Assembly: GCA_963804165.1 (NCBI GenBank) | Contig: CAWDPO010000045.1 | Coordinates: 160,001-224,000, forward strand | Reading direction: 5' to 3' | Length of the DNA stretch: 64,000 nt | Source: an uncultured delta proteobacterium | GTDB taxonomy: Bacteria; Desulfobacterota; Binatia; UBA9968 | Notes under the pieces: generated by a model | The model's database searches: none | What the model was told of the DNA's origin: nothing | Seen by the model: only the letters and a program-made list of their open reading frames with translations | Translations under genes and position numbers: made by a program | Shown here: positions 1 through 64,000 of the stretch, one piece after another | How positions within the stretch are numbered: position 1 is the first letter of the stretch | How the letters are laid out: each line of letters opens with the position of its first letter

Positions 1-12
1 TCGTTCACCAAT

Positions 13-45
13 AAGGCCCGAGTCTAAACGACCGGGCCTTTTTTT
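13..45 (+). terminator. Rho-independent terminator of an upstream (off-window) gene
   Basis: Hairpin AAGGCCCG-A-GTC-TAAAC-GAC-CGGGCCTT followed by a T run. Confidence 0.75.
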
Positions 46-373
46 GGATATGGAATCGGCCTTTGCTCATCCGACAAATTTGCTTCATGCGTGCTCATAA
101 GTCCGACAGATTTGTTAAAATGAGTGGACATCCGACCACGACCTTTTCGAGAGCTCCTTACCACCCCCTAAGTGGGGTATGTCACAGCGCCACGACCTCC
201 GGCTTCGCCTCACGGCAGATTTAGGCGGTATCGGTCGGACCGCTCAAGAACAAGCCCTTTTTGCCGATTAATAATTGATAGAGCGGTCTATTTGGTTTCT
301 GCCTCAAAACGAGGAAATTGCCGGTCCCGGGACTGCGGCGACTGGATTCCACGTGCGGCGAAGGAGAACAGGC

Positions 374-2903
374 ATGGGCAATGGAGAACTTGACCGTGAC
401 GATCCGCCGAGAGACCCGAGCTCGTCGGTTCGAGCGTTGAAGGAATCCCTCGAGAGCCATCTTACCAAGACGCTTGCGCAAGACGAATTTACGGCGACGA
501 CGCTCGGCCGCTATAACAGTCTTGCCCTGGCTGTCCGGGACCAGTTAATTCACCGCTGGTTGAATACCCAGCGAGCGCATCAACAAGCCGACACCAAGCA
601 GGTTTACTATCTGTCGTTGGAATTTCTCCTGGGACGCATGCTTGGTAATAACCTGATCAACTTGCAGCTCTACGACGAGTCGGCCGACGTCCTGCGCGAG
701 ATCGGTCATCGTCTTGAAGATCTGCGCGAAGTGGAATGGGACGCGGGCCTGGGCAACGGCGGTCTGGGCCGTCTTGCCGCGTGCTTCCTCGATTCGTTGG
801 CAACGCTCCAGCTCCCGGCCTACGGGTACGGCATCCGATACGAGTACGGGATCTTTTTCCAACATATTCGCGACGGCGCGCAGATCGAAACTCCGGACAA
901 CTGGTTGCGCTACGGCAATGTGTGGGAAATCCCCAGACCCGAGCGCATCTATTCGGTGCAGTTTTACGGGCGCGTCGCGCCGTCGGAAAATGGCCATGGT
1001 TCGCGCGGCGAATGGATCGATACCGATGATGTCATCGCCATGGCTTATGACTTTCCGGTACCCGGATACGGCAACGCCACAGCAAACAACCTTAGGCTAT
1101 GGGCCGCAAAATCGACTCGAGAATTCGATCTGGACTATTTTTAATCACGGCGATTACCTGCGCGCCGTCGAGGACAGAGACAAGACGGAAACCATCTCCA
1201 AGATTCTCTACCCCAACGATAGTGTTTCCGCGGGCAAAGAACTCCGTTTGAAGCAGGAGTATTTCTTCGTTTCGGCAACCTTACAAGACATACTCGCGCG
1301 CTACTGCAAGCGCCACGAAAACTTCGACGTATTTTCCGATAAAGTCGCCATTCAGCTCAACGACACTCATCCTTCTCTTGCCATCCCCGAGTTGATGCGC
1401 CTGCTGGTTTATCGCCACAGCCTCTCCTGGAAAGATGCTTGGGCTCTCACGACGCGAACGTTCGCCTACACCAACCACACGGTATTGCCCGAAGCCTTGG
1501 AACGGTGGCCGGTGAGGCTGCTGGAAAAAGTTGTACCGCCCATCTTGCTGATCATTTTCGAGATCAATCGGCGATTTTTGGAGGACGTGGCGAACCGATT
1601 TCCTGGCGACGAGGCGCGCGTTCAGCGGATGTCGTTGATCGAGGAGGGAGAGGAAAAATCAGTGCGCATGGCACACCTCGCAATCGTCGGCAGCCATTCG
1701 ATCAACGGGGTCTCGAGCCTCCACACGCAAATTTTACGAGACGAGGTTTTCCGTGATTTTTTTGAAATGTATCCGGCCCGCTTCAACAACAAGACGAACG
1801 GCATCACCCAAAGGCGCTGGCTCCTCCTCTCCAATCCGGGACTGGCCAAACTGATCACTGAACGTCTCGGCAACGGTTGGGTCACCAATCTGAGCGAGCT
1901 TGGCGCGCTAGTAGGGTTGGCGGACGATGCGGATTTTCGCGCCGCATGGCGGCAGGTCAAAGCCTCCAACAAGGAAGCGCTGGCGGCGGTCATTCGAAAG
2001 CAGACCGGCATTGAAGTTCGGCTGGACTCCATCTTTGATTGCCAGATCAAAAGAATTCACGAATATAAACGACAGCTCTTGAACGTCCTCCATCTCATTT
2101 ATCTTTACAATCGCATCAAGGCCGGAGACAGCATCGTGCCGCGAACCGCGATATTCGCCGGCAAAGCCGCGCCCGGCTATTTCATGGCCAAGCTCGTGAT
2201 CCGGCTGATCACGGCAGTGGCGGATCGAATCAATCGCGACGCCGACGCTGCGCCTTTTTTGAAAGTCGCGATGATTGCTAATTACGGCGTCTCTTTGGCC
2301 GAGAAAATCATACCGGCGGCGGACCTCTCGGAGCAGATTTCCACGGCCGGCACCGAAGCCTCCGGTACCAGTAACATGAAGTTCGCCCTCAATGGGGCGT
2401 TGATCATCGGCACCCTCGACGGCGCCAATGTGGAGATCCTCTACGAAGTCGGCGAAGAAAATATTTTCATCTTCGGCCTCAAGGCAGAGGAGGTGCGCCG
2501 GGCGAAAACAGATGGCTATCAACCGCGCCATTACTACGACAACGTTCCCGAACTAAGGAAAGTCATCGATATGATCGCCGGCGATTTCTTTTCAGCGGAC
2601 GCTCCAGGCCTCTTTAAGCCGATTGTGGAGTCTCTTATTGACGGCGGCGATCCCTATATGGTTCTGGCGGACTTTGAAGCCTACGTGGAATGCCAAAGAA
2701 AAGTATCACTGGCGTACCTGGACCCGGAGGGTTGGTCGCGTCGCTGCATTTTGAATGTCGCACGGATGGGAAGATTTTCCAGCGATCGGACGGTCAAGGA
2801 ATACGCCCAAGAGATCTGGGGCGTGGAACCAGTCCCGGTAACCTCTTCCTCGACCATAACACCGCTCACGACTTCAACGGTCGAACGTCGCGCGAAAAAC
2901 TAA
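374..2903 (+). CDS. glgP: Glycogen/starch phosphorylase, split by a +1 indel in the T run at ~1138-1142
   Basis: RBS AAGGAG at 361. Motifs YYLSLEFL, LGNGGLGRLAACF, IQLNDTHP, KRIHEYKRQ and EASGTSNMK (PLP Lys). Removing one T from GAC TAT TTT T AAT CAC restores DYFNHGDY and joins ORFs 275..1144 and 714..2903. Confidence 0.95.
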
Positions 2904-3088
2904 CCCGCACGCTGTCGCGAGACGACTTGGCTAAGAGTTCGATCGAACCACGAATGATGGGCCGTGAGCGTTGAAGCTCCGCAATATTTCTGCACAAATT
3001 TGTCCACACCTGGGCGTTCTCTGCCCGACCTCCGGAAGAATCTGAGTTAAATCTGCGAGAACTCCGGTCATTTTTGACCCAGCGTTGA

Positions 3089-3104
3089 GGGCATGGAAGT
3101 TGCT
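3089..3104 (+). promoter_or_regulatory. Putative sigma-54 -24/-12 promoter
   Basis: GGGCATGGAAGTTGCT has GG-N10-GC spacing and lies 30 bp upstream of the ATG at 3134. Confidence 0.5.
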
Positions 3105-3133
3105 CAGTTCCACCTCCAAACGAGGGTGTGCCC

Positions 3134-3724
3134 ATGACAATATATTTGCGGACAGGTTTCTTTCTGGCTTCTCTGGTATTTTTCGCCGGGACATCGGCAT
3201 TCGCCCAAACCAGCGGCGATGACCTCTATCGTGAATGGGTCGACTACCGGGACGGCGAGATTTCCGTCGACTTTGATCAAACCCCAGTTCAATTTGCGCT
3301 GCACGCCATACATGCCAAGACGGGTTTTCACATCGTGATGCCGGCGACGAGCGAAACTAAAGCAGTGAGTTTCAGGGTCAATCGGCAGGCGCTTGAGCCT
3401 GCCATGCGGTCACTGATCTCGAGGATTGGTTACAAGAACTTTGCTTTCATGTACGACGACAGCGGGCGGCCCCACCGCGCTATCATTCTCGGCAGCCAGC
3501 CGATCGCCGCGGAACCAACCGCGGTCGCGAAGGACGAACCTGCGGCCCAGCCGTTATCCACGGACGAGCGAGCAAAATTGCAGAAAGACCTGGAGCGCTG
3601 GAATGAGCTGAAACAAGAAGAGCGCGGCCGGATCGAAGATCGCTTGAAAAGCTTGCCCGAATCCGAAGAGCGCGAACAGCTGGTCAAGGCGTACGGGCGG
3701 CAGATTTTGGGTCTAGCCAAATGA
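3134..3724 (+). CDS. Exported hypothetical protein with a secretin/TonB N-terminal-like domain and a helical C-terminus
   Basis: Signal peptide ending AFA-Q. ISVDFDQTPVQFALHAIHAKTG resembles STN domains. The C-terminus is a charged helix (LERWNELKQEERGRIEDRLKSLP). Confidence 0.6.
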   Translation: MTIYLRTGFFLASLVFFAGTSAFAQTSGDDLYREWVDYRDGEISVDFDQTPVQFALHAIHAKTGFHIVMPATSETKAVSFRVNRQALEPAMRSLISRIGYKNFAFMYDDSGRPHRAIILGSQPIAAEPTAVAKDEPAAQPLSTDERAKLQKDLERWNELKQEERGRIEDRLKSLPESEEREQLVKAYGRQILGLAK

Positions 3725-3789
3725 ACTGTATTCGTTAAACCGCGATAGAGAAGCCTAAGCGTAACTCTCCGTTTGTTAACGATCGTCCC

Positions 3790-4945
3790 TTATCCTCCCC
3801 ACAATTCCTTCGTTGCGATGCGCGCGCCTTCGGCCATCGCCTGAAACTTTGCCCATCCGACTTGAGGATGCCCAACCCTTGAACCGATCCCGCAGTCGGT
3901 GCCGGCGATGACATTTTCCCGACCCATGATTTTTCCGAAGCGCACCAAACGATCGGCGATCGCCCGGGGATGTTCGATAAAATCACTGTAGTGACCGACG
4001 ACGCCGGGAATGAAAATTTTACCGTCGGGAAACTTGACGTCATCCCACACACGCCACTCGTGATCGTGACAAGGGTTCGACGCCTCGACGGAATACGCTC
4101 GCGGCGCGCACTTTAAGAACCAGATCAATAATGTCTTCTAGCGGAATGTCGTATTTGTGCGGCCCGTGATAGCTGCCCCAGCACATGTGGAAGCGAATCC
4201 GATCGATTGGGAGGTCGCGCAGGCCGTGGTTTAGCGCGTCGATGCGCATCTCTTGGTATTTCCGATAATCGGCCACGGTCATTTCCGGGTGCATCTGCCA
4301 GGCGTCCGCCAAGTCGGGATCATCGATCTGCAGCACGAAGCCGGCGTCGACGATTGCCTTGTACTCCTCGCGCATGGCGTCGGCAATGGCGAACAGATAA
4401 GCCTCATCGGTCGGGTAATACTCATTTTTCATCCAGTGTTCCAAGGTGCCGGGCGCGATCGCCGGCAGAAAAGCTTCTTCATACTTTTTTCCCTGCAGCG
4501 CCGCTTTTAAGTTCGCGATGTCCGCCTTCACCTCGTCGTGGCCGACGTACTTGAGCGGCTCGACGCAGTAAAACACACGAGCGTGGTGGCCGATGGAAGT
4601 TCTGCCGCCACGGTTGAAATATTCGGTGAACTCGATCATATCGCGGCCAAAGATCGATGTCGGTTTGAAATCCGGACTCGCCGGCCGCTCAACGAATCCG
4701 CCAAGTCTTTCTTTGGTGTAGCGCGAAAAATTCGATTTCCCCAGTTCGCCGTCGTTGATAATATCGACACCGCATTCGATCTGCTTTTGCACGACCTCCG
4801 CCACGGCCTCCCGCGTACGGTTGGCGAGCGCTTTCTGATCGAACGGCTTACCCTCGTTTCTGGCCACGAGCATTTCCATCAAATCTTTCGGCCGCGCCAG
4901 GCTGCCCACGTGGGTCACGAGAATGCGATCAGTGCTTCGTTTCAT
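3790..4945 (-). CDS. Cobalamin-independent methionine synthase II family (single-barrel MetE-like), frameshift at ~4100
   Basis: Motifs THVGSL, DGE, QIDDP, HMCWG, VEASNPCH, IPGVV and AGTDCG (Zn ligands). One extra base joins ORFs 4040..4966 and 3790..4128. Confidence 0.88.
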
Positions 4946-4970
4946 GACAACTGCCCTCGCTGCCAATGGT

Positions 4971-5044
4971 TGGAGTAATGGAGTGCTGGAGTATTGGAGT
5001 AATGGAATTCGGAATTAGCATCACTCCAACACTCCAACACTCCA
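4971..5044. repeat. Inverted array of 8-mer tandem repeats
   Basis: TGGAGTAA TGGAGTGC TGGAGTAT TGGAGTAA followed by TCACTCCA ACACTCCA ACACTCCA. Confidence 0.85.
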
Positions 5045-5058
5045 TTTACCCTTTATCT

Positions 5059-6505
5059 TTACGAGCGTTTTTCCATGATGTATTTGATCAGAAACGGCCA
5101 GACTTGTGTCGCATCCGCGAGCATCTCGGCATAAATGCCGTTCTTGTCCGCTTTGCGCCAGGATTCGTTTTCCGAGTAGGTGCAACCCGACAAATGTCCG
5201 AAATGAGGCTTGTCGGGACAGATCCTCACGCCGTAGCTGAAGCGCCGGTTGGGAAACGTCGGGCCGAGCCGTTCGTTGATGATTTCGATCAATGGCGCGA
5301 CATTCTGCACGTTATTGCGCGGCACGCCGCCGCCGATGGAAAAGATGCCGAAGCGTTTCGTGCTCGTGACCAGGCGAATCAATTCTTTGCTGTCGAGCTC
5401 GAGATCCATCAGGATCGGCTTCCTGCCGCGCCGTCTGCGTTTCATATTGTGAATGTAAATATCGTTGCCCAGTTCCGAGTCGACGAAGGCGGGAACGAAC
5501 ACCGGCACGCCGTACTGATAAGCGGATTTTAAAATACCGCGCTCATTCGGATAGTTTTCCGCGAGGTGTTTACCGACGAGCTTGTTGAACGCAGTCGGGC
5601 TGAGCGTCTTTTTACCGTCGATTTTTTCAATCACCTTGCCGATCACTTCCTCAACGGTGTCGAGATTGGTCTCGGGCTCGAGCGTATCGGTCACGCGGTT
5701 GAGCTTGCGGCGCGCCAGCTCGGTGTCGTTGTACTTGGGATTATATTTATAATGCTTGAGCCCAATAGACGAAACCAAACCGTGGGCCATCAACGCGCCG
5801 GTGGACGAGATCGCGTGAATCAGCCCCCGTTCGATCATCTCGCAGATGATCAGATCCATCTTACCGACCGTCATAGCGCCGCTGACGGTTAGAAAGCGCT
5901 TGCAGCTTTTGTCGTTCACCATGGCTTCGAGCGCTTTGGCGCCGCGCGCGACTTGCGCGGCCAAGCCGCCGTAGGTTGCCAGTTTTGCAAGGAACGACTT
6001 CACTGAATCGCGTTTGTCGTTGATCCACTCATCGAGCGCAGCGTAGATCAACGGCATCACGTACCGCGGATCGGCGAAAACGGCATCCGGGAAATAGCCG
6101 TCGCGAATCTGACCGGGTCGCGCCATATCGAATGGGTTGATGAAGATCGCCCGCGCCGGTCTCTGATAGATCGCCTCCGCGTTGCGCTCGGAATAAGCGC
6201 CGACGACGATGACGTTTCCGCCGCGCTTTTTCCCGCGCGCATATTCGCGAAGGCAGCATGATTTGGCGACACCACTTATTCGTTACGAATCTTGTCAAGA
6301 GCAAGCCGAGCGGCGAGTCCGCGATGCCGCTATAGATGAGGATCGGTTTATCTTGCGCCGTCACCATTTCAAAAATCGTGTGGGCGACCTCGCCGAGCAT
6401 GCGCGCGCCGAAGGCGCAGTAGCGCATGGCGCTGACGATCTCGCCCACGCTGTTGCACTCTTGCAAATCGAGCGATCTGAGTTCTTCGAAGGGTAGTGCT
6501 TTCAC
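5059..6505 (-). CDS. Deoxyhypusine/homospermidine synthase family protein with an extra N-terminal DHS-like module, frameshift at ~6247
   Basis: Motifs TVSGAM, STGALMAH, PAFVDSELG, IGGGVPRN, LSGCTYSENESWRK and ADATQVWP. Removing one C joins ORF 6029..6553 to ORF 5059..6126. Start is GTG 6505 or ATG 6553. Confidence 0.85.
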
Positions 6506-6722
6506 GAAAATTTCTCGATGAAGTTTCTTCGTTTCGTAACACGCGGCTATCATTCAGTCAATTTAAGTTCGCGTGACAAGTGAACCAAGTCTGAGTTTTG
6601 TGATTCAATCTGCTTTTCGGAGACGCGCCAGTGTGGGACTGGCATCACGACCACGATCGAGCGCGCAATAGACCCATTCACGTTTGCAAGGGCGCGCGCG
6701 GACAGGAAAATAAAAACTGCGG

Positions 6723-7757
6723 TTACCGCAGCGCGGGCAATACGGACTTGGCGCAACGCTCCATGGACTTCAGCACTTTGTCCTGACTCAAGCCGCCGAA
6801 GTGAAACGTCAAACCGATGTGCGTCGTACCGACCACTTCGACGATGCGCTTGAGGATGCGCACGCAAGTTTCCGGGCCGCCGAAAACGCCGCGGCTGTCG
6901 CGCACCATCGCATCGTAATCCAAATGGCCGATCACACGCTCGTGGGCGGGCGTACCGGGAGCTATATTTTGCGCTTCGAGAGCAAAGCTGCGCCAACTAT
7001 GCCAATGCTCGATCACTTCGGCCCGCGCCTGGGCGTCGCTATCGCCGACGTAGACCGGATACATGGTGAAAATATCTTTATCGTCCACCTTGTGTCCATG
7101 CTCACGCAGCACGGTGCGATACATTTCCATCCGCGGCCCCTGCTCTTCGTTGGTGAAGATCCACGGCAGGGTCATCAGATGGTGGCCGCGCTTCCCAATC
7201 ATTTGAAAACTCTCCGGATCACGGTTCGCAGTGACGTAAATCGGCGGGTGGGGTTTCTGCCGGGGCTGCGGATAAACCCGCAGCTTGGGAAAATGATAAT
7301 GCTCTCCCTGCCACTCGAATTCGCCGCCGCTCCAGGCGCGTAGGATCACGTCGAGCGCTTCCGGCAGCCGCTTCTGTGCGGTGTTCCAGTCATAGCCAAA
7401 GACCGCGTACTCCGTCGGGTGCATGCCGCGTCCGGCTCCGAAATTCACACGCCCGTCGGACAGCTGGTCCACCATGGCGAATTCTTCGGCGATGCGCAGC
7501 GGATTGTGCATCGGGATGATCGACACCGCGGCGCCCAGACGCATACGTTTGGTGCGCTGGGCCGCGGCGGCGAGGATCACCGACGGGCTCGGCATCATGC
7601 CGCCAAAATTACGGAAATGGTGTTCGGTCACCCAAAGTGTGTCAAAGCCCAGCGATTCCGCCGCATCGAACTGTTCCAGCCAATGGCTGTAAACGTCGCT
7701 ACTCTCGCCATCCAATTCCGGAACATAGGTGTTGAGAATGTAATATCCGAATTTCAC
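6723..7757 (-). CDS. LLM-class (luciferase-like) flavin-dependent oxidoreductase
   Basis: Motifs WVTEHHF, HNPLRIAEEFAMVDQLSDGRVNFGAGRG and PRQKPHPPI. Confidence 0.93.
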   Translation of the reverse strand: MKFGYYILNTYVPELDGESSDVYSHWLEQFDAAESLGFDTLWVTEHHFRNFGGMMPSPSVILAAAAQRTKRMRLGAAVSIIPMHNPLRIAEEFAMVDQLSDGRVNFGAGRGMHPTEYAVFGYDWNTAQKRLPEALDVILRAWSGGEFEWQGEHYHFPKLRVYPQPRQKPHPPIYVTANRDPESFQMIGKRGHHLMTLPWIFTNEEQGPRMEMYRTVLREHGHKVDDKDIFTMYPVYVGDSDAQARAEVIEHWHSWRSFALEAQNIAPGTPAHERVIGHLDYDAMVRDSRGVFGGPETCVRILKRIVEVVGTTHIGLTFHFGGLSQDKVLKSMERCAKSVLPALR

Positions 7758-7952
7758 GATCTGAAATCTCCTTATTCATCGCCAATCGGCCGGACGGCTT
7801 TCCCGACCTAGCCACCGTCCCATGTCGGAACACTGAAAATAGGGGGATTTATCCAGGGCGTCAAGTAACGGTGCGACGAAATCGATCGACGTTGGTTTGC
7901 AATCGCACGATGAAATGAGGTTATTATAGAACATATTTTTTAGGAACCTGGA

Positions 7953-8846
7953 ATGAAGCAGTCTCACGTCTCGTCATTACTATTCTTGCGTCTACTCAAT
8001 TATCTCGCGGCATTTCTGATCTTTCTATCTACTCCGCTCAACGCGCAAGAGCTAAGCAAACTTCCCTACGTACCGACACCGCAAATCGTCGTTGACGAGA
8101 TGCTCAAAATGGCCGGCGTCACGGCGAAAGATTTTGTCATCGATCTCGGCTCCGGGGACGGCCGGATGATTATCACCGCCGCGCGAAATTTTAATGCCAG
8201 CGGCATGGGCGTCGACATCGATGCCAAGCTGGTGAACTTGTCCAACAAACAGGCGAAGGCCGACGGCGTTGGTGATCGCGCTAAATTCATCGAGCAAGAC
8301 ATGTTCAAAGCCGAGATCAGTAAAGCCACGGTCATAACACTCTATGTTTTGCCGGATTTCATGGAGAAGCTTCGTCCCAAGCTCATGGCGGAGTTGAAAC
8401 CCGGTACGCGCATTGTCGCGCACGATTATTACATGAGCGAATGGTACCCGGACCGCCAGGTCAGCCTCACCGTGCCGGAAAAAAGGGAGGCCAATGGCAC
8501 CGACAAGGCCTACCTCTATTTATGGATCGTTCCCGCCGTGGTCACCGGCGACTGGCGCATGGAGCTCGATTTCGGTGGCGGCAAACGACAGATTGTCGTC
8601 TTGACGTTGGATCAACAGTATCAGCGGCTGATAAGCGCATGGGCGGATTACGGGCTCGGTGCGATGAAAGTCGAAGAGTCATTGTTGCGAGGAAACGAGA
8701 TCAGCTTCAAACTCACGATCGGCGCGAATCCGTATCAGTTCACCGGCAATATCAACGATGGGAAGATGGAAGGCACTGCCGTCACTCCAGGAAACAGCCG
8801 GCTAATCCCGTGGCGCGCCGGCAAGCTGCCGTTGGAGAAAAAGTGA
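7953..8846 (+). CDS. Class I SAM-dependent methyltransferase with an N-terminal signal/TM segment and a C-terminal beta domain
   Basis: Motifs PYVPTP, DLGSGDGR, GVDID, ITLY and LKPGTRIVAHDY. Hydrophobic N-terminus ending LNA-Q. Confidence 0.88.
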   Translation: MKQSHVSSLLFLRLLNYLAAFLIFLSTPLNAQELSKLPYVPTPQIVVDEMLKMAGVTAKDFVIDLGSGDGRMIITAARNFNASGMGVDIDAKLVNLSNKQAKADGVGDRAKFIEQDMFKAEISKATVITLYVLPDFMEKLRPKLMAELKPGTRIVAHDYYMSEWYPDRQVSLTVPEKREANGTDKAYLYLWIVPAVVTGDWRMELDFGGGKRQIVVLTLDQQYQRLISAWADYGLGAMKVEESLLRGNEISFKLTIGANPYQFTGNINDGKMEGTAVTPGNSRLIPWRAGKLPLEKK

Positions 8847-8965
8847 GTTTGACTTCATGACGCGGGTTTCGTAGGAAAGAGGAAGTTTCAACGAGTCACA
8901 GTTTCAATGAGCAGATTTCCTGTTATCAGCGACAGAAGAATTGACTGAAAGCGAGGGACTTAACG

Positions 8966-10021
8966 ATGAGCACAGCCGCAGCGTATACTGCCGACTCGGT
9001 GTTGGCGGGCGAAAAAATCATTTCGGCGGATTCACACATCATGGAGGCGGACGATTTGTGGGTAAAGAATCTCACTCCGTCTCTAAAACCGAAATATCCC
9101 AACTTTCCCAAACGCAGTTCACCCGGCGAGCGCGACGGCGGTTGGGACCCCAAGGCGCGCATCAGCGAGATGGAAGTCGACGGAGTCTCCGCTGAGGTGC
9201 TTTATCCGACGCTCGGGCTGCGTTTGTTCGCGCTGGAAGACGCCGAACTTCAGGAAGCCTGCTTCCAGATCGCCAACGATTGGATGATCGATTACTGCAA
9301 AGTGACGCCGGGACGCTTGATCGGCATCCCGATGATCTCGCTATACAACATCAAGAATGCCATCAAGGAGCTCGAACGCTGCAAAAAAGCGGGACTCATC
9401 GGCAGCTTGATCTGGCAGGTTCCGCCCGCGCATCTGCCCTTTACCAGCGATTATTACGATCCCTTTTGGGAAGCCTCGGCCGAACTGAATATGCCGGTCA
9501 ACCTGCACATCTTGACCGGCTTTAACTACAGCCGCTTCGAGCGCAAGGGACTCGACACGTACAAGACCGCAGTAAACGATAAGGTCAATGACGCGGCAAA
9601 TACTTTATTCGATCTGGTGTTTACCGGCGTGCTGGCGCGTTTCCCGAAATTGAAACTGGTCTACGTCGAAAACGAGGTCGCCTGGCTGCCCTTCTACATG
9701 CATGAATGGGACAAGTATTATGTGCGCTTTAAAAATAAAGTGCCGCTGCCGTTCATGAAAAAACTCCCCGGCGAATATGTCAACGAGCAAGTGTACGCGA
9801 CGTTTTTCAGCGATCCGTGCGGCGGCCAGCTGATGAACCGCTTCGGTCAGGATACTTTCATGTGGTCCAACGACTATCCGCACGCCGCGTCGACCTGGCC
9901 GCACTCGCGGGACGTGATCGCGCGCGAGCTTGGCCATCTGCCCAAAGAGGTCCTGCGCAAAGTCGTGCGCGAGAACGTGATCAAGCTGTACGATCTGAAG
10001 ATCGACGGCGTTAACAATTGA
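8966..10021 (+). CDS. Amidohydrolase family protein (Amidohydro_2-like)
   Basis: Motifs ISADSH, EVLYPT, NLH and MWSNDYPH. Confidence 0.92.
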   Translation: MSTAAAYTADSVLAGEKIISADSHIMEADDLWVKNLTPSLKPKYPNFPKRSSPGERDGGWDPKARISEMEVDGVSAEVLYPTLGLRLFALEDAELQEACFQIANDWMIDYCKVTPGRLIGIPMISLYNIKNAIKELERCKKAGLIGSLIWQVPPAHLPFTSDYYDPFWEASAELNMPVNLHILTGFNYSRFERKGLDTYKTAVNDKVNDAANTLFDLVFTGVLARFPKLKLVYVENEVAWLPFYMHEWDKYYVRFKNKVPLPFMKKLPGEYVNEQVYATFFSDPCGGQLMNRFGQDTFMWSNDYPHAASTWPHSRDVIARELGHLPKEVLRKVVRENVIKLYDLKIDGVNN

Positions 10022-10049
10022 CTTGCGCGCTGGCTGAAAGCGCGCGCAA

Positions 10050-10077
10050 GTCATCCTGAGCGAACGCGAAGGATCTC
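10050..10077 (+). repeat. GTCATCCTGAG..GAAGGATCTC REP-type palindrome, preceded by a hairpin at 10019-10053
   Basis: GTCATCCTGAGCGAACGCGAAGGATCTC; the same family occurs at 56473, 61791 and 62911. Confidence 0.75.
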
Positions 10078-10110
10078 GACCGAAAAGGAATTTTCAAAAG
10101 GAGAGGTAGC

Positions 10111-10601
10111 ATGCAAACCAGTGCGACCGCGGCAAAAATTCGCGCCGACGACAAGCCAAAGACACAGCTTTTCTCGTTGAAGACGCCTTATATGAAACAG
10201 GGTCGCGTCACCCAACTCGTCGCTGAGACGCCGAATCTATGGATCCACACCAAGATCAATGCCGAAGGCGGCGAAAATGAAATTCATAAGCACCTGAACG
10301 AGGACCACGCATTTATTGTCTTGGAAGGCCAGATGAGCGTGTTCGATGAAAACGGCAACGAGATCGAAGTGAAACAGTATCAGGGCGTGATGATCCCCAA
10401 GGGCGCTTACTACCGCTATCTCAATACCGGCGAAGACAATCTGGTCGTCATACGCGTCGGCGCGGGCACAAGAGGGCAACAGCAGGTCGGTCAGGGAACC
10501 CGCCTCGGCGCCGACGGCAAACCGCTCAAAGTGGCACGCCGGAAAATCGCAATTTGCCGCCCATCGAAGCCGGCACATTCTTCGCCGAGTCGGCGGGCTA
10601 A
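10111..10601 (+). CDS. Cupin domain protein; a probable 1-nt deletion at ~10531 alters the C-terminus in the ORF track
   Basis: RBS AGGAGAGG. Cupin motifs IHKHLNEDHAFIVLEG and IPKGAYY. Restoring a G gives KGGTPENRNLPPIEAGTFFAESAG-stop at 10599-10601, just ahead of a terminator. Confidence 0.8.
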
Positions 10602-10637
10602 CAGTTCGCTTTTGTCTGTCGATTCGATTCACTTTTT

Positions 10638-10667
10638 AAAAGGGCCTTACGACGAGCGGCCTTTTTT
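10638..10667 (+). terminator. Probable intrinsic terminator
   Basis: AAAAGGGCC ... GGCCTTTTTT. Confidence 0.55.
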
Positions 10668-10711
10668 CGTTTGCCGCGCACCGTCAGCGTCTGACCAGCA
10701 AGCAAACGCCC

Positions 10712-10749
10712 TTGACGCTTCGATTGGCCGGGGCGTATAGTCCGGCCAA
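10712..10749 (+). promoter_or_regulatory. Sigma-70 promoter with an overlapping dyad operator upstream of the dehalogenase-like gene
   Basis: TTGACG-N18-TATAGT; a perfect TTGGCCGG-N10-CCGGCCAA straddles the -10. Confidence 0.6.
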
Positions 10750-10796
10750 CTATCGGACCGCACCCCGCTCGATCCTTGTGGAAAGGAGTCGATATC

Positions 10797-11995
10797 ATGT
10801 TTGCAAGCAAACAAAGCCATGCCGCGCAGCTACCGGATAATCGGTCCGCAGCGGCAAATCGACGAACGCGAAACGCCGCATCCGAGGGTCGATCGCGGCG
10901 AATTTGGCACCCGGTTGCGCGACTGGCGCAAGAATCGAGTCGGCAGCGATCCTTTCCGGCGCCTCTTCGGCGGCGGCGGCGAAGGAGATCCGAATAACAC
11001 GCTGCAACAGATCATGAAGCAGGCGCCCGAAGGAAAGGTCAATCCCAACCAGGTCCCGGTAGACGATCCCATTGAAATGGCAAAGCAAATCAAAGGCGTC
11101 GCCCAATACCTCGGCGCCGATGTCGTCGGCATTTGTGAGCTCGACCCACTCTATGTTTATTCCCACCGGGCGCGCGGCAATGCCGCCATGGGAGAGAAAC
11201 CGGGCGATCCGGTCAACCTGCCCCACCGCTTTGCCATCTGTCTTGGCTTTGCCAGCGACTATTACCGCTACATGAGCAACAACAGCAAAATTTCCGATAC
11301 CGAATACCAGTTCGGCAACAACCACGCGATTGTGCCGACCTTCATGCTGGCGTCCTACATTCGTGAGATGGGTTATCCCGCGACCGCGCATCATCACGGC
11401 CGCTCGGCGGTCAATCCGATACCTCTAGCCATCAACGCCGGAATGGGCGAGCTCGGCCGCCATGGCATGCTCATTCACGAGAAGTACGGATCGCGATTGC
11501 ACTTGACGGTGGTCACCACCGACCTTCCGCTGACAGTCGACGAGCCTGTGGACATCGGCGTCGAAGAGTTTTGTAAATATTGCAAGAAGTGCGCGCGCAC
11601 TTGTCCCTCGCACAGCATTCCCTTCGGCGGCAAGACGGTGATCAACGGCGTCGAAAAATACGCGATCAACGTCGAGAGCTGCTACAAGTACAAGCTCGCC
11701 GGCCGTAGGCGAGTGGACCAATTGCGTCGTCTGCGTTTCATCGTGCTGCTACAACAAACCCGATACCTGGTGGCATGACGTGGCAATGTGGTCGGTAAAA
11801 ATGACTCCGCCAAGCCTGCGCGTATTGATCGTCAAACCGCTACTCTGGATCGACGATCTGATCTGGGGCAAGCGACCGTGGATACGCATGAAATGGCTGG
11901 GCTATGACAATGCTCCCGAGCCAAAGTACTGCAACATACCCGGCTGCACGGCGAAGCACGCAAACCTGCAGCACAAGAAGCTGCATATTGCCTAG
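10797..11995 (+). CDS. rdhA: Reductive dehalogenase-like corrinoid/2x[4Fe-4S] protein with no TAT signal, frameshift at ~11704
   Basis: Motifs LGADVVGICEL, AGMGELGRHGMLIHEKYGSRL, TTDLPL, FCKYCKKCARTCP and, after removing one C, C-X13-CVVCVSSCCYNK, continuing into ORF 11780..11995. The RBS AAGGAG precedes ATG 10797, which is out of frame with ATG 10819 (possible second indel). Confidence 0.8.
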
Positions 11996-12075
11996 GCACG
12001 GCATCGAACGTATCGATGGATTGCACGGCAACGGAACGAAAGCGCGGGCGTATGGATTAACGGAGTGCTGAGTCG

Positions 12076-12324
12076 ATGACCTACGTGATCACCCAACCCT
12101 GTATCGGTATCAAAGACGGCACCTGCATCGACGTATGTCCGATGGACTGCATTCACGGCACCGACCAGGACCAGATGCTCTTCATCGATCCGGAAGAATG
12201 CATCGACTGCGGCGGTTGCGTGCCCGCCTGCCCGGTGGAGGCGATTTTTCCGGAGAACGAGGTGCCGGAGAAGTGGCGCGAGTACACGCAAATAAACGCC
12301 GACTACTTCAAAAACAAAAAATAA
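12076..12324 (+). CDS. Dicluster (7Fe/8Fe) ferredoxin, FdxA-like
   Basis: MTYVITQPC..CIDVCPMDCI and CIDCGGCVPACP. Confidence 0.93.
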   Translation: MTYVITQPCIGIKDGTCIDVCPMDCIHGTDQDQMLFIDPEECIDCGGCVPACPVEAIFPENEVPEKWREYTQINADYFKNKK

Positions 12325-12406
12325 TTGCGCTGACAGCAGTAGCCGGGTTTGAACTGTGCGGCTTCACTCGCCGCAGCTTGCGTCAAGAACATCGCCAATC
12401 CGAGGC

Positions 12407-12484
12407 CGTCATTCCCGCATGCTTTAAGCGGGAATCCAGGCGAATCCGAATCTGGACCCCCGATAGAAACATTCGGGGGTGACG
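12407..12484. repeat. CGTC-type REP dimer
   Basis: CGTCATTCCCGC-ATGCTTTAA-GCGGGAATCCAG with inverted partner CTGGACCCCCGA..TCGGGGGTGACG. Confidence 0.8.
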
Positions 12485-12707
12485 AGGATCGGGAATCGGT
12501 GCGCAGCGTGCACTTTCGATACCCCACTTTTTGCGAGGGGTTTTTCAGTCCCGTCTCCCGCGTCTGGTTTTTTAGTGATCTTCCTTGTCATTCCCGCCGA
12601 AGTTGCACAAGCGAATTGACACTCCCTATCTCAGTTCGATATGGCTTGGTCGAACGCGGTAAAAACTTTCTACGTCTTTCCGCCTAACGTGATCAGGAGA
12701 AGCGGTC

Positions 12708-13794
12708 ATGCCGATCATTGACGCCGACACTCATATCGATGAAACGGAAGCGACCTGGGAGCATCTGCGTGAGGACGAGCTGGAATTCAAACCCATCACG
12801 CAATATCCAGTCCCGCGTCGATCCGTCGAAGACGCCCACACGCTATTGGCTGATCGACGGTCACCGCCAGATACGCTTTGTGCGCGACGACAACAATACG
12901 CGCACGACGGTCGAAACCCGCGAGCTGTTGGACGTGCAGGCGCGGCTTCGCGATATGGACGCGATGGGCACACAGGTGCAGGTGCTTTATCCGACGCTGT
13001 TTTTGATGGAGGCGACAGAGCGCCCCGAAGTTTCTCTCGCGCTCCGGCGCAGCTACAACCGCTGGCTCGCCGATCGTTGCGCGGAATCGCACGGCCGCTT
13101 GCGTTGGGTTTGCTTGCCACCGCTGATGAACATGGAAGAGTCGATCAAAGAACTGCAGTTCGCTAAGGGCCACGGCGCCTGCGGTATCCTTAAAAAGGGT
13201 GACCTGGAAGCCGGCAAATGGCCTGCTGATCCTTACTTTTTTCCGCTCTATGAAGAAGCGAATCGGTTGGATTTGCCGATCTGTGTTCACATCGGCTCCG
13301 GCACCCCGGACTTCGCGCCTGCGCGGGAATTTTCCCTGGGCTCGTTTATGCGCTCGCAGCTGCCGACCGTGCACGCGTTTCACACGATCATCCGGCATCA
13401 GTTGCCGCAGAAGTTTCCCAAGCTCCGCTTCGGCATCATCGAGGCCGGCTGTTCCTGGGTGCCGTTCATTGCTTGGGAACTCAAACGGCGAATGGAAAAG
13501 TCCGCCGATGGCGCCGGTTCTTTCAGTCAATTCGCGCGCTACACGCTGTCGTCAGAATTGCTCAAAGCCAACCGCATGTACGTCACGTGCCAGGTCGACG
13601 AAGACTTGCCGTATATTCTAAAAGTCGCCGGCGAAGACAGCCTGATGGTCGGCTCCGACTACACGCACCGCGATTCGTCGATGGAGTATGAGTTTCCGCG
13701 CCTGCTAAAGGAACGGACGGAGAGAGGCGAGATTTCCCAATCCGCGGTGCAGAAGATCCTTTACGACAATGCCAAGACGTTTTATGGGCTCTAA
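12708..13794 (+). CDS. Amidohydrolase family protein, frameshift at ~12810
   Basis: IIDADTH in the first frame; QVLYPT, CVHIG, IIEAG and GSDYTH in the second. Confidence 0.9.
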
Positions 13795-13917
13795 CTGACG
13801 GCTTGGACTCTCGAGCAAAGGAGTGATGGAGCATTCGAATTCATGGCAACGCAGCACACGCGTTTGTCGAGTCTCCATCCTAAACGTTAACGTCCCTAGC
13901 TTCTTAAGGAGGTTCCG

Positions 13918-15081
13918 ATGCCCGGCGCACTCGAAGATATTCGCGTTATCGATTTCACCCACGCGTTGAACGGGCCCTTTTGCACTATGCTGCTCGGCCA
14001 CATGGGTGCGGAGATCATCAAGATCGAGCCGCCCGCGGGCGATGGTTTTCGCCGCTCATGGATGCCGCCGGACGCGAAAGTGGATGCCTACGAGTTCTTG
14101 TGGATCAACGCCAACAAGAAGAGCGTCGTGCTTAATCTAAAAACTGCGCGTGGAGTAGACTTAGCGCGACAACTGATTGCCAAAGCTGATGTGGTCGTGG
14201 AAAACTATCATGCCGGGCAAATGGAGAAATTCGGCCTCGGCTACGAAGACCTGAAGAAAATCAATCCGCGCCTGATCTATTCCTGCTCGCGCGGCTTCGG
14301 CGAGTCGGGACCTTATAAAGATTACGGCAGCACGGCGCATACGAACAACAGCATGACCGGTTGGACGCACACAGGCTGGAACTATAGTGGCGCGCCGGGA
14401 ACCAAGGCGATCGGCATCGGCGATGAGGCCGCCGGCGTCAGCATGGTGTGCGGAATTTTAGCCGCGCTTCACGCCCGCGAGCGCACCGGCGAGGGGCAAC
14501 GAATCGTGGTATCGATGCAGGAAGCGCTTCTCGGCTTCATGATCAGCGAGTTTCACGAGCACTTTATCGGCATCGAGATCGGCAACAAACCCGTCCCGGT
14601 CGCGGACGGTTACTTTACTCTCCGCATACCCGATTTGAGCGACGGTGGTTGGGGCAAGCTCGCGAAATTCATGGGCCGCGAAGATTTGCTCGAAGACGCG
14701 CGTTTTGCGACGGCGCCCGCACGCAAACAAAATCGCTCCGAGTTATACGAGCTTGTCCGCTCTTGGATGCGCGGAAAGAAACGCCAAGAACTTTGGGACG
14801 GGCTGCGCCAGATCGACTATTTCGGCGCTCCTGTTTTATCGATGGGCGAAGTGATCGAAGACCCGCATATCAAGGAACGAAAGGCCTTTATTCAACGCAA
14901 TCATCCCAAGGCGGGACCGACGACCTTGCTCGCCCCGTGGATTCACATGTCGAAAACTCCGCCGAGCATTCGTGATGATGCCCCGCTTCTCGGCCAGCAC
15001 ACCGACGAGGTTCTCGGCGGAATTTTGGAATTGAGCGCCACTGAATTAACCGCGCTGCGCTCTGAGAGCGTGATCAAATAA
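13918..15081 (+). CDS. Family III CoA transferase (CaiB/BaiF)
   Basis: Motifs VIDFTHALNGPF, IKIEPPAGD, NANKKS, ADVVVENY, catalytic Asp region IGD, and APLLGQHT. Confidence 0.95.
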   Translation: MPGALEDIRVIDFTHALNGPFCTMLLGHMGAEIIKIEPPAGDGFRRSWMPPDAKVDAYEFLWINANKKSVVLNLKTARGVDLARQLIAKADVVVENYHAGQMEKFGLGYEDLKKINPRLIYSCSRGFGESGPYKDYGSTAHTNNSMTGWTHTGWNYSGAPGTKAIGIGDEAAGVSMVCGILAALHARERTGEGQRIVVSMQEALLGFMISEFHEHFIGIEIGNKPVPVADGYFTLRIPDLSDGGWGKLAKFMGREDLLEDARFATAPARKQNRSELYELVRSWMRGKKRQELWDGLRQIDYFGAPVLSMGEVIEDPHIKERKAFIQRNHPKAGPTTLLAPWIHMSKTPPSIRDDAPLLGQHTDEVLGGILELSATELTALRSESVIK

Positions 15082-15184
15082 TGCGATTCGACAGCGCCCA
15101 TGAGACATCCGGTTCAATTTTCGAACGGAAAATAAGCTACTGTTGTGCAACAAAGTGCGTTGAATGAGTCATCCTGTGTTTCGC

Positions 15185-15261
15185 CGTCATGCCGGTGAAA
15201 ACCGGCATCCACTCCTGGATTCCGGGTCGCGCTAGCTGTCGCCAGCTTGCCCGGAATGACG
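15185..15261. repeat. CGTC-type REP dimer
   Basis: CGTCATGCCGGT-GAAA-ACCGGCATCCA with inverted TGGATTCCGGG...CCCGGAATGACG. Confidence 0.75.
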
Positions 15262-15290
15262 GGCTTTAGTTCCACAACAGGACGGCGAAT

Positions 15291-16269
15291 ATGCGTTTAC
15301 TCGTTACCACGCTGATGTTGGGCTTGATGGCGCAAGTCCACGACGCAAAAGCGCAGGAGCGGCTGCGGGTCGCCTGGGCGGGCGGGGCGTCCAACGCGAC
15401 TGTCTGGATCGTTCAAGAGAAAGGCTTGCTCAAGAAGCAGGGCGTCAACGCCGAGTTTATTTCCGTCAATGCCAGTCCCATGGCGCTTCAGGCGATGATT
15501 GCCGGCGAAGTCGACGTCATTGTGACTTCGGTGACAACACTAGTGAACTCGCGCTTGACCGGCGCTGACGTGGTCATGATCGCCTCAATCGTGCCGACGT
15601 TCCCCGCGCACATCGTCACGCCAGAAAAACGTCACGGAGATCAAGCAACTTAAAGGGAAGACGGGCGGCGTCGGACGCGCCGGCACGACGACGGAAATAG
15701 GCATGCGGCTCGGGCTGAGCCGTCTGGGGATCGATCCCAACAATGATGTGAAACTTGTGCCCGTGGGTGCTACCGCCGACGCGCTCGCCGCGCTTTCCAA
15801 AGGGCTCGTGCAATTCTCCATCCTGGTCGAACCCTTCGTCCGCGAGGCCGAGAAACTCGGCTTCAAGTCTTTGGTCGACATCAGCGCGTTAAACATCCCG
15901 TTTCACTGGAACGGAGTTCTCACGCGAGAGACCACGATCCGGTCGAAGGGTCCTTTGATGGCAAAGCTTACGCGCGCTCTGGTCGAAGCGATTCACATTT
16001 TTAAAACAGATAAAGAGTCGACCTTGAAGATCATCAGTAAGTTCACCCGAATCACGAATCCCGACAGCCTTGAACGAACACATCAAGCCTTCGGCAAAAT
16101 ACTGCCGGAAACGCCGATGCCGTCGCCCGAGGGCGTGAAAACTTACCTCGACTACGTCGCCACTAGCCGGCCTGAAGCGGTCAAGGCCAATCCGAAAGAG
16201 TTTGTCGACCTGAGCTTCGTCCAGGAAGTTCAAGCGTCGGGTTTCGTTCGGCAACTGTACGGCAGATAA
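15291..16269 (+). CDS. NMT1/TauA/SsuA-type solute-binding protein, frameshift at ~15621
   Basis: Signal peptide, ALQAMIAGEVD, QLKGKTGGV after removing one C, and C-terminal FVDLSFVQE. Confidence 0.88.
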
Positions 16270-16439
16270 AGCGATAAGCGGAACGGAAATGAGGAGAGAA
16301 TGCGCGTCATTTTCCGAACATTTTTTTCATTTCGGTCGATGACTTCCGGCGTCTACAACGTGCTCGTCGAATCGCCGAGATCAATTGTATACGAGACAAA
16401 TCCTTCGTGACTTTCACTTTGTCCTCGTTACCTGCACGC

Positions 16440-17540
16440 TCACTTCATAAACTGTTGCTGAAAGTAATCCACCCAATCGTTGCCTTGGTCATAGAGCATT
16501 TCCGGACTCAGGTAATTGGCTTTCTTGAAGCGACCGCCGCCGGGCTTGAGATCTGCTTGCAGAGCGGGAACATCGGGATGCGCCGGAAGATAGTTTGATT
16601 TCTGAAAAACCACCTGGCCTCTTTTCGACAGCATGAAATCGAGAAACAACATCGCCGCGTAGGGATGGGGCGCGTTTTTGGCGAGACCGACGGTGTTATT
16701 CGTCGCCGTCACCGGTTCGAGCGGCTGCCATTCCACCGGCGCTCCGGCGGTTTTGCTGATGTAGGCGTGGTGGTTGAAAATCTGGATCGCCATCGGATAT
16801 TCGCCGGCGATGACGAGATCGAGAATCTGACGCGCGCTCGCCGTGCTCTTGGCGACGTTTTGCTGCTTTAGCTTCTGTATGTAAGCCTTGCCCGCTTCCT
16901 GACCCATGGTAATAAGCATATTGCCGATAAACTGCGGCGCGCCCGAGCCGCGGCTCGTCGACCACATCATCTGACCTCTCCAACGAGGGTTGAGGAGATC
17001 TTGGTAGGTCTTTGGCAGCTCGCCGGTTTTGACGCTGCGCGTGTTGTAGCCGAGGGTCATGAAGTAAACGTTAGTGCTGCCCCAAAAACCTTTGGCGTCT
17101 TTCAATTCCGGCGGATACTCGGCGAGATGTGGAGAAAAAAACCGTTGCATGTATCCAGCACGCTGCACCATGGTCGTCGCGGCGCTGCCACTGACGATGT
17201 CGACTTCGTATCTCTTGGCCTGGTATTCGGCCAAAACTTTCTGTGCGATGCGCTCGGAGTTGCCGCGAAAAAATTCGACCTGGACAAACGGATATTCTTT
17301 TTCGAAGGCGTCTTTGACCGGCCGCACGACTTGATCGACGATCAATCCGGTATAGAAATTGACTTTGCCTTCTTTTTTGGCGCCTTCGACCAGAAGCTTT
17401 TCGCGGTTGGCCGCTTTGAGCAAAGCGACTTCCTCAACGGTTGCGGCCGGAGCAAATGCTCCCGGCACAATCTGCCAGAGGAGAATTCCGATCAATGAGA
17501 AGATGAGTTTACTCATCGTCAAGCGCTTCTGATCAGTCAT
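16440..17540 (-). CDS. Extracellular solute-binding protein (AfuA/FbpA-like cluster D)
   Basis: Motifs GAKKEGKVNFY, LGYNT, PKTYQDLLNPRWRG and APHPYAAMLFLDF; signal peptide. Confidence 0.9.
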   Translation of the reverse strand: MTDQKRLTMSKLIFSLIGILLWQIVPGAFAPAATVEEVALLKAANREKLLVEGAKKEGKVNFYTGLIVDQVVRPVKDAFEKEYPFVQVEFFRGNSERIAQKVLAEYQAKRYEVDIVSGSAATTMVQRAGYMQRFFSPHLAEYPPELKDAKGFWGSTNVYFMTLGYNTRSVKTGELPKTYQDLLNPRWRGQMMWSTSRGSGAPQFIGNMLITMGQEAGKAYIQKLKQQNVAKSTASARQILDLVIAGEYPMAIQIFNHHAYISKTAGAPVEWQPLEPVTATNNTVGLAKNAPHPYAAMLFLDFMLSKRGQVVFQKSNYLPAHPDVPALQADLKPGGGRFKKANYLSPEMLYDQGNDWVDYFQQQFMK

Positions 17541-17779
17541 CTTTGTATCTCCTCTACCGAGTATTCGATGTCGTGATTCGCACAACGTAGACCAATATTG
17601 CCGCTGCACATCGCGGTCGGGCGGACTACGAGTGTCAACGCTTGCGCTACAACTGCACGAACGCTAGTCCTCCCCCAGCGCTGTTGTCAAGGCATACAGC
17701 GTCGACGAAGTTCAGAGTACAGAGAAGCCATTCTGAAAGAACAAGGCGGAGAATCGAAGTCTGAATGCCGGCGCGTCAC

Positions 17780-19766
17780 TTAGCAGGGTTTCCGGTTCGA
17801 TGTGAGTCTGAAGATCTCCGCCTCGCGGAAAAGCGTCAGCAATTCGCGGTCGACCAGGCCCTGTTTAGCCTCATCGAAGAGAATATCGAGCGCCATCTCG
17901 GATGGGATCGCCTTCTTATACGGTCGGTCGCTCGCCGATAACGCGTCGTAGATATCGGAGATCGTCATCATTTTAGACTGAATGGGAATCTCCGCGGCGG
18001 ACAAGTTGTTGGGATAGCCGGTGCCGTCCAACTTCTCGTGATGCGCCGAGGCGATGACCGGAATATTTTTGATCTCGCTGGTCCAAGGAATCTGCCGCAA
18101 AAAGTTCAATGTATGATTCACATGGGACTCGATCTCACGTCGTTCGGCCTCGTCTAGGTTGCCTCGCGAGATGGTAAGCAGCGTGAGCTCGTACGGTGAA
18201 AGCAGAGGGCGTCTTTGACCCGTCGCATCGACGAATTCTTGTGCCGCGAAGTCGCTCAGTTTTTCAAAATTGGCTTGGTGTAGGACTGTCGGCTCGTTAC
18301 ATCTGACAATGAACGTGAGCAACTCATCGACTTCGCGGATCCGTTCTTCAAGCTCCTTTTGAAAATCAGTTCGACGTCCGAGGAACTCCTCGCGGCCTTT
18401 TTCCAAAAGGTAGGCGAGCTTTCGTTCGCTATATTCGTGTTCCAAAGCTTTTCGCGCGTAAGCGAACCGCTCCTGCACGAGTTCGAGCTGTAAGGGATAG
18501 AGTTTTTTGGCTTTGACCAAGACTTCCTCGCGCACTCCGACTTTGCCGAAGTCGTGCAGCAGCGAGGCGTAGCGAATCTCTTTCATTTCGGTGCGAGAGA
18601 AACGAATGTCGCGGAAACAATGAGACTCGTCTCGATCCACGACTTCAGCCAGCGCGATGGTCAAATCGGCAACGCGAAACGAGTGGCCATAGGTCGTCGG
18701 ATCCCGCGCTTCGATGGCGCTCACCGACGCCCGAACGAAACCCTCGAACAAATTTTCGATATTTTCATAGAGCCGGGTATTTTCCAGGGCAACGGCCGCT
18801 TGACTCGCCAGCGATCTCAGCAAAACGCGGCATTCTTCCGGAAACGGTACGATGTGTCCATCAACTACTCGCCCGTCGCGCCTGATCTTCACGCTGGCAG
18901 TTAATGAGCTGTACGACGCCGATCACCTCGCCGCGCGGGTCCTTCATGGGCACCGCGAGCATCGACCTAGAACGATAGCCGCTTTCCTCGTCGAACATGC
19001 GATTGAAACCAAAAGGGTAGGACGGCGGGATTTGGTAGACGTCCGCGAGCTGAACTTCTTCGCCAGTTACCGCTACATAACCCGCCACGCTCGAGCTGTC
19101 CAAGGGCATGACGGATTCATTGAAGGAAACTTTGACGCTGTTGTTCTGCGTAATCTTGAATCGCAGCCGTTTTGCGCCTTGGTCGTCCTCCTCGACCAGG
19201 TAGAGAGAGCCCGCGTCGCTCTGGGTAATTTCGCAACTTTTCCGCAGAATCAGATTCAGCAGCAATTCCCGGTCATGTTGAGTCGAAAGCGCGATACCGA
19301 TCTCATTCAGCTGATCGATTTCGTTTCGCGCGCGGCGTAGCTCTTGGTCGAGCGTTGCCTGGCGGCGCCTTAGGGCGAGATCATCAAAGGCCGCCGCTAT
19401 GGAGTTGCGCAAGGCGTCGCCTCGCAAAGGACCGATTAGAAAACTAAAGATTGGCACGCCGCTGGCTTCGACGGGCACCGTTGGCGCCACGTCGCACACG
19501 TAGATCAGTCTCGCTTGATCGCGCTCGATGGCCGCGCGCATTTGCCTGGAGAATATTCCCGCGTTCGACCCAACGATAACTACAGGCGCTTTGGTCTTTA
19601 GCGAAAAGGTTTCAGCTTGCGGCGCGACGATCCAAGGAACGGTTTTCCCTAGAAGCAAACTCGCCACTTCGCCGCTCTGGCAATAAACCAACTTCCGCTC
19701 GGCGGTCGTTGAATTAGCCGAATCATCCACGCCCTGTTCTCGTCGAGGATCAACCCAAGTTGCCAT
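17780..19766 (-). CDS. GAF + HD-GYP c-di-GMP phosphodiesterase, frameshift within 18861-18897
   Basis: GAF motifs AGSLYL, SVAGYVA and YRSRSMLAVPM..GVVQLIN; HD-GYP motifs TYGHS, LLHDFGK, HHEKLDGTGYP and DIYDAL..RPYK. Confidence 0.92.
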
Positions 19767-20066
19767 TTGTCGGCCGGTTCCCGCGCGGAAAATTTTCTCT
19801 CAATTTACGCTGCCGCGACCAGGTGTACCCGGAATCTGGAACCTATCGAAAAATCGCCGGTGACTCAACTTGGGCCAAACGCCACGTAACGGAATCAAAT
19901 GGACCCTTACAGCGTCTCCAACGGCCGCGGGTGGGCGACTTTGTGACACGGCCCTTGTTCGATGGATGGACCAATTACGTCACGCGCATGGCCAAGCCAA
20001 AGTGCAAACGGCTGACACGACGCGCCAGAGTCGATTTCGCGGCGACAAAAATCTTCTGCTGCCGCC

Positions 20067-20082
20067 TGGCACGAGCCGTGCT
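20067..20082 (+). promoter_or_regulatory. Putative sigma-54 promoter
   Basis: TGGCACGAGCCGTGCT has GG-N10-GC spacing and lies ~125 bp upstream of the protease start. Confidence 0.55.
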
Positions 20083-20208
20083 CTAAGCCGTGCGCTGTCT
20101 TTCGTTCGGGGAAACAAAGACAGCGCGCGACTGTCAATTTCTGGAGTTATCGAAGCTTGTGAGAACCCTTCACCGCAATTCAAAACAGCAGGAAGAAAGG
20201 AAGCACTT

Positions 20209-22014
20209 ATGACCTCAAACGTCCCCTTGAGGCGTTTTTCAGTGTTAACGAGCGCCGTCATTGTCGTTTTGCTCGGCGCGATGGCTCAGGCGCAGACACA
20301 TCCCAACTTGTTTCGCCAACGCCCCGTTACGGATATACCTGGTAGCCACGGCGTGGCGGCTTACGTCGGCGACATCGATGAAGCGACGCTAACGGCGGCA
20401 CCCAGCGGCTTGACCATCGTTGTACCGGGCAAGCCTGATCTCGCCTTTGACCGTCAAGCTCATGAGCACCGAGGCGCGAGAAGCATGGTTTGGCGCGGTC
20501 GCGGACAGTTAGATCGCGGCAACGCGACGCTTACTCTGCACCAAGGTCTTCTCTACGGTCGTATTGAGAGCGGTGGCGACGTGTATGCGATTCGTCCGGG
20601 TTCGAACCGTCGGACGTTGGTTGAAAAAATCAACTCCGACAGCTTCGCGCCGGAGTGGGGACACGACGCCGCGACTCACGGGCACGAAAAAGTTCCTCCG
20701 CCAGCCGGCGACAACCGTTTGCAACAAGGTTCGTTGACTACGCCCAACGCAACTGCCGCGGACGGTACGGTACAAATCGTTTTGATGTCGGTCTACACTC
20801 CCCAGGCTCGCGTTGCGGCGGGTGGTACGACCCAGATTCAAGCACAGATTCAGGCGGCGGTTGACCAGGCCAATACCGCCTTCGTCAACAGCAACATGGT
20901 CCCGCGTTTCTTTCTGTCCCACACGGCGGAAGTCGCTTACAACGATTCGGGAAATATCGAAACGGATCTAAACTGGGTCACCTCGAACTCGAGCGTGGCT
21001 TCCCTGCGCAACACGTACTTCGCCGACATGGTGTCCCTGATCACCAATAACGGCGGCGGGTATTGCGGCATTGGTTGGGTACAGAGAAACCCCGGATCGG
21101 GCTTTGCCGGTTACGCGTTTCAAGTTACCGCGCTCGGCTGTCTCGCCAATAGCACGCTCGCCCACGAACACGGTCACAACATGGGCATGGAACATGATCC
21201 CGCCAGCGCGGGCGTATCGCCATCGGGCGCTTCCTATCCCTGGTCGTTCGGCCATTACGTGAACGGTTCATTTCGCACGATCATGTCGTACAACGTTTGC
21301 ACCATCAGCTGCCCGCGCGTGCTGCACTTTTCCAATCCCGAGGTGCTCTACAACGGCGTTCCCACTGGGATCGTGGACCAACGGGATAACGCTCATACTG
21401 GAGACTTGACGGCGCCGACCATCGCTAATTTTCGTCTTGGAGGTGGCACCGGCACGAACAATCCACCGGCATTCACGAGCGATCCGATCGTCAAGTCGAA
21501 TGCCACTCAAGGACAGGCCTATTCCGGCAGTATCGCGGGCAACGCCACGGACGCAGACGCAGACCCGCTGACGTTTGCGAAGACGAGCGGCCCGACGTGG
21601 CTGTCGGTCGCTGCCAACGGGGTGTTGAGCGGCACCCCGGGCACGACCAATCTGGGTCTAAATAGTTTTACCGTCTCGGTATCGGACGGCCGGGGCGGCT
21701 CCGACAGCGCAACTTTGCAAATCACAGTCGTTGCTCCATTGTTGGCGCCGACTAGTCTCGGCGCCGCACCCGTGGGTTCCAAGAGAATCGACCTTACCTG
21801 GACCGATAACTCTTCGAGTGAAAGCGGATTCAAAATTGAGCGATCCGGCAATAAAGGCAAGAGTTATTCTCAGATCGCGACCGTGCCCGCCAATACGACA
21901 ATTTTCTCCGACACCGGGCTGCGGTCGGGAAGAATCTATTACTACCGCGTGCGCGCGTACAGCGGCACGAGCAATTCGGCCTACTCCAACACCGTTAACG
22001 CCACGGCGAATTAA
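20209..22014 (+). CDS. Secreted M12B/reprolysin-like Zn metallopeptidase with an Ig/cadherin-like domain and an FN3 domain
   Basis: Signal peptide, HEHGHNMGMEH zinc motif, Met-turn TIMSY, NNPPAF..DADADPLTF..VSDGRGG, and LTWTDNSSSESGFKIER..YYYRVRAY. Confidence 0.92.
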   Translation: MTSNVPLRRFSVLTSAVIVVLLGAMAQAQTHPNLFRQRPVTDIPGSHGVAAYVGDIDEATLTAAPSGLTIVVPGKPDLAFDRQAHEHRGARSMVWRGRGQLDRGNATLTLHQGLLYGRIESGGDVYAIRPGSNRRTLVEKINSDSFAPEWGHDAATHGHEKVPPPAGDNRLQQGSLTTPNATAADGTVQIVLMSVYTPQARVAAGGTTQIQAQIQAAVDQANTAFVNSNMVPRFFLSHTAEVAYNDSGNIETDLNWVTSNSSVASLRNTYFADMVSLITNNGGGYCGIGWVQRNPGSGFAGYAFQVTALGCLANSTLAHEHGHNMGMEHDPASAGVSPSGASYPWSFGHYVNGSFRTIMSYNVCTISCPRVLHFSNPEVLYNGVPTGIVDQRDNAHTGDLTAPTIANFRLGGGTGTNNPPAFTSDPIVKSNATQGQAYSGSIAGNATDADADPLTFAKTSGPTWLSVAANGVLSGTPGTTNLGLNSFTVSVSDGRGGSDSATLQITVVAPLLAPTSLGAAPVGSKRIDLTWTDNSSSESGFKIERSGNKGKSYSQIATVPANTTIFSDTGLRSGRIYYYRVRAYSGTSNSAYSNTVNATAN

Positions 22015-22042
22015 GTTGACGGGCTGAAATAATTAACTCAGC

Positions 22043-22082
22043 CAAAACCGGCCCGGCGATAACCGCCGGGCCGGTTTTGCTT
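22043..22082 (+). terminator. Intrinsic terminator
   Basis: 16-bp stem CAAAACCGGCCCGGCG / CGCCGGGCCGGTTTTG. Confidence 0.9.
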
Positions 22083-22265
22083 TGACCAAATTCGACATCT
22101 CGTTCAATCTCGCAATAAATCGCGTCAACGATTAGGGTACCCCGATCGAACTTTCTGCGTTCGTCCGTGAATATTTCATGCGGCGGTACGTTTCGATCTA
22201 TCTAGTGCACCCGTATCTGACTGTGATAAAGAAGAATCGGACGAACCTGGAATCCGAGCTGACAC

Positions 22266-23210
22266 GTGAACAGCACGATACTGCGACTGCTTCTACCCGC
22301 GGTTCTACTCTGTGGCACGGCTCAAGCCGCGGAGCTGCGAAGCATTACGCTAGGACTGGTCTCACCAAACATAAGCACTCAATTGCCCGTTGTCGTGGCA
22401 CAGCAAGCGGGCTACTTCAAAGACGAAGGGCTCAACGTTCACAGCGTCACCATCGCCAGCGGTGGAACTTTAATGGTTGCGATTCTTACTAGCGGCCACG
22501 CGGATCTGGTTGTCTCCGGAGTTGCCGCGATCATCCGCGCCATTGACCGCGGCGCGCCGGTTACGGTCGTCTCCGGTTTCCAAAACAAGATCGATTTCGC
22601 GTTGATCGGTTCCAAGCGAGTCGCGCGGCTCGAAGACCTACGAGGTAAAACCATCGGCATCACAAGCGCGGGTAGCTTTTCCGAGTTCGCCGTCCTCGAA
22701 GCCATGAAACGGCGCGGCTTCGTCAGGGACAAAGACTACAAACTGCTCGCCGCTGGCAGCACCTACTTGCGCATCGGCGCGCTCAAGGGCGGCAAGGTAG
22801 ACGCCATCCCGCTAAGCTCGGGCGAACGCCATACGCTGGAAGACGAAGGCTATCCAGTGCTGTTGGAAGTCGGCAAAGTCGTTCCGGAAATTCCTTTCGC
22901 CGTGACCGTCGCCGCTAAGGCATTCACCGCGAAAGAGCCGGATCTCGTCGTGCGCTTCATTCGAGCGCTCGGAAAATCGATGCAGTTGATAAAGAACGAC
23001 AAAGACAAGGCGATTCAATTAGCACTTACCGGAAAGCTGAAAGGCACCGCTGATACCCAGCGTCGAGCGCTGGACTATTTCGCCCAGGACCTTGACGTAA
23101 ATATCGAAAGAGAAAATGTCGCCGCCTTACTTTTCGCCCTGGGAATCAAAGGCGAGGCGGAGCGCTTTTTCGATCGCTCCTACTTATCCCGCGCAATGGC
23201 AAAGCCATAG
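22266..23210 (+). CDS. NMT1/TauA-type solute-binding protein
   Basis: Signal peptide, GYFKDEGL, DLRGKTIGI and ALKGGKVDA. Confidence 0.9.
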   Translation: MNSTILRLLLPAVLLCGTAQAAELRSITLGLVSPNISTQLPVVVAQQAGYFKDEGLNVHSVTIASGGTLMVAILTSGHADLVVSGVAAIIRAIDRGAPVTVVSGFQNKIDFALIGSKRVARLEDLRGKTIGITSAGSFSEFAVLEAMKRRGFVRDKDYKLLAAGSTYLRIGALKGGKVDAIPLSSGERHTLEDEGYPVLLEVGKVVPEIPFAVTVAAKAFTAKEPDLVVRFIRALGKSMQLIKNDKDKAIQLALTGKLKGTADTQRRALDYFAQDLDVNIERENVAALLFALGIKGEAERFFDRSYLSRAMAKP

Positions 23211-23238
23211 GCTCACGAAGAAATCATCCGCTCATTCT

Positions 23239-24966
23239 TCAAGCCGTAATATTTCCGCCGGAAATAAACGTTCCAATGCGATTGCCGCGCGTGATCGGCA
23301 GAAGCAGATGCGAAGGATGATCGGTGTCGTGATAGACCGTTACACGCGAGCTCGCTTGCCGTGCCACGTGACCGGACGCGATGCCGTGCAGATGATGCGT
23401 CGGCGCGTCACCATCGTGACCGGAGATGCGGATTGCCAACCGATAGCCGGGACGGAGACGGATGCCGTACGGACGAATCTCGATGTTGAATTCGTAAATC
23501 TCATTGGGCAGGAGCGGCTCGCGCTGCTCGTGTGTGTGATACGGCGCCCAAGGCTTCGAGCGATTCGGATCGATGCGCCGCTGCGAGCCTCTGAGCCAAC
23601 CGCGCGTCAACAAACGCTCCGTTCCCTGCGGATCGACTTCGAGCAATTGCACGAACCACAGCACTTCGTTGTCGGTTGTTGACCCGTAAAGCACCAGCGC
23701 CATGGGACCGCAGACGTCAGTCGCTTCGACCATCGCGGGCGTTTGAAACAGCGCGCTGCCGCGCTCGTAGGGCGAATCGATATAGACAGTCGGCGATTCG
23801 TTGGCCCAAAACTCGTGCTCGGAAAGAAGACCATGCTCATGCAGATAGAACGGCGTCCAGCGCGTCTGTGGCAGCGGCCATTCGTTCGCCTCAATCCATT
23901 CGCCCTCGCCACCGTCGAGAAACACATGCACCCGCGGCTCATTCATAATTTCGGTGTCGTTGCCTTTGAGCCACAGATCGAACCAGCGCAGTGATTCGTA
24001 ATGATACTGAAACACCGGCCGGTCGAGATAAATCGGTGGACCGACCGTGAATTTTTTTGGCCCTTGCCATCGTTCCCACGAGCGCATGTCGCCGGCGAGA
24101 TGTATGCCGTACACGCCCCAACAGCTGCCAAGATAAGCTGGAATCTTTAGCTCGCCTTGCGTCGCTGCATGCCATTCTTGCCAGAACTCCGAATACTGCG
24201 GAAACAACAGCGGCTCGACGATCCACGCGTTACGTCCTTTGTCCGGGTCGCGCAGCGCATCCACGAGTGCGGGAATCGCCGCGACGTCGGGATCGCTCAA
24301 CGCGGCCTGTACCCGGCGCCGGTATTCTTCTTCGCCAAGTCTTTCTTTCATGCGGTTTTTAAAGCGCAGATTGGCGAGCTTGGGAATCCAGCGAGTACGA
24401 AAATTGTGATGCAAGATGCCGCCGTGATAATCGAGATCGCGGTATAAATCCGTAAGACCGTACATGGCAAAAACGCATTTCAAAGAGGGCGGATTGAGCG
24501 CGGCAACGCGCTTCTGCACCATGGTGAAATACGACGGGCCGAACATGCCGACGTTGCCGTTGCACCACGGCTGCTCGGCAAGCCATTCAATGGCATCGTA
24601 AATATCCTGAATTTCTTGACGGCCGAGAAAGTCGTAGTAACCTTCGGATTTGCCGGTGCCGCGCACATTGAGAATCACATGCACATAACCGCGCGAGACA
24701 TAAAAATTCGGATCGCCCGCTTCCATGTGGCCGCGAATGCCGCCGGCGCCGACCGGCATCACCGGCGCAACCTGATCGTCGAGGGAATAAGCGCACACTC
24801 CAAGAATGACGGGAAATTTTCCGTCGGCATCGGGCCGGTAGAGATAACTGTTGAGCTTGGTGCCGTCAGACGTCGGAATTGAAAAATCTCGTTCCTCGCG
24901 TACATGATATTTTCGCTCTGAAGTTTTCCAGGTTTGCGTCAGCATGGGCTTCGATATATCGAACAA
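23239..24966 (-). CDS. CocE/NonD family serine hydrolase
   Basis: NVRGTGKSEG, WCNGNVGMFGPSY nucleophile elbow, and C-terminal jelly-roll LTRGWLRGS. Confidence 0.92.
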   Translation of the reverse strand: MFDISKPMLTQTWKTSERKYHVREERDFSIPTSDGTKLNSYLYRPDADGKFPVILGVCAYSLDDQVAPVMPVGAGGIRGHMEAGDPNFYVSRGYVHVILNVRGTGKSEGYYDFLGRQEIQDIYDAIEWLAEQPWCNGNVGMFGPSYFTMVQKRVAALNPPSLKCVFAMYGLTDLYRDLDYHGGILHHNFRTRWIPKLANLRFKNRMKERLGEEEYRRRVQAALSDPDVAAIPALVDALRDPDKGRNAWIVEPLLFPQYSEFWQEWHAATQGELKIPAYLGSCWGVYGIHLAGDMRSWERWQGPKKFTVGPPIYLDRPVFQYHYESLRWFDLWLKGNDTEIMNEPRVHVFLDGGEGEWIEANEWPLPQTRWTPFYLHEHGLLSEHEFWANESPTVYIDSPYERGSALFQTPAMVEATDVCGPMALVLYGSTTDNEVLWFVQLLEVDPQGTERLLTRGWLRGSQRRIDPNRSKPWAPYHTHEQREPLLPNEIYEFNIEIRPYGIRLRPGYRLAIRISGHDGDAPTHHLHGIASGHVARQASSRVTVYHDTDHPSHLLLPITRGNRIGTFISGGNITA

Positions 24967-24991
24967 ATGACGGCTCTGTCAATTTTGCGAC

Positions 24992-25022
24992 TTGACGAAT
25001 GTCGCCGGTGGACATTTATAAC
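24992..25022 (+). promoter_or_regulatory. Sigma-70 promoter with a 19-bp dyad-containing spacer (MerR-like geometry)
   Basis: TTGACG-AATGTCgccggtgGACATT-TATAAC. Confidence 0.45.
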
Positions 25023-25061
25023 CGCCTGGCGTATGGGAGTTGAGACGAAGGTATTCGCCCT

Positions 25062-25742
25062 ATGGATCTCGAACAAATTAAGCAAGACATCGTCAGGGCC
25101 AGCCATATTTTGCACCAGCAGGGCATCGCCGCGGCGTTCGGCCACGTGAGCGGACGCATCCCCGGCACCGACAAGTTTATCTTTCCGCCGCGAATGAGTC
25201 CGGCGCTGGTGCGCATGGATAATTTGCTCGAGCTTGACGTGGAAGGCAACCAGCTCTCCGGCGACGGCAGACCGAATACCGAATTTTGGATTCACGCGCG
25301 CATCTATAAAGCGCGTCCCGACGTTCAGTCGGTCTGTCATGTACATCCGCCAAGCTGCGTTGTGCTCGGCTCCCTCGGCGAAACCATTCGGCCGCTGCAC
25401 GCTTCCGGCGCGGTTTTCAAGAATAACGTCCAGGTTTTTGATGCGGTAACGCTGATTCGTACGCGCGAGCTCGGCGATCAGGTGGCAAAAACCCTCGGGC
25501 TCCATGGCGCGATGCTGCTGCGCGGCCACGGCGTCAACGTCGCTGACAAAGACGTCCGCCGCGTTTGCGTGATGACTCTGTGGATGGAAGAAGCGGCAAA
25601 TTATCAATTGCGCGCCATGTCGGCGGGGAAGCCGCGTTACTTCACTCCGGCAGAGCTCAAAGTTATTTACGCCCAGGTCTCCGGCGAAGAAGTGTCCAAC
25701 CGGGCCTGGGAATATTTCAGTAGTCGAGCGGCACGGTCATAA
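25062..25742 (+). CDS. Class II aldolase/adducin family protein
   Basis: Motifs GHVSGR, EFWIHARIY, HVHP and LLRGHG. Confidence 0.93.
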   Translation: MDLEQIKQDIVRASHILHQQGIAAAFGHVSGRIPGTDKFIFPPRMSPALVRMDNLLELDVEGNQLSGDGRPNTEFWIHARIYKARPDVQSVCHVHPPSCVVLGSLGETIRPLHASGAVFKNNVQVFDAVTLIRTRELGDQVAKTLGLHGAMLLRGHGVNVADKDVRRVCVMTLWMEEAANYQLRAMSAGKPRYFTPAELKVIYAQVSGEEVSNRAWEYFSSRAARS

Positions 25743-25781
25743 AGCCCGCACAACGTCTCCGCGCGCTCGCAAAGGGAGGAT

Positions 25782-26465
25782 ATGGCGATGAATCACACGG
25801 AGCTTCGTCAGGCGGTGATCGATGGCGCGAACATGCTCGTTCGCACCGGCGCGATTTCGCTGAGCCATCACGGCAATTTTAGCGTGCGCGTACCAAACAC
25901 CGACACGATTCTGTTGACGGCCACCAGTTCGTTCGACAATTTGAAACCGGAAAATCTCGCGCTCCTCGATCTCGACGGTAAGTTGCTCGAAGGCGAGATC
26001 AACCCGACCAACGCCGAGATTGTGCACATGCACGCGATCGTTTACAAAGAACGGCCCGACACCGGCGCAGTCGTGCACACCCACTCGACTTATGCGACGA
26101 GTTTTGCTTTGGCGAGTCGTTCGCTCGGTTGTTCTTACGAAGCGCTGGTGCGCTCGGATATGACCGATGGCATTCCGCTCGCGAAGTACGGCCCGCGCGG
26201 CTCTACCGAGTCGGTGACAAATATCGCCAACGCCTTGAGCGTTGCGAGAAACACCAAGGCCGTGCTGTTGGAAAATCATGGCGTGTTGGCGTTCGGCGCC
26301 AATCCGGCCGCGGCGGCGCGCGCCAATCTGATCGTCGAAGAAGCCGCCCAGATGGCCATCTTCGCCGAAGTGCTCGGCGGCGCGAAAAATATTCCGCCGG
26401 AACTGCTCAAAGCCACGGTCGGCCGGAGAGACGAATATGCCCGCGCTGGCACGCAACGGGTGTAG
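25782..26465 (+). CDS. Class II aldolase/adducin family protein
   Basis: Motifs GNFSVR, MHAIVY, VHTHS and LLENHG. Confidence 0.93.
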   Translation: MAMNHTELRQAVIDGANMLVRTGAISLSHHGNFSVRVPNTDTILLTATSSFDNLKPENLALLDLDGKLLEGEINPTNAEIVHMHAIVYKERPDTGAVVHTHSTYATSFALASRSLGCSYEALVRSDMTDGIPLAKYGPRGSTESVTNIANALSVARNTKAVLLENHGVLAFGANPAAAARANLIVEEAAQMAIFAEVLGGAKNIPPELLKATVGRRDEYARAGTQRV

Positions 26466-26501
26466 TATCACTGTGATCTTGGCGTCTAGGTACGTTGAAT
26501 T

Positions 26502-26524
26502 GTAGGGGCGACCGGCGGTCGCCC
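26502..26524 (+). repeat. GTAG-type REP
   Basis: GTAG-GGGCGACC-GGC-GGTCGCCC. Confidence 0.8.
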
Positions 26525-26562
26525 GTGGAAATGTGAAATCCAATCCGAAAGGAAGAAAACAA

Positions 26563-27426
26563 ATGGAATCAACAGCAGTAGAAAAACGTAAAGCGCTCCG
26601 AAGGATGCTCGGTGAACCGACCTGTCATATCGCGCCGAGCTGCAATGACGGTATTCAAGCTCGGCTGGTCGAATGGCTCGGCTTTCCCCTCGTGCATATT
26701 TCCGGTAGCGGGCAGCATCGCGCGCTCGGCTTCGCCGATGCCGGGTTGCTCACGCTCACGGAGATGATCAACAAAGCGCGCGAGATCGTCGACGCAGTCA
26801 ATATTCCCATCGTCAGCGACTGCGAAACGGGCTATGGCAACGCCGTAAACGTAACGCGAAGCGTCCGCGAATTCGAAAAAGCCGGCGTCGCCGCGCTGCA
26901 CATCGAAGATCAGATGACGCCAAAGCGCGCCGGCCACGAGGGTTTCGACGTCGGTCTGGTTTCGCGTGAGGAATTTGTCAATAAGATCAAAGCCACCCTC
27001 GACACGCGGCGCGACGAGAACTTGATCATCATCGCGCGCTCGGAGGCCAAAGACTCCCTGCAGGAACGCATCGACCGTGTCTCAGCGTGCTGTGAAGCCG
27101 GCGCCGACGCCGTTTGGCTGAGCGCCCGCACCGAGGACGAGATCAAAGCTTTTGCCAAGATCGGCAAACCGATGGTCGGTGTGCCGCCACGCCAGCTCAT
27201 GCCTCTTTCACGCTGGGGCGAGCTCGGCGGCCGTGTCGGCTGCATTCCCACCGTCTTGCAAGTCGCCGCATTGCACGGCATGCGCCAATGTTTGGAAGAA
27301 CTAAAAAAGAACGGCACGGAAGCAGCTTATTTCAAGCAAACCCCAGGCATCGAAGACACGCGCAAGTGGTACGCCAACATGGGCAACGAGGAGCTCAAGG
27401 CGTTGGAAAAAAAGTATGGTTATTGA
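26563..27426 (+). CDS. Isocitrate lyase/PEP mutase family protein (PrpB-like, KRAGH loop)
   Basis: Motifs DAGLLT, DCETGYG, HIEDQ, KRAGH and IIARSE. Confidence 0.9.
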   Translation: MESTAVEKRKALRRMLGEPTCHIAPSCNDGIQARLVEWLGFPLVHISGSGQHRALGFADAGLLTLTEMINKAREIVDAVNIPIVSDCETGYGNAVNVTRSVREFEKAGVAALHIEDQMTPKRAGHEGFDVGLVSREEFVNKIKATLDTRRDENLIIIARSEAKDSLQERIDRVSACCEAGADAVWLSARTEDEIKAFAKIGKPMVGVPPRQLMPLSRWGELGGRVGCIPTVLQVAALHGMRQCLEELKKNGTEAAYFKQTPGIEDTRKWYANMGNEELKALEKKYGY

Positions 27427-27429
27427 AGC

Positions 27430-27458
27430 GTAGGGGCGGGTTTGAAACCCGCCCCTAC
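27430..27458. repeat. Fully palindromic GTAG...CTAC REP
   Basis: GTAGGGGCGGGTTT-G-AAACCCGCCCCTAC. Confidence 0.9.
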
Positions 27459-27477
27459 GAATGAATCCGCAACCGCC

Positions 27478-28557
27478 ATGAAATTTGCCCACTTCTCCCA
27501 CGTCTGGAATAAGCCCGGTATGACCGCGGCCATGCGCTACGATCAACTTTGGCGTGAGCTGGCGCTCGCGGACGAATCGGGTTTCGACTTCGGTTTCTGC
27601 GTCGAGCATCACTTCAATCCGAACGAAAGCTGGATGCCGTCTCCGTCGATCTACTGCGCGGTGGCGGCCGCGCGCACGCACCGGCTGCGCATCGGCACGA
27701 TGGGCAACGTCGTGCCGCTCTACGACCCCCTGCGCATAGCCGAAGACGCAGCGGTTTTGGACAACGTCGCCAACGGCCGTTTCGAGCTCGGCTTGGTTTC
27801 GGGAATCGTGCCGGACTTCTTCGGTCCCTACGGCGCTGACTTCCAAACCCGACGCGCGCTCACCCACGAAGCGCTGCTATTCATCAAGCAAGCACTCTCG
27901 AGCGACGGCGCGTTCAGCTTCACCGGTGAATCGCGCCGGTATCAAGACGTCACACTCGGCGTAAAACCGCTGCAGAAACCCCATCCGCCGATCTGGATTC
28001 ACTCGCGCGACGCCGACACGCTGGCGCTACTCGCGCGCGAAGGCGCGCACACCGGTTATCTTTTCTTGGTGCCGCGCAGCGACGTCGCGCCGCGCTATCG
28101 CGAATATTTGCGGCTATGGATTGACGCGCACCATGCCGGCAAACCAAACATCGGCTATTGGGTATTGGTCTATGTTGACGAAACCGACGCCAAAGCCGTG
28201 GCGAAAGCGAAACCCTACTTCGAATACTGTTTCACCAAAGTTTTCGGCACCAGAGCTGACGGTGGAATCGGCTATCTCAGACTCGCGGAAAACCACGCCA
28301 AACGCGGCAATCCCGGCGGCGCCGAGATCGCGCGCCATGCGATCGACGTTAACTATCTGCGTGAACGTAACTTAGCCTTTGTCGGCTCGCCGCAAACCGT
28401 CATCGAACAAATCAAATCTGCCGCCAGCGAAGGCGTGTTCAATACCGTCATGGGCGAGTTCAACATCGGGGAGATCGCCGAAGAGGACTTGATGCGCTCG
28501 ATCAAGCTTTTCGGGACAGAGGTCATTCCAGCTTTGCGCCGGTTCGAACCCTATTGA
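27478..28557 (+). CDS. LLM-class flavin-dependent oxidoreductase
   Basis: Motifs VEHHF, YDPLRIAEDAAVLD..GRFELG and PLQKPHPPIW. Confidence 0.93.
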   Translation: MKFAHFSHVWNKPGMTAAMRYDQLWRELALADESGFDFGFCVEHHFNPNESWMPSPSIYCAVAAARTHRLRIGTMGNVVPLYDPLRIAEDAAVLDNVANGRFELGLVSGIVPDFFGPYGADFQTRRALTHEALLFIKQALSSDGAFSFTGESRRYQDVTLGVKPLQKPHPPIWIHSRDADTLALLAREGAHTGYLFLVPRSDVAPRYREYLRLWIDAHHAGKPNIGYWVLVYVDETDAKAVAKAKPYFEYCFTKVFGTRADGGIGYLRLAENHAKRGNPGGAEIARHAIDVNYLRERNLAFVGSPQTVIEQIKSAASEGVFNTVMGEFNIGEIAEEDLMRSIKLFGTEVIPALRRFEPY

Positions 28558-28627
28558 CGGTCTCCATGGTCCCTCGGACAATGTTGCAGCGCAACAGGAG
28601 AAAAAATACTCCAATTCCCGTCACGTA

Positions 28628-29041
28628 TTAAGGTCGATAGATCTCCGACTCCGGTGGTATTTCCATCAGCTCGATGCTGTTGCCGTCGGGATCGGAGATA
28701 AACGCGATGCGCTGCTTGGCGCGGCCGATAAACTTTCTTTCCGGCTTCACGTTCATCTTGGCCAGATGATCGAGCGCTTGTTCCAGGTCATCAATCACCA
28801 GGCAAAAGTGAATGTAGCCGATCGGGTCAGGCGGTGACGGCAACATATTCTTGCCGCCCGGGAAAAGCTCGACGCATTGCCCTTTGGCGAATTCTAAAAA
28901 CATCAGCTCGGGCCGGCCCCCGCTTGGCTCCACCCGATAAATTACTTTCGCGCCGAACGCGTCGCCATACCAGCGAATACTGCGCTCGACATCAGCAACT
29001 TTGAAAGCCACATGGCCAAAACGCACGCCGTCTATGGACAT
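28628..29041 (-). CDS. VOC/glyoxalase family protein
   Basis: Motifs HVAFKVAD, VELF, HFCLVIDD and DPDGNSIEL. Confidence 0.92.
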   Translation of the reverse strand: MSIDGVRFGHVAFKVADVERSIRWYGDAFGAKVIYRVEPSGGRPELMFLEFAKGQCVELFPGGKNMLPSPPDPIGYIHFCLVIDDLEQALDHLAKMNVKPERKFIGRAKQRIAFISDPDGNSIELMEIPPESEIYRP

Positions 29042-29162
29042 AATAAGCTCCTTTACGTTTCGCGGGATAATAGGATGACCGGGACCGAACTTGCAATCGA
29101 TGGGACGGCAGAGCCGCGGAAAACAAAATACTTCGCGAGATTCAAAGCAAGACGCGCCCTGG

Positions 29163-30201
29163 TTATTTCGAAATCTTGAGCGAATAAAAATCGATACAGT
29201 TGTCGCGCAAGATCAGTTTTTTATTTTCGTCTGAAAGATCCTTTCTCGTCCGAAAGCGGGGAATGTCCGCCAGGAACTCTTCGAGCGTCGGTCGCTCATG
29301 CGGGTAGTCCGATGGATACATGATCTTTTTTCTAGCCCGAGGCCAATCACGTATGGAAGTATTTTTTCTTCCAGCTCACAGGAAAAATAAACGGGATGAT
29401 TCTTGACGTAATAGCTTGGTTCCTTCGAAAGGAGCGGCGCCTGCTGCGGCAGCTTTTCGTATTTCTCGTCCAGCCTCTCTATTAAATACGGCACCCAGCC
29501 GACACCGGCTTCGAGAAACGCCATTTTCAATGCGGGAAAGCGCACCGGCGCGCCATCGAGCAGATAGCTCGTGAAGTGAATCTGCTGCGCAACCGCGTGC
29601 TCCATCACAAGAATCTTCACGAACGAATCGTAAAGATCGAGACCAAGTCCCGCGCTGGAGCCGCCATGCACCGCTAAGGGTACATTCAGACGTACCGCAG
29701 TTTGGTAAAGCGGATCGTACATCTCATGGCCGAGCCCTCTCGATAAACCAGCCGCGGGGATAACGCCACCAACCATTTTTAAATCCGTGACGCAACGTTC
29801 CAATTCTTCCGCCGCCGCCGTAATATCTTGAATGGGCAACAGCGCGACACCCCAAAGTCGCTGCGGTTCGTTTGCAAATATTCGCCGTAAAGATAATCGT
29901 TGTAGCAACGCGCCATCACGGCTGCCCATTTTACGTCTTTAATATGCGCCATCGCCAAACCCATCGTTGGATAGAGCACCGATCCGGCGACGCCCGAACC
30001 ATCCAAAAAAGTCCGCCACTTTTGCAAACAAGACGTGTTGTCGGGCGCCTTGCGCGTGCTGCGCGGCCAGCCGTCCAAGGATGGGAACAGCGCAGTCAGC
30101 GCTCGCCGCCCTTCAAACGGCGGCGCCAGGTACTTTCGTAACTCGTCGTCGGTTTCCATCACATGTCCATCGGCATCGATGGGCGCATAGTCGGCGATCA
30201 T
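29163..30201 (-). CDS. Amidohydrolase family protein with two 1-nt deletions in A runs (~29875 and ~29328)
   Basis: IDADGH, VLYPT, AVHG and FLEAG; the third frame gives MYPSDYPH...ILRDNCIDFYSL and a stop at 29163. Confidence 0.88.
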
Positions 30202-30213
30202 CCTAACTTCCTT

Positions 30214-31188
30214 TCACTTGCCCCAGAGCGATTTATAGAATCCCTCGTTGATCAGCTCTTGCACCAAGCTATTGTCGTAAAATCGTTCGGCGGTGAATTC
30301 TCTCGCCTGCGGGTTCTTCACGGCTTCCTGATCGAGCACGACCTGCACGCCCTCGCGTTTCACCAACGGAATTTTTTCGGTGAAATCGTGGGCGTATTTT
30401 AGGCTTCCGTCGAGCATCCCAGGGTCATCGATCTTCGCATATTTCGTCAGAATCTTTTTCGTCTCGTCTCTCTGCTGAAACATGAAGTGAGTGGCTCGGC
30501 CGAACGCGCGGAGAAACGTCCTGGCGTCGCTGCGCTGCTCACGCAAAAACCGCCGCGTCGTCGTCAGCCCGGCGATGACGAAATAGATGCCTTCGTTGGC
30601 CAGATTGGCGATGATTTTATTTCCCTTTTGTTCGGCGACATGAGAACTGGGGGATGATAGCGGCGCCGCGCTGATCGAGCCGTTGTTCAATGCCGCGGCC
30701 AGCTCAGGCATGCCGCCGACCTGGACGATGTTGACGTCCCGGTTAGGTTGCAGTTTGTTTCTTTGCAGATACTCGCGTATCGCAAAGTCGGAAGACGAAC
30801 CCAATCGCGTGACGCCGATTTTTTTGCCCTTTAAGTCCTGAACGGTGGCTATTTCCGGCCGGGTCATGATGTAGAACGCCGCCGCGTTCATGACCGCGCC
30901 CATGAGAACCAGATCACCCCCTTGAAGTGTGCTGTTCACCACACTGCCGCTGTTGACCGTCGAGATCGCGACCTGGCGTGCGAACATCGCCTGCGCCATC
31001 GTCGTGGAGCTGGCAATATAAACCTGTTGAGCGTCGAGCCCTTCCTTCTTATAAAATCCCGCTTCCTTGCCGATCCAAAACGGCAAGAAGACTGAGCTCA
31101 CTGCCGAGTAGCCGATGACGAGCGGTTCCGGATGCGCAACACGCACCAGCGCCAGTGAGAAAACTACACATGCAAAAATAATCTTCAT
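30214..31188 (-). CDS. NMT1/TauA-type solute-binding protein
   Basis: Signal peptide, GFYKKEGL, DLKGKKIGVTRLGS and FYDNSLVQEL. Confidence 0.92.
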   Translation of the reverse strand: MKIIFACVVFSLALVRVAHPEPLVIGYSAVSSVFLPFWIGKEAGFYKKEGLDAQQVYIASSTTMAQAMFARQVAISTVNSGSVVNSTLQGGDLVLMGAVMNAAAFYIMTRPEIATVQDLKGKKIGVTRLGSSSDFAIREYLQRNKLQPNRDVNIVQVGGMPELAAALNNGSISAAPLSSPSSHVAEQKGNKIIANLANEGIYFVIAGLTTTRRFLREQRSDARTFLRAFGRATHFMFQQRDETKKILTKYAKIDDPGMLDGSLKYAHDFTEKIPLVKREGVQVVLDQEAVKNPQAREFTAERFYDNSLVQELINEGFYKSLWGK

Positions 31189-31227
31189 AACGGAACCGCG
31201 ATAAACCGATGTCGTTATTTCGAGCGT

Positions 31228-31360
31228 CAGACTGTGTGAAAACTCTCTCGGAGCCCTTCGACGGTGCTCAGGGCGAACGGATAAGTACTCAATTTCTAGT
31301 GAGACCACACCGTTCGTGGTGAGCCTAGTCGAACCATGAACGGTGTCTTCACACAATCTG
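31228..31360. mobile_element. ~133-bp MITE-like element containing an inverted REP pair
   Basis: TIR CAGACTGTGTGAA / TTCACACAATCTG (1 mismatch). Internal CCCTTCGACGGTGCTCAGGGCGAACGG ... CCGTTCGTGGTGAGCCTAGTCGAACC. No clean TSD. Confidence 0.65.
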
Positions 31361-31385
31361 GCACGAGGAGAAATCCTTTCCCGTC

Positions 31386-33383
31386 CTATTCAATCAGCTT
31401 TCTCGCGTCAAGGTGGATGAACGTCGCGCCGCGGTCTTTCGCCCGTTTCACCATGTCTTCCGTGCCCCCTGGCGCGTCGCCGGCGGCACCGTTCCAAAGT
31501 GCGATCAGCGTCAGATGATCTCGTGAAATATAAAGCGCATTGTGCAGGATCCAGAGATTGGCACGTTGCCAGATGTCGTAATCCTTCTTCGCCCGCAGCC
31601 AACGCGGTAATTGCTCTGAGTCCGAAAGTATTCTCGGCTTGAGCTTGTCGTAAAGCCGATCGAAACGATCCGCCCAGCCGGAGCCGCCGTCAGCGACGGA
31701 AGCCTTGATGTATTCGCCTTTTGGCAATACCAGATACATCAGGCTCGGGATCGCGAGCTCCTCGCAGACTTCATGAAATAGGATGTCGCCGCCGGACGCG
31801 CCGCCGGAGATTCCGAGTAGCTTCCCGTGCGCTTTTTCTTTCTCCATCCTCACAGCTTCGAGAATCATCGCCCGCGCATGCTTTTCCTTGGCAGCGGGAA
31901 AACGCGGCGTCTTGCGATCGGGAGCATCGACGCGGTGTCCAGTGAACAAGATTACGCGCGGCGGAGATTCTTGGCTTTGACCGGGACCGGCAACCGGCGC
32001 TATGTTTTCGAGCGCGGCTTGAATATTTTCTCTGAGGATCCCGAGACGTCGGTAAAGCAACATTTGTCGTCGCACGGCATCGCGCGCTTGCTCCGACGCG
32101 CCGGAAACCGCCTTCTTGTAGGCTTGGCCGACCCGATTCGGCCTGCTCGACGTCAAGCAGATCAGATCCGCGGTGCTGATCTCGACCCAAACATCAGTTT
32201 TGTCGATACGCTGTAGAGCCGTTTGCTTCGACTCGATCGCTAACCGGACGCCGGCGGCGAGATCGCTGCGCAACTCTTTGAGCTTTTGCAGCTTTTGTGT
32301 CGCTTCTTCCCTAGTATCAAAGCTATCCTCCCAGACGCCCGGCTGTACCTGCGCCAGCTCCGTCAACATAGTGACCATCGCCAATGCGTTGAGGCCCGAG
32401 TAAAAATGATTGCGGTCTTCGATGAAACCCGCGCGGTAAAGGTCGAAAGACTTCTCCAAATACGGCGAAGCGAGAGCCGACTTCTGCGCCACGTCCAATT
32501 CCGTCAAATTCGCCCAACTCTGCTCCCATTGATTTTTTGCGTTTCGTCCCATTAAGGCGCGAATCTCGGCGCGTTGGCCCGCAGAAATCTCCTTGTTCTG
32601 AAGCGCGCGTTCGACGGCTTGATCCGAGCTCACCAGATCGCCGTGCCGTTGAAAGATCGTGCCCAGAAGAATGTTTGCTTCCGCGTCCATATCGTCATAA
32701 TCGCGCACTGCGGTCCACGTGACCTTGGCGCCAGGCCAGTCTTTCAAGCGAAATTGCGCGTGGCCGACCAGACGTAAGCCGGCTGCGCGCCATGCAAAAC
32801 CGTCGACCTCCGCCGCCAAAAGCTGTAGGTCGCCACACTGTTTGGCTGCCTCCACCCTCTCGACCTCTTCGCGAAAATCGAGCGGAACGACCAGGACTTT
32901 GTTAGGATCGGCAGGCTCCAATCCGGGAAGCAGTTGGAAAATCGGGCTATCGGCGTTCTGCGAGTCCAAGGTTGTTTTGAGCGCGGCAGCGAGGATGTCC
33001 ACAGCGCCGCCCGGACTCTTGGCGTCATAAGACAAATAGCGATCGGTCTTCAGATCAAACGGCACGTCCGTTTCTCGAGGCATACCTTCACTGTCTACAA
33101 TAGATTTGATGAGGAACGTGCGTTTATCTCGCAAAGCATGGCGAATGCCCAATTCGTAAAATACATTGGCGTTATGGATCGAGATATCGGCGATGACGAG
33201 ATCGGCGATGAGCAGTTGTTCGAACATGTCGGCGCGGATGTTTCCTTGCTGGATAAACCGCCCCGTGGTGCCGCCCCTCAAACCCGCCCGGTCCATGGCC
33301 GGACGAATGAGATCGTTTTCGACGCGGTCGAAGTCGATTCCACTCTTGGTACCGAAGGGACGTACGATAAACACGTTCAACAT
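31386..33383 (-). CDS. Multidomain protein: NDT-like (deoxyribohydrolase) domain + DUF4071/TPR region + SLOG domain
   Basis: N-terminal FIVRPFG..ADLVIADIS.HNANVFYELGIRHAL..PFD; central TPR helices with YSGLNA; C-terminal FTGHR, GGASGGD, WQRAN and ALWNG..GGTEDMV. Confidence 0.8.
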   Translation of the reverse strand: MLNVFIVRPFGTKSGIDFDRVENDLIRPAMDRAGLRGGTTGRFIQQGNIRADMFEQLLIADLVIADISIHNANVFYELGIRHALRDKRTFLIKSIVDSEGMPRETDVPFDLKTDRYLSYDAKSPGGAVDILAAALKTTLDSQNADSPIFQLLPGLEPADPNKVLVVPLDFREEVERVEAAKQCGDLQLLAAEVDGFAWRAAGLRLVGHAQFRLKDWPGAKVTWTAVRDYDDMDAEANILLGTIFQRHGDLVSSDQAVERALQNKEISAGQRAEIRALMGRNAKNQWEQSWANLTELDVAQKSALASPYLEKSFDLYRAGFIEDRNHFYSGLNALAMVTMLTELAQVQPGVWEDSFDTREEATQKLQKLKELRSDLAAGVRLAIESKQTALQRIDKTDVWVEISTADLICLTSSRPNRVGQAYKKAVSGASEQARDAVRRQMLLYRRLGILRENIQAALENIAPVAGPGQSQESPPRVILFTGHRVDAPDRKTPRFPAAKEKHARAMILEAVRMEKEKAHGKLLGISGGASGGDILFHEVCEELAIPSLMYLVLPKGEYIKASVADGGSGWADRFDRLYDKLKPRILSDSEQLPRWLRAKKDYDIWQRANLWILHNALYISRDHLTLIALWNGAAGDAPGGTEDMVKRAKDRGATFIHLDARKLIE

Positions 33384-33933
33384 GGCGATGCCTTTCGACG
33401 ATTTGTCTGCTCACGCTGCTTTGTTGCTCATGCTCGCGTGTCTTAAATATCTCTCCCAAATTCGCGCCGTGAGATCGAACATCGGCGGGAACTTGCGCTT
33501 GCCCACCGCAGTGCAGGCGCGATCAAGCTGGAACGAACTGCCGGCGCCGAGCACTGCTTTACGCGTCGTCCCCGCGTCGTCCAGCAAGTGCTTGTCGCGC
33601 GCGAAATTCGGACACCCTCATGTCTCCAGGTATGAAAACCTAAGTATCATTCATTTGCTGCGCGCGCTCAACCGTAGATGCGCTGATCTACAATCCCAGA
33701 GCCGGTCGCATTATCGCGACGTCGAATTGCGGTGTCGGGCTCCCGTCACGGCCACCAAGGTCTTCTGTTAATCACGATTTCGCCGGCGATCAATCGGAAT
33801 AACGATGATCCTCGCGGGCGGAATGAACCGGCGCGTAAATTCGCTGATTGACAGCAACCCCGAACCAAAGGTATTGGAAGCACACAGTCGTCGGGATCGA
33901 ATTGAGCTATTAACCGTCAGGAGGGAGTACCAA

Positions 33934-35334
33934 GTGAACGCACAAAAGATCTTTTCACGCTTATGTACGGGCTGTTTGATGGCGATTCTTGCTGCCGCCA
34001 GCGCGTTCGGCCAGCCGCAGATTCTCGGCGGAGCGAAAGAGCGCCAACCCGGCTACGGCGAAATGGAGAACTTCACGATTCTCTCTTACACCGATCTCAA
34101 CGGCTGGGATCAAGCTGCGGAATTTCGCGTCAGCAAGGATGGCAAGCATGCCTACGTATCGAACTACCAAGGTTTCAGCATCGTCGATGTCAGCGATCCC
34201 GCCCGGCCGAAAGTGATTTCGCAAGTCAAGAATGATCCCAGCGTGCAGAGCCAATACATCGACGTCCTGGGAAACATTCTCGTGATAAACCAGGACGGGG
34301 TTCGCGATGAGAAGATCAAAACCTGGGACGGCGGTATTCGACTCTTCGATATCAGCGATCCCGCCAAGCCTCGCGAAGTGGGTTTCTTCAAAACCGATGT
34401 TGCGCCGCGGCGTGGCGTCCATGGATTTTGGCTTCACGAGGATCCAAAGCAAGGAAAATTTGCTTTCATCGCGACGACCAAAGAAGGCTACTACGACAAC
34501 ATTCTGATGATCGTCGACATCACCGATCCCGCCCAGCCAAAAGAGGTCGCGCGCTGGTGGTTTCCGGGGCAATGGACCGCCGGAGGAGAAAATCCCGGGG
34601 AAAACTGGGTCGAACCCGACCGCGGGCTGCGTGAAGGGTTGCCCAAGATCTGGGTCGCTCTGCATGATATCACCGTTTACAAAGACCGCGCCTATCTCGC
34701 TTACCGCGATCAGGGCGTAATTATTCTGGATATTAGCGACGTGCGTAAGCCGACCATGATCAGCCAGATCAAGTGGTCGCCGCCCGAAGAAGGTAACACC
34801 CACAGCATCGGTATCGTTGTCCCATCCCACGGCGGCAGACCCGATATCATCGTCGCTGGCGACGAATTGGTCCGCCCCGAACATTGTCCATTTGGTTACA
34901 TGCACGTCATCGACGTCCGCAACGAGAAAAATCCGGTTCAGATCTCTACTTTCCGCCTGCCCCTGAACAGGTTTTGCCCGCCCGATCGGCCCGGTCGCCG
35001 TTTTGGCATCCACGATGTCGAGCGGATGATAAAAGGGAATATCGTTTTCAGCGCCTGGGAAAATTCCGGCTTTTGGGCCGTCGATATATCCGATCCGCAT
35101 CAACCGAAAGCCGTCGGTCATTTCGTGCCGCCGGTATTCCGCAAAGTCAACTCTGACGCCGGTCATGCCGACGACGTTTTCGTCCACGACAACGGCTTGG
35201 TCTTCTTCAGTTCGTCCGACCCGGGTGGCGGCTTTTGGATCACGCGACATACGCCAGGGGTGAAGGCCACTGTCGAGTGGACACCCGATAATAAAGGCGT
35301 AAATGTAAAATATGAAAAGCGGCCCGAGAATTAA
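33934..35334 (+). CDS. Exported LVIVD-repeat beta-propeller protein
   Basis: RBS GGAGGGAG, GTG start, signal peptide ending AFG-Q. Six repeats such as SIVDVSDPARP, LFDISDPAKP, IVDITDPAQP, ILDISDVRKP, VIDVRNEKNP and AVDISDPHQP. Confidence 0.88.
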   Translation: MNAQKIFSRLCTGCLMAILAAASAFGQPQILGGAKERQPGYGEMENFTILSYTDLNGWDQAAEFRVSKDGKHAYVSNYQGFSIVDVSDPARPKVISQVKNDPSVQSQYIDVLGNILVINQDGVRDEKIKTWDGGIRLFDISDPAKPREVGFFKTDVAPRRGVHGFWLHEDPKQGKFAFIATTKEGYYDNILMIVDITDPAQPKEVARWWFPGQWTAGGENPGENWVEPDRGLREGLPKIWVALHDITVYKDRAYLAYRDQGVIILDISDVRKPTMISQIKWSPPEEGNTHSIGIVVPSHGGRPDIIVAGDELVRPEHCPFGYMHVIDVRNEKNPVQISTFRLPLNRFCPPDRPGRRFGIHDVERMIKGNIVFSAWENSGFWAVDISDPHQPKAVGHFVPPVFRKVNSDAGHADDVFVHDNGLVFFSSSDPGGGFWITRHTPGVKATVEWTPDNKGVNVKYEKRPEN

Positions 35335-35740
35335 CGCCAAACTCTGTCTTATTTTACTGCTATTCGGCGTCTTCCATTCCCTACCGGCGTTTGCCGGCCA
35401 CGGCGTGGAAGACACCGTCGACAACTTAAGCGCCGATCGCGTCAAGCAGCTCATGGACGCCGGAGAAAAGCTGGTGTTCATCGATCTGCGCCCGGCGAAG
35501 GAGTATCAGGAAAAACGTCTGCCCGGCGCGCGTTCGATTCCTCTCGCCGAAGTCGCAAGTCGGTTCGGCGAAATTCCCAAGAGCGGAAGAGTGGTCCTTT
35601 ATTGCGACTGCAAACCCTACGACGCCGCAGACCGCGCCGTGTTTTTGGAATATCGCGGTTATCGAAATATTTTCATCATGCCCGAAGGCTTCGCCGGCTG
35701 GGTCAAACGCGGCTATCCGCTGGAAACTGCCCGTCGCTGA
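35312..35740 (+). CDS. Exported rhodanese-like domain protein
   Basis: Signal peptide ending AFA-GH; motifs FIDLR, RLPGARSIP, LYCDC and GFAGW..GYP. Confidence 0.88.
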   Translation: MKSGPRINAKLCLILLLFGVFHSLPAFAGHGVEDTVDNLSADRVKQLMDAGEKLVFIDLRPAKEYQEKRLPGARSIPLAEVASRFGEIPKSGRVVLYCDCKPYDAADRAVFLEYRGYRNIFIMPEGFAGWVKRGYPLETARR

Positions 35741-36099
35741 TGCCGCGATCTTGGCTTTCTGCGACTTTTATCCTGCTGCTTGCGCCGTCGATGGTCTCGG
35801 CTCATGCCTATCTCGTCAAGTCGGTGCCGGCGCAACGCGCCGTGCTTTTTCGCGCTCCCGCTAAGATCCAACTTTGGTTCAACGAGCGCTTGGAGCCGCG
35901 CTACTCTTCCTTCACTTTGAGCGACGCCGCGGGCAATCCGGTCGAGATCGGCAACTCAGAAGTGCCCAGCGATGATCCCAAACAAATCTCCGCATCGATC
36001 AAAAGCCTCCCCGCCGGGCGCTACCTGATCAAATATCGCGTCCTCTCCGTCGACGGCCATGTGGTTCAAGATAAGTTTCCGTTCACCATCAGGCAATGA
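35740..36099 (+). CDS. copC: Periplasmic copper-binding protein CopC
   Basis: Mature N-terminus HAYLVKSVPA, motifs FNE and SVDGH, no Met-rich loop; start overlaps the upstream stop (TGATG). Confidence 0.92.
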   Translation: MPRSWLSATFILLLAPSMVSAHAYLVKSVPAQRAVLFRAPAKIQLWFNERLEPRYSSFTLSDAAGNPVEIGNSEVPSDDPKQISASIKSLPAGRYLIKYRVLSVDGHVVQDKFPFTIRQ

Positions 36100-38135
36100 G
36101 TGAGCTATCGGCAGTCGTTCGCTTCGTTCATCTGACCGCTGCCGTGCTGCTTGCGGGTGGCTTTGCCTTCGATCTGCTGATCGCGGGCCCGGCGTTTGCG
36201 CGTAACCGCCCGGATGGCAAATCCCATTACCCGGATTTTTTGACATTTCAGGTTCGCCTCGCGAGATGGTACGTAGTAGTGGAATTCATCACCGCCATGC
36301 TCGCCCTCTGGCTGCAGACGGCCAGCGTGAGCGAATTGTCCGCGGGTGCATCATTCTCTCGCAGCGCCACCTTCACTCTGCTGGTGGAGACACAGTATGG
36401 AAAAGTCTGGCTAGTCCGGATGGTGCTACTGCTTGTCCTCGCAACCGTCATCTTCAGCGCTGTCCGCAAACGTAGCGCAGAAAATAATGTTGCCCTCCAA
36501 AGCTCAGGCTTCGTACTGAGCATTTGCTTGCTGGCATCGTTGGCTCTCGCCGGCCACGCTGCCGCTGGCGAAGGCATCGCGTTGCTGTTACTGGGGGCAG
36601 CGGACGCGTTTCACTTGCTGGCAACTGGTATCTGGTTGGGTGGATTGATACCGCTCGCGGCTCTGATGCGTCAATGCGTTCGACAACCTAATGCCGCACT
36701 CTTAGAGGTCGGGAGAGAAGCGACGCGACGTTTTTCCAAAGTAGGAATCGTAACCGTCAGCATTCTTATCGCCACTGGCGTCTACAATGCCTGGAATTTG
36801 GTCGGCGGATTCGCAGCACTGTTCGGAACACGCTATGGCAATCTCTTGCTGATCAAAATGGGCGCTATCATTCCCCTACTGTGCATCGCGGCCGTGAATC
36901 TTGTGCGGCTCAAGCCGAAAATTGTCGAAGCGCCACAAGCCCAGCCCGAAAAGGCAAATGCCTCTCTAAAGCAACTGACTCGCAATGTGATGATCGAAGC
37001 CGTGCTCGGCATATCCATCTTGCTCATCGTCGGCCACATGGGCGTCACACCGCCGGCCCGCCATGTCCCGCCCGACTGGCCGTTTTCGTTTCGTTGGGAT
37101 TGGAGCGTTCTCGACAAAGCGCCAAAGGCGCGTGCGGAAGTCGAGCGTGGCATGATATGGGCGGGAGTCGGTGCAATTGCGCTGATCACGGCTCTCACGC
37201 GCCGGCGCCGGCGAATCTTAGGCGCGGTTATCGGATTCGGCGCGCTCGGATATGCTAGCAACACAGTTCACACTGCGGTTTCGATTGATGCCTACCCGGC
37301 AACTTACAAGCGGCCCGCTGTCGCTTATCACGCGATCTCTGTCGCTAACGGTCGCATGCTGTATCAAGAAAGCGGCTGCATCGCCTGTCACGGACCCAAC
37401 GGCTACGGCGACGGGCCCACGGCACAAGATCTAAATCCGAAACCTGTCGACCTCACCGCCGCGCACGCCAACGCGCACACCGCCGGCGATCTTTATTGGT
37501 GGTTGAGTCACGGCGTCAAGCAATCCTCCGCCATGCCGGGTTTCAGCCAAAGCTTGAACGAAGAAGAACGCTGGGACTTGATCAACTACATGCGCGCGCT
37601 ATCGAGCGGCGACAAGGCGCGCTCGCTCGCGCCCGTGATCGAGGAGAATCCTTGGCTCGTCGCGCCGGACTTCGCCTATGGGACCAATGCCGGCGAACCG
37701 AGCACCCTTAAGGACCACCGCGGCGACAAGATCGTCTTGCTCGTGTTGCTCAATCTGCAGGACACTGAAAAACGATTGAAAGAAATCGCCAACGCCCTGC
37801 CGCGACTGCAGTCCGCCGGTGTCGAGATGATCGTGGTTCCAAAGGTGACCGATCAGCTTTTCGTTGCCAACAAGGCACCGGGCCTTATCGTAACGGAAGG
37901 GATCAGGGAAATCACGGAAACCTATACTCTCTTCGCTCGCTCATTCGCCGACGAGAATTTACTCTCGGCCACACCTCATGTGGAATATCTCATCGACAGA
38001 CAAGGCTACATCCGTGCGCGCTGGCTGCCCGCCGAAAACGACGCATGGCGCAAAAGCGAGTCGCTCATGGCGCAAATCGATCTGCTGCGTAAAGAGAAAC
38101 CCCGCGCCCCCGCACCCGACGAACACGTGCACTAG
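36096..38135 (+). CDS. copD: CopD membrane domain fused to cytochrome c and a Cys-less thioredoxin/peroxiredoxin-like domain
   Basis: CopD motifs RFVH, TQYGKVW, AGHA, HLLATGIWLGGL, RRFS and YG.LL.IK; heme motif CIACH with axial AMP; APDF..YLIDRQGYIRARW; C-terminal EHVH. Confidence 0.88.
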   Translation: MSELSAVVRFVHLTAAVLLAGGFAFDLLIAGPAFARNRPDGKSHYPDFLTFQVRLARWYVVVEFITAMLALWLQTASVSELSAGASFSRSATFTLLVETQYGKVWLVRMVLLLVLATVIFSAVRKRSAENNVALQSSGFVLSICLLASLALAGHAAAGEGIALLLLGAADAFHLLATGIWLGGLIPLAALMRQCVRQPNAALLEVGREATRRFSKVGIVTVSILIATGVYNAWNLVGGFAALFGTRYGNLLLIKMGAIIPLLCIAAVNLVRLKPKIVEAPQAQPEKANASLKQLTRNVMIEAVLGISILLIVGHMGVTPPARHVPPDWPFSFRWDWSVLDKAPKARAEVERGMIWAGVGAIALITALTRRRRRILGAVIGFGALGYASNTVHTAVSIDAYPATYKRPAVAYHAISVANGRMLYQESGCIACHGPNGYGDGPTAQDLNPKPVDLTAAHANAHTAGDLYWWLSHGVKQSSAMPGFSQSLNEEERWDLINYMRALSSGDKARSLAPVIEENPWLVAPDFAYGTNAGEPSTLKDHRGDKIVLLVLLNLQDTEKRLKEIANALPRLQSAGVEMIVVPKVTDQLFVANKAPGLIVTEGIREITETYTLFARSFADENLLSATPHVEYLIDRQGYIRARWLPAENDAWRKSESLMAQIDLLRKEKPRAPAPDEHVH

Positions 38136-38158
38136 CAGGGGCGCGACTCATCGCGCCC
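38135..38158 (+). repeat. GTAG-like REP (GCAG variant)
   Basis: GCAG-GGGCGCGA-CTCA-TCGCGCCC directly after the copD stop. Confidence 0.6.
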
Positions 38159-38299
38159 TGAGAATCACCAACCCAAACACCTTGACGATAATCCGCCGGT
38201 GCGGCTATAAGCAGCAATCGATCGACAAGAATTCACCTAAGAATCGATGCCGGTGCAAACGCCATCCGAATCTCGCCTCGGTCGAAACGGAGGTCTCAC

Positions 38300-39835
38300 A
38301 TGGGAGCGAACTCTAGCAAACTGACTCGCCGGCAGTTTTTGCAAAAAAGCGCGGCTCTGAGTCTCAGCGGCTTAAGCCTCGCCTCGCGTCCGCGTTTGGC
38401 TCGCGCCGCGTCGAAGGAACGCGTCGTCGTATTCCAAGGCGTCGGGCTGGATTCGCTTCATCCCTACGCCTATAGCGGTGGCGGCATCAGCGGCATTTGG
38501 CAGCACGTGATCGAGCCGTTGATCGAAATGGATTACTCCCGAAGTGTATACGTCGGCGTGCTGGCCGAGTCGTGGGAGTTTCAAGGTAAGAAATGGATTT
38601 TCCATTTGCGCAAGAAGGTTCGTTTTCATGATGGCTCGCCGCTTACGTCCAAGGACGTGCTTTTTACCATCGATCGCATGATCAACGATCGTAAGAGCCT
38701 GCAAGCTTCCAACTTTGCCGAGGTGACCGGCGTCGAAGCTCCCGACGATTACACCGTGACGATCACGACCAAACAACCCAACGCGGTCTTGCTCGAACGC
38801 TTGAACAACCGCTTCATCGTCAGCCAATCGGCGACGGAAAAAAACGGCAATCAGCTCGATAACTACAAAACCGGCACCGGGCCGTACAAGCTGGTCAGCT
38901 GGCAGCGAGCTGGGAATTTAGTGCTCACGCGCAACGACGACTATTGGCGCGCCAAGCCGGAGATCAAAGAGGTTCTGTTTAAGACTGTCAAAGAGGAAGC
39001 GGCGCGCGTCGCCGGGCTACTAGCGGGCCAGGCGGATGCGATCAGCAATTTGCCGATCGAGGAAATCGAGCGTGTCGAAAAGAACCCGCGCACGCGAGTC
39101 GAACGAGTTCAGGGTTATCGCATGTATTTTTTGGCGATGAACGTGACCCACAAACCGTTCGACAACAAGCAGGTGCGCCAGGCTTTCAATTATTCCGTGG
39201 ACCCGACGGTCATCCTAAAGCATATTTTTGAAGGAAACGGTTACGCACTGAATGGTCCGCTGAGCTCGAACATGATCGGCTATGACCCGGCGATCAAGCG
39301 TTACCCTTATGACCCCAAGAAGGCCCGCGAGCTGCTCGCCAAAGCCGGCTACCCGAATGGTCTGGAGGTTAAGCTTTACCTGGCGCCGGACCGTCATTTG
39401 AAAGGCAAAGAAGTCTGCCAAGTGATTGCCCGCCAACTCGCCGAGAGCGGCATCAAAGTGGATCTCGTGCCGCAAGAGTACCCGATCTATTGGGGCAGAG
39501 ACGGCGTCAACGGCGGTAAATTGCCTTTCTATTATGCCGGCAGATCAGCCTACGACGCCGATACCTTTTACGACCAATATTTTCACACCGGGGTGACCAA
39601 ACGCACCGGCTACAGCAATCCGGAATTGGACAAGCTCATCGAGGAAGAACAGCAAACCGGCGATCATAAGAAACGCGTTGGAATTCTCCAGCAGGCCGGG
39701 CGTATCGTGATGGAAGACGCTCCCGTCGTGCCGCTCTACACGCTCGCGGAAATTTATGGCTTGGCGCGAAATATCATTTGGCAAGGCAATCCGAATAACG
39801 AAATCATTGTCGCCGATATGAAGATCAAGGGGTGA
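38300..39835 (+). CDS. Family 5 (DppA/OppA-like) solute-binding protein, TAT-exported
   Basis: TRRQFL, LAESW, FHDGSP, GTGPYK and VRQA; promoter TTGACG-N18-TATAAG at 38182-38211. Confidence 0.93.
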   Translation: MGANSSKLTRRQFLQKSAALSLSGLSLASRPRLARAASKERVVVFQGVGLDSLHPYAYSGGGISGIWQHVIEPLIEMDYSRSVYVGVLAESWEFQGKKWIFHLRKKVRFHDGSPLTSKDVLFTIDRMINDRKSLQASNFAEVTGVEAPDDYTVTITTKQPNAVLLERLNNRFIVSQSATEKNGNQLDNYKTGTGPYKLVSWQRAGNLVLTRNDDYWRAKPEIKEVLFKTVKEEAARVAGLLAGQADAISNLPIEEIERVEKNPRTRVERVQGYRMYFLAMNVTHKPFDNKQVRQAFNYSVDPTVILKHIFEGNGYALNGPLSSNMIGYDPAIKRYPYDPKKARELLAKAGYPNGLEVKLYLAPDRHLKGKEVCQVIARQLAESGIKVDLVPQEYPIYWGRDGVNGGKLPFYYAGRSAYDADTFYDQYFHTGVTKRTGYSNPELDKLIEEEQQTGDHKKRVGILQQAGRIVMEDAPVVPLYTLAEIYGLARNIIWQGNPNNEIIVADMKIKG

Positions 39836-39841
39836 TAAGAG

Positions 39842-39902
39842 TTGGCGTGAGGGAGTGTTGGTTGCTCAATTCACCCAATCTTCCAACACTCCATCACGCC
39901 AA
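39842..39902. repeat. Degenerate 8-mer inverted array between convergent genes (possible bidirectional terminator)
   Basis: TTGGCGTGAGGGAGTGTTGG ... CCAACACTCCATCACGCCAA; same unit as 4971-5044. Confidence 0.65.
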
Positions 39903-39907
39903 TTTTC

Positions 39908-41392
39908 TCATCCTCTGCTCAGCCATTCACCGAGCGCTTGGCCGTACGGAGCCGCATCAAGTCCATAAACAGCGAAATCTCCGCTAAAGGCGGCTAACGC
40001 CGAAAACGCGGCATCCCCGTGTTTCCGCTCCTTCGTCACATCCGCGAGCATCAGGAAGAACGAAGCGGCGGTGCCGTTCTGATCGATTAACGATAATCGC
40101 GAGCCGAAAAACTCCAGTTCGCTCTTTCCGCGGTCGAAGTAACCACCGCCAGGATTGCTGAGATGCAAAAGAATAAACTCCGCTAGCTCTTTCGCGCGCT
40201 CGAGAAAGGAAACTTCGTTGCTAGCGCGGTACGCTTGCACCAGCGCGATTCCCATGCGCGCCTGATCGTTCAGCAAGCCCGCCGCGTGCGGCGCACCGTC
40301 GGAGTAATGAAACATACCTTGATGCTCGCTCCGATTGTGGCGCCAAAGATATTCGATAACGCTCAGGGCCCGCGTTTTGTACGTGGACTGGTTTAGGACA
40401 TCCGCGGCGGCTAAATATGCGGTGATCGCCTGCGCGTTAGCATCGGTATAGACGCATTCGTCGATGATGGCAAAGAACTCGTCAGTCCTCGCGTCCTCGT
40501 CCCGGCGCAGGAAATCCTCGCATCCAAAAAACGCCGGTTTTGATGCGTCAAAAAGTTTTTGGTCTAAGTAGCCGATGATTTCTTCAGCCATGCGCGCATA
40601 CTCGGGTCGCTGCGTGATGCGAAACAGCCGCAAGCAATTCCCGAGCAAACCAGCCTGCTCGGCCAACAGCTTCTCGCGGTGCGGTTGTACCCAGTCGGCC
40701 CCCGTCGTCGTGCGAAAATATCCGGCGTCGTTGTCATCGTAGATGGGACTTGCTCGCATCCGATCCAACGTCAGGCGCACATGCTTGAGACAAGCCGGTT
40801 CCTTGGTCGCTTCGTAACGGGATAGCAAAAAATCATTGGCTTCAGCCTGTATGAATTTTTGGCCTCTGCCATAGCCGCCGTTCACAAGGTCGGCTGTAGC
40901 CAAAACTACGTCCGTAATCTCTCGAAGACTTACGTTACTCGGCGAATCTGACGGAATTGTCGGTGCCACAGCGAATTCACTCGTGTCGACGCTTAGTCGG
41001 AACTCGTCTTTCCGCTGCTCATACTCCATGTACACGTTAAGCAAAAACTCTTTGAACTCGTCGGTGGGAAGATAATTTGCCGCCGCGAGGAGTTTCCCGT
41101 TAGGAGTCAGAAAAGCGAGCGTCGGCCAGCCGTTGAGATTGTAGCGCGCGTCGATGTCGGGCCGCTTGGCGTTTTCCACCCGCAGCGAGACAAAGTAGGC
41201 GTTGAGCAACGCCATGTTTTCTCGGTCCGAGAACGCCCCTTCATCCATGCGCTGGCAGTAGCGGCACCAAAACGCCCCTAAAAAAAGCATGACGGGTCGG
41301 TCTTGCTCGCGCGCCTTTCGAAACGCGTCGTCTTCGGACTCGATCCAATGAATCAAGTGGGAGAGATTCGGATTTGGCGAAAAGCGAAACAT
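39908..41392 (-). CDS. YyaL/SPATA20-like thioredoxin (DUF255) + (alpha/alpha)6 barrel protein
   Basis: Motifs WCRYCQRM, RPDID, GWPT, GGYG..KF, PHREKLLAEQA and LLNDQA. Confidence 0.88.
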   Translation of the reverse strand: MFRFSPNPNLSHLIHWIESEDDAFRKAREQDRPVMLFLGAFWCRYCQRMDEGAFSDRENMALLNAYFVSLRVENAKRPDIDARYNLNGWPTLAFLTPNGKLLAAANYLPTDEFKEFLLNVYMEYEQRKDEFRLSVDTSEFAVAPTIPSDSPSNVSLREITDVVLATADLVNGGYGRGQKFIQAEANDFLLSRYEATKEPACLKHVRLTLDRMRASPIYDDNDAGYFRTTTGADWVQPHREKLLAEQAGLLGNCLRLFRITQRPEYARMAEEIIGYLDQKLFDASKPAFFGCEDFLRRDEDARTDEFFAIIDECVYTDANAQAITAYLAAADVLNQSTYKTRALSVIEYLWRHNRSEHQGMFHYSDGAPHAAGLLNDQARMGIALVQAYRASNEVSFLERAKELAEFILLHLSNPGGGYFDRGKSELEFFGSRLSLIDQNGTAASFFLMLADVTKERKHGDAAFSALAAFSGDFAVYGLDAAPYGQALGEWLSRG

Positions 41393-41454
41393 AATGCGGT
41401 CGATCACCCTTAACTATCACCGTTTCGCCGTCAGAAGAAACGTCGGGAATCATT

Positions 41455-41514
41455 GTAGGGGCAGACCTCTGTGTCTGCCCCATCGGACGGGCGATCACAC
41501 AGGATCGCCCCTAC
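41455..41514. repeat. Inverted GTAG REP pair (REPIN-like)
   Basis: GTAGGGGCAGACCTCTGTGTCTGCCC ... GGGCGATCACACAGGATCGCCCCTAC. Confidence 0.9.
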
Positions 41515-41555
41515 ATAAATTCACACTACTGAATTATTACCGATGCGCATTCGCG

Positions 41556-41585
41556 TTGACAACCTTCCGCGCCAAGACATAAGAT
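41556..41585 (+). promoter_or_regulatory. Sigma-70 promoter of the grdE/grdB-like operon
   Basis: TTGACA-N18-TAAGAT. Confidence 0.55.
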
Positions 41586-41639
41586 CCCACAGTCGCAGCG
41601 GTTGAATTGCCCGGCCTAGCCGAGCCAGAGGAAGAATCC

Positions 41640-42920
41640 ATGCAGCTCGCTTTGGCGAATCATCCGATCACGGATTTACAGTTCGGTTCTGCAATGCGCC
41701 TTGATGGAACCGTGTTGATTGTCGACGCTGCTGCGTTGCGCGATCTTGTTCTCGAGGACAATTCCATCGTCAGCGTCGACTTTGATATCGTCCGTCCCGG
41801 CGAAGCCTGCCGTGCCGGACCGATCTTCGATGTGATCGAACCACGCGCGAAAGCCCCTAGCTCCGGCTCTGATTTTCCTGGCATCTTGGGAGCACCAACA
41901 ACGGCTGGCCTGGGCACCACTCACGTCCTCAAAGGCGGCGCAGTATCCGTCTTAGCCGAAATTTCTCCCGACCTGACGCGCAGCGCTACCGGCCGGGTGT
42001 TGGAGATGAGCGGCGCGCCCGCAGAGGCCAGCGACTACGCTGCGCTCACGCATCTATTGGTGATTCCGCACACCAAGGTCGGCATGGCGCGCCAAGCAAT
42101 CGAAAAAGTTTATCGCGTAGCCGGCATTAAAGTCGCTGTCGCGCTCGCGCGGATTGCGCTGAATAATCCTCCCGCAACTGTGCAAACTTTTGAGCCCGTG
42201 AGCCCAGTGGATAAGACGCGAGAAGGTCAGCCGCGCGTCGCCTATGTCGGGCAAATTTTTTCGCGCCAGCGCAAACCGGCGGTGGACGAACCGATTCTCT
42301 ACGGCGCCAACACTGACGGCATGCTGCCGGTCATGCTCCATCCCGATGAGTGGCTCGACGGTGCCGTCGTGCCATCGCTTCATTCCTGGTTCGGCGGCAC
42401 GGAGACTTATTTCTATCAAAACCATCCGATCATTCTCGATCTCTACCGTCGCCATCACGCGCGCGAAATCAATTTAGTCGGCACGGTCGCGACCATCGCC
42501 GGCTCGGACAACTTCGACCGCGAGCGCCATTGCCGCGCCGCCGCCAATCTCGTCAAATGGAACTTGCAAGCCGACGGCGCGGTGCTGTCGAAATACGGCG
42601 GCGGTTTGCCCCACGCCGATCTCGCCGAAACCGCGCGTCTGCTCGAAAACATGGGGATACGAACAGCCGTTATGGTATCCGACGTCTCGCGAGACCGGCG
42701 CGTAGAGTCCGCGCTGCTGTTCAACGTTCCGGAAGTCGACGCCATCGTATACAACGGCGGCAACGGCACGCAATGGCAGGTACCACGGCTCGATCGGATC
42801 ATCGCCGCAACGGCGGAATTCACTGAATTGCTCGCCGGTCCGATGACGATCGACGCCGCCAACATCGTCGGCGTAACCAATCAGCAAGGTGCATCGAGAA
42901 TGAGGTCGATGGTTTATTGA
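41640..42920 (+). CDS. Glycine/sarcosine/betaine reductase component B alpha/beta-type subunit (GrdE/GrdI family)
   Basis: Motifs DVIEPRAK..FPG..GTTHVLKG, LPRV-like QPRVAYV, HPDEWLDGAV, TYFYQNHPII..LY, ADGAVLSK.GGG.P.AD and DAIV. Confidence 0.88.
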   Translation: MQLALANHPITDLQFGSAMRLDGTVLIVDAAALRDLVLEDNSIVSVDFDIVRPGEACRAGPIFDVIEPRAKAPSSGSDFPGILGAPTTAGLGTTHVLKGGAVSVLAEISPDLTRSATGRVLEMSGAPAEASDYAALTHLLVIPHTKVGMARQAIEKVYRVAGIKVAVALARIALNNPPATVQTFEPVSPVDKTREGQPRVAYVGQIFSRQRKPAVDEPILYGANTDGMLPVMLHPDEWLDGAVVPSLHSWFGGTETYFYQNHPIILDLYRRHHAREINLVGTVATIAGSDNFDRERHCRAAANLVKWNLQADGAVLSKYGGGLPHADLAETARLLENMGIRTAVMVSDVSRDRRVESALLFNVPEVDAIVYNGGNGTQWQVPRLDRIIAATAEFTELLAGPMTIDAANIVGVTNQQGASRMRSMVY

Positions 42921-42921
42921 G

Positions 42922-42980
42922 AAGGCGAAAGGCATGAGGCGTGAGTAAGGATTCCGACTCTCGCCTCTCGCCTCATGCCT
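42922..42980. repeat. Inverted array of 7-mer repeats between grdE-like and grdB-like genes
   Basis: AAGGCGA AAGGCAT GAGGCGT GAG ... CTC TCGCCTC TCGCCTC ATGCCT. Confidence 0.75.
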
Positions 42981-42997
42981 ACTCTGAGGAGTTCAAG

Positions 42998-44281
42998 ATG
43001 CAAGTCGCACACTATCTAAACCAGTTCTTCGGTGGTATCGGCGCCGAGGAACACGCCGGTAGACCTCTAGAAATTCGCGACGGCGCAGTCGGACCGGGAA
43101 AGTTGTTGGAGTCTTCCCTCGGCGACGACGCGCGCATCATACTGACTTTTGTTTGCGGCGATAATTACGCGGTCGAGCATGAAGCGGAGTTGACCGCTGC
43201 GATATTGGAAAAGCTACGCGAAACACGCGTAGACCTGTTTGTCGCCGGCCCATGTTTCGACGCCGGCCGCTACGGCATGGCGGCCGGCGCACTCTGCCGA
43301 GCAGTTCAAACTGAATTAGGCATTGTAGCCGTCACAGCTATGAGCGAAGAAAATCCCGGCGTCGATCTTTATCGCGACGCGCTCTATATCATCGACTCCG
43401 GAACAAACGTCACCAAACTGCGAGACGTTGTCGACAAGATGGCCACACTCGGTAAAAAACTCATCGCCCACGAACCCATCGGCCTACCCGCCAAGGAAGG
43501 ATATTTGCGCCGGGGATGGCTGCGCGATCAGCTCGTGGAGAAGAGGGCCGCGGTCCGATTGGTGGACATGCTCGTTGCAAAGATGAAAGGAGAGCGCTTT
43601 GAGTCGGAAATGCCGCCGACTGCTTTTGCACCAGTGCCGATCCCTGCGGCGGTGAAAGATTTATCGAAAGCGAAAGTCATGTTGATCACCGACGGCGGGT
43701 TAGTTCCGAAAGGCAATCCGGATAAAATCGAGGGAACCGCCGCGACTCGTTGGGGTTCCTATAACATTGAAGGCCGCGACGATCTGCGCGCGGAAGACTA
43801 CGAAGTTTCCCACGGCGGCTACGACACAAGGTTCGTTCAGGAAGACCCTGATCGCCTCGTCCCTCTCGATGCGATGCGCGAGATGGAAAAGAACGGCGTC
43901 ATCGGCAAATTGCACGATGAATTCATTTCCACTTGCGGCCGTTCCAACCCGCTCTCGAACACGCGCCGCCTCGGTCGCGAGATAGCGGAAAAGGCCAAAC
44001 GAGACGGCGTCGATGCGATCATTCTCACCTCGACGTGAGGAACCAGCACTCGCAGCGGCGCTGCGATCACAACTGAACTGGAGAAGGCCGGCATCCCGGT
44101 GGTGCAGATTACCGCCGCGAAGCCGATCGCGAAGATGGTGGGCTCCAATCGCGTCGTCCTCGGCACCGGGATCGTACATGTCACCGGCGACGCGAAACTG
44201 CCGCCCGCGGAGGAAAAAGAGTTGCGGAGAAAACTGGTGCAAAAGGCACTGGACGCGCTGCAATCGAATGAAAAGCAGTAA
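42998..44281 (+). CDS. grdB: Selenoprotein B of the glycine/betaine/sarcosine/D-proline reductase family (GrdB-like), Sec at UGA 44036-44038
   Basis: HYLNQFFGGIG.EE.A, CGDNY, AGRYG, TDGGLVPKGNPD, HGGYD and DPDRLVPLD, then ILTST-TGA-GTSTRSGA..ELEKAGIPVVQ continuing in frame to TAA 44281. Confidence 0.92.
44050..44066 (+). promoter_or_regulatory. Bacterial SECIS element
   Basis: 17-nt hairpin TCGCAGC-GGC-GCTGCGA beginning exactly 11 nt after the UGA, with G in the loop. Confidence 0.85.
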
Positions 44282-44304
44282 TTCCGGTCGCATCCATCAG
44301 TGCG

Positions 44305-44886
44305 CTAATGAGCTCCATCTTGTTTCAGCTCTGTTGCTGCAGGATTCTCGCGATCAAACTCCCACCGCGCAGGATTATCGAGAACATATTGCCGGATCTG
44401 ATTCAATGAATCAGGGTTACGAATAATATGTTCGTAATAGCTACGTTGCCACAGTTGGCTCCGAAATGATGGCCAACCGAACTCTTTCACCCCGCGAATA
44501 TATTCGTTTGTCGTCATCGTTTTAAACCATTGCACGATTGTCGGTAGGGGCGCACCTGTGTGTGCGCCCGTCGGGTGATTCAGAGGGCCGACATATAGGT
44601 CAGCCCCTACGGAGGCATCTGCAATTAAGATTATTCCGTGGAAATGATTTGGCATGACGACGAATTCGTCGGTCATGACCGCGGCGAATTTGTTTTTCAA
44701 TTCAAACCACCAAAATTTGACTGCTTCACCGGCACCACTCAACTGCATTGCGCCATTGATAATCTCGCCAAACAGACAACATCGACCCTGCGTTACGATG
44801 GTCACAAAATATGCACCGGGCGCTGCGTAGTCGTAAGCTTTCAACCTTAGGGACCGACGACGGCGCTGTAACCGTCCATCCTTCAT
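44305..44886 (-). mobile_element. REP-associated tyrosine transposase (RAYT, Y1 HUH family)
   Basis: Motifs RRSLRL..YDY..GAYFVTI, VVMPNHFHGI (HUH), LWQRSYYEHIIR and Y..DNP. Confidence 0.92.
44544..44610. repeat. Inverted GTAG REP pair embedded in frame inside the RAYT gene
   Basis: GTAGGGGCGCACCTGTGTGTGCGCCC ... GGGCCGACATATAGGTCAGCCCCTAC, translated as VGADLYVGP...GAHTGAPLP. Confidence 0.9.
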
Positions 44887-44909
44887 AAAACTCTCTCGAA
44901 CCCTGGGAC

Positions 44910-45419
44910 TCACAAAAACACGCTGATATTCTTCGCCGTCAAAACCGACTGATCCAAGATAATCGTCCGCTTGGCGATCTTGAAACCATTGTCCACGCGA
45001 CGCAAAACATCTTGACGCTCTCCGACGAACATATCCTGATCAGTCTCCAAGCGCGTGCGATAGACGATGAAGTTCAAATGAACCTCGATTTCGTTGCCGT
45101 CATCTTTCTTGATTCGAACGTTGGAAATCATATGCCGCGTGCGCGATGGCGGCAGTTCGGCCCACGCGTTTCGCGCGTAAACTCGCTCGACCCTGATCTT
45201 AAGGCTCTTCTTGTCGTCGTCGAAGTAGTAAGCTTCGCCGGGCTTCGACAGCTCCTCGCCGATATTTTCAGGCCGTTCGAGCGTGTTATGCCGGATCGGC
45301 ATCCAGTAACGGACATCGTCGGCAAGCAGGTCCAACCAGTCCCGCAGTTTTCGATCGTCTAACAGCTCGGCTTCGAGATAATAGAAATCTTCTATCCGAT
45401 GGCGTAGATGGCTATCCAT
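44910..45419 (-). CDS. Aromatic ring-hydroxylating dioxygenase beta subunit
   Basis: Motifs FYYLEAELLD, YWMP, WAELPPSRTRH, GERQDVLR and LDQSVL..N.SVF. Confidence 0.95.
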   Translation of the reverse strand: MDSHLRHRIEDFYYLEAELLDDRKLRDWLDLLADDVRYWMPIRHNTLERPENIGEELSKPGEAYYFDDDKKSLKIRVERVYARNAWAELPPSRTRHMISNVRIKKDDGNEIEVHLNFIVYRTRLETDQDMFVGERQDVLRRVDNGFKIAKRTIILDQSVLTAKNISVFL

Positions 45420-46695
45420 TTTGCGCGCTCAGGATTTCGCTCCAGTTTTTCGCCTGAAGCATTTTGGCCCAGTGCATGTACATGCTCAGTTGATTGTTAT
45501 CGCTAAAACGGTTTCTCACCCGCCCGCGTAGGTCGAGCTCTACTGGCGGTTCGTTGCCCGTCATCTGATAGTTGGCGGGATAACGCCGGCCTATCAAGCT
45601 CCTCGCCGCGCTGGTCACTTGAGCCCAATTGTCCATGTCATCCTGCTCGAACACGCCGGTGGGGCTGAAGCGGTATTGCGACACGAAGCGCATCCGTTCC
45701 TTAATCTCCGCGGACGCCGCTTTGTCGACGATCGCCCAGCTCCAGATTTCCATCTTGTCCGGCCCGCGCGGCTGCCAGACACGAATCGAGCGCGTGAGCC
45801 AGTGGACGGACAAATTGGGGAACACCGTACCCGCAGATGGCGTGATTTGCCGAGTGCGAATGCTTCCCAGTCGACGTTCGATCTCCGCAGCGTGTTGCTT
45901 CATGTAATCGATGATCTCGTCGTCGGGCTGCGCATACCACGGACCGCCATCCGGCGGCGAAATCCAGGCGTTCAATATATGGCCGTAGTCGCACGCGATT
46001 TGACAGCCCTTATTCCACTGGCGTGTTTGGCTCATCGTCGTATCGACGCCGAGCTCGCGCGCCGAACCATGCGTGGGAGTGATGTGATAGCCGTCGCCGC
46101 CGAAGTTCTCCGCCGCGGTTTTCCAGTTGGCGTCAAGCAGCCACCGGTGCGGCCCGCTCACTTCCGTGCCGCCCTCGCGACGGTCAAGAAGAATGTCGAG
46201 ATACCACGCCATGTCGCCCAAGTATTGGCGCAGGGTTGGCGCTTCGGCATCGAACGTCGCGAAAATCAATCCCTTATAACCGTCGATCTGCGCAACGGGA
46301 ATCAAACCCCACTTCTCGCGCTCGAGTCCCTTGAACGCGTCGACCATCGGCACGAGCGCGAGTTTACCGTCGCTCGTGTACGACCAGCCGTGGTAGGAGC
46401 AGGTAAAAAGCTTCGTATTGCCGCGGTCGGCGCGGCAAACCCGATTGCCGCGATGGCGGCATAAATTTAAGTGCGCGCGCAGTTTACCGTTCTGATCACG
46501 AGATAAAATAACCGGCTCCTCGCCCATATAACGAGTCACGAAGTCGCCGGGATGTGGAATCTCACACTCGTGGCCGAGATAGAGCCAGCAGCGCGCAAAC
46601 AAACGCTCGCGCTCCAGCTCATAAATTTCGCGGTCGGCGAAGATGCGCCGGTCGACGAGGCCGCCTTCGGGATCGATTAGAGCCTTTATATCCAT
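45412..46695 (-). CDS. Aromatic ring-hydroxylating Rieske dioxygenase alpha subunit
   Basis: Rieske motif CRHRG..CSYHGW; mononuclear Fe motifs NWK..ENF.GD.YH...TH and EQDDMDN. Confidence 0.95.
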   Translation of the reverse strand: MDIKALIDPEGGLVDRRIFADREIYELERERLFARCWLYLGHECEIPHPGDFVTRYMGEEPVILSRDQNGKLRAHLNLCRHRGNRVCRADRGNTKLFTCSYHGWSYTSDGKLALVPMVDAFKGLEREKWGLIPVAQIDGYKGLIFATFDAEAPTLRQYLGDMAWYLDILLDRREGGTEVSGPHRWLLDANWKTAAENFGGDGYHITPTHGSARELGVDTTMSQTRQWNKGCQIACDYGHILNAWISPPDGGPWYAQPDDEIIDYMKQHAAEIERRLGSIRTRQITPSAGTVFPNLSVHWLTRSIRVWQPRGPDKMEIWSWAIVDKAASAEIKERMRFVSQYRFSPTGVFEQDDMDNWAQVTSAARSLIGRRYPANYQMTGNEPPVELDLRGRVRNRFSDNNQLSMYMHWAKMLQAKNWSEILSAQNG

Positions 46696-46733
46696 TTCAC
46701 TCCTCTTTCGAGTCGTACAGCTTCTACTCGCTG

Positions 46734-46760
46734 ATTATAGCTCGCGCCGCAAGCTGTCAA
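46734..46760 (-). promoter_or_regulatory. Sigma-70-like promoter of the dioxygenase operon
   Basis: TTGACA-N15-TATAAT on the minus strand (consensus hexamers, short spacer). Confidence 0.45.
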
Positions 46761-46919
46761 GTAAGCCGTGGAGATCCTTAAACGGTGTCTTGAGACCGGC
46801 TCGAATCGGGTGTAAAAACTGATGTCTCTGGACGCACATGGAGTCTTGGGACAGGGATCTCGCGAACGCGTCGTTTGAGATCAACTTAAGCAAGATAAAT
46901 TATCGGAGGAACTCTGAGC

Positions 46920-47414
46920 ATGACTGCTGAGGCGGAATACGCAGCGGTGCCGATCAATATTGCCGTGAACGGGATCAAGTACGATGCCGTCGTCGAACCA
47001 CGGACACTTTTGGTTTATTTTTTACGCGAGCAATTGAATTTGACGGGCACCCATGTCGGCTGCGATACCAGCCAGTGCGGCGCCTGTACCGTACATTTGA
47101 ACGGTCGCGCCGTAAAGTCTTGCACTGTTCTCGCCGTGCAAGCCAACGGCGCCGAAGTAAAGACCGTCGAAGGTCTCGCTGATGGCGACAATTTTCATCC
47201 CGTGCAGGAAGGATTTCGCGAAAAGCACGGCCTGCAATGCGGTTACTGCACGCCGGGGATGATTATGACTGCGGTGCATCTGTTGGAAACCAATCCAAAC
47301 CCGAGCGATGACGAGATCAAACACGCTCTGGAAGGCAATCTCTGCCGCTGCACCGGTTACGTCAACATCGTCGAATCTATTAAATGGGCGGCCGAAAAGA
47401 TGAGGAAGGGATAA
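46920..47414 (+). CDS. CoxS/CutS-type 2Fe-2S subunit
   Basis: [18 protein letters not shown] and NLCRCTGY. Confidence 0.95.
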
Positions 47415-47502
47415 GCGATGGCAAGAATATTAGAGCTTAGAAATCTTCCGAACTCACGCCTCAAGCCGCGCGCGTCACGCTTACTTGGAAAAGGAGACAA
47501 AA

Positions 47503-48372
47503 ATGTTCCCCTCTAGTTTCGGCTACGTCGCGGCCCGCTCCGTCGAAGAAGCGCTCGAATTAGTGGTGAAGTACGGCGAAGACGGAAAGATTCTTGCCGG
47601 CGGACATAGTTTGATTCCGGCGATGAAGTTACGACTTCAGTCGCCGCAAATGTTAATCGATCTCGGCACCGTGCCGGGATTGCACGGCGTGCGCGTGGAT
47701 CGGGACCTTCTCGCCATCGGCGCGCTCACCGTCCACGCCGACGTCGCTTCGTCGGATCTCGTGCGCAAGCACGTGCCGGGATTGGCCGAAGCCGCTGCGG
47801 TCATCGGCGATGTGCAAGTGCGCAACCGCGGCACCATCGGCGGCAGCGTCGCTCACGCCGATCCGGCAGCCGATTTGCCGGTCATCCTGACAGCGCTCAA
47901 TGCCTCGTTCACAGTGCAATCGTTGTCCGGCAGCCGTTCCATCGCCGTCGATGACTTCTTCACTGACTTCTACACCACGGCCATGAATACCGATGAAATC
48001 CTCACGGAGATTCACGTGCCGATTCCAGCGACGGGAACCGGGAGTGCGTACGCAAAATTGCCGCATCCCGCTTCCGGTTACGTCGTCGTGAGTGCCGGCG
48101 CGTTGATCACGCGTCAAGCCTCCGGCACCTGCGCGGCGGTGCGCGTCGCCGTCGGTGGACTCGGTAGCGGCCCGATCCGCGCTATTGCTACCGAAATAGA
48201 GTTGCAGGGCAAACCACTTACGCCGCAGATCATCGCTTCCTCCGCAGCCAAAGCGGCGGAAGAAACCGACCCTATGGAAGATTCCTACGCCGGTGCAGAA
48301 TACAAGTGTCACGTGGCGACCGTATACGCGCGCAGGGCCATCGAAGCGGCGGTGGAAAGAGCAAAAAGCTAA
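47503..48372 (+). CDS. CoxM/CutM-type FAD subunit
   Basis: LAGGHSLIP and QVRNRGTIGGS.AH.DPAAD. Confidence 0.95.
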   Translation: MFPSSFGYVAARSVEEALELVVKYGEDGKILAGGHSLIPAMKLRLQSPQMLIDLGTVPGLHGVRVDRDLLAIGALTVHADVASSDLVRKHVPGLAEAAAVIGDVQVRNRGTIGGSVAHADPAADLPVILTALNASFTVQSLSGSRSIAVDDFFTDFYTTAMNTDEILTEIHVPIPATGTGSAYAKLPHPASGYVVVSAGALITRQASGTCAAVRVAVGGLGSGPIRAIATEIELQGKPLTPQIIASSAAKAAEETDPMEDSYAGAEYKCHVATVYARRAIEAAVERAKS

Positions 48373-48375
48373 AAC

Positions 48376-48467
48376 CGTGCTCGTGATCGAGACGCGTGTT
48401 CGGAGAACGAACCAAGAAGTCGGCTGTTGATTCCGCTACACGAGCACGAGCCACGAACACGATTACG
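48376..48467. repeat. Inverted array of 6-mer repeats
   Basis: CGTGCT CGTGAT CGAGAC.. followed by CACGAG CACGAG CCACGAA CACGAT TACG. Confidence 0.65.
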
Positions 48468-48484
48468 TTTCTAAGAGGTAAACG

Positions 48485-50800
48485 ATGACAACCGAACACG
48501 AACCAAATGGGCTTATCGGCGCATCGCTCAAACGTATCGAAGATCCGCCGCTGATCACCGGCAAAGGCTGCTACGTCGACGATATCAATTTGCCCGGCCT
48601 GCTGCATTTAGCGTTTCAGCGCAGCCCCTATCCACACGCCAAAATCCTTTCTACCGATATCGGCAAAGCCAAAGCGATGCCCGGCGTCGAGGCAGTAATA
48701 ACGGGCAATGACATCAGCGAAAAGCTAAATCTGTCGTCGTCGCAGGTGCTGCCGAACATGAAGATCCCGCCGCATCCGGTGCTGGCGCGCGGCGCGGTGC
48801 ACTGTGTCGGCGTTCCGGTCGCTGCGGTGGTAGCAAAGTCGCGGGCACAGGCCGAGGATGCAGCCAACGCCATCGACGTGGAATATGAAGCGCTGCCCGG
48901 AGTATCGAATGCGGAGGCGGCGCTTGAGCCGGGTGCGCCGCTCGCGCGCGAAGAAATCGACAGCAACATCTGTTACACGCGGGTCAAGAACGGCGGCGAC
49001 GTCGATAAGGCGTTCGCCATGGCGGATCATATTTTCACGATGCACATCGCCAGCCCGCGGCAAGTCGCGTTGGCGATGGAACCACGCGGTGTCGTCGCCA
49101 GTCCGGACCCGTTTGGTAAGAATCTGACCGTATGGCTTTCCACCCAGGGGCCGCACCGCGCGCGTGCCGAGATCGCCAATGTGCTGAGTTTTCCCGAGCA
49201 TAAAATTCATCTGATTGCCCCCGACGTCGGCGGCGGGTTCGGCAGCAAGGGACCGGTTTACCGGGAAGATATCGTGGCCTGCCATCTCGCGCTCAAATTG
49301 CGCAAGCCGATCAAGTGGGTCGCCACCCGCAGCGAAGATTTTATCACCACGATTCAAGGCCGCGATCAGGCGATGACCTCGGAGATGGCGCTTAGCAAAG
49401 ACGGCAAGATTCTCGGCTTGAAAGTCAAAGTCATCGCCAACCTCGGCGCTTACCTCCATTCGAGCACGGCCGGACCGCCGCAGCGCATGCTCGGCATGGC
49501 CTGCGGCAGTTACCAGATCAAAGACTGCCGTGTGGAAATCGCCGCGGTCTTCACCAACACGTGTCCCACCGGTCCCTATCGCGGCGCCGGGCGGCCGGAA
49601 TCGGTGTTGAACATCGAGCGGCTGCTCGATAAAGCCGCCGGGGTTCTGGGCATGGACCGCCTGGAAATACGCCGGAAAAATTTCATTCAACCCGAGCAAT
49701 TTCCCTACACCACCGGCACCGGCGTCGAGTATGATTCCGGCGATTATGAAAAGCCGCTGCGCGAAGCGCTCAAGCTGTCCAACTACGACGATCTGCTGCG
49801 CCAACGCGACGAACGGCGAAAACACGGCGAGTTGGTGGGGGTCGGCTTTTCGACGTTCGTCGAGCCGAGCGGCGGCGCCGGCTTTGAAAGCGGCACGGTG
49901 CGCGTCGAGCGCACCGGCGAGATCACCGTGCTCACCGGCTCGAGCTCCCACGGCCAAGGGCATGAAACTTCGTGGGCGCAAATCGCCGCCGAGTTGATGA
50001 AGACGTCGATGGACCATGTGACTGTCCTCCACGGCGATACCCACGTGAGCCAGCAAGGCACCGGCACTTTCGGCAGCCGCAGCGCGGTTGTCGGCGGCGG
50101 CGCTCTCGCGACGGCGGCGCAGCGGGTGGTTGAAAAGGGCAAGCGCATTGCCGCCCACCTGGTAGAAGCCGCGCCGGAAGATATGATCCAAAGCGATGGC
50201 GGTTTCGCCGTCAAGGGCGTCCCCGACAAAAGGATCAGTTGGCGCCAGGTCGCAGCCGCTGCCTACAGCGGTAGAGTTCCGAAAGGCATGGAGATCGGCC
50301 TTCAGGAGACAGCTTTTTTCGATCCCAAGCGCGAAGCCTGGGGATTTGGCACACACGTCGCTCTCGGCAGCGTCGACCGCGACACCGGGCAGTTCACAAT
50401 CGAAAGACTCGTGCTTGTCGATGACTGCGGTGTCGTGATTAATCCGATGATCGTCGACGGCCAGATTCACGGCGGGGTCGCTCAGGGACTTGGTGAAGCG
50501 ATGCGCGAGCAAATGCTCTACGGTGACGACGGCCAGGTGCAAACCGGCACTTTTATGAATTACGCGATTATGCGCGCCGCCGACATGCCGCCGATGATTC
50601 TGGGCGAGACAATCACACCCAATCCGTTCAATCCGTTGGGCGTCAAGGGCGTCGGCGAATGCGGCACCAACGGCGCTCCACCTTCGGTGGCAAATGCGCT
50701 GATGGATGCACTCGCGCCGCTCGGCATCGAGCATGTCGATATGCCGTATACCGCGCCCAAATTATGGGCACTGATTCGCAATTCCGAGAGAAAGAATTAG
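48485..50800 (+). CDS. Xanthine dehydrogenase family molybdopterin subunit (CoxL form II-like, not form I CODH)
   Basis: Motifs STQ, VGGGFGSK, PYRGAGRP, HGQG.ET, TFGSRS, GQIHGG and KGVGE. Confidence 0.93.
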   Translation: MTTEHEPNGLIGASLKRIEDPPLITGKGCYVDDINLPGLLHLAFQRSPYPHAKILSTDIGKAKAMPGVEAVITGNDISEKLNLSSSQVLPNMKIPPHPVLARGAVHCVGVPVAAVVAKSRAQAEDAANAIDVEYEALPGVSNAEAALEPGAPLAREEIDSNICYTRVKNGGDVDKAFAMADHIFTMHIASPRQVALAMEPRGVVASPDPFGKNLTVWLSTQGPHRARAEIANVLSFPEHKIHLIAPDVGGGFGSKGPVYREDIVACHLALKLRKPIKWVATRSEDFITTIQGRDQAMTSEMALSKDGKILGLKVKVIANLGAYLHSSTAGPPQRMLGMACGSYQIKDCRVEIAAVFTNTCPTGPYRGAGRPESVLNIERLLDKAAGVLGMDRLEIRRKNFIQPEQFPYTTGTGVEYDSGDYEKPLREALKLSNYDDLLRQRDERRKHGELVGVGFSTFVEPSGGAGFESGTVRVERTGEITVLTGSSSHGQGHETSWAQIAAELMKTSMDHVTVLHGDTHVSQQGTGTFGSRSAVVGGGALATAAQRVVEKGKRIAAHLVEAAPEDMIQSDGGFAVKGVPDKRISWRQVAAAAYSGRVPKGMEIGLQETAFFDPKREAWGFGTHVALGSVDRDTGQFTIERLVLVDDCGVVINPMIVDGQIHGGVAQGLGEAMREQMLYGDDGQVQTGTFMNYAIMRAADMPPMILGETITPNPFNPLGVKGVGECGTNGAPPSVANALMDALAPLGIEHVDMPYTAPKLWALIRNSERKN

Positions 50801-50844
50801 ACTACGGGCTAAGCAAACGGTACAGACGGTAAATAACACCAGAC

Positions 50845-50886
50845 GAACAAAAAAGGACTGCGGTAAACCGCAGTCCTTTTTTGTTC
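50845..50886. terminator. Bidirectional intrinsic terminator
   Basis: 19-bp perfect stem GAACAAAAAAGGACTGCGG-TAAA-CCGCAGTCCTTTTTTGTTC between convergent genes. Confidence 0.93.
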
Positions 50887-51140
50887 ACTCTCTAAAAGTA
50901 ATAATGCCGCGCTGAACCGTCATATCGACCGCTCAGCATACAGCATTTCTTGAAACCTTCTTCCTGAGTTGCATGGGCAGAGATCGTCACTGCCTAGTTT
51001 TCCCATCAGTTCCTTGTCGCCATAAACTGCGCGGTGACCGCGTTTAACGCGGGTCTCCGACGGAAATCCGGTGGCGCCGGCGCCGCTTGCTGGTACGCTC
51101 AAAAGCCGCTTTGGCCTTCGTAATGTTTCGTATTTTTCAT
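50885..51140 (-). pseudogene. Small SEC-C (CPCxSGxxFKxCC) protein gene spread over several frames
   Basis: Strong RBS GAAAGGAGG before ATG 51140. Segments [13 protein letters not shown] / FERTSKRR / [27 protein letters not shown] / [19 protein letters not shown] each need a +1 shift. Confidence 0.6.
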
Positions 51141-51377
51141 ACAACTAACCCTCCTTTCAATTGCGCCGAGCGGCTAAACACAAGCACACCGCCAATGTTA
51201 GACGCAAGAAAAAGCAAATCTCGGCAATTCGCCAGCCTATGGTCGATCGCGCCGATCCCCTTGGGGATCGGCCGGGAGCTTTCCTAAAACTTATTTCGCA
51301 CCTTGCCGCTTCTTTTGAACTAAATCCGCAGCGCAAGTTTCCCGTCAGTTTTGCGTTCGTCTGCTATCAAACAAGAG

Positions 51378-51393
51378 TGGCACCGCCGTTGCT
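51378..51393 (+). promoter_or_regulatory. Putative sigma-54 promoter
   Basis: TGGCACCGCCGTTGCT, a close match to TGGCAC-N5-TTGCW. Confidence 0.55.
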
Positions 51394-51804
51394 CCTTTTT
51401 TGGCGGATACTTGGGATTTGTCGGCAAGGGTGCATTGAATCAATCTCATACGACAAAAAATTCGTTAATCTGACCGGAAGTATCGAATTTGTCACAGTTG
51501 ATTTCTGTGCAGATTCGAACGTGAAATAGGCACTGCTGACAAATTTGACCGTTTGGTGCAGCGATTTCGTACCATTGTTCAAGTCATGAACCTCATTAGC
51601 GAGCCGAATCAGGCAAATCGGGCGACGAAGCCGCGATCGAGTCGAGTCGCCAACCTGTGGACCGAAGACTTCAAGCGCTGGTCGTACCCTCTTCCTTTCC
51701 CATCCAACGCATCAGCAGTTCGCCGGCGCGCGCAGGACACGCAGGTTTCCAAACAACATTTCTCGGAAGCTAGGCATTGATTCTGAGCTGGAAATAGGTG
51801 GTGA

Positions 51805-54462
51805 ATGAAAAAACCGAAACACGGCTTCAAAATGGGCGCAACCGGTCAACCTCTATCAGGGGGCGGTATCGTCAAGAAAGCCGTCACCAGCCCATCGCCT
51901 TACCAGTCACTCTTCGATACCGCGGCTCTCAGCATTGTCCAAACGGATCTCGATGGTCGCATCATCGGTTGCAATCCGGCCGCTGCGCGAATGCTCTTAG
52001 CTAACCAGGAGGACATGAGAGAGCGCGAGTTCTTGAGCCTCGTTCCCGATAAATGGCATCGGAAAGAAGAAGCCGCGACAACCGAGGTGATTAAAAACGG
52101 CGTCGCCGAGGAATATGAAATCGAACTCCGCAAAGAGGATGGCGCCGCTTTTCCCGCTGCTGTAAAGAAATGGCTGCAAATCGATAAGTTCGGACAGGCG
52201 CATGGCGTTTGTGTGGTGGTACGGGATATCACGGAGAAAAAGAGGAGCGACGACGCGGTGTATCAGCACGCGATTCTCCTCTTGGAGAGCCAGGCCCGGC
52301 ACCAATCTTTGTTAGCCAACGCGCCCATCTGCATCTTGACGGTCGACACGTCAGGGCGGATAGAGGCGACTAATCCGACCATTGAAGAACTGCTGGGTTA
52401 CGAGTCAGCCGCTCTCGTCGGCAAAAGTTTGGCAGATTTTGTGACGAGCCCCGGCGGACAGCCGATTTCGATCACGTCCGGACAGCCGCAGACAGCCGTC
52501 GCCAGATGCCATGATGGTAAAATTTTGCCCGTGCAAGTCGTCTTTAGCGAGCTTCGCACCAAGGGCGAAGTCTTTCATACCTGTTTTCTTCGAGATATCG
52601 CGGTCGATTTGCACATTCGCGAAGCACTGCAAGGCGCACATAGTGAATTGGAACAACGCGTGCGCGAGGGGAGCAAAGAAATCGCCAGGCTGAGCGATGC
52701 TTTGCGGGCGGAAATCAGCGAGCGCACTTGGGCTCAAGAGCAATTTCAAGTCGCCGTGGAATCGGCGCCTAACGGGATATTGCTTGTAGACAAGACCGGG
52801 CACATCACCCTGGTCAACGCTTTCATGGAGCAACTCTTCGGCTACGGCCGCGAGGAGCTGATCGGACGGCCGATCGATGTCCTGGTTCCGGAACGCTTTC
52901 ACAACCGATTTCCCAGCCAGCGCGAGTATTTTTTTTCTCATCCGCGCGTTAGATGGCTGGGGCGTCGGCAGGACTGGTACGGATTGCGCAAGGACGGCTC
53001 CGAGTTTCCCATCGAGATCGGCTTGAATCCGATCCACACTCCCCGGGGCAATGGTGTTCTCGTGTCGGTCGTCGACGTGACCGAGCGTAAGCGGGTCGAA
53101 TCTGAGCTCAAGCGCACTGCGTTTCATGACGGTTTGACGGGACTGCCCAATCGCACGCTGTTCCTTGACAACCTGCTTCGGCTCAACGCAGCGGCCAAAC
53201 GCTATGGACATCATCCCTTCGCGCTGCTGTTCTTGGATCTGGACAGGTTTAAAGTGATCAATGACAGCCTCGGTCACACGATCGGCGATAAGTTGCTCAT
53301 CGAGATGGCGCATCGTCTCGTCGAATGCACACGTGAGGAGGATACGGTCGCGCGCCTCGGCGGCGATGAATTTGCTATTTTGCTCGAGCAGGTACGCGGC
53401 CCTGAGGATGCCGTTCGAGTGGCTGACCGGGTGGTGGAACGATTCGCCGATCCCTTGATGTTGGATGAAAACGAAGTGTCCATCAGCGCAAGCATCGGCA
53501 TCGCGCTCAGCCTCACCGGCGAGAAAAGCCCCGAAGACCTGTTACGGGAGGCAGATATGGCGATGTACCAAGCTAAGACGCGGCGCTCGGGCTACCAAAT
53601 TTTCGATGCCAAGATGCATGCCCACGCGCTGGAGAAGATGCGCCTGGAGATCGACATGAAACGCGCCGTCGAACGAAAGCAGATTCAACTTCACTACCAG
53701 CCGATCATCTCGCTGGCGACCGGTAAGCTCGCCGGGTTCGAAGCGCTGGCGCGCTGGCACCACAATGGACGGGGGGTGATTTCGCCGACGCAGTTCATTC
53801 CGTTGGCGGAGGAAACCGGGCTGGTTGGCAACCTAAGCCGGTCGGTGCTCAAGCAAGCTTGCCTGCAAATGCGCCAGTGGCGAGAACACTTTCCGCTGAA
53901 CGACGATTGCTTCATTAGCGTCAACGTATCCAGCAAGCAGGTATCCCAAGGCGGACTCATCGATGAAATCGATGACGTTCTCCAGGAGACCGGATTGGAG
54001 CCCCAGTATCTTCGCCTCGAAATCACTGAAAGCGCGCTGGTCGAGAACACCCGCATCGCATCGCATGCGCTGGCCCAACTCAAAAAGCGCAGAATTAAGC
54101 TCTGCCTGGATGATTTCGGCAAGGGATTTTCGTCGCTTAATTATCTCCACCGGTTTCCCATTGACGTTTTGAAGATCGATCGCTCGTTTGTGCGCCGACT
54201 AGGGGCCAACCTTGCCAACGATCACGGCAGGAAACGGCCCTATGAAATTGTCCGCACGATCGTGGCCTTGGCACAAATACTCGGCATGCAGGTCGTCGCC
54301 GAAGGGGTGGAAATGTCAGGTCAGTTGAAAATTTTAAGAGATCTCGGCTGTGAGTTCGGTCAAGGATTTCTATTCTCTCCCGCAGTCGAGGCCAGCGATG
54401 CCATCCGTTTTCTCGAAGCCGGCCTATCGCTTTCAGAAATGACCGCACCGCAAGCCGAGTAG
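51805..54462 (+). CDS. PAS-PAS-PAS-GGDEF-EAL c-di-GMP protein
   Basis: Three PAS/PAC modules, HDGLTGLPNR, RxxD I-site plus GGDEF, EAL and DDFGKGFSSL; exact start uncertain. Confidence 0.95.
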   Translation: MKKPKHGFKMGATGQPLSGGGIVKKAVTSPSPYQSLFDTAALSIVQTDLDGRIIGCNPAAARMLLANQEDMREREFLSLVPDKWHRKEEAATTEVIKNGVAEEYEIELRKEDGAAFPAAVKKWLQIDKFGQAHGVCVVVRDITEKKRSDDAVYQHAILLLESQARHQSLLANAPICILTVDTSGRIEATNPTIEELLGYESAALVGKSLADFVTSPGGQPISITSGQPQTAVARCHDGKILPVQVVFSELRTKGEVFHTCFLRDIAVDLHIREALQGAHSELEQRVREGSKEIARLSDALRAEISERTWAQEQFQVAVESAPNGILLVDKTGHITLVNAFMEQLFGYGREELIGRPIDVLVPERFHNRFPSQREYFFSHPRVRWLGRRQDWYGLRKDGSEFPIEIGLNPIHTPRGNGVLVSVVDVTERKRVESELKRTAFHDGLTGLPNRTLFLDNLLRLNAAAKRYGHHPFALLFLDLDRFKVINDSLGHTIGDKLLIEMAHRLVECTREEDTVARLGGDEFAILLEQVRGPEDAVRVADRVVERFADPLMLDENEVSISASIGIALSLTGEKSPEDLLREADMAMYQAKTRRSGYQIFDAKMHAHALEKMRLEIDMKRAVERKQIQLHYQPIISLATGKLAGFEALARWHHNGRGVISPTQFIPLAEETGLVGNLSRSVLKQACLQMRQWREHFPLNDDCFISVNVSSKQVSQGGLIDEIDDVLQETGLEPQYLRLEITESALVENTRIASHALAQLKKRRIKLCLDDFGKGFSSLNYLHRFPIDVLKIDRSFVRRLGANLANDHGRKRPYEIVRTIVALAQILGMQVVAEGVEMSGQLKILRDLGCEFGQGFLFSPAVEASDAIRFLEAGLSLSEMTAPQAE

Positions 54463-54629
54463 CGGCCTCGGTGCTCCCGCGCGCTATCGCGTCACGACAG
54501 TGCGGGTGATTCCGCGATCAGTAAGTTTGCTGTCACCAGCCGAAGCTAACTGATAACTCCTCAGTATCCACGCACGGGGTTTTTCCCCGATTCAAAAGGT
54601 AAACCACTGATTCTTCGACCCGAGTGACG

Positions 54630-56333
54630 CTACTGCGCAGGCTTTCCGCCGTAATCCTTCTCCGCTGCTTCAGCTGAGACATAGCCGCGCCGCAAATCTC
54701 GGTCGACCAGCACGCGCGGCCGCTCCGACGGCGGTCCATAGCCGCCACCACCACCGGTTTCGACGATGATCGAATCGCCGAATTCGAGCGGATAACCTTT
54801 GCTCTTGTAAATGACCTCGCGCTCACCGGACTTTTTCACCACAGTAATCTGGCCTGACTTGCCCGCTTGACCGCCGTGCACGCCCCAGGGCGGATACTTG
54901 ACGCGATCGAACATCGCCTGCAGATCACAAGCGCCGAGGATGAGGTAATGTTTACGAAACCCGAGGCCGCCGCGAAACTTCCCCGCGCCGGCGGAGTCTT
55001 CGCGCAAACTAAACTCGACGAGACGATAGGGATACATCGACTCCTGCAGCTCGACGGGAATAATGCGCGTGTCACCGTGCGCCATGGTACGGAAGGGCCC
55101 GGCGCCGTCGTGGGTCGCGCAGGCGCCCCAGCCGCCGTGGCCGCTGTCATGGCAATCGAACGGCGTGCCGTTGTCGCGCTTGCCACGAAAGCGCACGCCG
55201 GAGAACGTGCCGAAATGCGCCCCGGTGACGCGCTCCGGTAGCGCCTTTTCCAACGCTTTGATGATCGCGTCAATTACCGTCGGAAACGGTTGCGAATAAT
55301 TGCCCATGGGCGCGGTCGGATGGGCGCTCAAGATTTTGCCTTCTGGCAAGATTAATTTTAACGGCCGAAACGTCCCTTCGTTGGCCGGCTCCTCGTTGGC
55401 AATTAAATATTTAAAAGCCACTCGCGCCGTGGTCCGGCCGCCGCCGTAATAACCGGAGTTGATGCAGCCGCGCACTTGCTCAGCAATATCGGAATAGTCA
55501 ATGGTCATTTCATCGTCGGCGACGATCACCTTGACACGTATCGGCAGCGCCTCATCCGACTCGCCGTCGTTATCGAAAAACGTTTCGTAGCTGTATTCGC
55601 CGTCAGGGATCGCGCGGATACGCGCCCGCGCCGCCGCTTCGCTCTGATCAAGCATGGTTTTCACCGCGGCGAAAAACGTGTCGACGCCGTACTTGTCAGC
55701 CAGCGCCTGTGTCAGATCACGACCGAGAACACAGCCGGCGTGTTGTGCTGCGATATCGCCCAGGAGTTCCACCGGAAATCGCGTATTGTTTTCGATGATT
55801 CGATAGACTTCCTGTATCGGCTCGCCCTTGGACCAGAGCTTGATCGAGCGCAGTTGCAAGCCTTCCATAAAAATATCGCTCGAGCGCGGGGTGATGCCGC
55901 CGATATCGATCCAGTGGACATTGATCGCGAAGAAACCGACCAGCGTGGCGCAATCAGCGCCGGCAAAAATCGGCGTGTACATCACGGTGTTATTCAAATG
56001 CTGCCCTTGAACAGCACCATGATTGCACAAGACGACATCGCCACGATACAAGCGCTCACGACCGTAGACGGCCAGACCATCGCGCACGGCCATGCCGACG
56101 GAATCGGCGACAAACACCGGCATGCCGCCGGTGCACTGCGCGATTAATTCGCCCTCCGCGCTCACCAGCCCCACGGCAAAATCTTTATACTCGTAAATGT
56201 AAGGACTGAAGGCCGTGCGGGAAATATTCGCGTCGATCTGGTCGGTGATCGAGACAATGCCGTGGCGGATCACTTCGAGGGTGATGGGATCGACGGAAGA
56301 ATTGTGTGAACTCGATTTTGAATTGTCGCTCAT
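54630..56333 (-). CDS. Hydantoinase B/oxoprolinase family subunit
   Basis: Motifs DPITLEVI, TAFSP.IYE..D, HLNN, HWIDIGG, EGL and GAGKFRGG. Confidence 0.93.
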   Translation of the reverse strand: MSDNSKSSSHNSSVDPITLEVIRHGIVSITDQIDANISRTAFSPYIYEYKDFAVGLVSAEGELIAQCTGGMPVFVADSVGMAVRDGLAVYGRERLYRGDVVLCNHGAVQGQHLNNTVMYTPIFAGADCATLVGFFAINVHWIDIGGITPRSSDIFMEGLQLRSIKLWSKGEPIQEVYRIIENNTRFPVELLGDIAAQHAGCVLGRDLTQALADKYGVDTFFAAVKTMLDQSEAAARARIRAIPDGEYSYETFFDNDGESDEALPIRVKVIVADDEMTIDYSDIAEQVRGCINSGYYGGGRTTARVAFKYLIANEEPANEGTFRPLKLILPEGKILSAHPTAPMGNYSQPFPTVIDAIIKALEKALPERVTGAHFGTFSGVRFRGKRDNGTPFDCHDSGHGGWGACATHDGAGPFRTMAHGDTRIIPVELQESMYPYRLVEFSLREDSAGAGKFRGGLGFRKHYLILGACDLQAMFDRVKYPPWGVHGGQAGKSGQITVVKKSGEREVIYKSKGYPLEFGDSIIVETGGGGGYGPPSERPRVLVDRDLRRGYVSAEAAEKDYGGKPAQ

Positions 56334-56371
56334 ATTTGTGTCACTGCTCGACAAGCGCTTCGCTGATTCTT

Positions 56372-56600
56372 GCCTCCTTCCCCTCGACGGGGAAGGACTG
56401 AGGAAGGGGTGATTCCTGTCTACTAGCAGCACCCCCATCCTAACCTTCCCCCATCAGAGACTGTGTCGCAATGTCATTCTGAGCCGCAGGCGAAGAATCT
56501 GCTTTTCGTAAGGTGTCGGAAAAACAGATGCTTCGCTCACGCTCAGCATCACAACCAGGTGACTTGTAGCATTGCGACACAGTCTCTCAAGGGGAAAGGA
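56372..56600. repeat. Purine/pyrimidine-rich palindromic repeat pair interrupted by a MITE
   Basis: CCTTCCCCTCGACGGGGAAGGACTGAGGAAGGGGTG and inverted CACCCCCATCCTAACCTTCCCCCA[insert]TCAAGGGGAAAGG. Confidence 0.75.
56457..56586. mobile_element. 130-bp MITE with perfect 17-bp TIRs and a 3-bp TSD
   Basis: GAGACTGTGTCGCAATG / CATTGCGACACAGTCTC flanked by TCA..TCA; contains the inverted pair GTCATTCTGAG..GAAGAATCT / AGATGCTTCG..CTCAGCATCAC. Confidence 0.85.
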
Positions 56601-56638
56601 ACTCGGATCAAGGATACAATTCTCCGATTACAACATTT

Positions 56639-58690
56639 TCATTTCGAGGCGCATTGAATGCGAATTTCATGCAGCTCGCCGATCTGGAACCGGTCTCCCG
56701 GCCACACCACCGTCGTCGAGCCGTATTCTTCGATCACCGCCGGACCCGTGCCGCTGAATCCCGGCTGCAGTTCGTCGCGGCGATAAATTTGCGCGTCCAA
56801 CCAGCCGCCGGCGTTGCCGATGTAAATCCGCCGCGCCTGCGCCGGCTGCGCTTTCACTGCCGCGCGTGGTAGGCACCCGATCTCCGGCTGTTTCAGGCGA
56901 GCGAACGCGGACAGATGCAGCGCTTGAAATTCCGCGGGCGCCTTGGCGTCGGCGTGGCCGTAGCGGCGCTTGTAATCGCGCTCGAAGGCGGAGCGGATCT
57001 GTTCCGCGTCTTTCAGTCCCGTTACCGGCACTTTGATGTTATGCCGCTGGCCCCGGTAACGCATCTCCGCGTGATGCTCATAAAAGACGTCCCCGGTACC
57101 GAACTCTTTTGCCAATGCCGTCGCGGCTTCCTTTTCCATGGCGCCGTAGATTTCGGCCATCGCCACCACTGTCTTATCGTTTAGAATCCCGACGAACGTT
57201 TTTGACGTATCGATGCGCGCGTCGGCCAAGAGCATGCCGATCGCCGAAAAATTTCCCGGTTCGGGCGGAATGACGACGATGGGAATAGACAGCTCGTGCG
57301 CCAGCGCGCAGGCATGCAGCGGGCCGCCGCCGCCGTAGCTGAAAAGAATAAAATCGCGCGGGTCGAGCCCATGCTCAACGGAAATCTTTCGAATCGCGCC
57401 CGCCATGATCACGGTGGCGATGGAAATAATGCCGTCGGCCATCTGAACCATGCCGATATCGCCGCCGTAGCCGAGCGGCGTGGCGATGCGTTCTGCGACC
57501 GCGCGCATCGCTGCGCCGATGTCCAACTGCATTTCACCGCCGAGGAAGTTTGCCGGATTGAGACGGCCAAGCGCCAGATTCGCGTCCGTCACCGTGGGTT
57601 CCGTACCGCCGCGCCCGTAGCACACCGGCCCCGGTGTCGAGCCGGCGCTCTGGGGCCCCACGTGTAACCGCTTTTGCGAATCGAGCCACGCGATGGAACC
57701 GCCGCCGGAGCCGACTTCGACGATGTCGATGACAGCCGACTTGATCGGAAAACCTTTGACGTAGCCGTTGGCGTAATAGACGGAGTTGACGGAGAATCGG
57801 CCGTTTTCGACCAACGCGCATTTTGCAGTCGTTCCACCCATGTCGAATGCGACGAGGTTTTTGAAACCGAGCTTTTCAGCGTACGCGGCCGCGCCGATGC
57901 AGCCGCCGATGGGGCCGGATTCGACCAGGCCGATGGGTTGGCGGCAAGTGCGCTCGGCGGATAACAAGCCGCCGTTGGAGCCCATCATGAACAGCGAGCC
58001 GCGGAATCTCTGCTCGCGCAAGTCACCGTCGAGCCGGCGAATGTACGTGCTCACCTGCGGCCCGACGTAGGCATTTGCCGCCACCGTCGAACAGCGCTCG
58101 TACTCGTACCACTCGCGTGTCAAATCGGTGCTGAACGTAACGTAAGTGTCCGGCAAAAATTCTTTCAGTTTCTCGGCCGCCGCCTCTTCGTGGGCCGGGT
58201 TGATGTAAGAGTTCATAAAAAAAACCGCCACCGATTCGACCCCGAGTTTCTTGATCTCGCCGGCAAGTTTTTCCAGCGCCGCCGTATCGAGGGCTGTGAC
58301 GACTTCGCCTTTGCTGCCCGTGCGCTCGGCGACTTCCAAGCGCAGCTCGCGCGGAATCAGCGGTTCATCGCGCTGGTAATGCAAATCGAATGGATCGGGC
58401 CGGTTGCCGCGGGCGATTTCAAGAATGTCGCGAAAGCCTTTGCTCGTCACCAACGCGGTCTTCGCGCCTTTGCGCTGGATCAGGGAATTGATCACCAGCG
58501 TCGTGCCGTGATTGACCAGCGACGCTTCGGCCGGCTTGATCTTGGCTTTATTGAAACAGTCGAGAACACCGTCGACGAGATTGTCGTAAGTGGTCGGACT
58601 CTTGGCGTAGATCACATTCTGGGTTTCGTGATCGAAGGCGACCAAATCTGTGAACGTACCGCCGATATCGACGGCGATGGCGTAACTCAT
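56639..58690 (-). CDS. Hydantoinase A/oxoprolinase family ATP-dependent subunit
   Basis: Motifs DIGGTFTD, HGTT, ESGP, DMGGTT, GSGGGS, PGPVCY and GGGGPLH. Confidence 0.95.
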   Translation of the reverse strand: MSYAIAVDIGGTFTDLVAFDHETQNVIYAKSPTTYDNLVDGVLDCFNKAKIKPAEASLVNHGTTLVINSLIQRKGAKTALVTSKGFRDILEIARGNRPDPFDLHYQRDEPLIPRELRLEVAERTGSKGEVVTALDTAALEKLAGEIKKLGVESVAVFFMNSYINPAHEEAAAEKLKEFLPDTYVTFSTDLTREWYEYERCSTVAANAYVGPQVSTYIRRLDGDLREQRFRGSLFMMGSNGGLLSAERTCRQPIGLVESGPIGGCIGAAAYAEKLGFKNLVAFDMGGTTAKCALVENGRFSVNSVYYANGYVKGFPIKSAVIDIVEVGSGGGSIAWLDSQKRLHVGPQSAGSTPGPVCYGRGGTEPTVTDANLALGRLNPANFLGGEMQLDIGAAMRAVAERIATPLGYGGDIGMVQMADGIISIATVIMAGAIRKISVEHGLDPRDFILFSYGGGGPLHACALAHELSIPIVVIPPEPGNFSAIGMLLADARIDTSKTFVGILNDKTVVAMAEIYGAMEKEAATALAKEFGTGDVFYEHHAEMRYRGQRHNIKVPVTGLKDAEQIRSAFERDYKRRYGHADAKAPAEFQALHLSAFARLKQPEIGCLPRAAVKAQPAQARRIYIGNAGGWLDAQIYRRDELQPGFSGTGPAVIEEYGSTTVVWPGDRFQIGELHEIRIQCASK

Positions 58691-58704
58691 CGAAGATGAC
58701 TCCC

Positions 58705-58798
58705 GTTCAAAAGTTCAACGGTTCAACGTTCAAAGCGATTGCTTCCAGTACTCCCGCATTTTCTGACGTTGAACTTTTGAACCTTTGAACTGTTGAAC
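58705..58798. repeat. Inverted array of GTTCAANN repeats overlapping the 3' end of the upstream hydantoinase B gene
   Basis: GTTCAAAA GTTCAACG GTTCAAC GTTCAAAG ... CGTTGAAC TTTTGAAC CTTTGAAC TGTTGAAC. Confidence 0.85.
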
Positions 58799-60549
58799 GT
58801 CATGGGCGGCGTGGCTTTGCCGCTTGCATCGAAAACGACGCCGTAATCGTCGCGCGCGCTTTCGCGCGAGACAAAGCCGCGAACCACGTCGCGCTGGACT
58901 AATTCGACTGGGCGCTCGCGCGGATCGCCGTAGCCGCCGCCACCGCCGGTGGCCATGCGCACGCGATCGCCGGATTGCAAGGGGCGATTTTCGGTTTTGT
59001 AAAGCAGCTCGGGATCCTTCGCACCGTTCTTATAGATCAGCACCTGACCGGACTTGCCTTCCTTCGCTCCTTGCACACCCCACGGCGGACAGCCGATGCG
59101 GTCGAAGTTCGCCCACAGCTCGCAGGGCGCGAGCAAGACATATTGCTTATCGAATCCCAATCCGCCGCGCCATTTTCCTGCTCCTCCCGAATCTTGGCGC
59201 AAACGAAATTCTTCGACGCGGAACGGATACATCGACTCCTGCAGCTCGATGGGAATCAAGCGCGTGTCGCCGTGCGCCATGGTGCGAAACGGTCCCGCGC
59301 CGTCGTGCGTCGCGCATGCGCCCCAGCCGCCGTGGCCGCTGTCGTTGGCTTTGAACACTGCGCCGGTATCCATGCGCTTGCCGGCAAAGCTCAGCGAAGA
59401 AAACGTCCCGAAGTGCGCACCGGTGACGCGCTCGGGCAAAGCCGGCTCCAACGCTTTGATGATGCAGTCGATCACCGTCGGGAAGGGAATGCTGTAGAGC
59501 CCCATCGCCGCAGTCGCCTCGGCGCTGATCAACTTACCTTCCGGCAGGATCATCTTCACTGGCCGGAAAGTTCCCTCGTTTGCCGGCTCGTCGGTCGCGA
59601 TCAGATATTTGAAAGCGACTCGCACGCAAGTCCGCCCGCCGCCGTAAAAACCCGAGTTGATGCAGCCTTTGACTTGATTCGACATTTCGGAAAAATCGAC
59701 CGTCATCTCGTCGCCGGCAATGATGACTTTAACCTTGATCGGAATCTTCTCGTCGCGTACGCCGTCATTATCGAGAAACGCTTCATGCTGATAAACACCG
59801 TCTGGAATCGCGCGGATTTTTTCTCGTGTCGCCGCCTCGCACTGATCGAGAATCGTGTCGAGAGCATCGAGAAACACCGTGGTGCCGTATTTGTCGCCCA
59901 TCGCCTGAGTAAGATCGCGCCCCAAGAGGCAGCCGCCGAGCTGCGCTTCGATATCGCCGAGCAGTTCCAAGGGAAAGCGCGTGTTGTTCTCGATGATGCG
60001 ATACACTTCCTCGATAGGCTCGCCTTTGGACAGGATTTTGATCGAGCGCAACTGCAGCCCTTCCATGAAAATATCCGTGGAAGAATAAGACACCGACCCG
60101 ATCGCCGAGCCGCCGATATCGATCCAGTGGCAGTTGACGGCGAAAAAGCCGATCACTTCGTCACCGCCGCGGCCGGCGAACACCGGCGTGTACATGACGG
60201 TATTATTCAAGTGCTGACCCTGCACCGCGGCATGATTGCAGACGATCACGTCGCCCTTGTGCAGATTGTCGCGTCCGTAGACTGCCAAACCGTCTTTCAC
60301 CGCCATGCCGACCGAGTCGGCGACAAAGACCGGCATGCCGCCCGTCGATTGCGCCAACAACTCGCCGGCCGCGCCGACGAATCCGACGGCGTAGTCCTTA
60401 TACTCGTAGATATATGGGCTGAATGCCGTGCGTGTCATGTTAGCGTCGATCTGATCGCAGATAGAAATAATGCCGTGGCGAATCACTTCCAGTGTGATGG
60501 GATCGAGCTCGGCGCGTTTCCGCGCCTCTTCTGCCGGCATAGGTCTCAT
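58723..60549 (-). CDS. Hydantoinase B/oxoprolinase family subunit (paralog of 54630..56333)
   Basis: Same motifs, with long identical blocks such as TAFSPYIYEYKD, GGMPVFVADSVGMAV and DSGHGGWGACATHDGAGPFRTMAHGDTR. Confidence 0.93.
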   Translation of the reverse strand: MRPMPAEEARKRAELDPITLEVIRHGIISICDQIDANMTRTAFSPYIYEYKDYAVGFVGAAGELLAQSTGGMPVFVADSVGMAVKDGLAVYGRDNLHKGDVIVCNHAAVQGQHLNNTVMYTPVFAGRGGDEVIGFFAVNCHWIDIGGSAIGSVSYSSTDIFMEGLQLRSIKILSKGEPIEEVYRIIENNTRFPLELLGDIEAQLGGCLLGRDLTQAMGDKYGTTVFLDALDTILDQCEAATREKIRAIPDGVYQHEAFLDNDGVRDEKIPIKVKVIIAGDEMTVDFSEMSNQVKGCINSGFYGGGRTCVRVAFKYLIATDEPANEGTFRPVKMILPEGKLISAEATAAMGLYSIPFPTVIDCIIKALEPALPERVTGAHFGTFSSLSFAGKRMDTGAVFKANDSGHGGWGACATHDGAGPFRTMAHGDTRLIPIELQESMYPFRVEEFRLRQDSGGAGKWRGGLGFDKQYVLLAPCELWANFDRIGCPPWGVQGAKEGKSGQVLIYKNGAKDPELLYKTENRPLQSGDRVRMATGGGGGYGDPRERPVELVQRDVVRGFVSRESARDDYGVVFDASGKATPPMTFNSSKVQKFNVRKCGSTGSNRFER

Positions 60550-60679
60550 TTCGGATGTTTTCCTGTCTGCAAAAACTTTCGCGATATTTTCAAGTAACCA
60601 CCGGGTTGTCAAGCAACCGTAATTTAGCGTATTTACTCTTACGGCGACGACTGCCGTAAACTTAATCCGGGAGTAAATA

Positions 60680-61681
60680 ATGATCTTATCCGTTAACAGG
60701 CTCCATCTATTCTTGGCAGCAGCAACGATCCTTACTCTCGCGTTCGCCAGCCCACACCGGATCTGCGCTCAAGAACGGCGTGCCAAGTTGAGGATTTCCA
60801 ACGCCGGCTTCACCATCACCGCCCTACCGCTCTTGGCCGCCAAGGACTGGGGATTGTTCACCGCCAACGGACTGGATATGGAAGTCATCCTCATGCAGTC
60901 TTCGTTGGTGCCGGCGGCTCTGACTCAAGGCGACATCGACTTTCAAGCCGGCGTCGGACCCGCTTCGGTGAATGCGACCATGACTGGTTTTGCGACCCGC
61001 GCCATTTGGTTTTCATCGGATAAAATTTCGTATTGGCTCATGGCCAAGCCGCAGTATAAAACCCTCGAGAGTTTGAAAGCGAAGAAAATTTCTATCACCG
61101 GGTTGGGCGGCACAGTTCACGTCGCTTTCAACATGGCGCTGGAAAAACTCGGCGTGAATCCGAAAGATTTTGTTTTGGTGTCGATCGGCGGCCAACAAAT
61201 TCAGCAGCTTATTTCTTTGGAGTCGGGGTATGTCGACGCGGCGCTCCTGTCGCCGCCGGTGACCTTTGGCGCGCAAAAGAAAGGTTTCAACAAGGTTCTT
61301 GATGTCGGCTCTATGGTGGAAATGCCCGGCGGCGGCCTCACGGCGCTGGTCAAAACAATCCAGGAGCGGCCCGTCGAGACCAAGCGAGTCATCCGCTCGC
61401 TGCAGCAAGCCAAAGAAGAAATCCGTAAGTCGAAGCCTAAAACCCTCGATCTGATCGTCAAGCTTCTCAAGATGGATAGAGAAGCCGCGAGCGAAACCTA
61501 CGATCAGTTTCTCACCACGCTTAGCCCAACCGGAATCCCCACGCGCGTCGGCATGGACATCCTCGTTAAATCGGTTCAGTCCCAGGGCCGCCACGTCGAC
61601 CGCAAAGTGGCGTTTAACGAAATCGCCGACGACCGGCTCGCAACAGAAGTGGCGAAGGAATTGGGTTATAAGATTCCTTGA
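60680..61681 (+). CDS. NMT1/TauA-type solute-binding protein
   Basis: Signal peptide, ALTQGDIDF, LKAKKISI and LESGYVDAA. Confidence 0.9.
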   Translation: MILSVNRLHLFLAAATILTLAFASPHRICAQERRAKLRISNAGFTITALPLLAAKDWGLFTANGLDMEVILMQSSLVPAALTQGDIDFQAGVGPASVNATMTGFATRAIWFSSDKISYWLMAKPQYKTLESLKAKKISITGLGGTVHVAFNMALEKLGVNPKDFVLVSIGGQQIQQLISLESGYVDAALLSPPVTFGAQKKGFNKVLDVGSMVEMPGGGLTALVKTIQERPVETKRVIRSLQQAKEEIRKSKPKTLDLIVKLLKMDREAASETYDQFLTTLSPTGIPTRVGMDILVKSVQSQGRHVDRKVAFNEIADDRLATEVAKELGYKIP

Positions 61682-61748
61682 ATGTTTTCACTCGATGGCT
61701 TGGTTATCCAACAAGTGGATTCTTCGTGGTAACAGAGGTTATTCGCTC

Positions 61749-61817
61749 GAGATTCTTCGCCTTGTAGGCTCAGAATGACGCACGCAGGGTGTCATCCTGA
61801 ACGAAGTGAAGGATCTC
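61749..61817. repeat. Pair of GTCAT(T/C)CTGA..GAAG(A/G)ATCTC palindromic repeats
   Basis: GAGATTCTTCGCCTTGTAGGCTCAGAATGAC and GTCATCCTGAACGAAGTGAAGGATCTC. Confidence 0.8.
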
Positions 61818-61854
61818 GGATTCGAATTTCCCATGGCGCTGCAAGGGAGCATTG

Positions 61855-62868
61855 ATGACGCAGACGTTTCACCTCCATTTTTTAACGGTATTATTCGCCC
61901 GAGCGCTAACGGTTCTGGCCCTGGTTACTGTGCTTGTGTCGCACGCCTCAAGCCAAGACAAGCGCTCCAAAGTCCGCATCTCCAACGCCGGTTTTACAAT
62001 CACCGCGCTGCCGTTATTGGCGGCCAAAGATTGGGGCAAGTTTACCGCTAGCGGTTTGGACGTGGAGTTGATCGTCATGAGCCCATCCATCGCCGCGGCG
62101 GCGCTGGCGCAGGGCGATATCGATTATGTCGCCGGCGTCGGACCGGCCTCAGTCGCGGCGACGCTGAGCGGTTTGCAGTCGCGGGCGATCTGGTTTTCCT
62201 CGGACCGGATCTCCTACTGGCTGCTGGCGCCGTCCCCATACAAAACTCTGGACTCGCTGAAAGGCAAGAAAATCGCCATCTCTGGAGGAGCCGGCGGCAC
62301 GAACCACGTGGCGTTGATGATCGCGTTAGAAAAGTCGGGCGCCAACCCGAAAGACTTCACGATGGTCGGTATCCCCGGACAGCAGCTTCAGGTTTATTAT
62401 TCACTTGAATCCGGCTTCGTCGACGCCGCGCTGTTATCGCCGCCAGTGACCTTCGGCGCGGTGAAAAAGGGTTACTACAAAATCATGGACGTGGGCGCGA
62501 TGGTGGAAATGCCCGGCGGCGGCTTGACCGCAATGATCAAGACCATTCAGTCAAGGCCGGCGGAAGTGAAACGCGTCATTCATGCACTCCAGTCGGCCAA
62601 GGACGAGATCAGAAAATCCAAGCCGAAGACCGTCGAGTTGATCGTCAAGCTTTTAAAGATGGACAAGGAAGCCGCGAGCGAAACCTACGACGCGTTTCAA
62701 ACAACCTTGAGCCCGAATGGTGTTCCAAACCGAGCCGGTATCGACAACCTGGTTCGATCTCTCCAAGCGCAAGGCCGCTTCACCGATCGCAAGGTCGCGT
62801 TCACCGACGTCGCGGATGACCGCTTAGCGGCGGAAGTAGCGAAGGAATTGGGATACAAAATGCCGTGA
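61855..62868 (+). CDS. NMT1/TauA-type solute-binding protein (tandem paralog of 60680..61681)
   Basis: Shared blocks RISNAGFTITALPLLAAKDWG, MVEMPGGGLTA and ADDRLA.EVAKELGYK. Confidence 0.9.
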   Translation: MTQTFHLHFLTVLFARALTVLALVTVLVSHASSQDKRSKVRISNAGFTITALPLLAAKDWGKFTASGLDVELIVMSPSIAAAALAQGDIDYVAGVGPASVAATLSGLQSRAIWFSSDRISYWLLAPSPYKTLDSLKGKKIAISGGAGGTNHVALMIALEKSGANPKDFTMVGIPGQQLQVYYSLESGFVDAALLSPPVTFGAVKKGYYKIMDVGAMVEMPGGGLTAMIKTIQSRPAEVKRVIHALQSAKDEIRKSKPKTVELIVKLLKMDKEAASETYDAFQTTLSPNGVPNRAGIDNLVRSLQAQGRFTDRKVAFTDVADDRLAAEVAKELGYKMP

Positions 62869-62894
62869 TCCCCCTCCTGCATCCTCGCCGCGAC

Positions 62895-63026
62895 GAGACT
62901 TTGTCGTAATGTCATCCTGAGGCAATAGCCGAAGGATCTCGTCTTCGTAAGCAACAGGAAATGCGAGATTCTTCGCTGGCGCTCAGAATGACATTCATGG
63001 GAGTTTTGCTATTGCGACACAGTAGC
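62895..63026. mobile_element. 132-bp degenerate copy of the MITE family, flanked by GAC direct repeats
   Basis: GAGACTTTGTCGTAATG ... ATTGCGACACAGTAGC with internal GTCATCCTGAG..GAAGGATCTC / GAGATTCTTCG..CTCAGAATGAC; sits in the apex of CCCCCTCCTGCATCCTC...GAGGAAAGAGGTGGGGG. Confidence 0.75.
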
Positions 63027-63111
63027 GACATCGAGAGGAAAGAGGTGGGGGCCTACTAGCTATGCTGAACAACCGTCAAAGAGTTAATAAAAACCTAAAG
63101 GCAAAAGCACC

Positions 63112-64000
63112 ATGGAAAAAATGAATTCTGATGTCCTCATCGTCGGCGCCGGCTTGGCCGGATTTACCGCGGCTGTCCGCGCTTCCGAGCAAGGCAGCAA
63201 TGTTTTGTTGATCGACAAGAGCAACGGCGAATTGGGTGACGGCAATGTCTTGATGGCCTCCGGCAGCCTGCGCGCTGGCGGAAAGAGCCCGAGAACGAAT
63301 CCCAACGAGCTTTACGATTTCGTCATGGCCGAAGGCGTTGGCAACCCCGATCTTGTTCGAGCTTGGTCAGAAACTTGCGGACGCGCCGTCGACTGGTTGA
63401 TCAGCAGCGGGGTCAAAGTGGATGAAAGCGCGCCCGGCAGAGTCTGGCTCGATCAGTCCGGTGAAGTTTCCCTAGCTCCGGTTTATAAAAAAGATGTCGG
63501 CACTCGCGCTCTCGCTAAACTCAAAGAGCGTTTCGTAAATCTCGGCGGACGCTATTTGAACGGTGTCGCGGCAGAGCGATTAATCGTTGAGAATGGTCGC
63601 GTTGGTGGCGTTATCGGCAAGCAGGCGGGCGATGAAATCGAATTGCAAGCGCGCGCAATCATCCTTGCCACCGGCGGCTTCAGCGCCAACAAAGAAATGG
63701 TCAAGCGATACATCGGACCGCACGCCGATGAATGCAAACTGCGCGGCTCGAAGCAGGACACCGGCGACGGCTTACGCATGGCGCTCGCCGCCGGCGCGAG
63801 GGCGGTCAATTTAAAATATTTCTATGGCCATCTGATATCGCGCAAAGCGCTCGTCGACGACCGGTTCTGGCCTTATCCACGACTCGATTCTTTCGTCGAC
63901 GAAGGAATACTCATCGACCGTAACGGTAACCGCTTTGTCGACGAGGGACGCGGCGACGTCGCGGTCGCCAATGAACTGGCGCGCTCGGAGGATGTCACCG
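63112..64000 (+). CDS. FAD-dependent oxidoreductase (FAD_binding_2, flavocytochrome c/TcuA-like), truncated by the window end
   Basis: Absent from the ORF track. Translates as MEKMNSDVLIVGAGLAG..IDK, ILATGGFSAN, DTGDGLRMA and GNRFVDE. Confidence 0.88.
   Translation, partial: MEKMNSDVLIVGAGLAGFTAAVRASEQGSNVLLIDKSNGELGDGNVLMASGSLRAGGKSPRTNPNELYDFVMAEGVGNPDLVRAWSETCGRAVDWLISSGVKVDESAPGRVWLDQSGEVSLAPVYKKDVGTRALAKLKERFVNLGGRYLNGVAAERLIVENGRVGGVIGKQAGDEIELQARAIILATGGFSANKEMVKRYIGPHADECKLRGSKQDTGDGLRMALAAGARAVNLKYFYGHLISRKALVDDRFWPYPRLDSFVDEGILIDRNGNRFVDEGRGDVAVANELARSEDVT

Follow-up and report, generated by a model that had tools for sequence, protein, structure and literature searches.

An exported LVIVD propeller coupled to a rhodanese and a copper-handling cassette: a candidate periplasmic metalloenzyme system

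The operon described here, from a soil bacterium, consists of four overlapping genes at positions 33934-38135 (+ strand) of the window, the whole 64,000-nucleotide stretch of DNA that was analysed, and encodes an LVIVD propeller, a rhodanese, CopC, and a fusion of CopD with a cytochrome c and a Cys-less peroxiredoxin-like domain. The first gene product belongs to the LVIVD/Sb-PTE superfamily; it is an exported propeller of seven blades, and its hub very probably binds metal. Propeller and rhodanese form a conserved core, while the CopC/CopD cassette is separable, following the pair in most close relatives. Read as a whole, the operon might specify a periplasmic copper-dependent enzyme with sulfur-compound substrates, organised like thiocyanate dehydrogenase (TcDH), and we put this forward tentatively. 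Its parts carry different weights: copper stands an even chance of being the relevant hub metal, and the combination of a copper cofactor with sulfur chemistry is rather unlikely.

Organisation of the operon

The propeller gene (33934..35334, +; 466 aa; Pfam LVIVD 84.5 bits, cut-off 20.2) starts with GTG six bases after a Shine-Dalgarno-like GGAGGGAG (33920..33927, +) recognised by direct reading of the sequence. It overlaps by 23 bp the rhodanese gene (35312..35740, +; 142 aa; Pfam Rhodanese 56.7 bits, cut-off 22.2), whose TGA shares one base with the ATG of the CopC gene (35740..36099, +; Pfam CopC 80.3 bits, cut-off 23.3) in the sequence TGATG; the CopD fusion gene (36096..38135, +) overlaps the CopC gene through ATGA. 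All three overlaps had been described in an earlier, sequence-only reading and lie where it placed them. Pfam and NCBIfam models were applied to the four operon genes and Pfam models to the larger ORFs of 16440-54462, and the signal peptides of the operon proteins were assigned by eye.

The propeller and its hub

The propeller bears a Sec-type signal peptide (about residues 1-26), and Sec and Tat signals alternate across its family, a pattern consistent with the metal being inserted after export from the cytoplasm. The sequence-only reading had proposed a central metal site from the motifs GVH, LHD, THS, GDE, IHD, and HADD, all of which are found in the translation. In an alignment of 27 homologues (43-81% identity), H163, H244, H290, D310, E311, H360, D361, and D413 are each conserved in 27/27 and H411 of HADD in just 22/27, and the proposal of a metal site is very probably right. 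The hub comprises E63, Q107/Y108, H163, H244/D245, H290, D310/E311, H360/D361, and D413/D414; in the AlphaFold model (pLDDT 88, pTM 0.87), the conserved residues lie at or beside the first residues of strands at 161, 243, 289, 360, and 414, and the repeat pattern suggests that these are the inner strands of consecutive blades. Blades 3 to 7 supply from their inner strands the invariant H163, H244, H290 (with E311), H360, and D413. C318 and C348 probably form a disulfide.

Judged from diverse superfamily sequences, in which H244, H290, and E311 are present in 23/23, H163 in 22/23, and H360 in 20/23, the His/acid hub is inherited from the large LVIVD superfamily rather than unique to the window propeller. 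Many superfamily members have no signal peptide visible by eye, so those members are probably not copper enzymes. Relative to the superfamily hub, the window subfamily has kept four His and one Glu and gained carboxylates: His is lost at 105, 107, and 363 and Asp gained at 361 and 413, which implies a harder, more acidic site. The subfamily hub has acquired carboxylates, not soft ligands.

The top Foldseek match of the propeller model is Sb-PTE (5hrm, E 3.7e-16), and VIA-align gives its longest alignment with 5ioj (356 residues, Z 29.6, 21% identity). Sb-PTE is also the sole solved relative by sequence (phmmer E 1.2e-8; profile E 6.8e-17 for 5hrm/5ioj). HMM alignments pair window H163, H290, and E311 with Sb-PTE residues 258, 389, and 407, and spacing places H244 and H360 on 317 and 475. 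The PDB titles of 5HRM and 5IOJ name a 'binuclear manganese center', and we take the enzyme, from Sphingobium sp. TCM1, to be a haloalkylphosphorus hydrolase and binuclear-Mn phosphotriesterase; its ligands and Mn content are reported by Mabanglo et al. 2016. Its bridging carboxylate is presumably Glu-201, a position that is variable in the window subfamily (Q/N/H/S), and the neighbouring His is replaced by an invariant Gln. With this bridging position variable and two further His replaced, the window site does not simply reproduce the centre of Sb-PTE.

The rhodanese and the CopC/CopD cassette

The rhodanese is a single-domain, periplasmic protein with a signal peptide at residues 1-28, a mature N-terminus of Gly29-His30, and a catalytic Cys98 accompanied by Cys100 in an LYCDC loop. 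In profile matches to sulfurtransferase rhodaneses of known structure, C98 aligns with the active-site Cys. The two Cys of the CDC loop and the mature Gly-His that had been pointed out earlier are invariant in the orthologues, all 23 of which (54-80% identity) keep the mature GHG[VI]E N-terminus and the LYCxC loop (columns G29, H30, G31, E33, C98, and C100). The best NCBIfam match is the 'LYCAU' rhodanese-related (seleno)protein family NF041203 (E 9.5e-14), membership of which is rejected at 51.2 bits against a cut-off of 115. The CxC pair and the N-terminal Gly-His could bind copper, the Gly-His-Lys copper peptide being the comparison for the latter.

Mature CopC begins HAYLVKS and carries the DGH motif, and by eye it is free of both Met and Cys (NCBIfam 76.2 bits, under the cut-off of 95), features that mark it as of the Cu(II)-only type, in agreement with the sequence-only reading. 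The excerpts of PMC8689200 link the lack of a Met-rich motif with a lack of Cu(I) binding, after E. coli YobA.

In the fusion protein, the CopD membrane domain occupies residues 1 to ~335 (36096..37100, +; Pfam CopD 82 bits, cut-off 32.1; NCBIfam CopD at residues 5-320, 186.2 bits, cut-off 195). The stretch within 37101..37625 (+) encodes a conserved linker that includes another hydrophobic segment (residues 336-405) and a monoheme cytochrome c domain (residues ~406-510; Pfam Cytochrom_C 45.3 bits at 416-502, cut-off 21.3). The latter contains the HANAHTAGDLYWW motif and the CIACH heme motif at 428-432, of which C428, C431, and H432 are invariant in 13/13 relatives. Residues 511-679 (37626..38135, +) form a Cys-less domain assigned to the thioredoxin/peroxiredoxin fold on weak profile matches: AhpC-TSA gives 16.4 bits only, under the cut-off of 26, and a profile of 10 orthologous C-terminal domains weakly matches solved thioredoxin-family and Bcp-type peroxiredoxin chains (best E 6.7e-5). 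As the sequence-only reading had it, these last 169 residues hold no Cys and end in EHVH; the terminus APAPD[DE]HVH is invariant, with H677, V678, and H679 in 13/13 relatives. The architecture as a whole is common to 585 database proteins (E <= 1e-5), and no published description of it was found among the literature matches listed, including PMC9145763 as excerpted.

Gene neighbourhoods in relatives

Among loci of at least 60% identity, the rhodanese follows the propeller in 74/80, and further downstream come CopC (49/68), CopD (29/47), the cytochrome c domain (25/42), and the peroxiredoxin-like domain (23/39). The full gene set recurs, at 69% identity, in two loci labelled Burkholderiales or betaproteobacterium. 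The propeller is conserved together with its neighbours; copCD is not obligatory: it is absent beside the pair in six loci (L003, L007, L022, L076, L077, and L079) and reduced to a remnant in L044-L046. In genomes G002-G004 the copCD module lies elsewhere, in two of the three after an exported Amidohydro_3 gene. The operon CopD is the only clear one in the window genome, so it may serve general copper uptake.

More distant clades have other partners. In the alphaproteobacterial clade of 50-60% identity, a His-rich cupredoxin-like protein follows the propeller in 10/12 loci and a membrane protein of ~510 aa, with a mature N-terminal His in 8/8 complete N-termini, is found in 7/9. Of 11 loci below 50% identity, three long ones (39-44% identity) lie amid genes for a CueO-like oxidase, Cu-ATPases, CusF, and merR/merA/merTP. 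L029 has merA (-), merR (+; MerR model 169 bits, cut-off 151), and the propeller (+); L030 has cytochrome c, CueO-like oxidase, DsbD_TM, propeller, merR, merT, merP, a merA-like gene, and a Cu-ATPase; L034 has a multicopper oxidase, propeller, CopA-type ATPase, and CusF. Resistance islands hold much unrelated cargo. Copper-handling genes accompany the propeller family in three clades via different gene sets, independently, and relatives repeatedly tie the chemistry of the propeller operon to genes for copper and mercury.

Proposed mechanism and alternatives

The propeller would be a periplasmic metalloenzyme metallated after Sec export, most likely with copper. CopC would capture Cu(II), CopD would move copper, and the heme domain would move an electron, either reducing CopC-bound Cu(II) or taking electrons from the enzyme. 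The sulfur compound that the propeller may oxidise or cleave could be a thiol, sulfane sulfur, or a thiocyanate-like substrate, and the rhodanese would receive its sulfur atom in the form of a Cys98 persulfide; alternatively, the rhodanese may hand copper to the hub through Gly-His/CxC. This logic is that of TcDH with its copCD and cytochrome c. The suggestion of an uncharacterised cuproenzyme gains from the copper genes in three clades and is weakened by the inherited hub and by the only solved member being a manganese enzyme by PDB title. Likewise, copCD as a cuproenzyme companion has the TcDH precedent behind it, while the same genes also stand beside exported amidohydrolases.

On the main rival reading, only slightly less probable in our view than the copper-enzyme one, the propeller would resemble Sb-PTE as a binuclear hydrolase that uses Mn, Zn, or Fe in place of copper. 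Its substrate would be a periplasmic ester, lactone, or thioester, the rhodanese would have a substrate-side or unrelated role, and CopC/CopD would be a general copper-uptake module lying downstream by happenstance. The case for this reading is the relation to Sb-PTE, with aligned hub residues and a shared Cys pair, a hub conserved superfamily-wide and rich in Asp/Glu in the subfamily, and the separability of copCD; in addition, Table 1 of PMC13191619, as excerpted, includes an LVIVD protein among catabolic genes under the name cadB1. Three different copper-related gene sets in three clades are nevertheless hard to ascribe to chance, the site differs from the Sb-PTE centre, and a simple hydrolase leaves the tight overlapping coupling to the rhodanese unexplained.

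It is less likely still that propeller and rhodanese act in periplasmic defence or homeostasis for thiophilic metals (Cu, Hg, Ag), binding or oxidising metal or supplying sequestering sulfane sulfur or thiols, in a locus nearer to resistance than to an enzyme with its supply line. The mer/cop islands of the distant homologues, the potential copper binding by the rhodanese, and the first naming of CopC and CopD as resistance proteins (Pfam descriptions) speak for this role, while CopC/CopD-type proteins are now regarded as putative importers in the excerpts of PMC8689200, the alphaproteobacterial locus sits amid housekeeping genes (hemE, hemJ-like, rho), and resistance islands are full of unrelated cargo. 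The earlier view that this is not a simple resistance locus finds support in the window itself, where the Pfam and NCBIfam scans of the four operon genes and the Pfam scan of the larger ORFs between 16440 and 54462 turned up neither an efflux pump nor a multicopper oxidase nor a metal-sensing regulator next to the propeller gene; it is qualified by the distant homologues. A NosZ-like His-bound copper-sulfide cluster, with sulfide from the rhodanese and electrons via the CopD-fused heme, is highly improbable despite the seven blades with one conserved polar hub residue each and the rhodanese and heme domain in one operon: His occupies only four of seven equivalent positions (the others being E63, Q107, and D413) and carboxylates were gained, the 466-aa protein yields neither a cupredoxin nor a CuA domain in Pfam, no nos accessory genes were noticed in the scanned flanks, and the same hub is retained where the rhodanese is missing, in the alphaproteobacterial (0/12) and distant (0/9) clades, so that it cannot depend on rhodanese-delivered sulfide, a supply to which nothing points.

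Comparison with known systems

Sb-PTE and the window protein are alike in being seven-bladed propellers with LVIVD-type blades and a Cys pair (C318 and C348 in the window), at ~18-21% identity, and we know of no rhodanese or CopCD partners of Sb-PTE. Methanethiol oxidase (SBP56) is a propeller enzyme of the periplasm that depends on copper, uses a thiol as substrate, and has genes for copper chaperones in its neighbourhood; its models show weak local similarity to the window propeller, and membership is rejected (PF05694 22.4 bits against 34; MtoX equivalog 15 against 650). Searches with Pfam and NCBIfam models and a profile search of PDB sequences found no sequence-level relation of the propeller to TcDH, NosZ, or methanethiol oxidase; no TcDH chain was among the PDB matches of the profile up to E = 1.

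The window rhodanese is single-domain like NF041203 and periplasmic rhodaneses such as PspE, and has, as in the NF041203 pattern, a second Cys two residues after the catalytic one, a position held by Sec in the named family. As far as compared, the invariant Gly-His at the start of the mature protein is peculiar to its group. The CopC/CopD part resembles the copper-uptake pairs E. coli YobA-YebZ and B. subtilis YcnJ (PMC8689200, excerpts): a Cu(II)-only CopC of the His-Asp-His kind, lacking a Met-rich motif, precedes a membrane protein of the CopD type. It departs from them in that CopD continues C-terminally into a periplasmic cytochrome c domain and then a Cys-less peroxiredoxin-like domain whose last residues are HVH.

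TcDH of Thioalkalivibrio is described, in the excerpts of PMC5744179 and PMC9456337, as a seven-bladed propeller of the periplasm whose central tunnel holds three Cu ions, its gene adjoined by co-induced copC and copD and its electron acceptor a c-type cytochrome. A rhodanese gene is not named as part of the TcDH clusters in those excerpts, whereas the window has one, and the window heme domain is fused to CopD, unlike in the TcDH system. The window locus likewise pairs an exported propeller with copCD and cytochrome c, and the sulfur atom that TcDH releases, going by the same excerpts, could be accepted by a rhodanese.

The locus is filed here as an uncharacterised, exported, remodelled clade of propellers of the type of the Sphingobium phosphotriesterase (Sb-PTE), with a new set of partners. 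The four genes at 33934-38135 on the forward strand would provide a metalloenzyme of the periplasm that acts together with the rhodanese, the propeller's metal being most likely copper and its reaction most likely sulfur chemistry.

The operon and its surroundings

The coupling of the genes by overlaps, claimed in a sequence-only reading of this DNA, holds throughout the operon. The propeller gene (466 aa) begins with a GTG start at 33934, preceded by GGAGGGAG; the rhodanese gene (142 aa) starts at 35312 and overlaps it by 23 bp; the CopC gene (119 aa) follows with an ATG start at 35740, the A of which is the final base of the preceding TGA; and the gene for the CopD fusion (679 aa) starts at 36096 through an ATGA overlap, all four on the forward strand. 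As that reading also proposed, the products appear exported or membrane-bound, each being a membrane protein or carrying a hydrophobic, signal-like N-terminal segment as judged by eye. Pfam calls LVIVD, Rhodanese, CopC, and CopD with Cytochrom_C above cut-off, and NCBIfam agrees with these names, none of its equivalog cut-offs being reached by the four products. A 506-aa antisense frame at 33961-35481 on the reverse strand, spanning the propeller gene, shows no sign of being a gene and was set aside as a shadow frame; similar frames are present in the relatives' loci.

Within 33200-38400, no Rfam family matched at E 1 or better, and the promoter and terminator scans stayed close to shuffle expectation (4 observed where 2.1 were expected, and 8 where 5.5 were). 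The 350 bases 5' of the operon can be aligned in only two near-identical loci of the 53 compared. In public sequencing runs only small DNA shares turned up (0.16 of words at the highest), from metagenomes of soil, of sediment or without a label, and no RNA run is among the holders listed. A reverse-strand gene (31386-33383) separates the propeller gene from one for an NMT1-type binding protein; its 665-aa product has a TPR-S (sensor) domain and an N-terminal part without a family assignment. This gene looks like an insertion because the binding-protein gene is directly upstream in the related loci L007, L046 and L076. Neighbouring genes at 41607-44038 on the forward strand match glycine/sarcosine/betaine reductase component B (PF09338) and GRDB (PF07355); the GRDB match is full-length in an ORF without an in-frame stop and would, if real, represent the Cys rather than the Sec form. 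The nearby NMT1-type binding proteins and luciferase-like monooxygenase offer only a weak hint of organosulfur catabolism, since these genes are generic and lie on other strands. Elsewhere in this genome, another LVIVD gene (C35) sits amid unrelated isochorismatase and GST genes and provided no lead.

The propeller and its closest solved relative

The propeller matches the LVIVD repeat family PF08309 in three stretches (84.5 bits against a cut-off of 20.2), and its AlphaFold model, built from a 27-row alignment, consists of four-stranded sheets (pLDDT 88, pTM 0.87). Foldseek ranks Sb-PTE (PDB 5hrm) first at E 3.7e-16 and TM 0.63, followed by generic WD40 propellers, and VIA-align, which is independent of Foldseek, aligns 356 residues with 5ioj at 21% identity (Z 29.6, rmsd 3.0); generic WD40 propellers tie with it at Z ~31 over ~300 residues, 5ioj giving the longest alignment and the highest identity among the VIA-align matches. 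Sb-PTE is also the sole solved protein detected by sequence, at E 1.2e-8 with the single sequence and 6.8e-17 with a profile. The propeller is thus assigned to an LVIVD/Sb-PTE-like seven-bladed superfamily, with a predicted fold closest to that of Sb-PTE.

This family is very large: a profile search of 1.84 billion representatives returns 26,313 proteins at E <= 0.001, of which 451 reach E <= 1e-30. No more than two full-length representatives exceed 650 bits in that search and the next full-length proteins (380-500 aa) score ~200 bits, so the subfamily studied here forms a well-separated clade. Its relatives fall into 809 database clusters at E <= 1e-5, and ESM Atlas matches belong to LVIVD or hypothetical clusters only. 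The models for methanethiol oxidase/SBP56 stay below their cut-offs (PF05694, 22.4 bits against 34; NF052453, 15 against 650). A profile search of PDB sequences found no chain of thiocyanate dehydrogenase (TcDH) at E up to 1, nor is TcDH among the matches listed by Foldseek or VIA-align for the model, an outcome that is compatible with a shared fold.

A probable metal hub, inherited and remodelled

In the AlphaFold model, E63, Q107, H163, H244, H290, H360 and D413 each lie where a predicted strand begins or right next to that point, and each of these strands comes after the LVIVD-type strand pair of the preceding blade; read from this repeat pattern, they would be the inner strands of the seven blades. 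Since the seven residues sit at strand starts within the repeat, the equivalent blade positions that the sequence-only reading had seen for His and acidic residues are real. Across 27 homologues at 43-81% identity, Q107, Y108, H163, H244, H290, D310, E311, C318, C348, H360, D361 and D413 are invariant, and E63, H168, D245, H324 and D414 almost so.

HMM alignments place H163, H290 and E311 on Sb-PTE residues 258, 389 and 407 and the C318/C348 pair on a Cys pair of that enzyme, and spacing together with a wider alignment places H244 on 317 and H360 on 475. The title of the Sb-PTE PDB entry names a 'binuclear manganese center', of which we take residues 258, 317, 389, 407 and 475, with the bridging Glu-201, to be the ligands. 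In a blade where the alignment is of low confidence, Glu-201 aligns with position 105, which is Q, N, H or S in the 27 subfamily rows; as far as this alignment can be followed, the bridging carboxylate is not kept in the subfamily and the next conserved residue is Gln107 (27/27). A wider hub alignment of 23 diverse rows, comprising three subfamily members and the 20 next relatives, retains H244, H290 and E311 in 23/23, H163 and D414 in 22/23, and H360 in 20/23. In about half of these rows, positions 105, 107 and 363 are also His and positions 361 and 413 are Asn; the window's subfamily instead has a variable residue at 105, its constant Gln107, E, D or Q at 363, and Asp at both 361 and 413.

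Because the hub is kept across the superfamily, many of whose wider members have no signal peptide visible by eye, the His lining is a trait of the superfamily: the proposed metal hub stands as a set of equivalent positions but does not mark a special copper site. The main rival explanation, a non-copper hydrolase like Sb-PTE with merely incidental copper neighbours, draws on the same comparison. The clade's hub is poorer in His and richer in carboxylates than that of the superfamily, which counts against copper, not decisively; copper as the propeller's metal, with sulfur chemistry as its reaction, is the most likely reading.

A rhodanese as core partner

The second product, which matches PF00581 at 56.7 bits against a cut-off of 22.2, is on sequence grounds a true rhodanese, and its C98 aligns with the active-site loop Cys of the solved sulfurtransferases 1yt8 and 3tp9, both of them profile matches. 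The best NCBIfam rhodanese model, rhodanese_LYCAU (NF041203; (seleno)protein), scores 51.2 bits and does not reach its cut-off of 115. A second Cys two residues past C98 (LYCxC) and a mature N-terminus GHG[VI]E directly after an A-x-A cleavage motif are each found in 23/23 orthologues of the alignment and in every one of 60 distinct sequences listed, so the Cys pair of the CDC loop and the Gly-His N-terminus described earlier are invariant features. The N-terminal amine beside His2 is a plausible Cu(II) site, presumably comparable to the Gly-His-Lys copper peptide. A complex prediction of propeller residues 27-466 with rhodanese residues 29-142 scored 0.00 in two runs without controls, a result that is neutral on binding.

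Partner genes were sought by tblastn with the window proteins in 40 loci of species-representative genomes and in 80 metagenomic loci, only loci with sufficient downstream DNA being counted; the counts are of contigs, many near-identical, and do not represent independent events. In the clade at >=60% propeller identity (95 loci), the rhodanese follows the propeller in 74/80 loci, CopC in 49/68, CopD in 29/47, the heme domain in 25/42, and the last, peroxiredoxin-like domain in 23/39. The complete gene set occurs in 10 of the 40 genome loci, two of which, at 69% identity, are labelled Burkholderiales or betaproteobacterium. Six loci have the propeller and rhodanese without copCD (L003, L007, L022, L076, L077 and L079). 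L003, which is also one row of alignment A2, comes from a genome flagged as unpublished, and no conclusion depends on it by itself; in L007, L022, L076 and L079 an opposite-strand ring-hydroxylating dioxygenase gene stands where copCD would be, followed by genes for SBP_bac_5 and DUF255 proteins, the same as the window's next genes. Only a CopC remnant is left in L044-L046, and L011 (74% identity) has neither rhodanese nor copCD. Propeller and rhodanese therefore form the core of the locus and copCD an accessory cassette: of the supposed four-gene synteny, the propeller-rhodanese linkage stands, but copCD is separable. In the genome loci L005, L014, L022 and L031, shifted frames break up the genes for the propeller, the rhodanese or CopD, either as pseudogenes or through assembly errors.

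The CopC/CopD cassette

CopC exceeds its Pfam cut-off (80.3 bits against 23.3) and falls short of the NCBIfam CopC equivalog (76.2 against 95). The mature protein begins HAYLVKS, includes SVDGH and is devoid of Met; its N-terminal His and Asp-x-His, without a Met-rich Cu(I) motif, agree with the predicted Cu(II)-only type. The CopD domain scores 82 bits in Pfam against 32.1 and is just short of NCBIfam NF033808 (186.2 against 195), covering profile positions 4-294 of 295. Of the fused parts, the final 160 residues give a sub-threshold AhpC-TSA match (16.4 bits against 26) and a best PDB profile match of E 6.7e-5, a similarity to peroxiredoxins at the level of fold only. The peroxidatic Cys is absent, there being no Cys in residues 511-679, and in 13/13 aligned relatives the last domain likewise lacks Cys and ends in HVH, which confirms the earlier description of CopD fused to a heme domain and a Cys-less redoxin. 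Two invariant stretches are candidate extra metal sites: the C-terminal tail APAPD[DE]HVH (residues 671-679) and, in the heme domain, H-A-x-x-H-T-x-G-D-L-x-W-W (457-469).

The CopD-cytochrome c-last-domain architecture is widespread, with 585 proteins at E <= 1e-5, and the operon's own CopD is the one clear CopD in the window's genome. Five genomes without copCD beside the propeller have a CopD match above cut-off at another place, in four of them within an open frame of 681-740 aa. CopD-cytochrome c is encoded at each of three such places examined; an AhpC-TSA domain can be recognised at one of them, and a CopC gene lies upstream at two. With this placement elsewhere, the common fusion and the sole CopD of the window's genome, the cassette may act in copper uptake in general or supply more than one exported metalloenzyme. 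An Amidohydro_3 gene lies directly upstream of the unlinked CopC/CopD-cytochrome c module, on the same strand, in two of the three places, both on the reverse strand (gene and module in L122, G003:C19, 8415-9917 and 5730-7946; in L123, G004:C12, 9397-11199, 8515-9285 and 5740-7773), and Amidohydro_3 genes also stand beside propeller homologues in L025 (742-2469), L028 (8495-10351) and L038 (888-2777). A second kind of metal hydrolase may share the copper cassette; by eye, a signal peptide is seen in the Amidohydro_3 proteins of L123, L025 and L028 and not in those of L122 and L038.

Other clades and metal islands

At 50-60% identity the genome records are labelled Alphaproteobacteria, and the propeller gene comes after hemE, a hemJ-like gene and rho. 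A small exported protein follows it in 10/12 loci, with HLHGYD and H-H-H-G-G motifs, a C-terminal EVHP and a weak resemblance to cupredoxins (one member matches Cupredoxin_1 at E 8e-5). Second after the propeller, in 7/9 loci, is a ~510-aa membrane protein that matches no known family, has a predicted mature N-terminal His (A[QHE]A|HA[FY]GERYDLP) in 8/8 complete N-termini, and showed no detectable relation to CopD in a profile-profile comparison (probability 0.7%). These two genes (L021, 7421-9354; equivalents in L016, L018, L019, L020, L106 and L113) may constitute a new copper-handling pair.

Below 50% identity, none of nine loci has the rhodanese, copCD or the alphaproteobacterial partners, and three long loci fall within islands of metal genes. 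L029 (3108-7290, ~44% identity) has merA on the reverse strand, then merR and the propeller on the forward strand, MerR reaching its equivalog (169 bits against 151); L030 (986-13220, ~44% identity) has genes for a cytochrome c, a CueO-like oxidase, DsbD_TM, the propeller, merR, merT, merP, a GDCC-motif protein, a merA-like gene and a copper-type ATPase; and L034 combines a multicopper oxidase, the propeller, a CopA-type ATPase and CusF. This recurrence favours the second rival, a direct role in copper or mercury stress, and suggests that metal stress responses include a periplasmic component so far unrecognised; the metal-island propellers carry twin-arginine signals, whereas those of the window's clade are of Sec type. 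The NosZ-like Cu-S cluster that had been envisaged for the hub is the least supported explanation, because clades without the rhodanese retain the same hub, only four of the seven positions (H163, H244, H290 and H360) are His, the others being E63, Q107 and D413, and Pfam finds no cupredoxin/COX2-type (CuA) domain in the 466-aa propeller. In L028, two LVIVD propeller genes stand in tandem (3999-5675 and 6001-7509), the upstream one a longer, different paralogue with an acidic His/Asp-rich tail, followed by genes for a CHRD-domain protein and a Tat-signal amidohydrolase.

Proposed function and known systems

The fold, the conservation of the hub, the coupling of the genes and their domains are established by the comparisons above. 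For a copper enzyme acting on sulfur, we infer the metal, the direction of electron flow and the type of substrate; the rhodanese would be the sulfur acceptor or, alternatively, the copper donor. A more ambitious synthesis, which we consider improbable as a whole, is that a hydrolase-type hub was re-tooled in an abundant soil clade into a new periplasmic copper (or copper-sulfur) redox centre, with the rhodanese, through its Gly-His Cu(II) site and CxC loop, as dedicated maturation or sulfur partner, a heme-driven CopC/CopD importer as feed, and the unrelated His-rich cupredoxin-like protein and N-terminal-His membrane protein as functionally equivalent partners in Alphaproteobacteria.

If copper is the metal, the propeller would found a new cuproenzyme family common in uncultured soil bacteria, with testable maturation partners, among them a rhodanese whose N-terminus may bind Cu(II); the CopD-heme fusion could give a direct view of how CopC-bound Cu(II) becomes reduced before it is transported, and the unrelated alphaproteobacterial pair may perform the same job. 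If it is not, the locus would contain the closest natural relatives of Sb-PTE, a recently evolved flame-retardant-degrading phosphotriesterase, and a lead towards its ancestral function. About half of the full-text literature matches to 'LVIVD' concern, by title and abstract, an unrelated cardiology abbreviation, and most matches to 'LVIVD' with 'copper' in main texts are irrelevant by the same measure. One paper describes an LVIVD protein as surface-associated and possibly an attachment protein, and an LVIVD protein figures in a table of catabolic genes (PMC13191619). Two papers describe TcDH as a seven-bladed propeller whose tunnel contains three Cu ions; copCD is adjacent and co-induced, a cytochrome c accepts the electrons, and the reaction yields a sulfur atom (PMC5744179, PMC9456337). 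In its organisation, with a propeller, copCD next door and a cytochrome c domain, the operon described here resembles that system.
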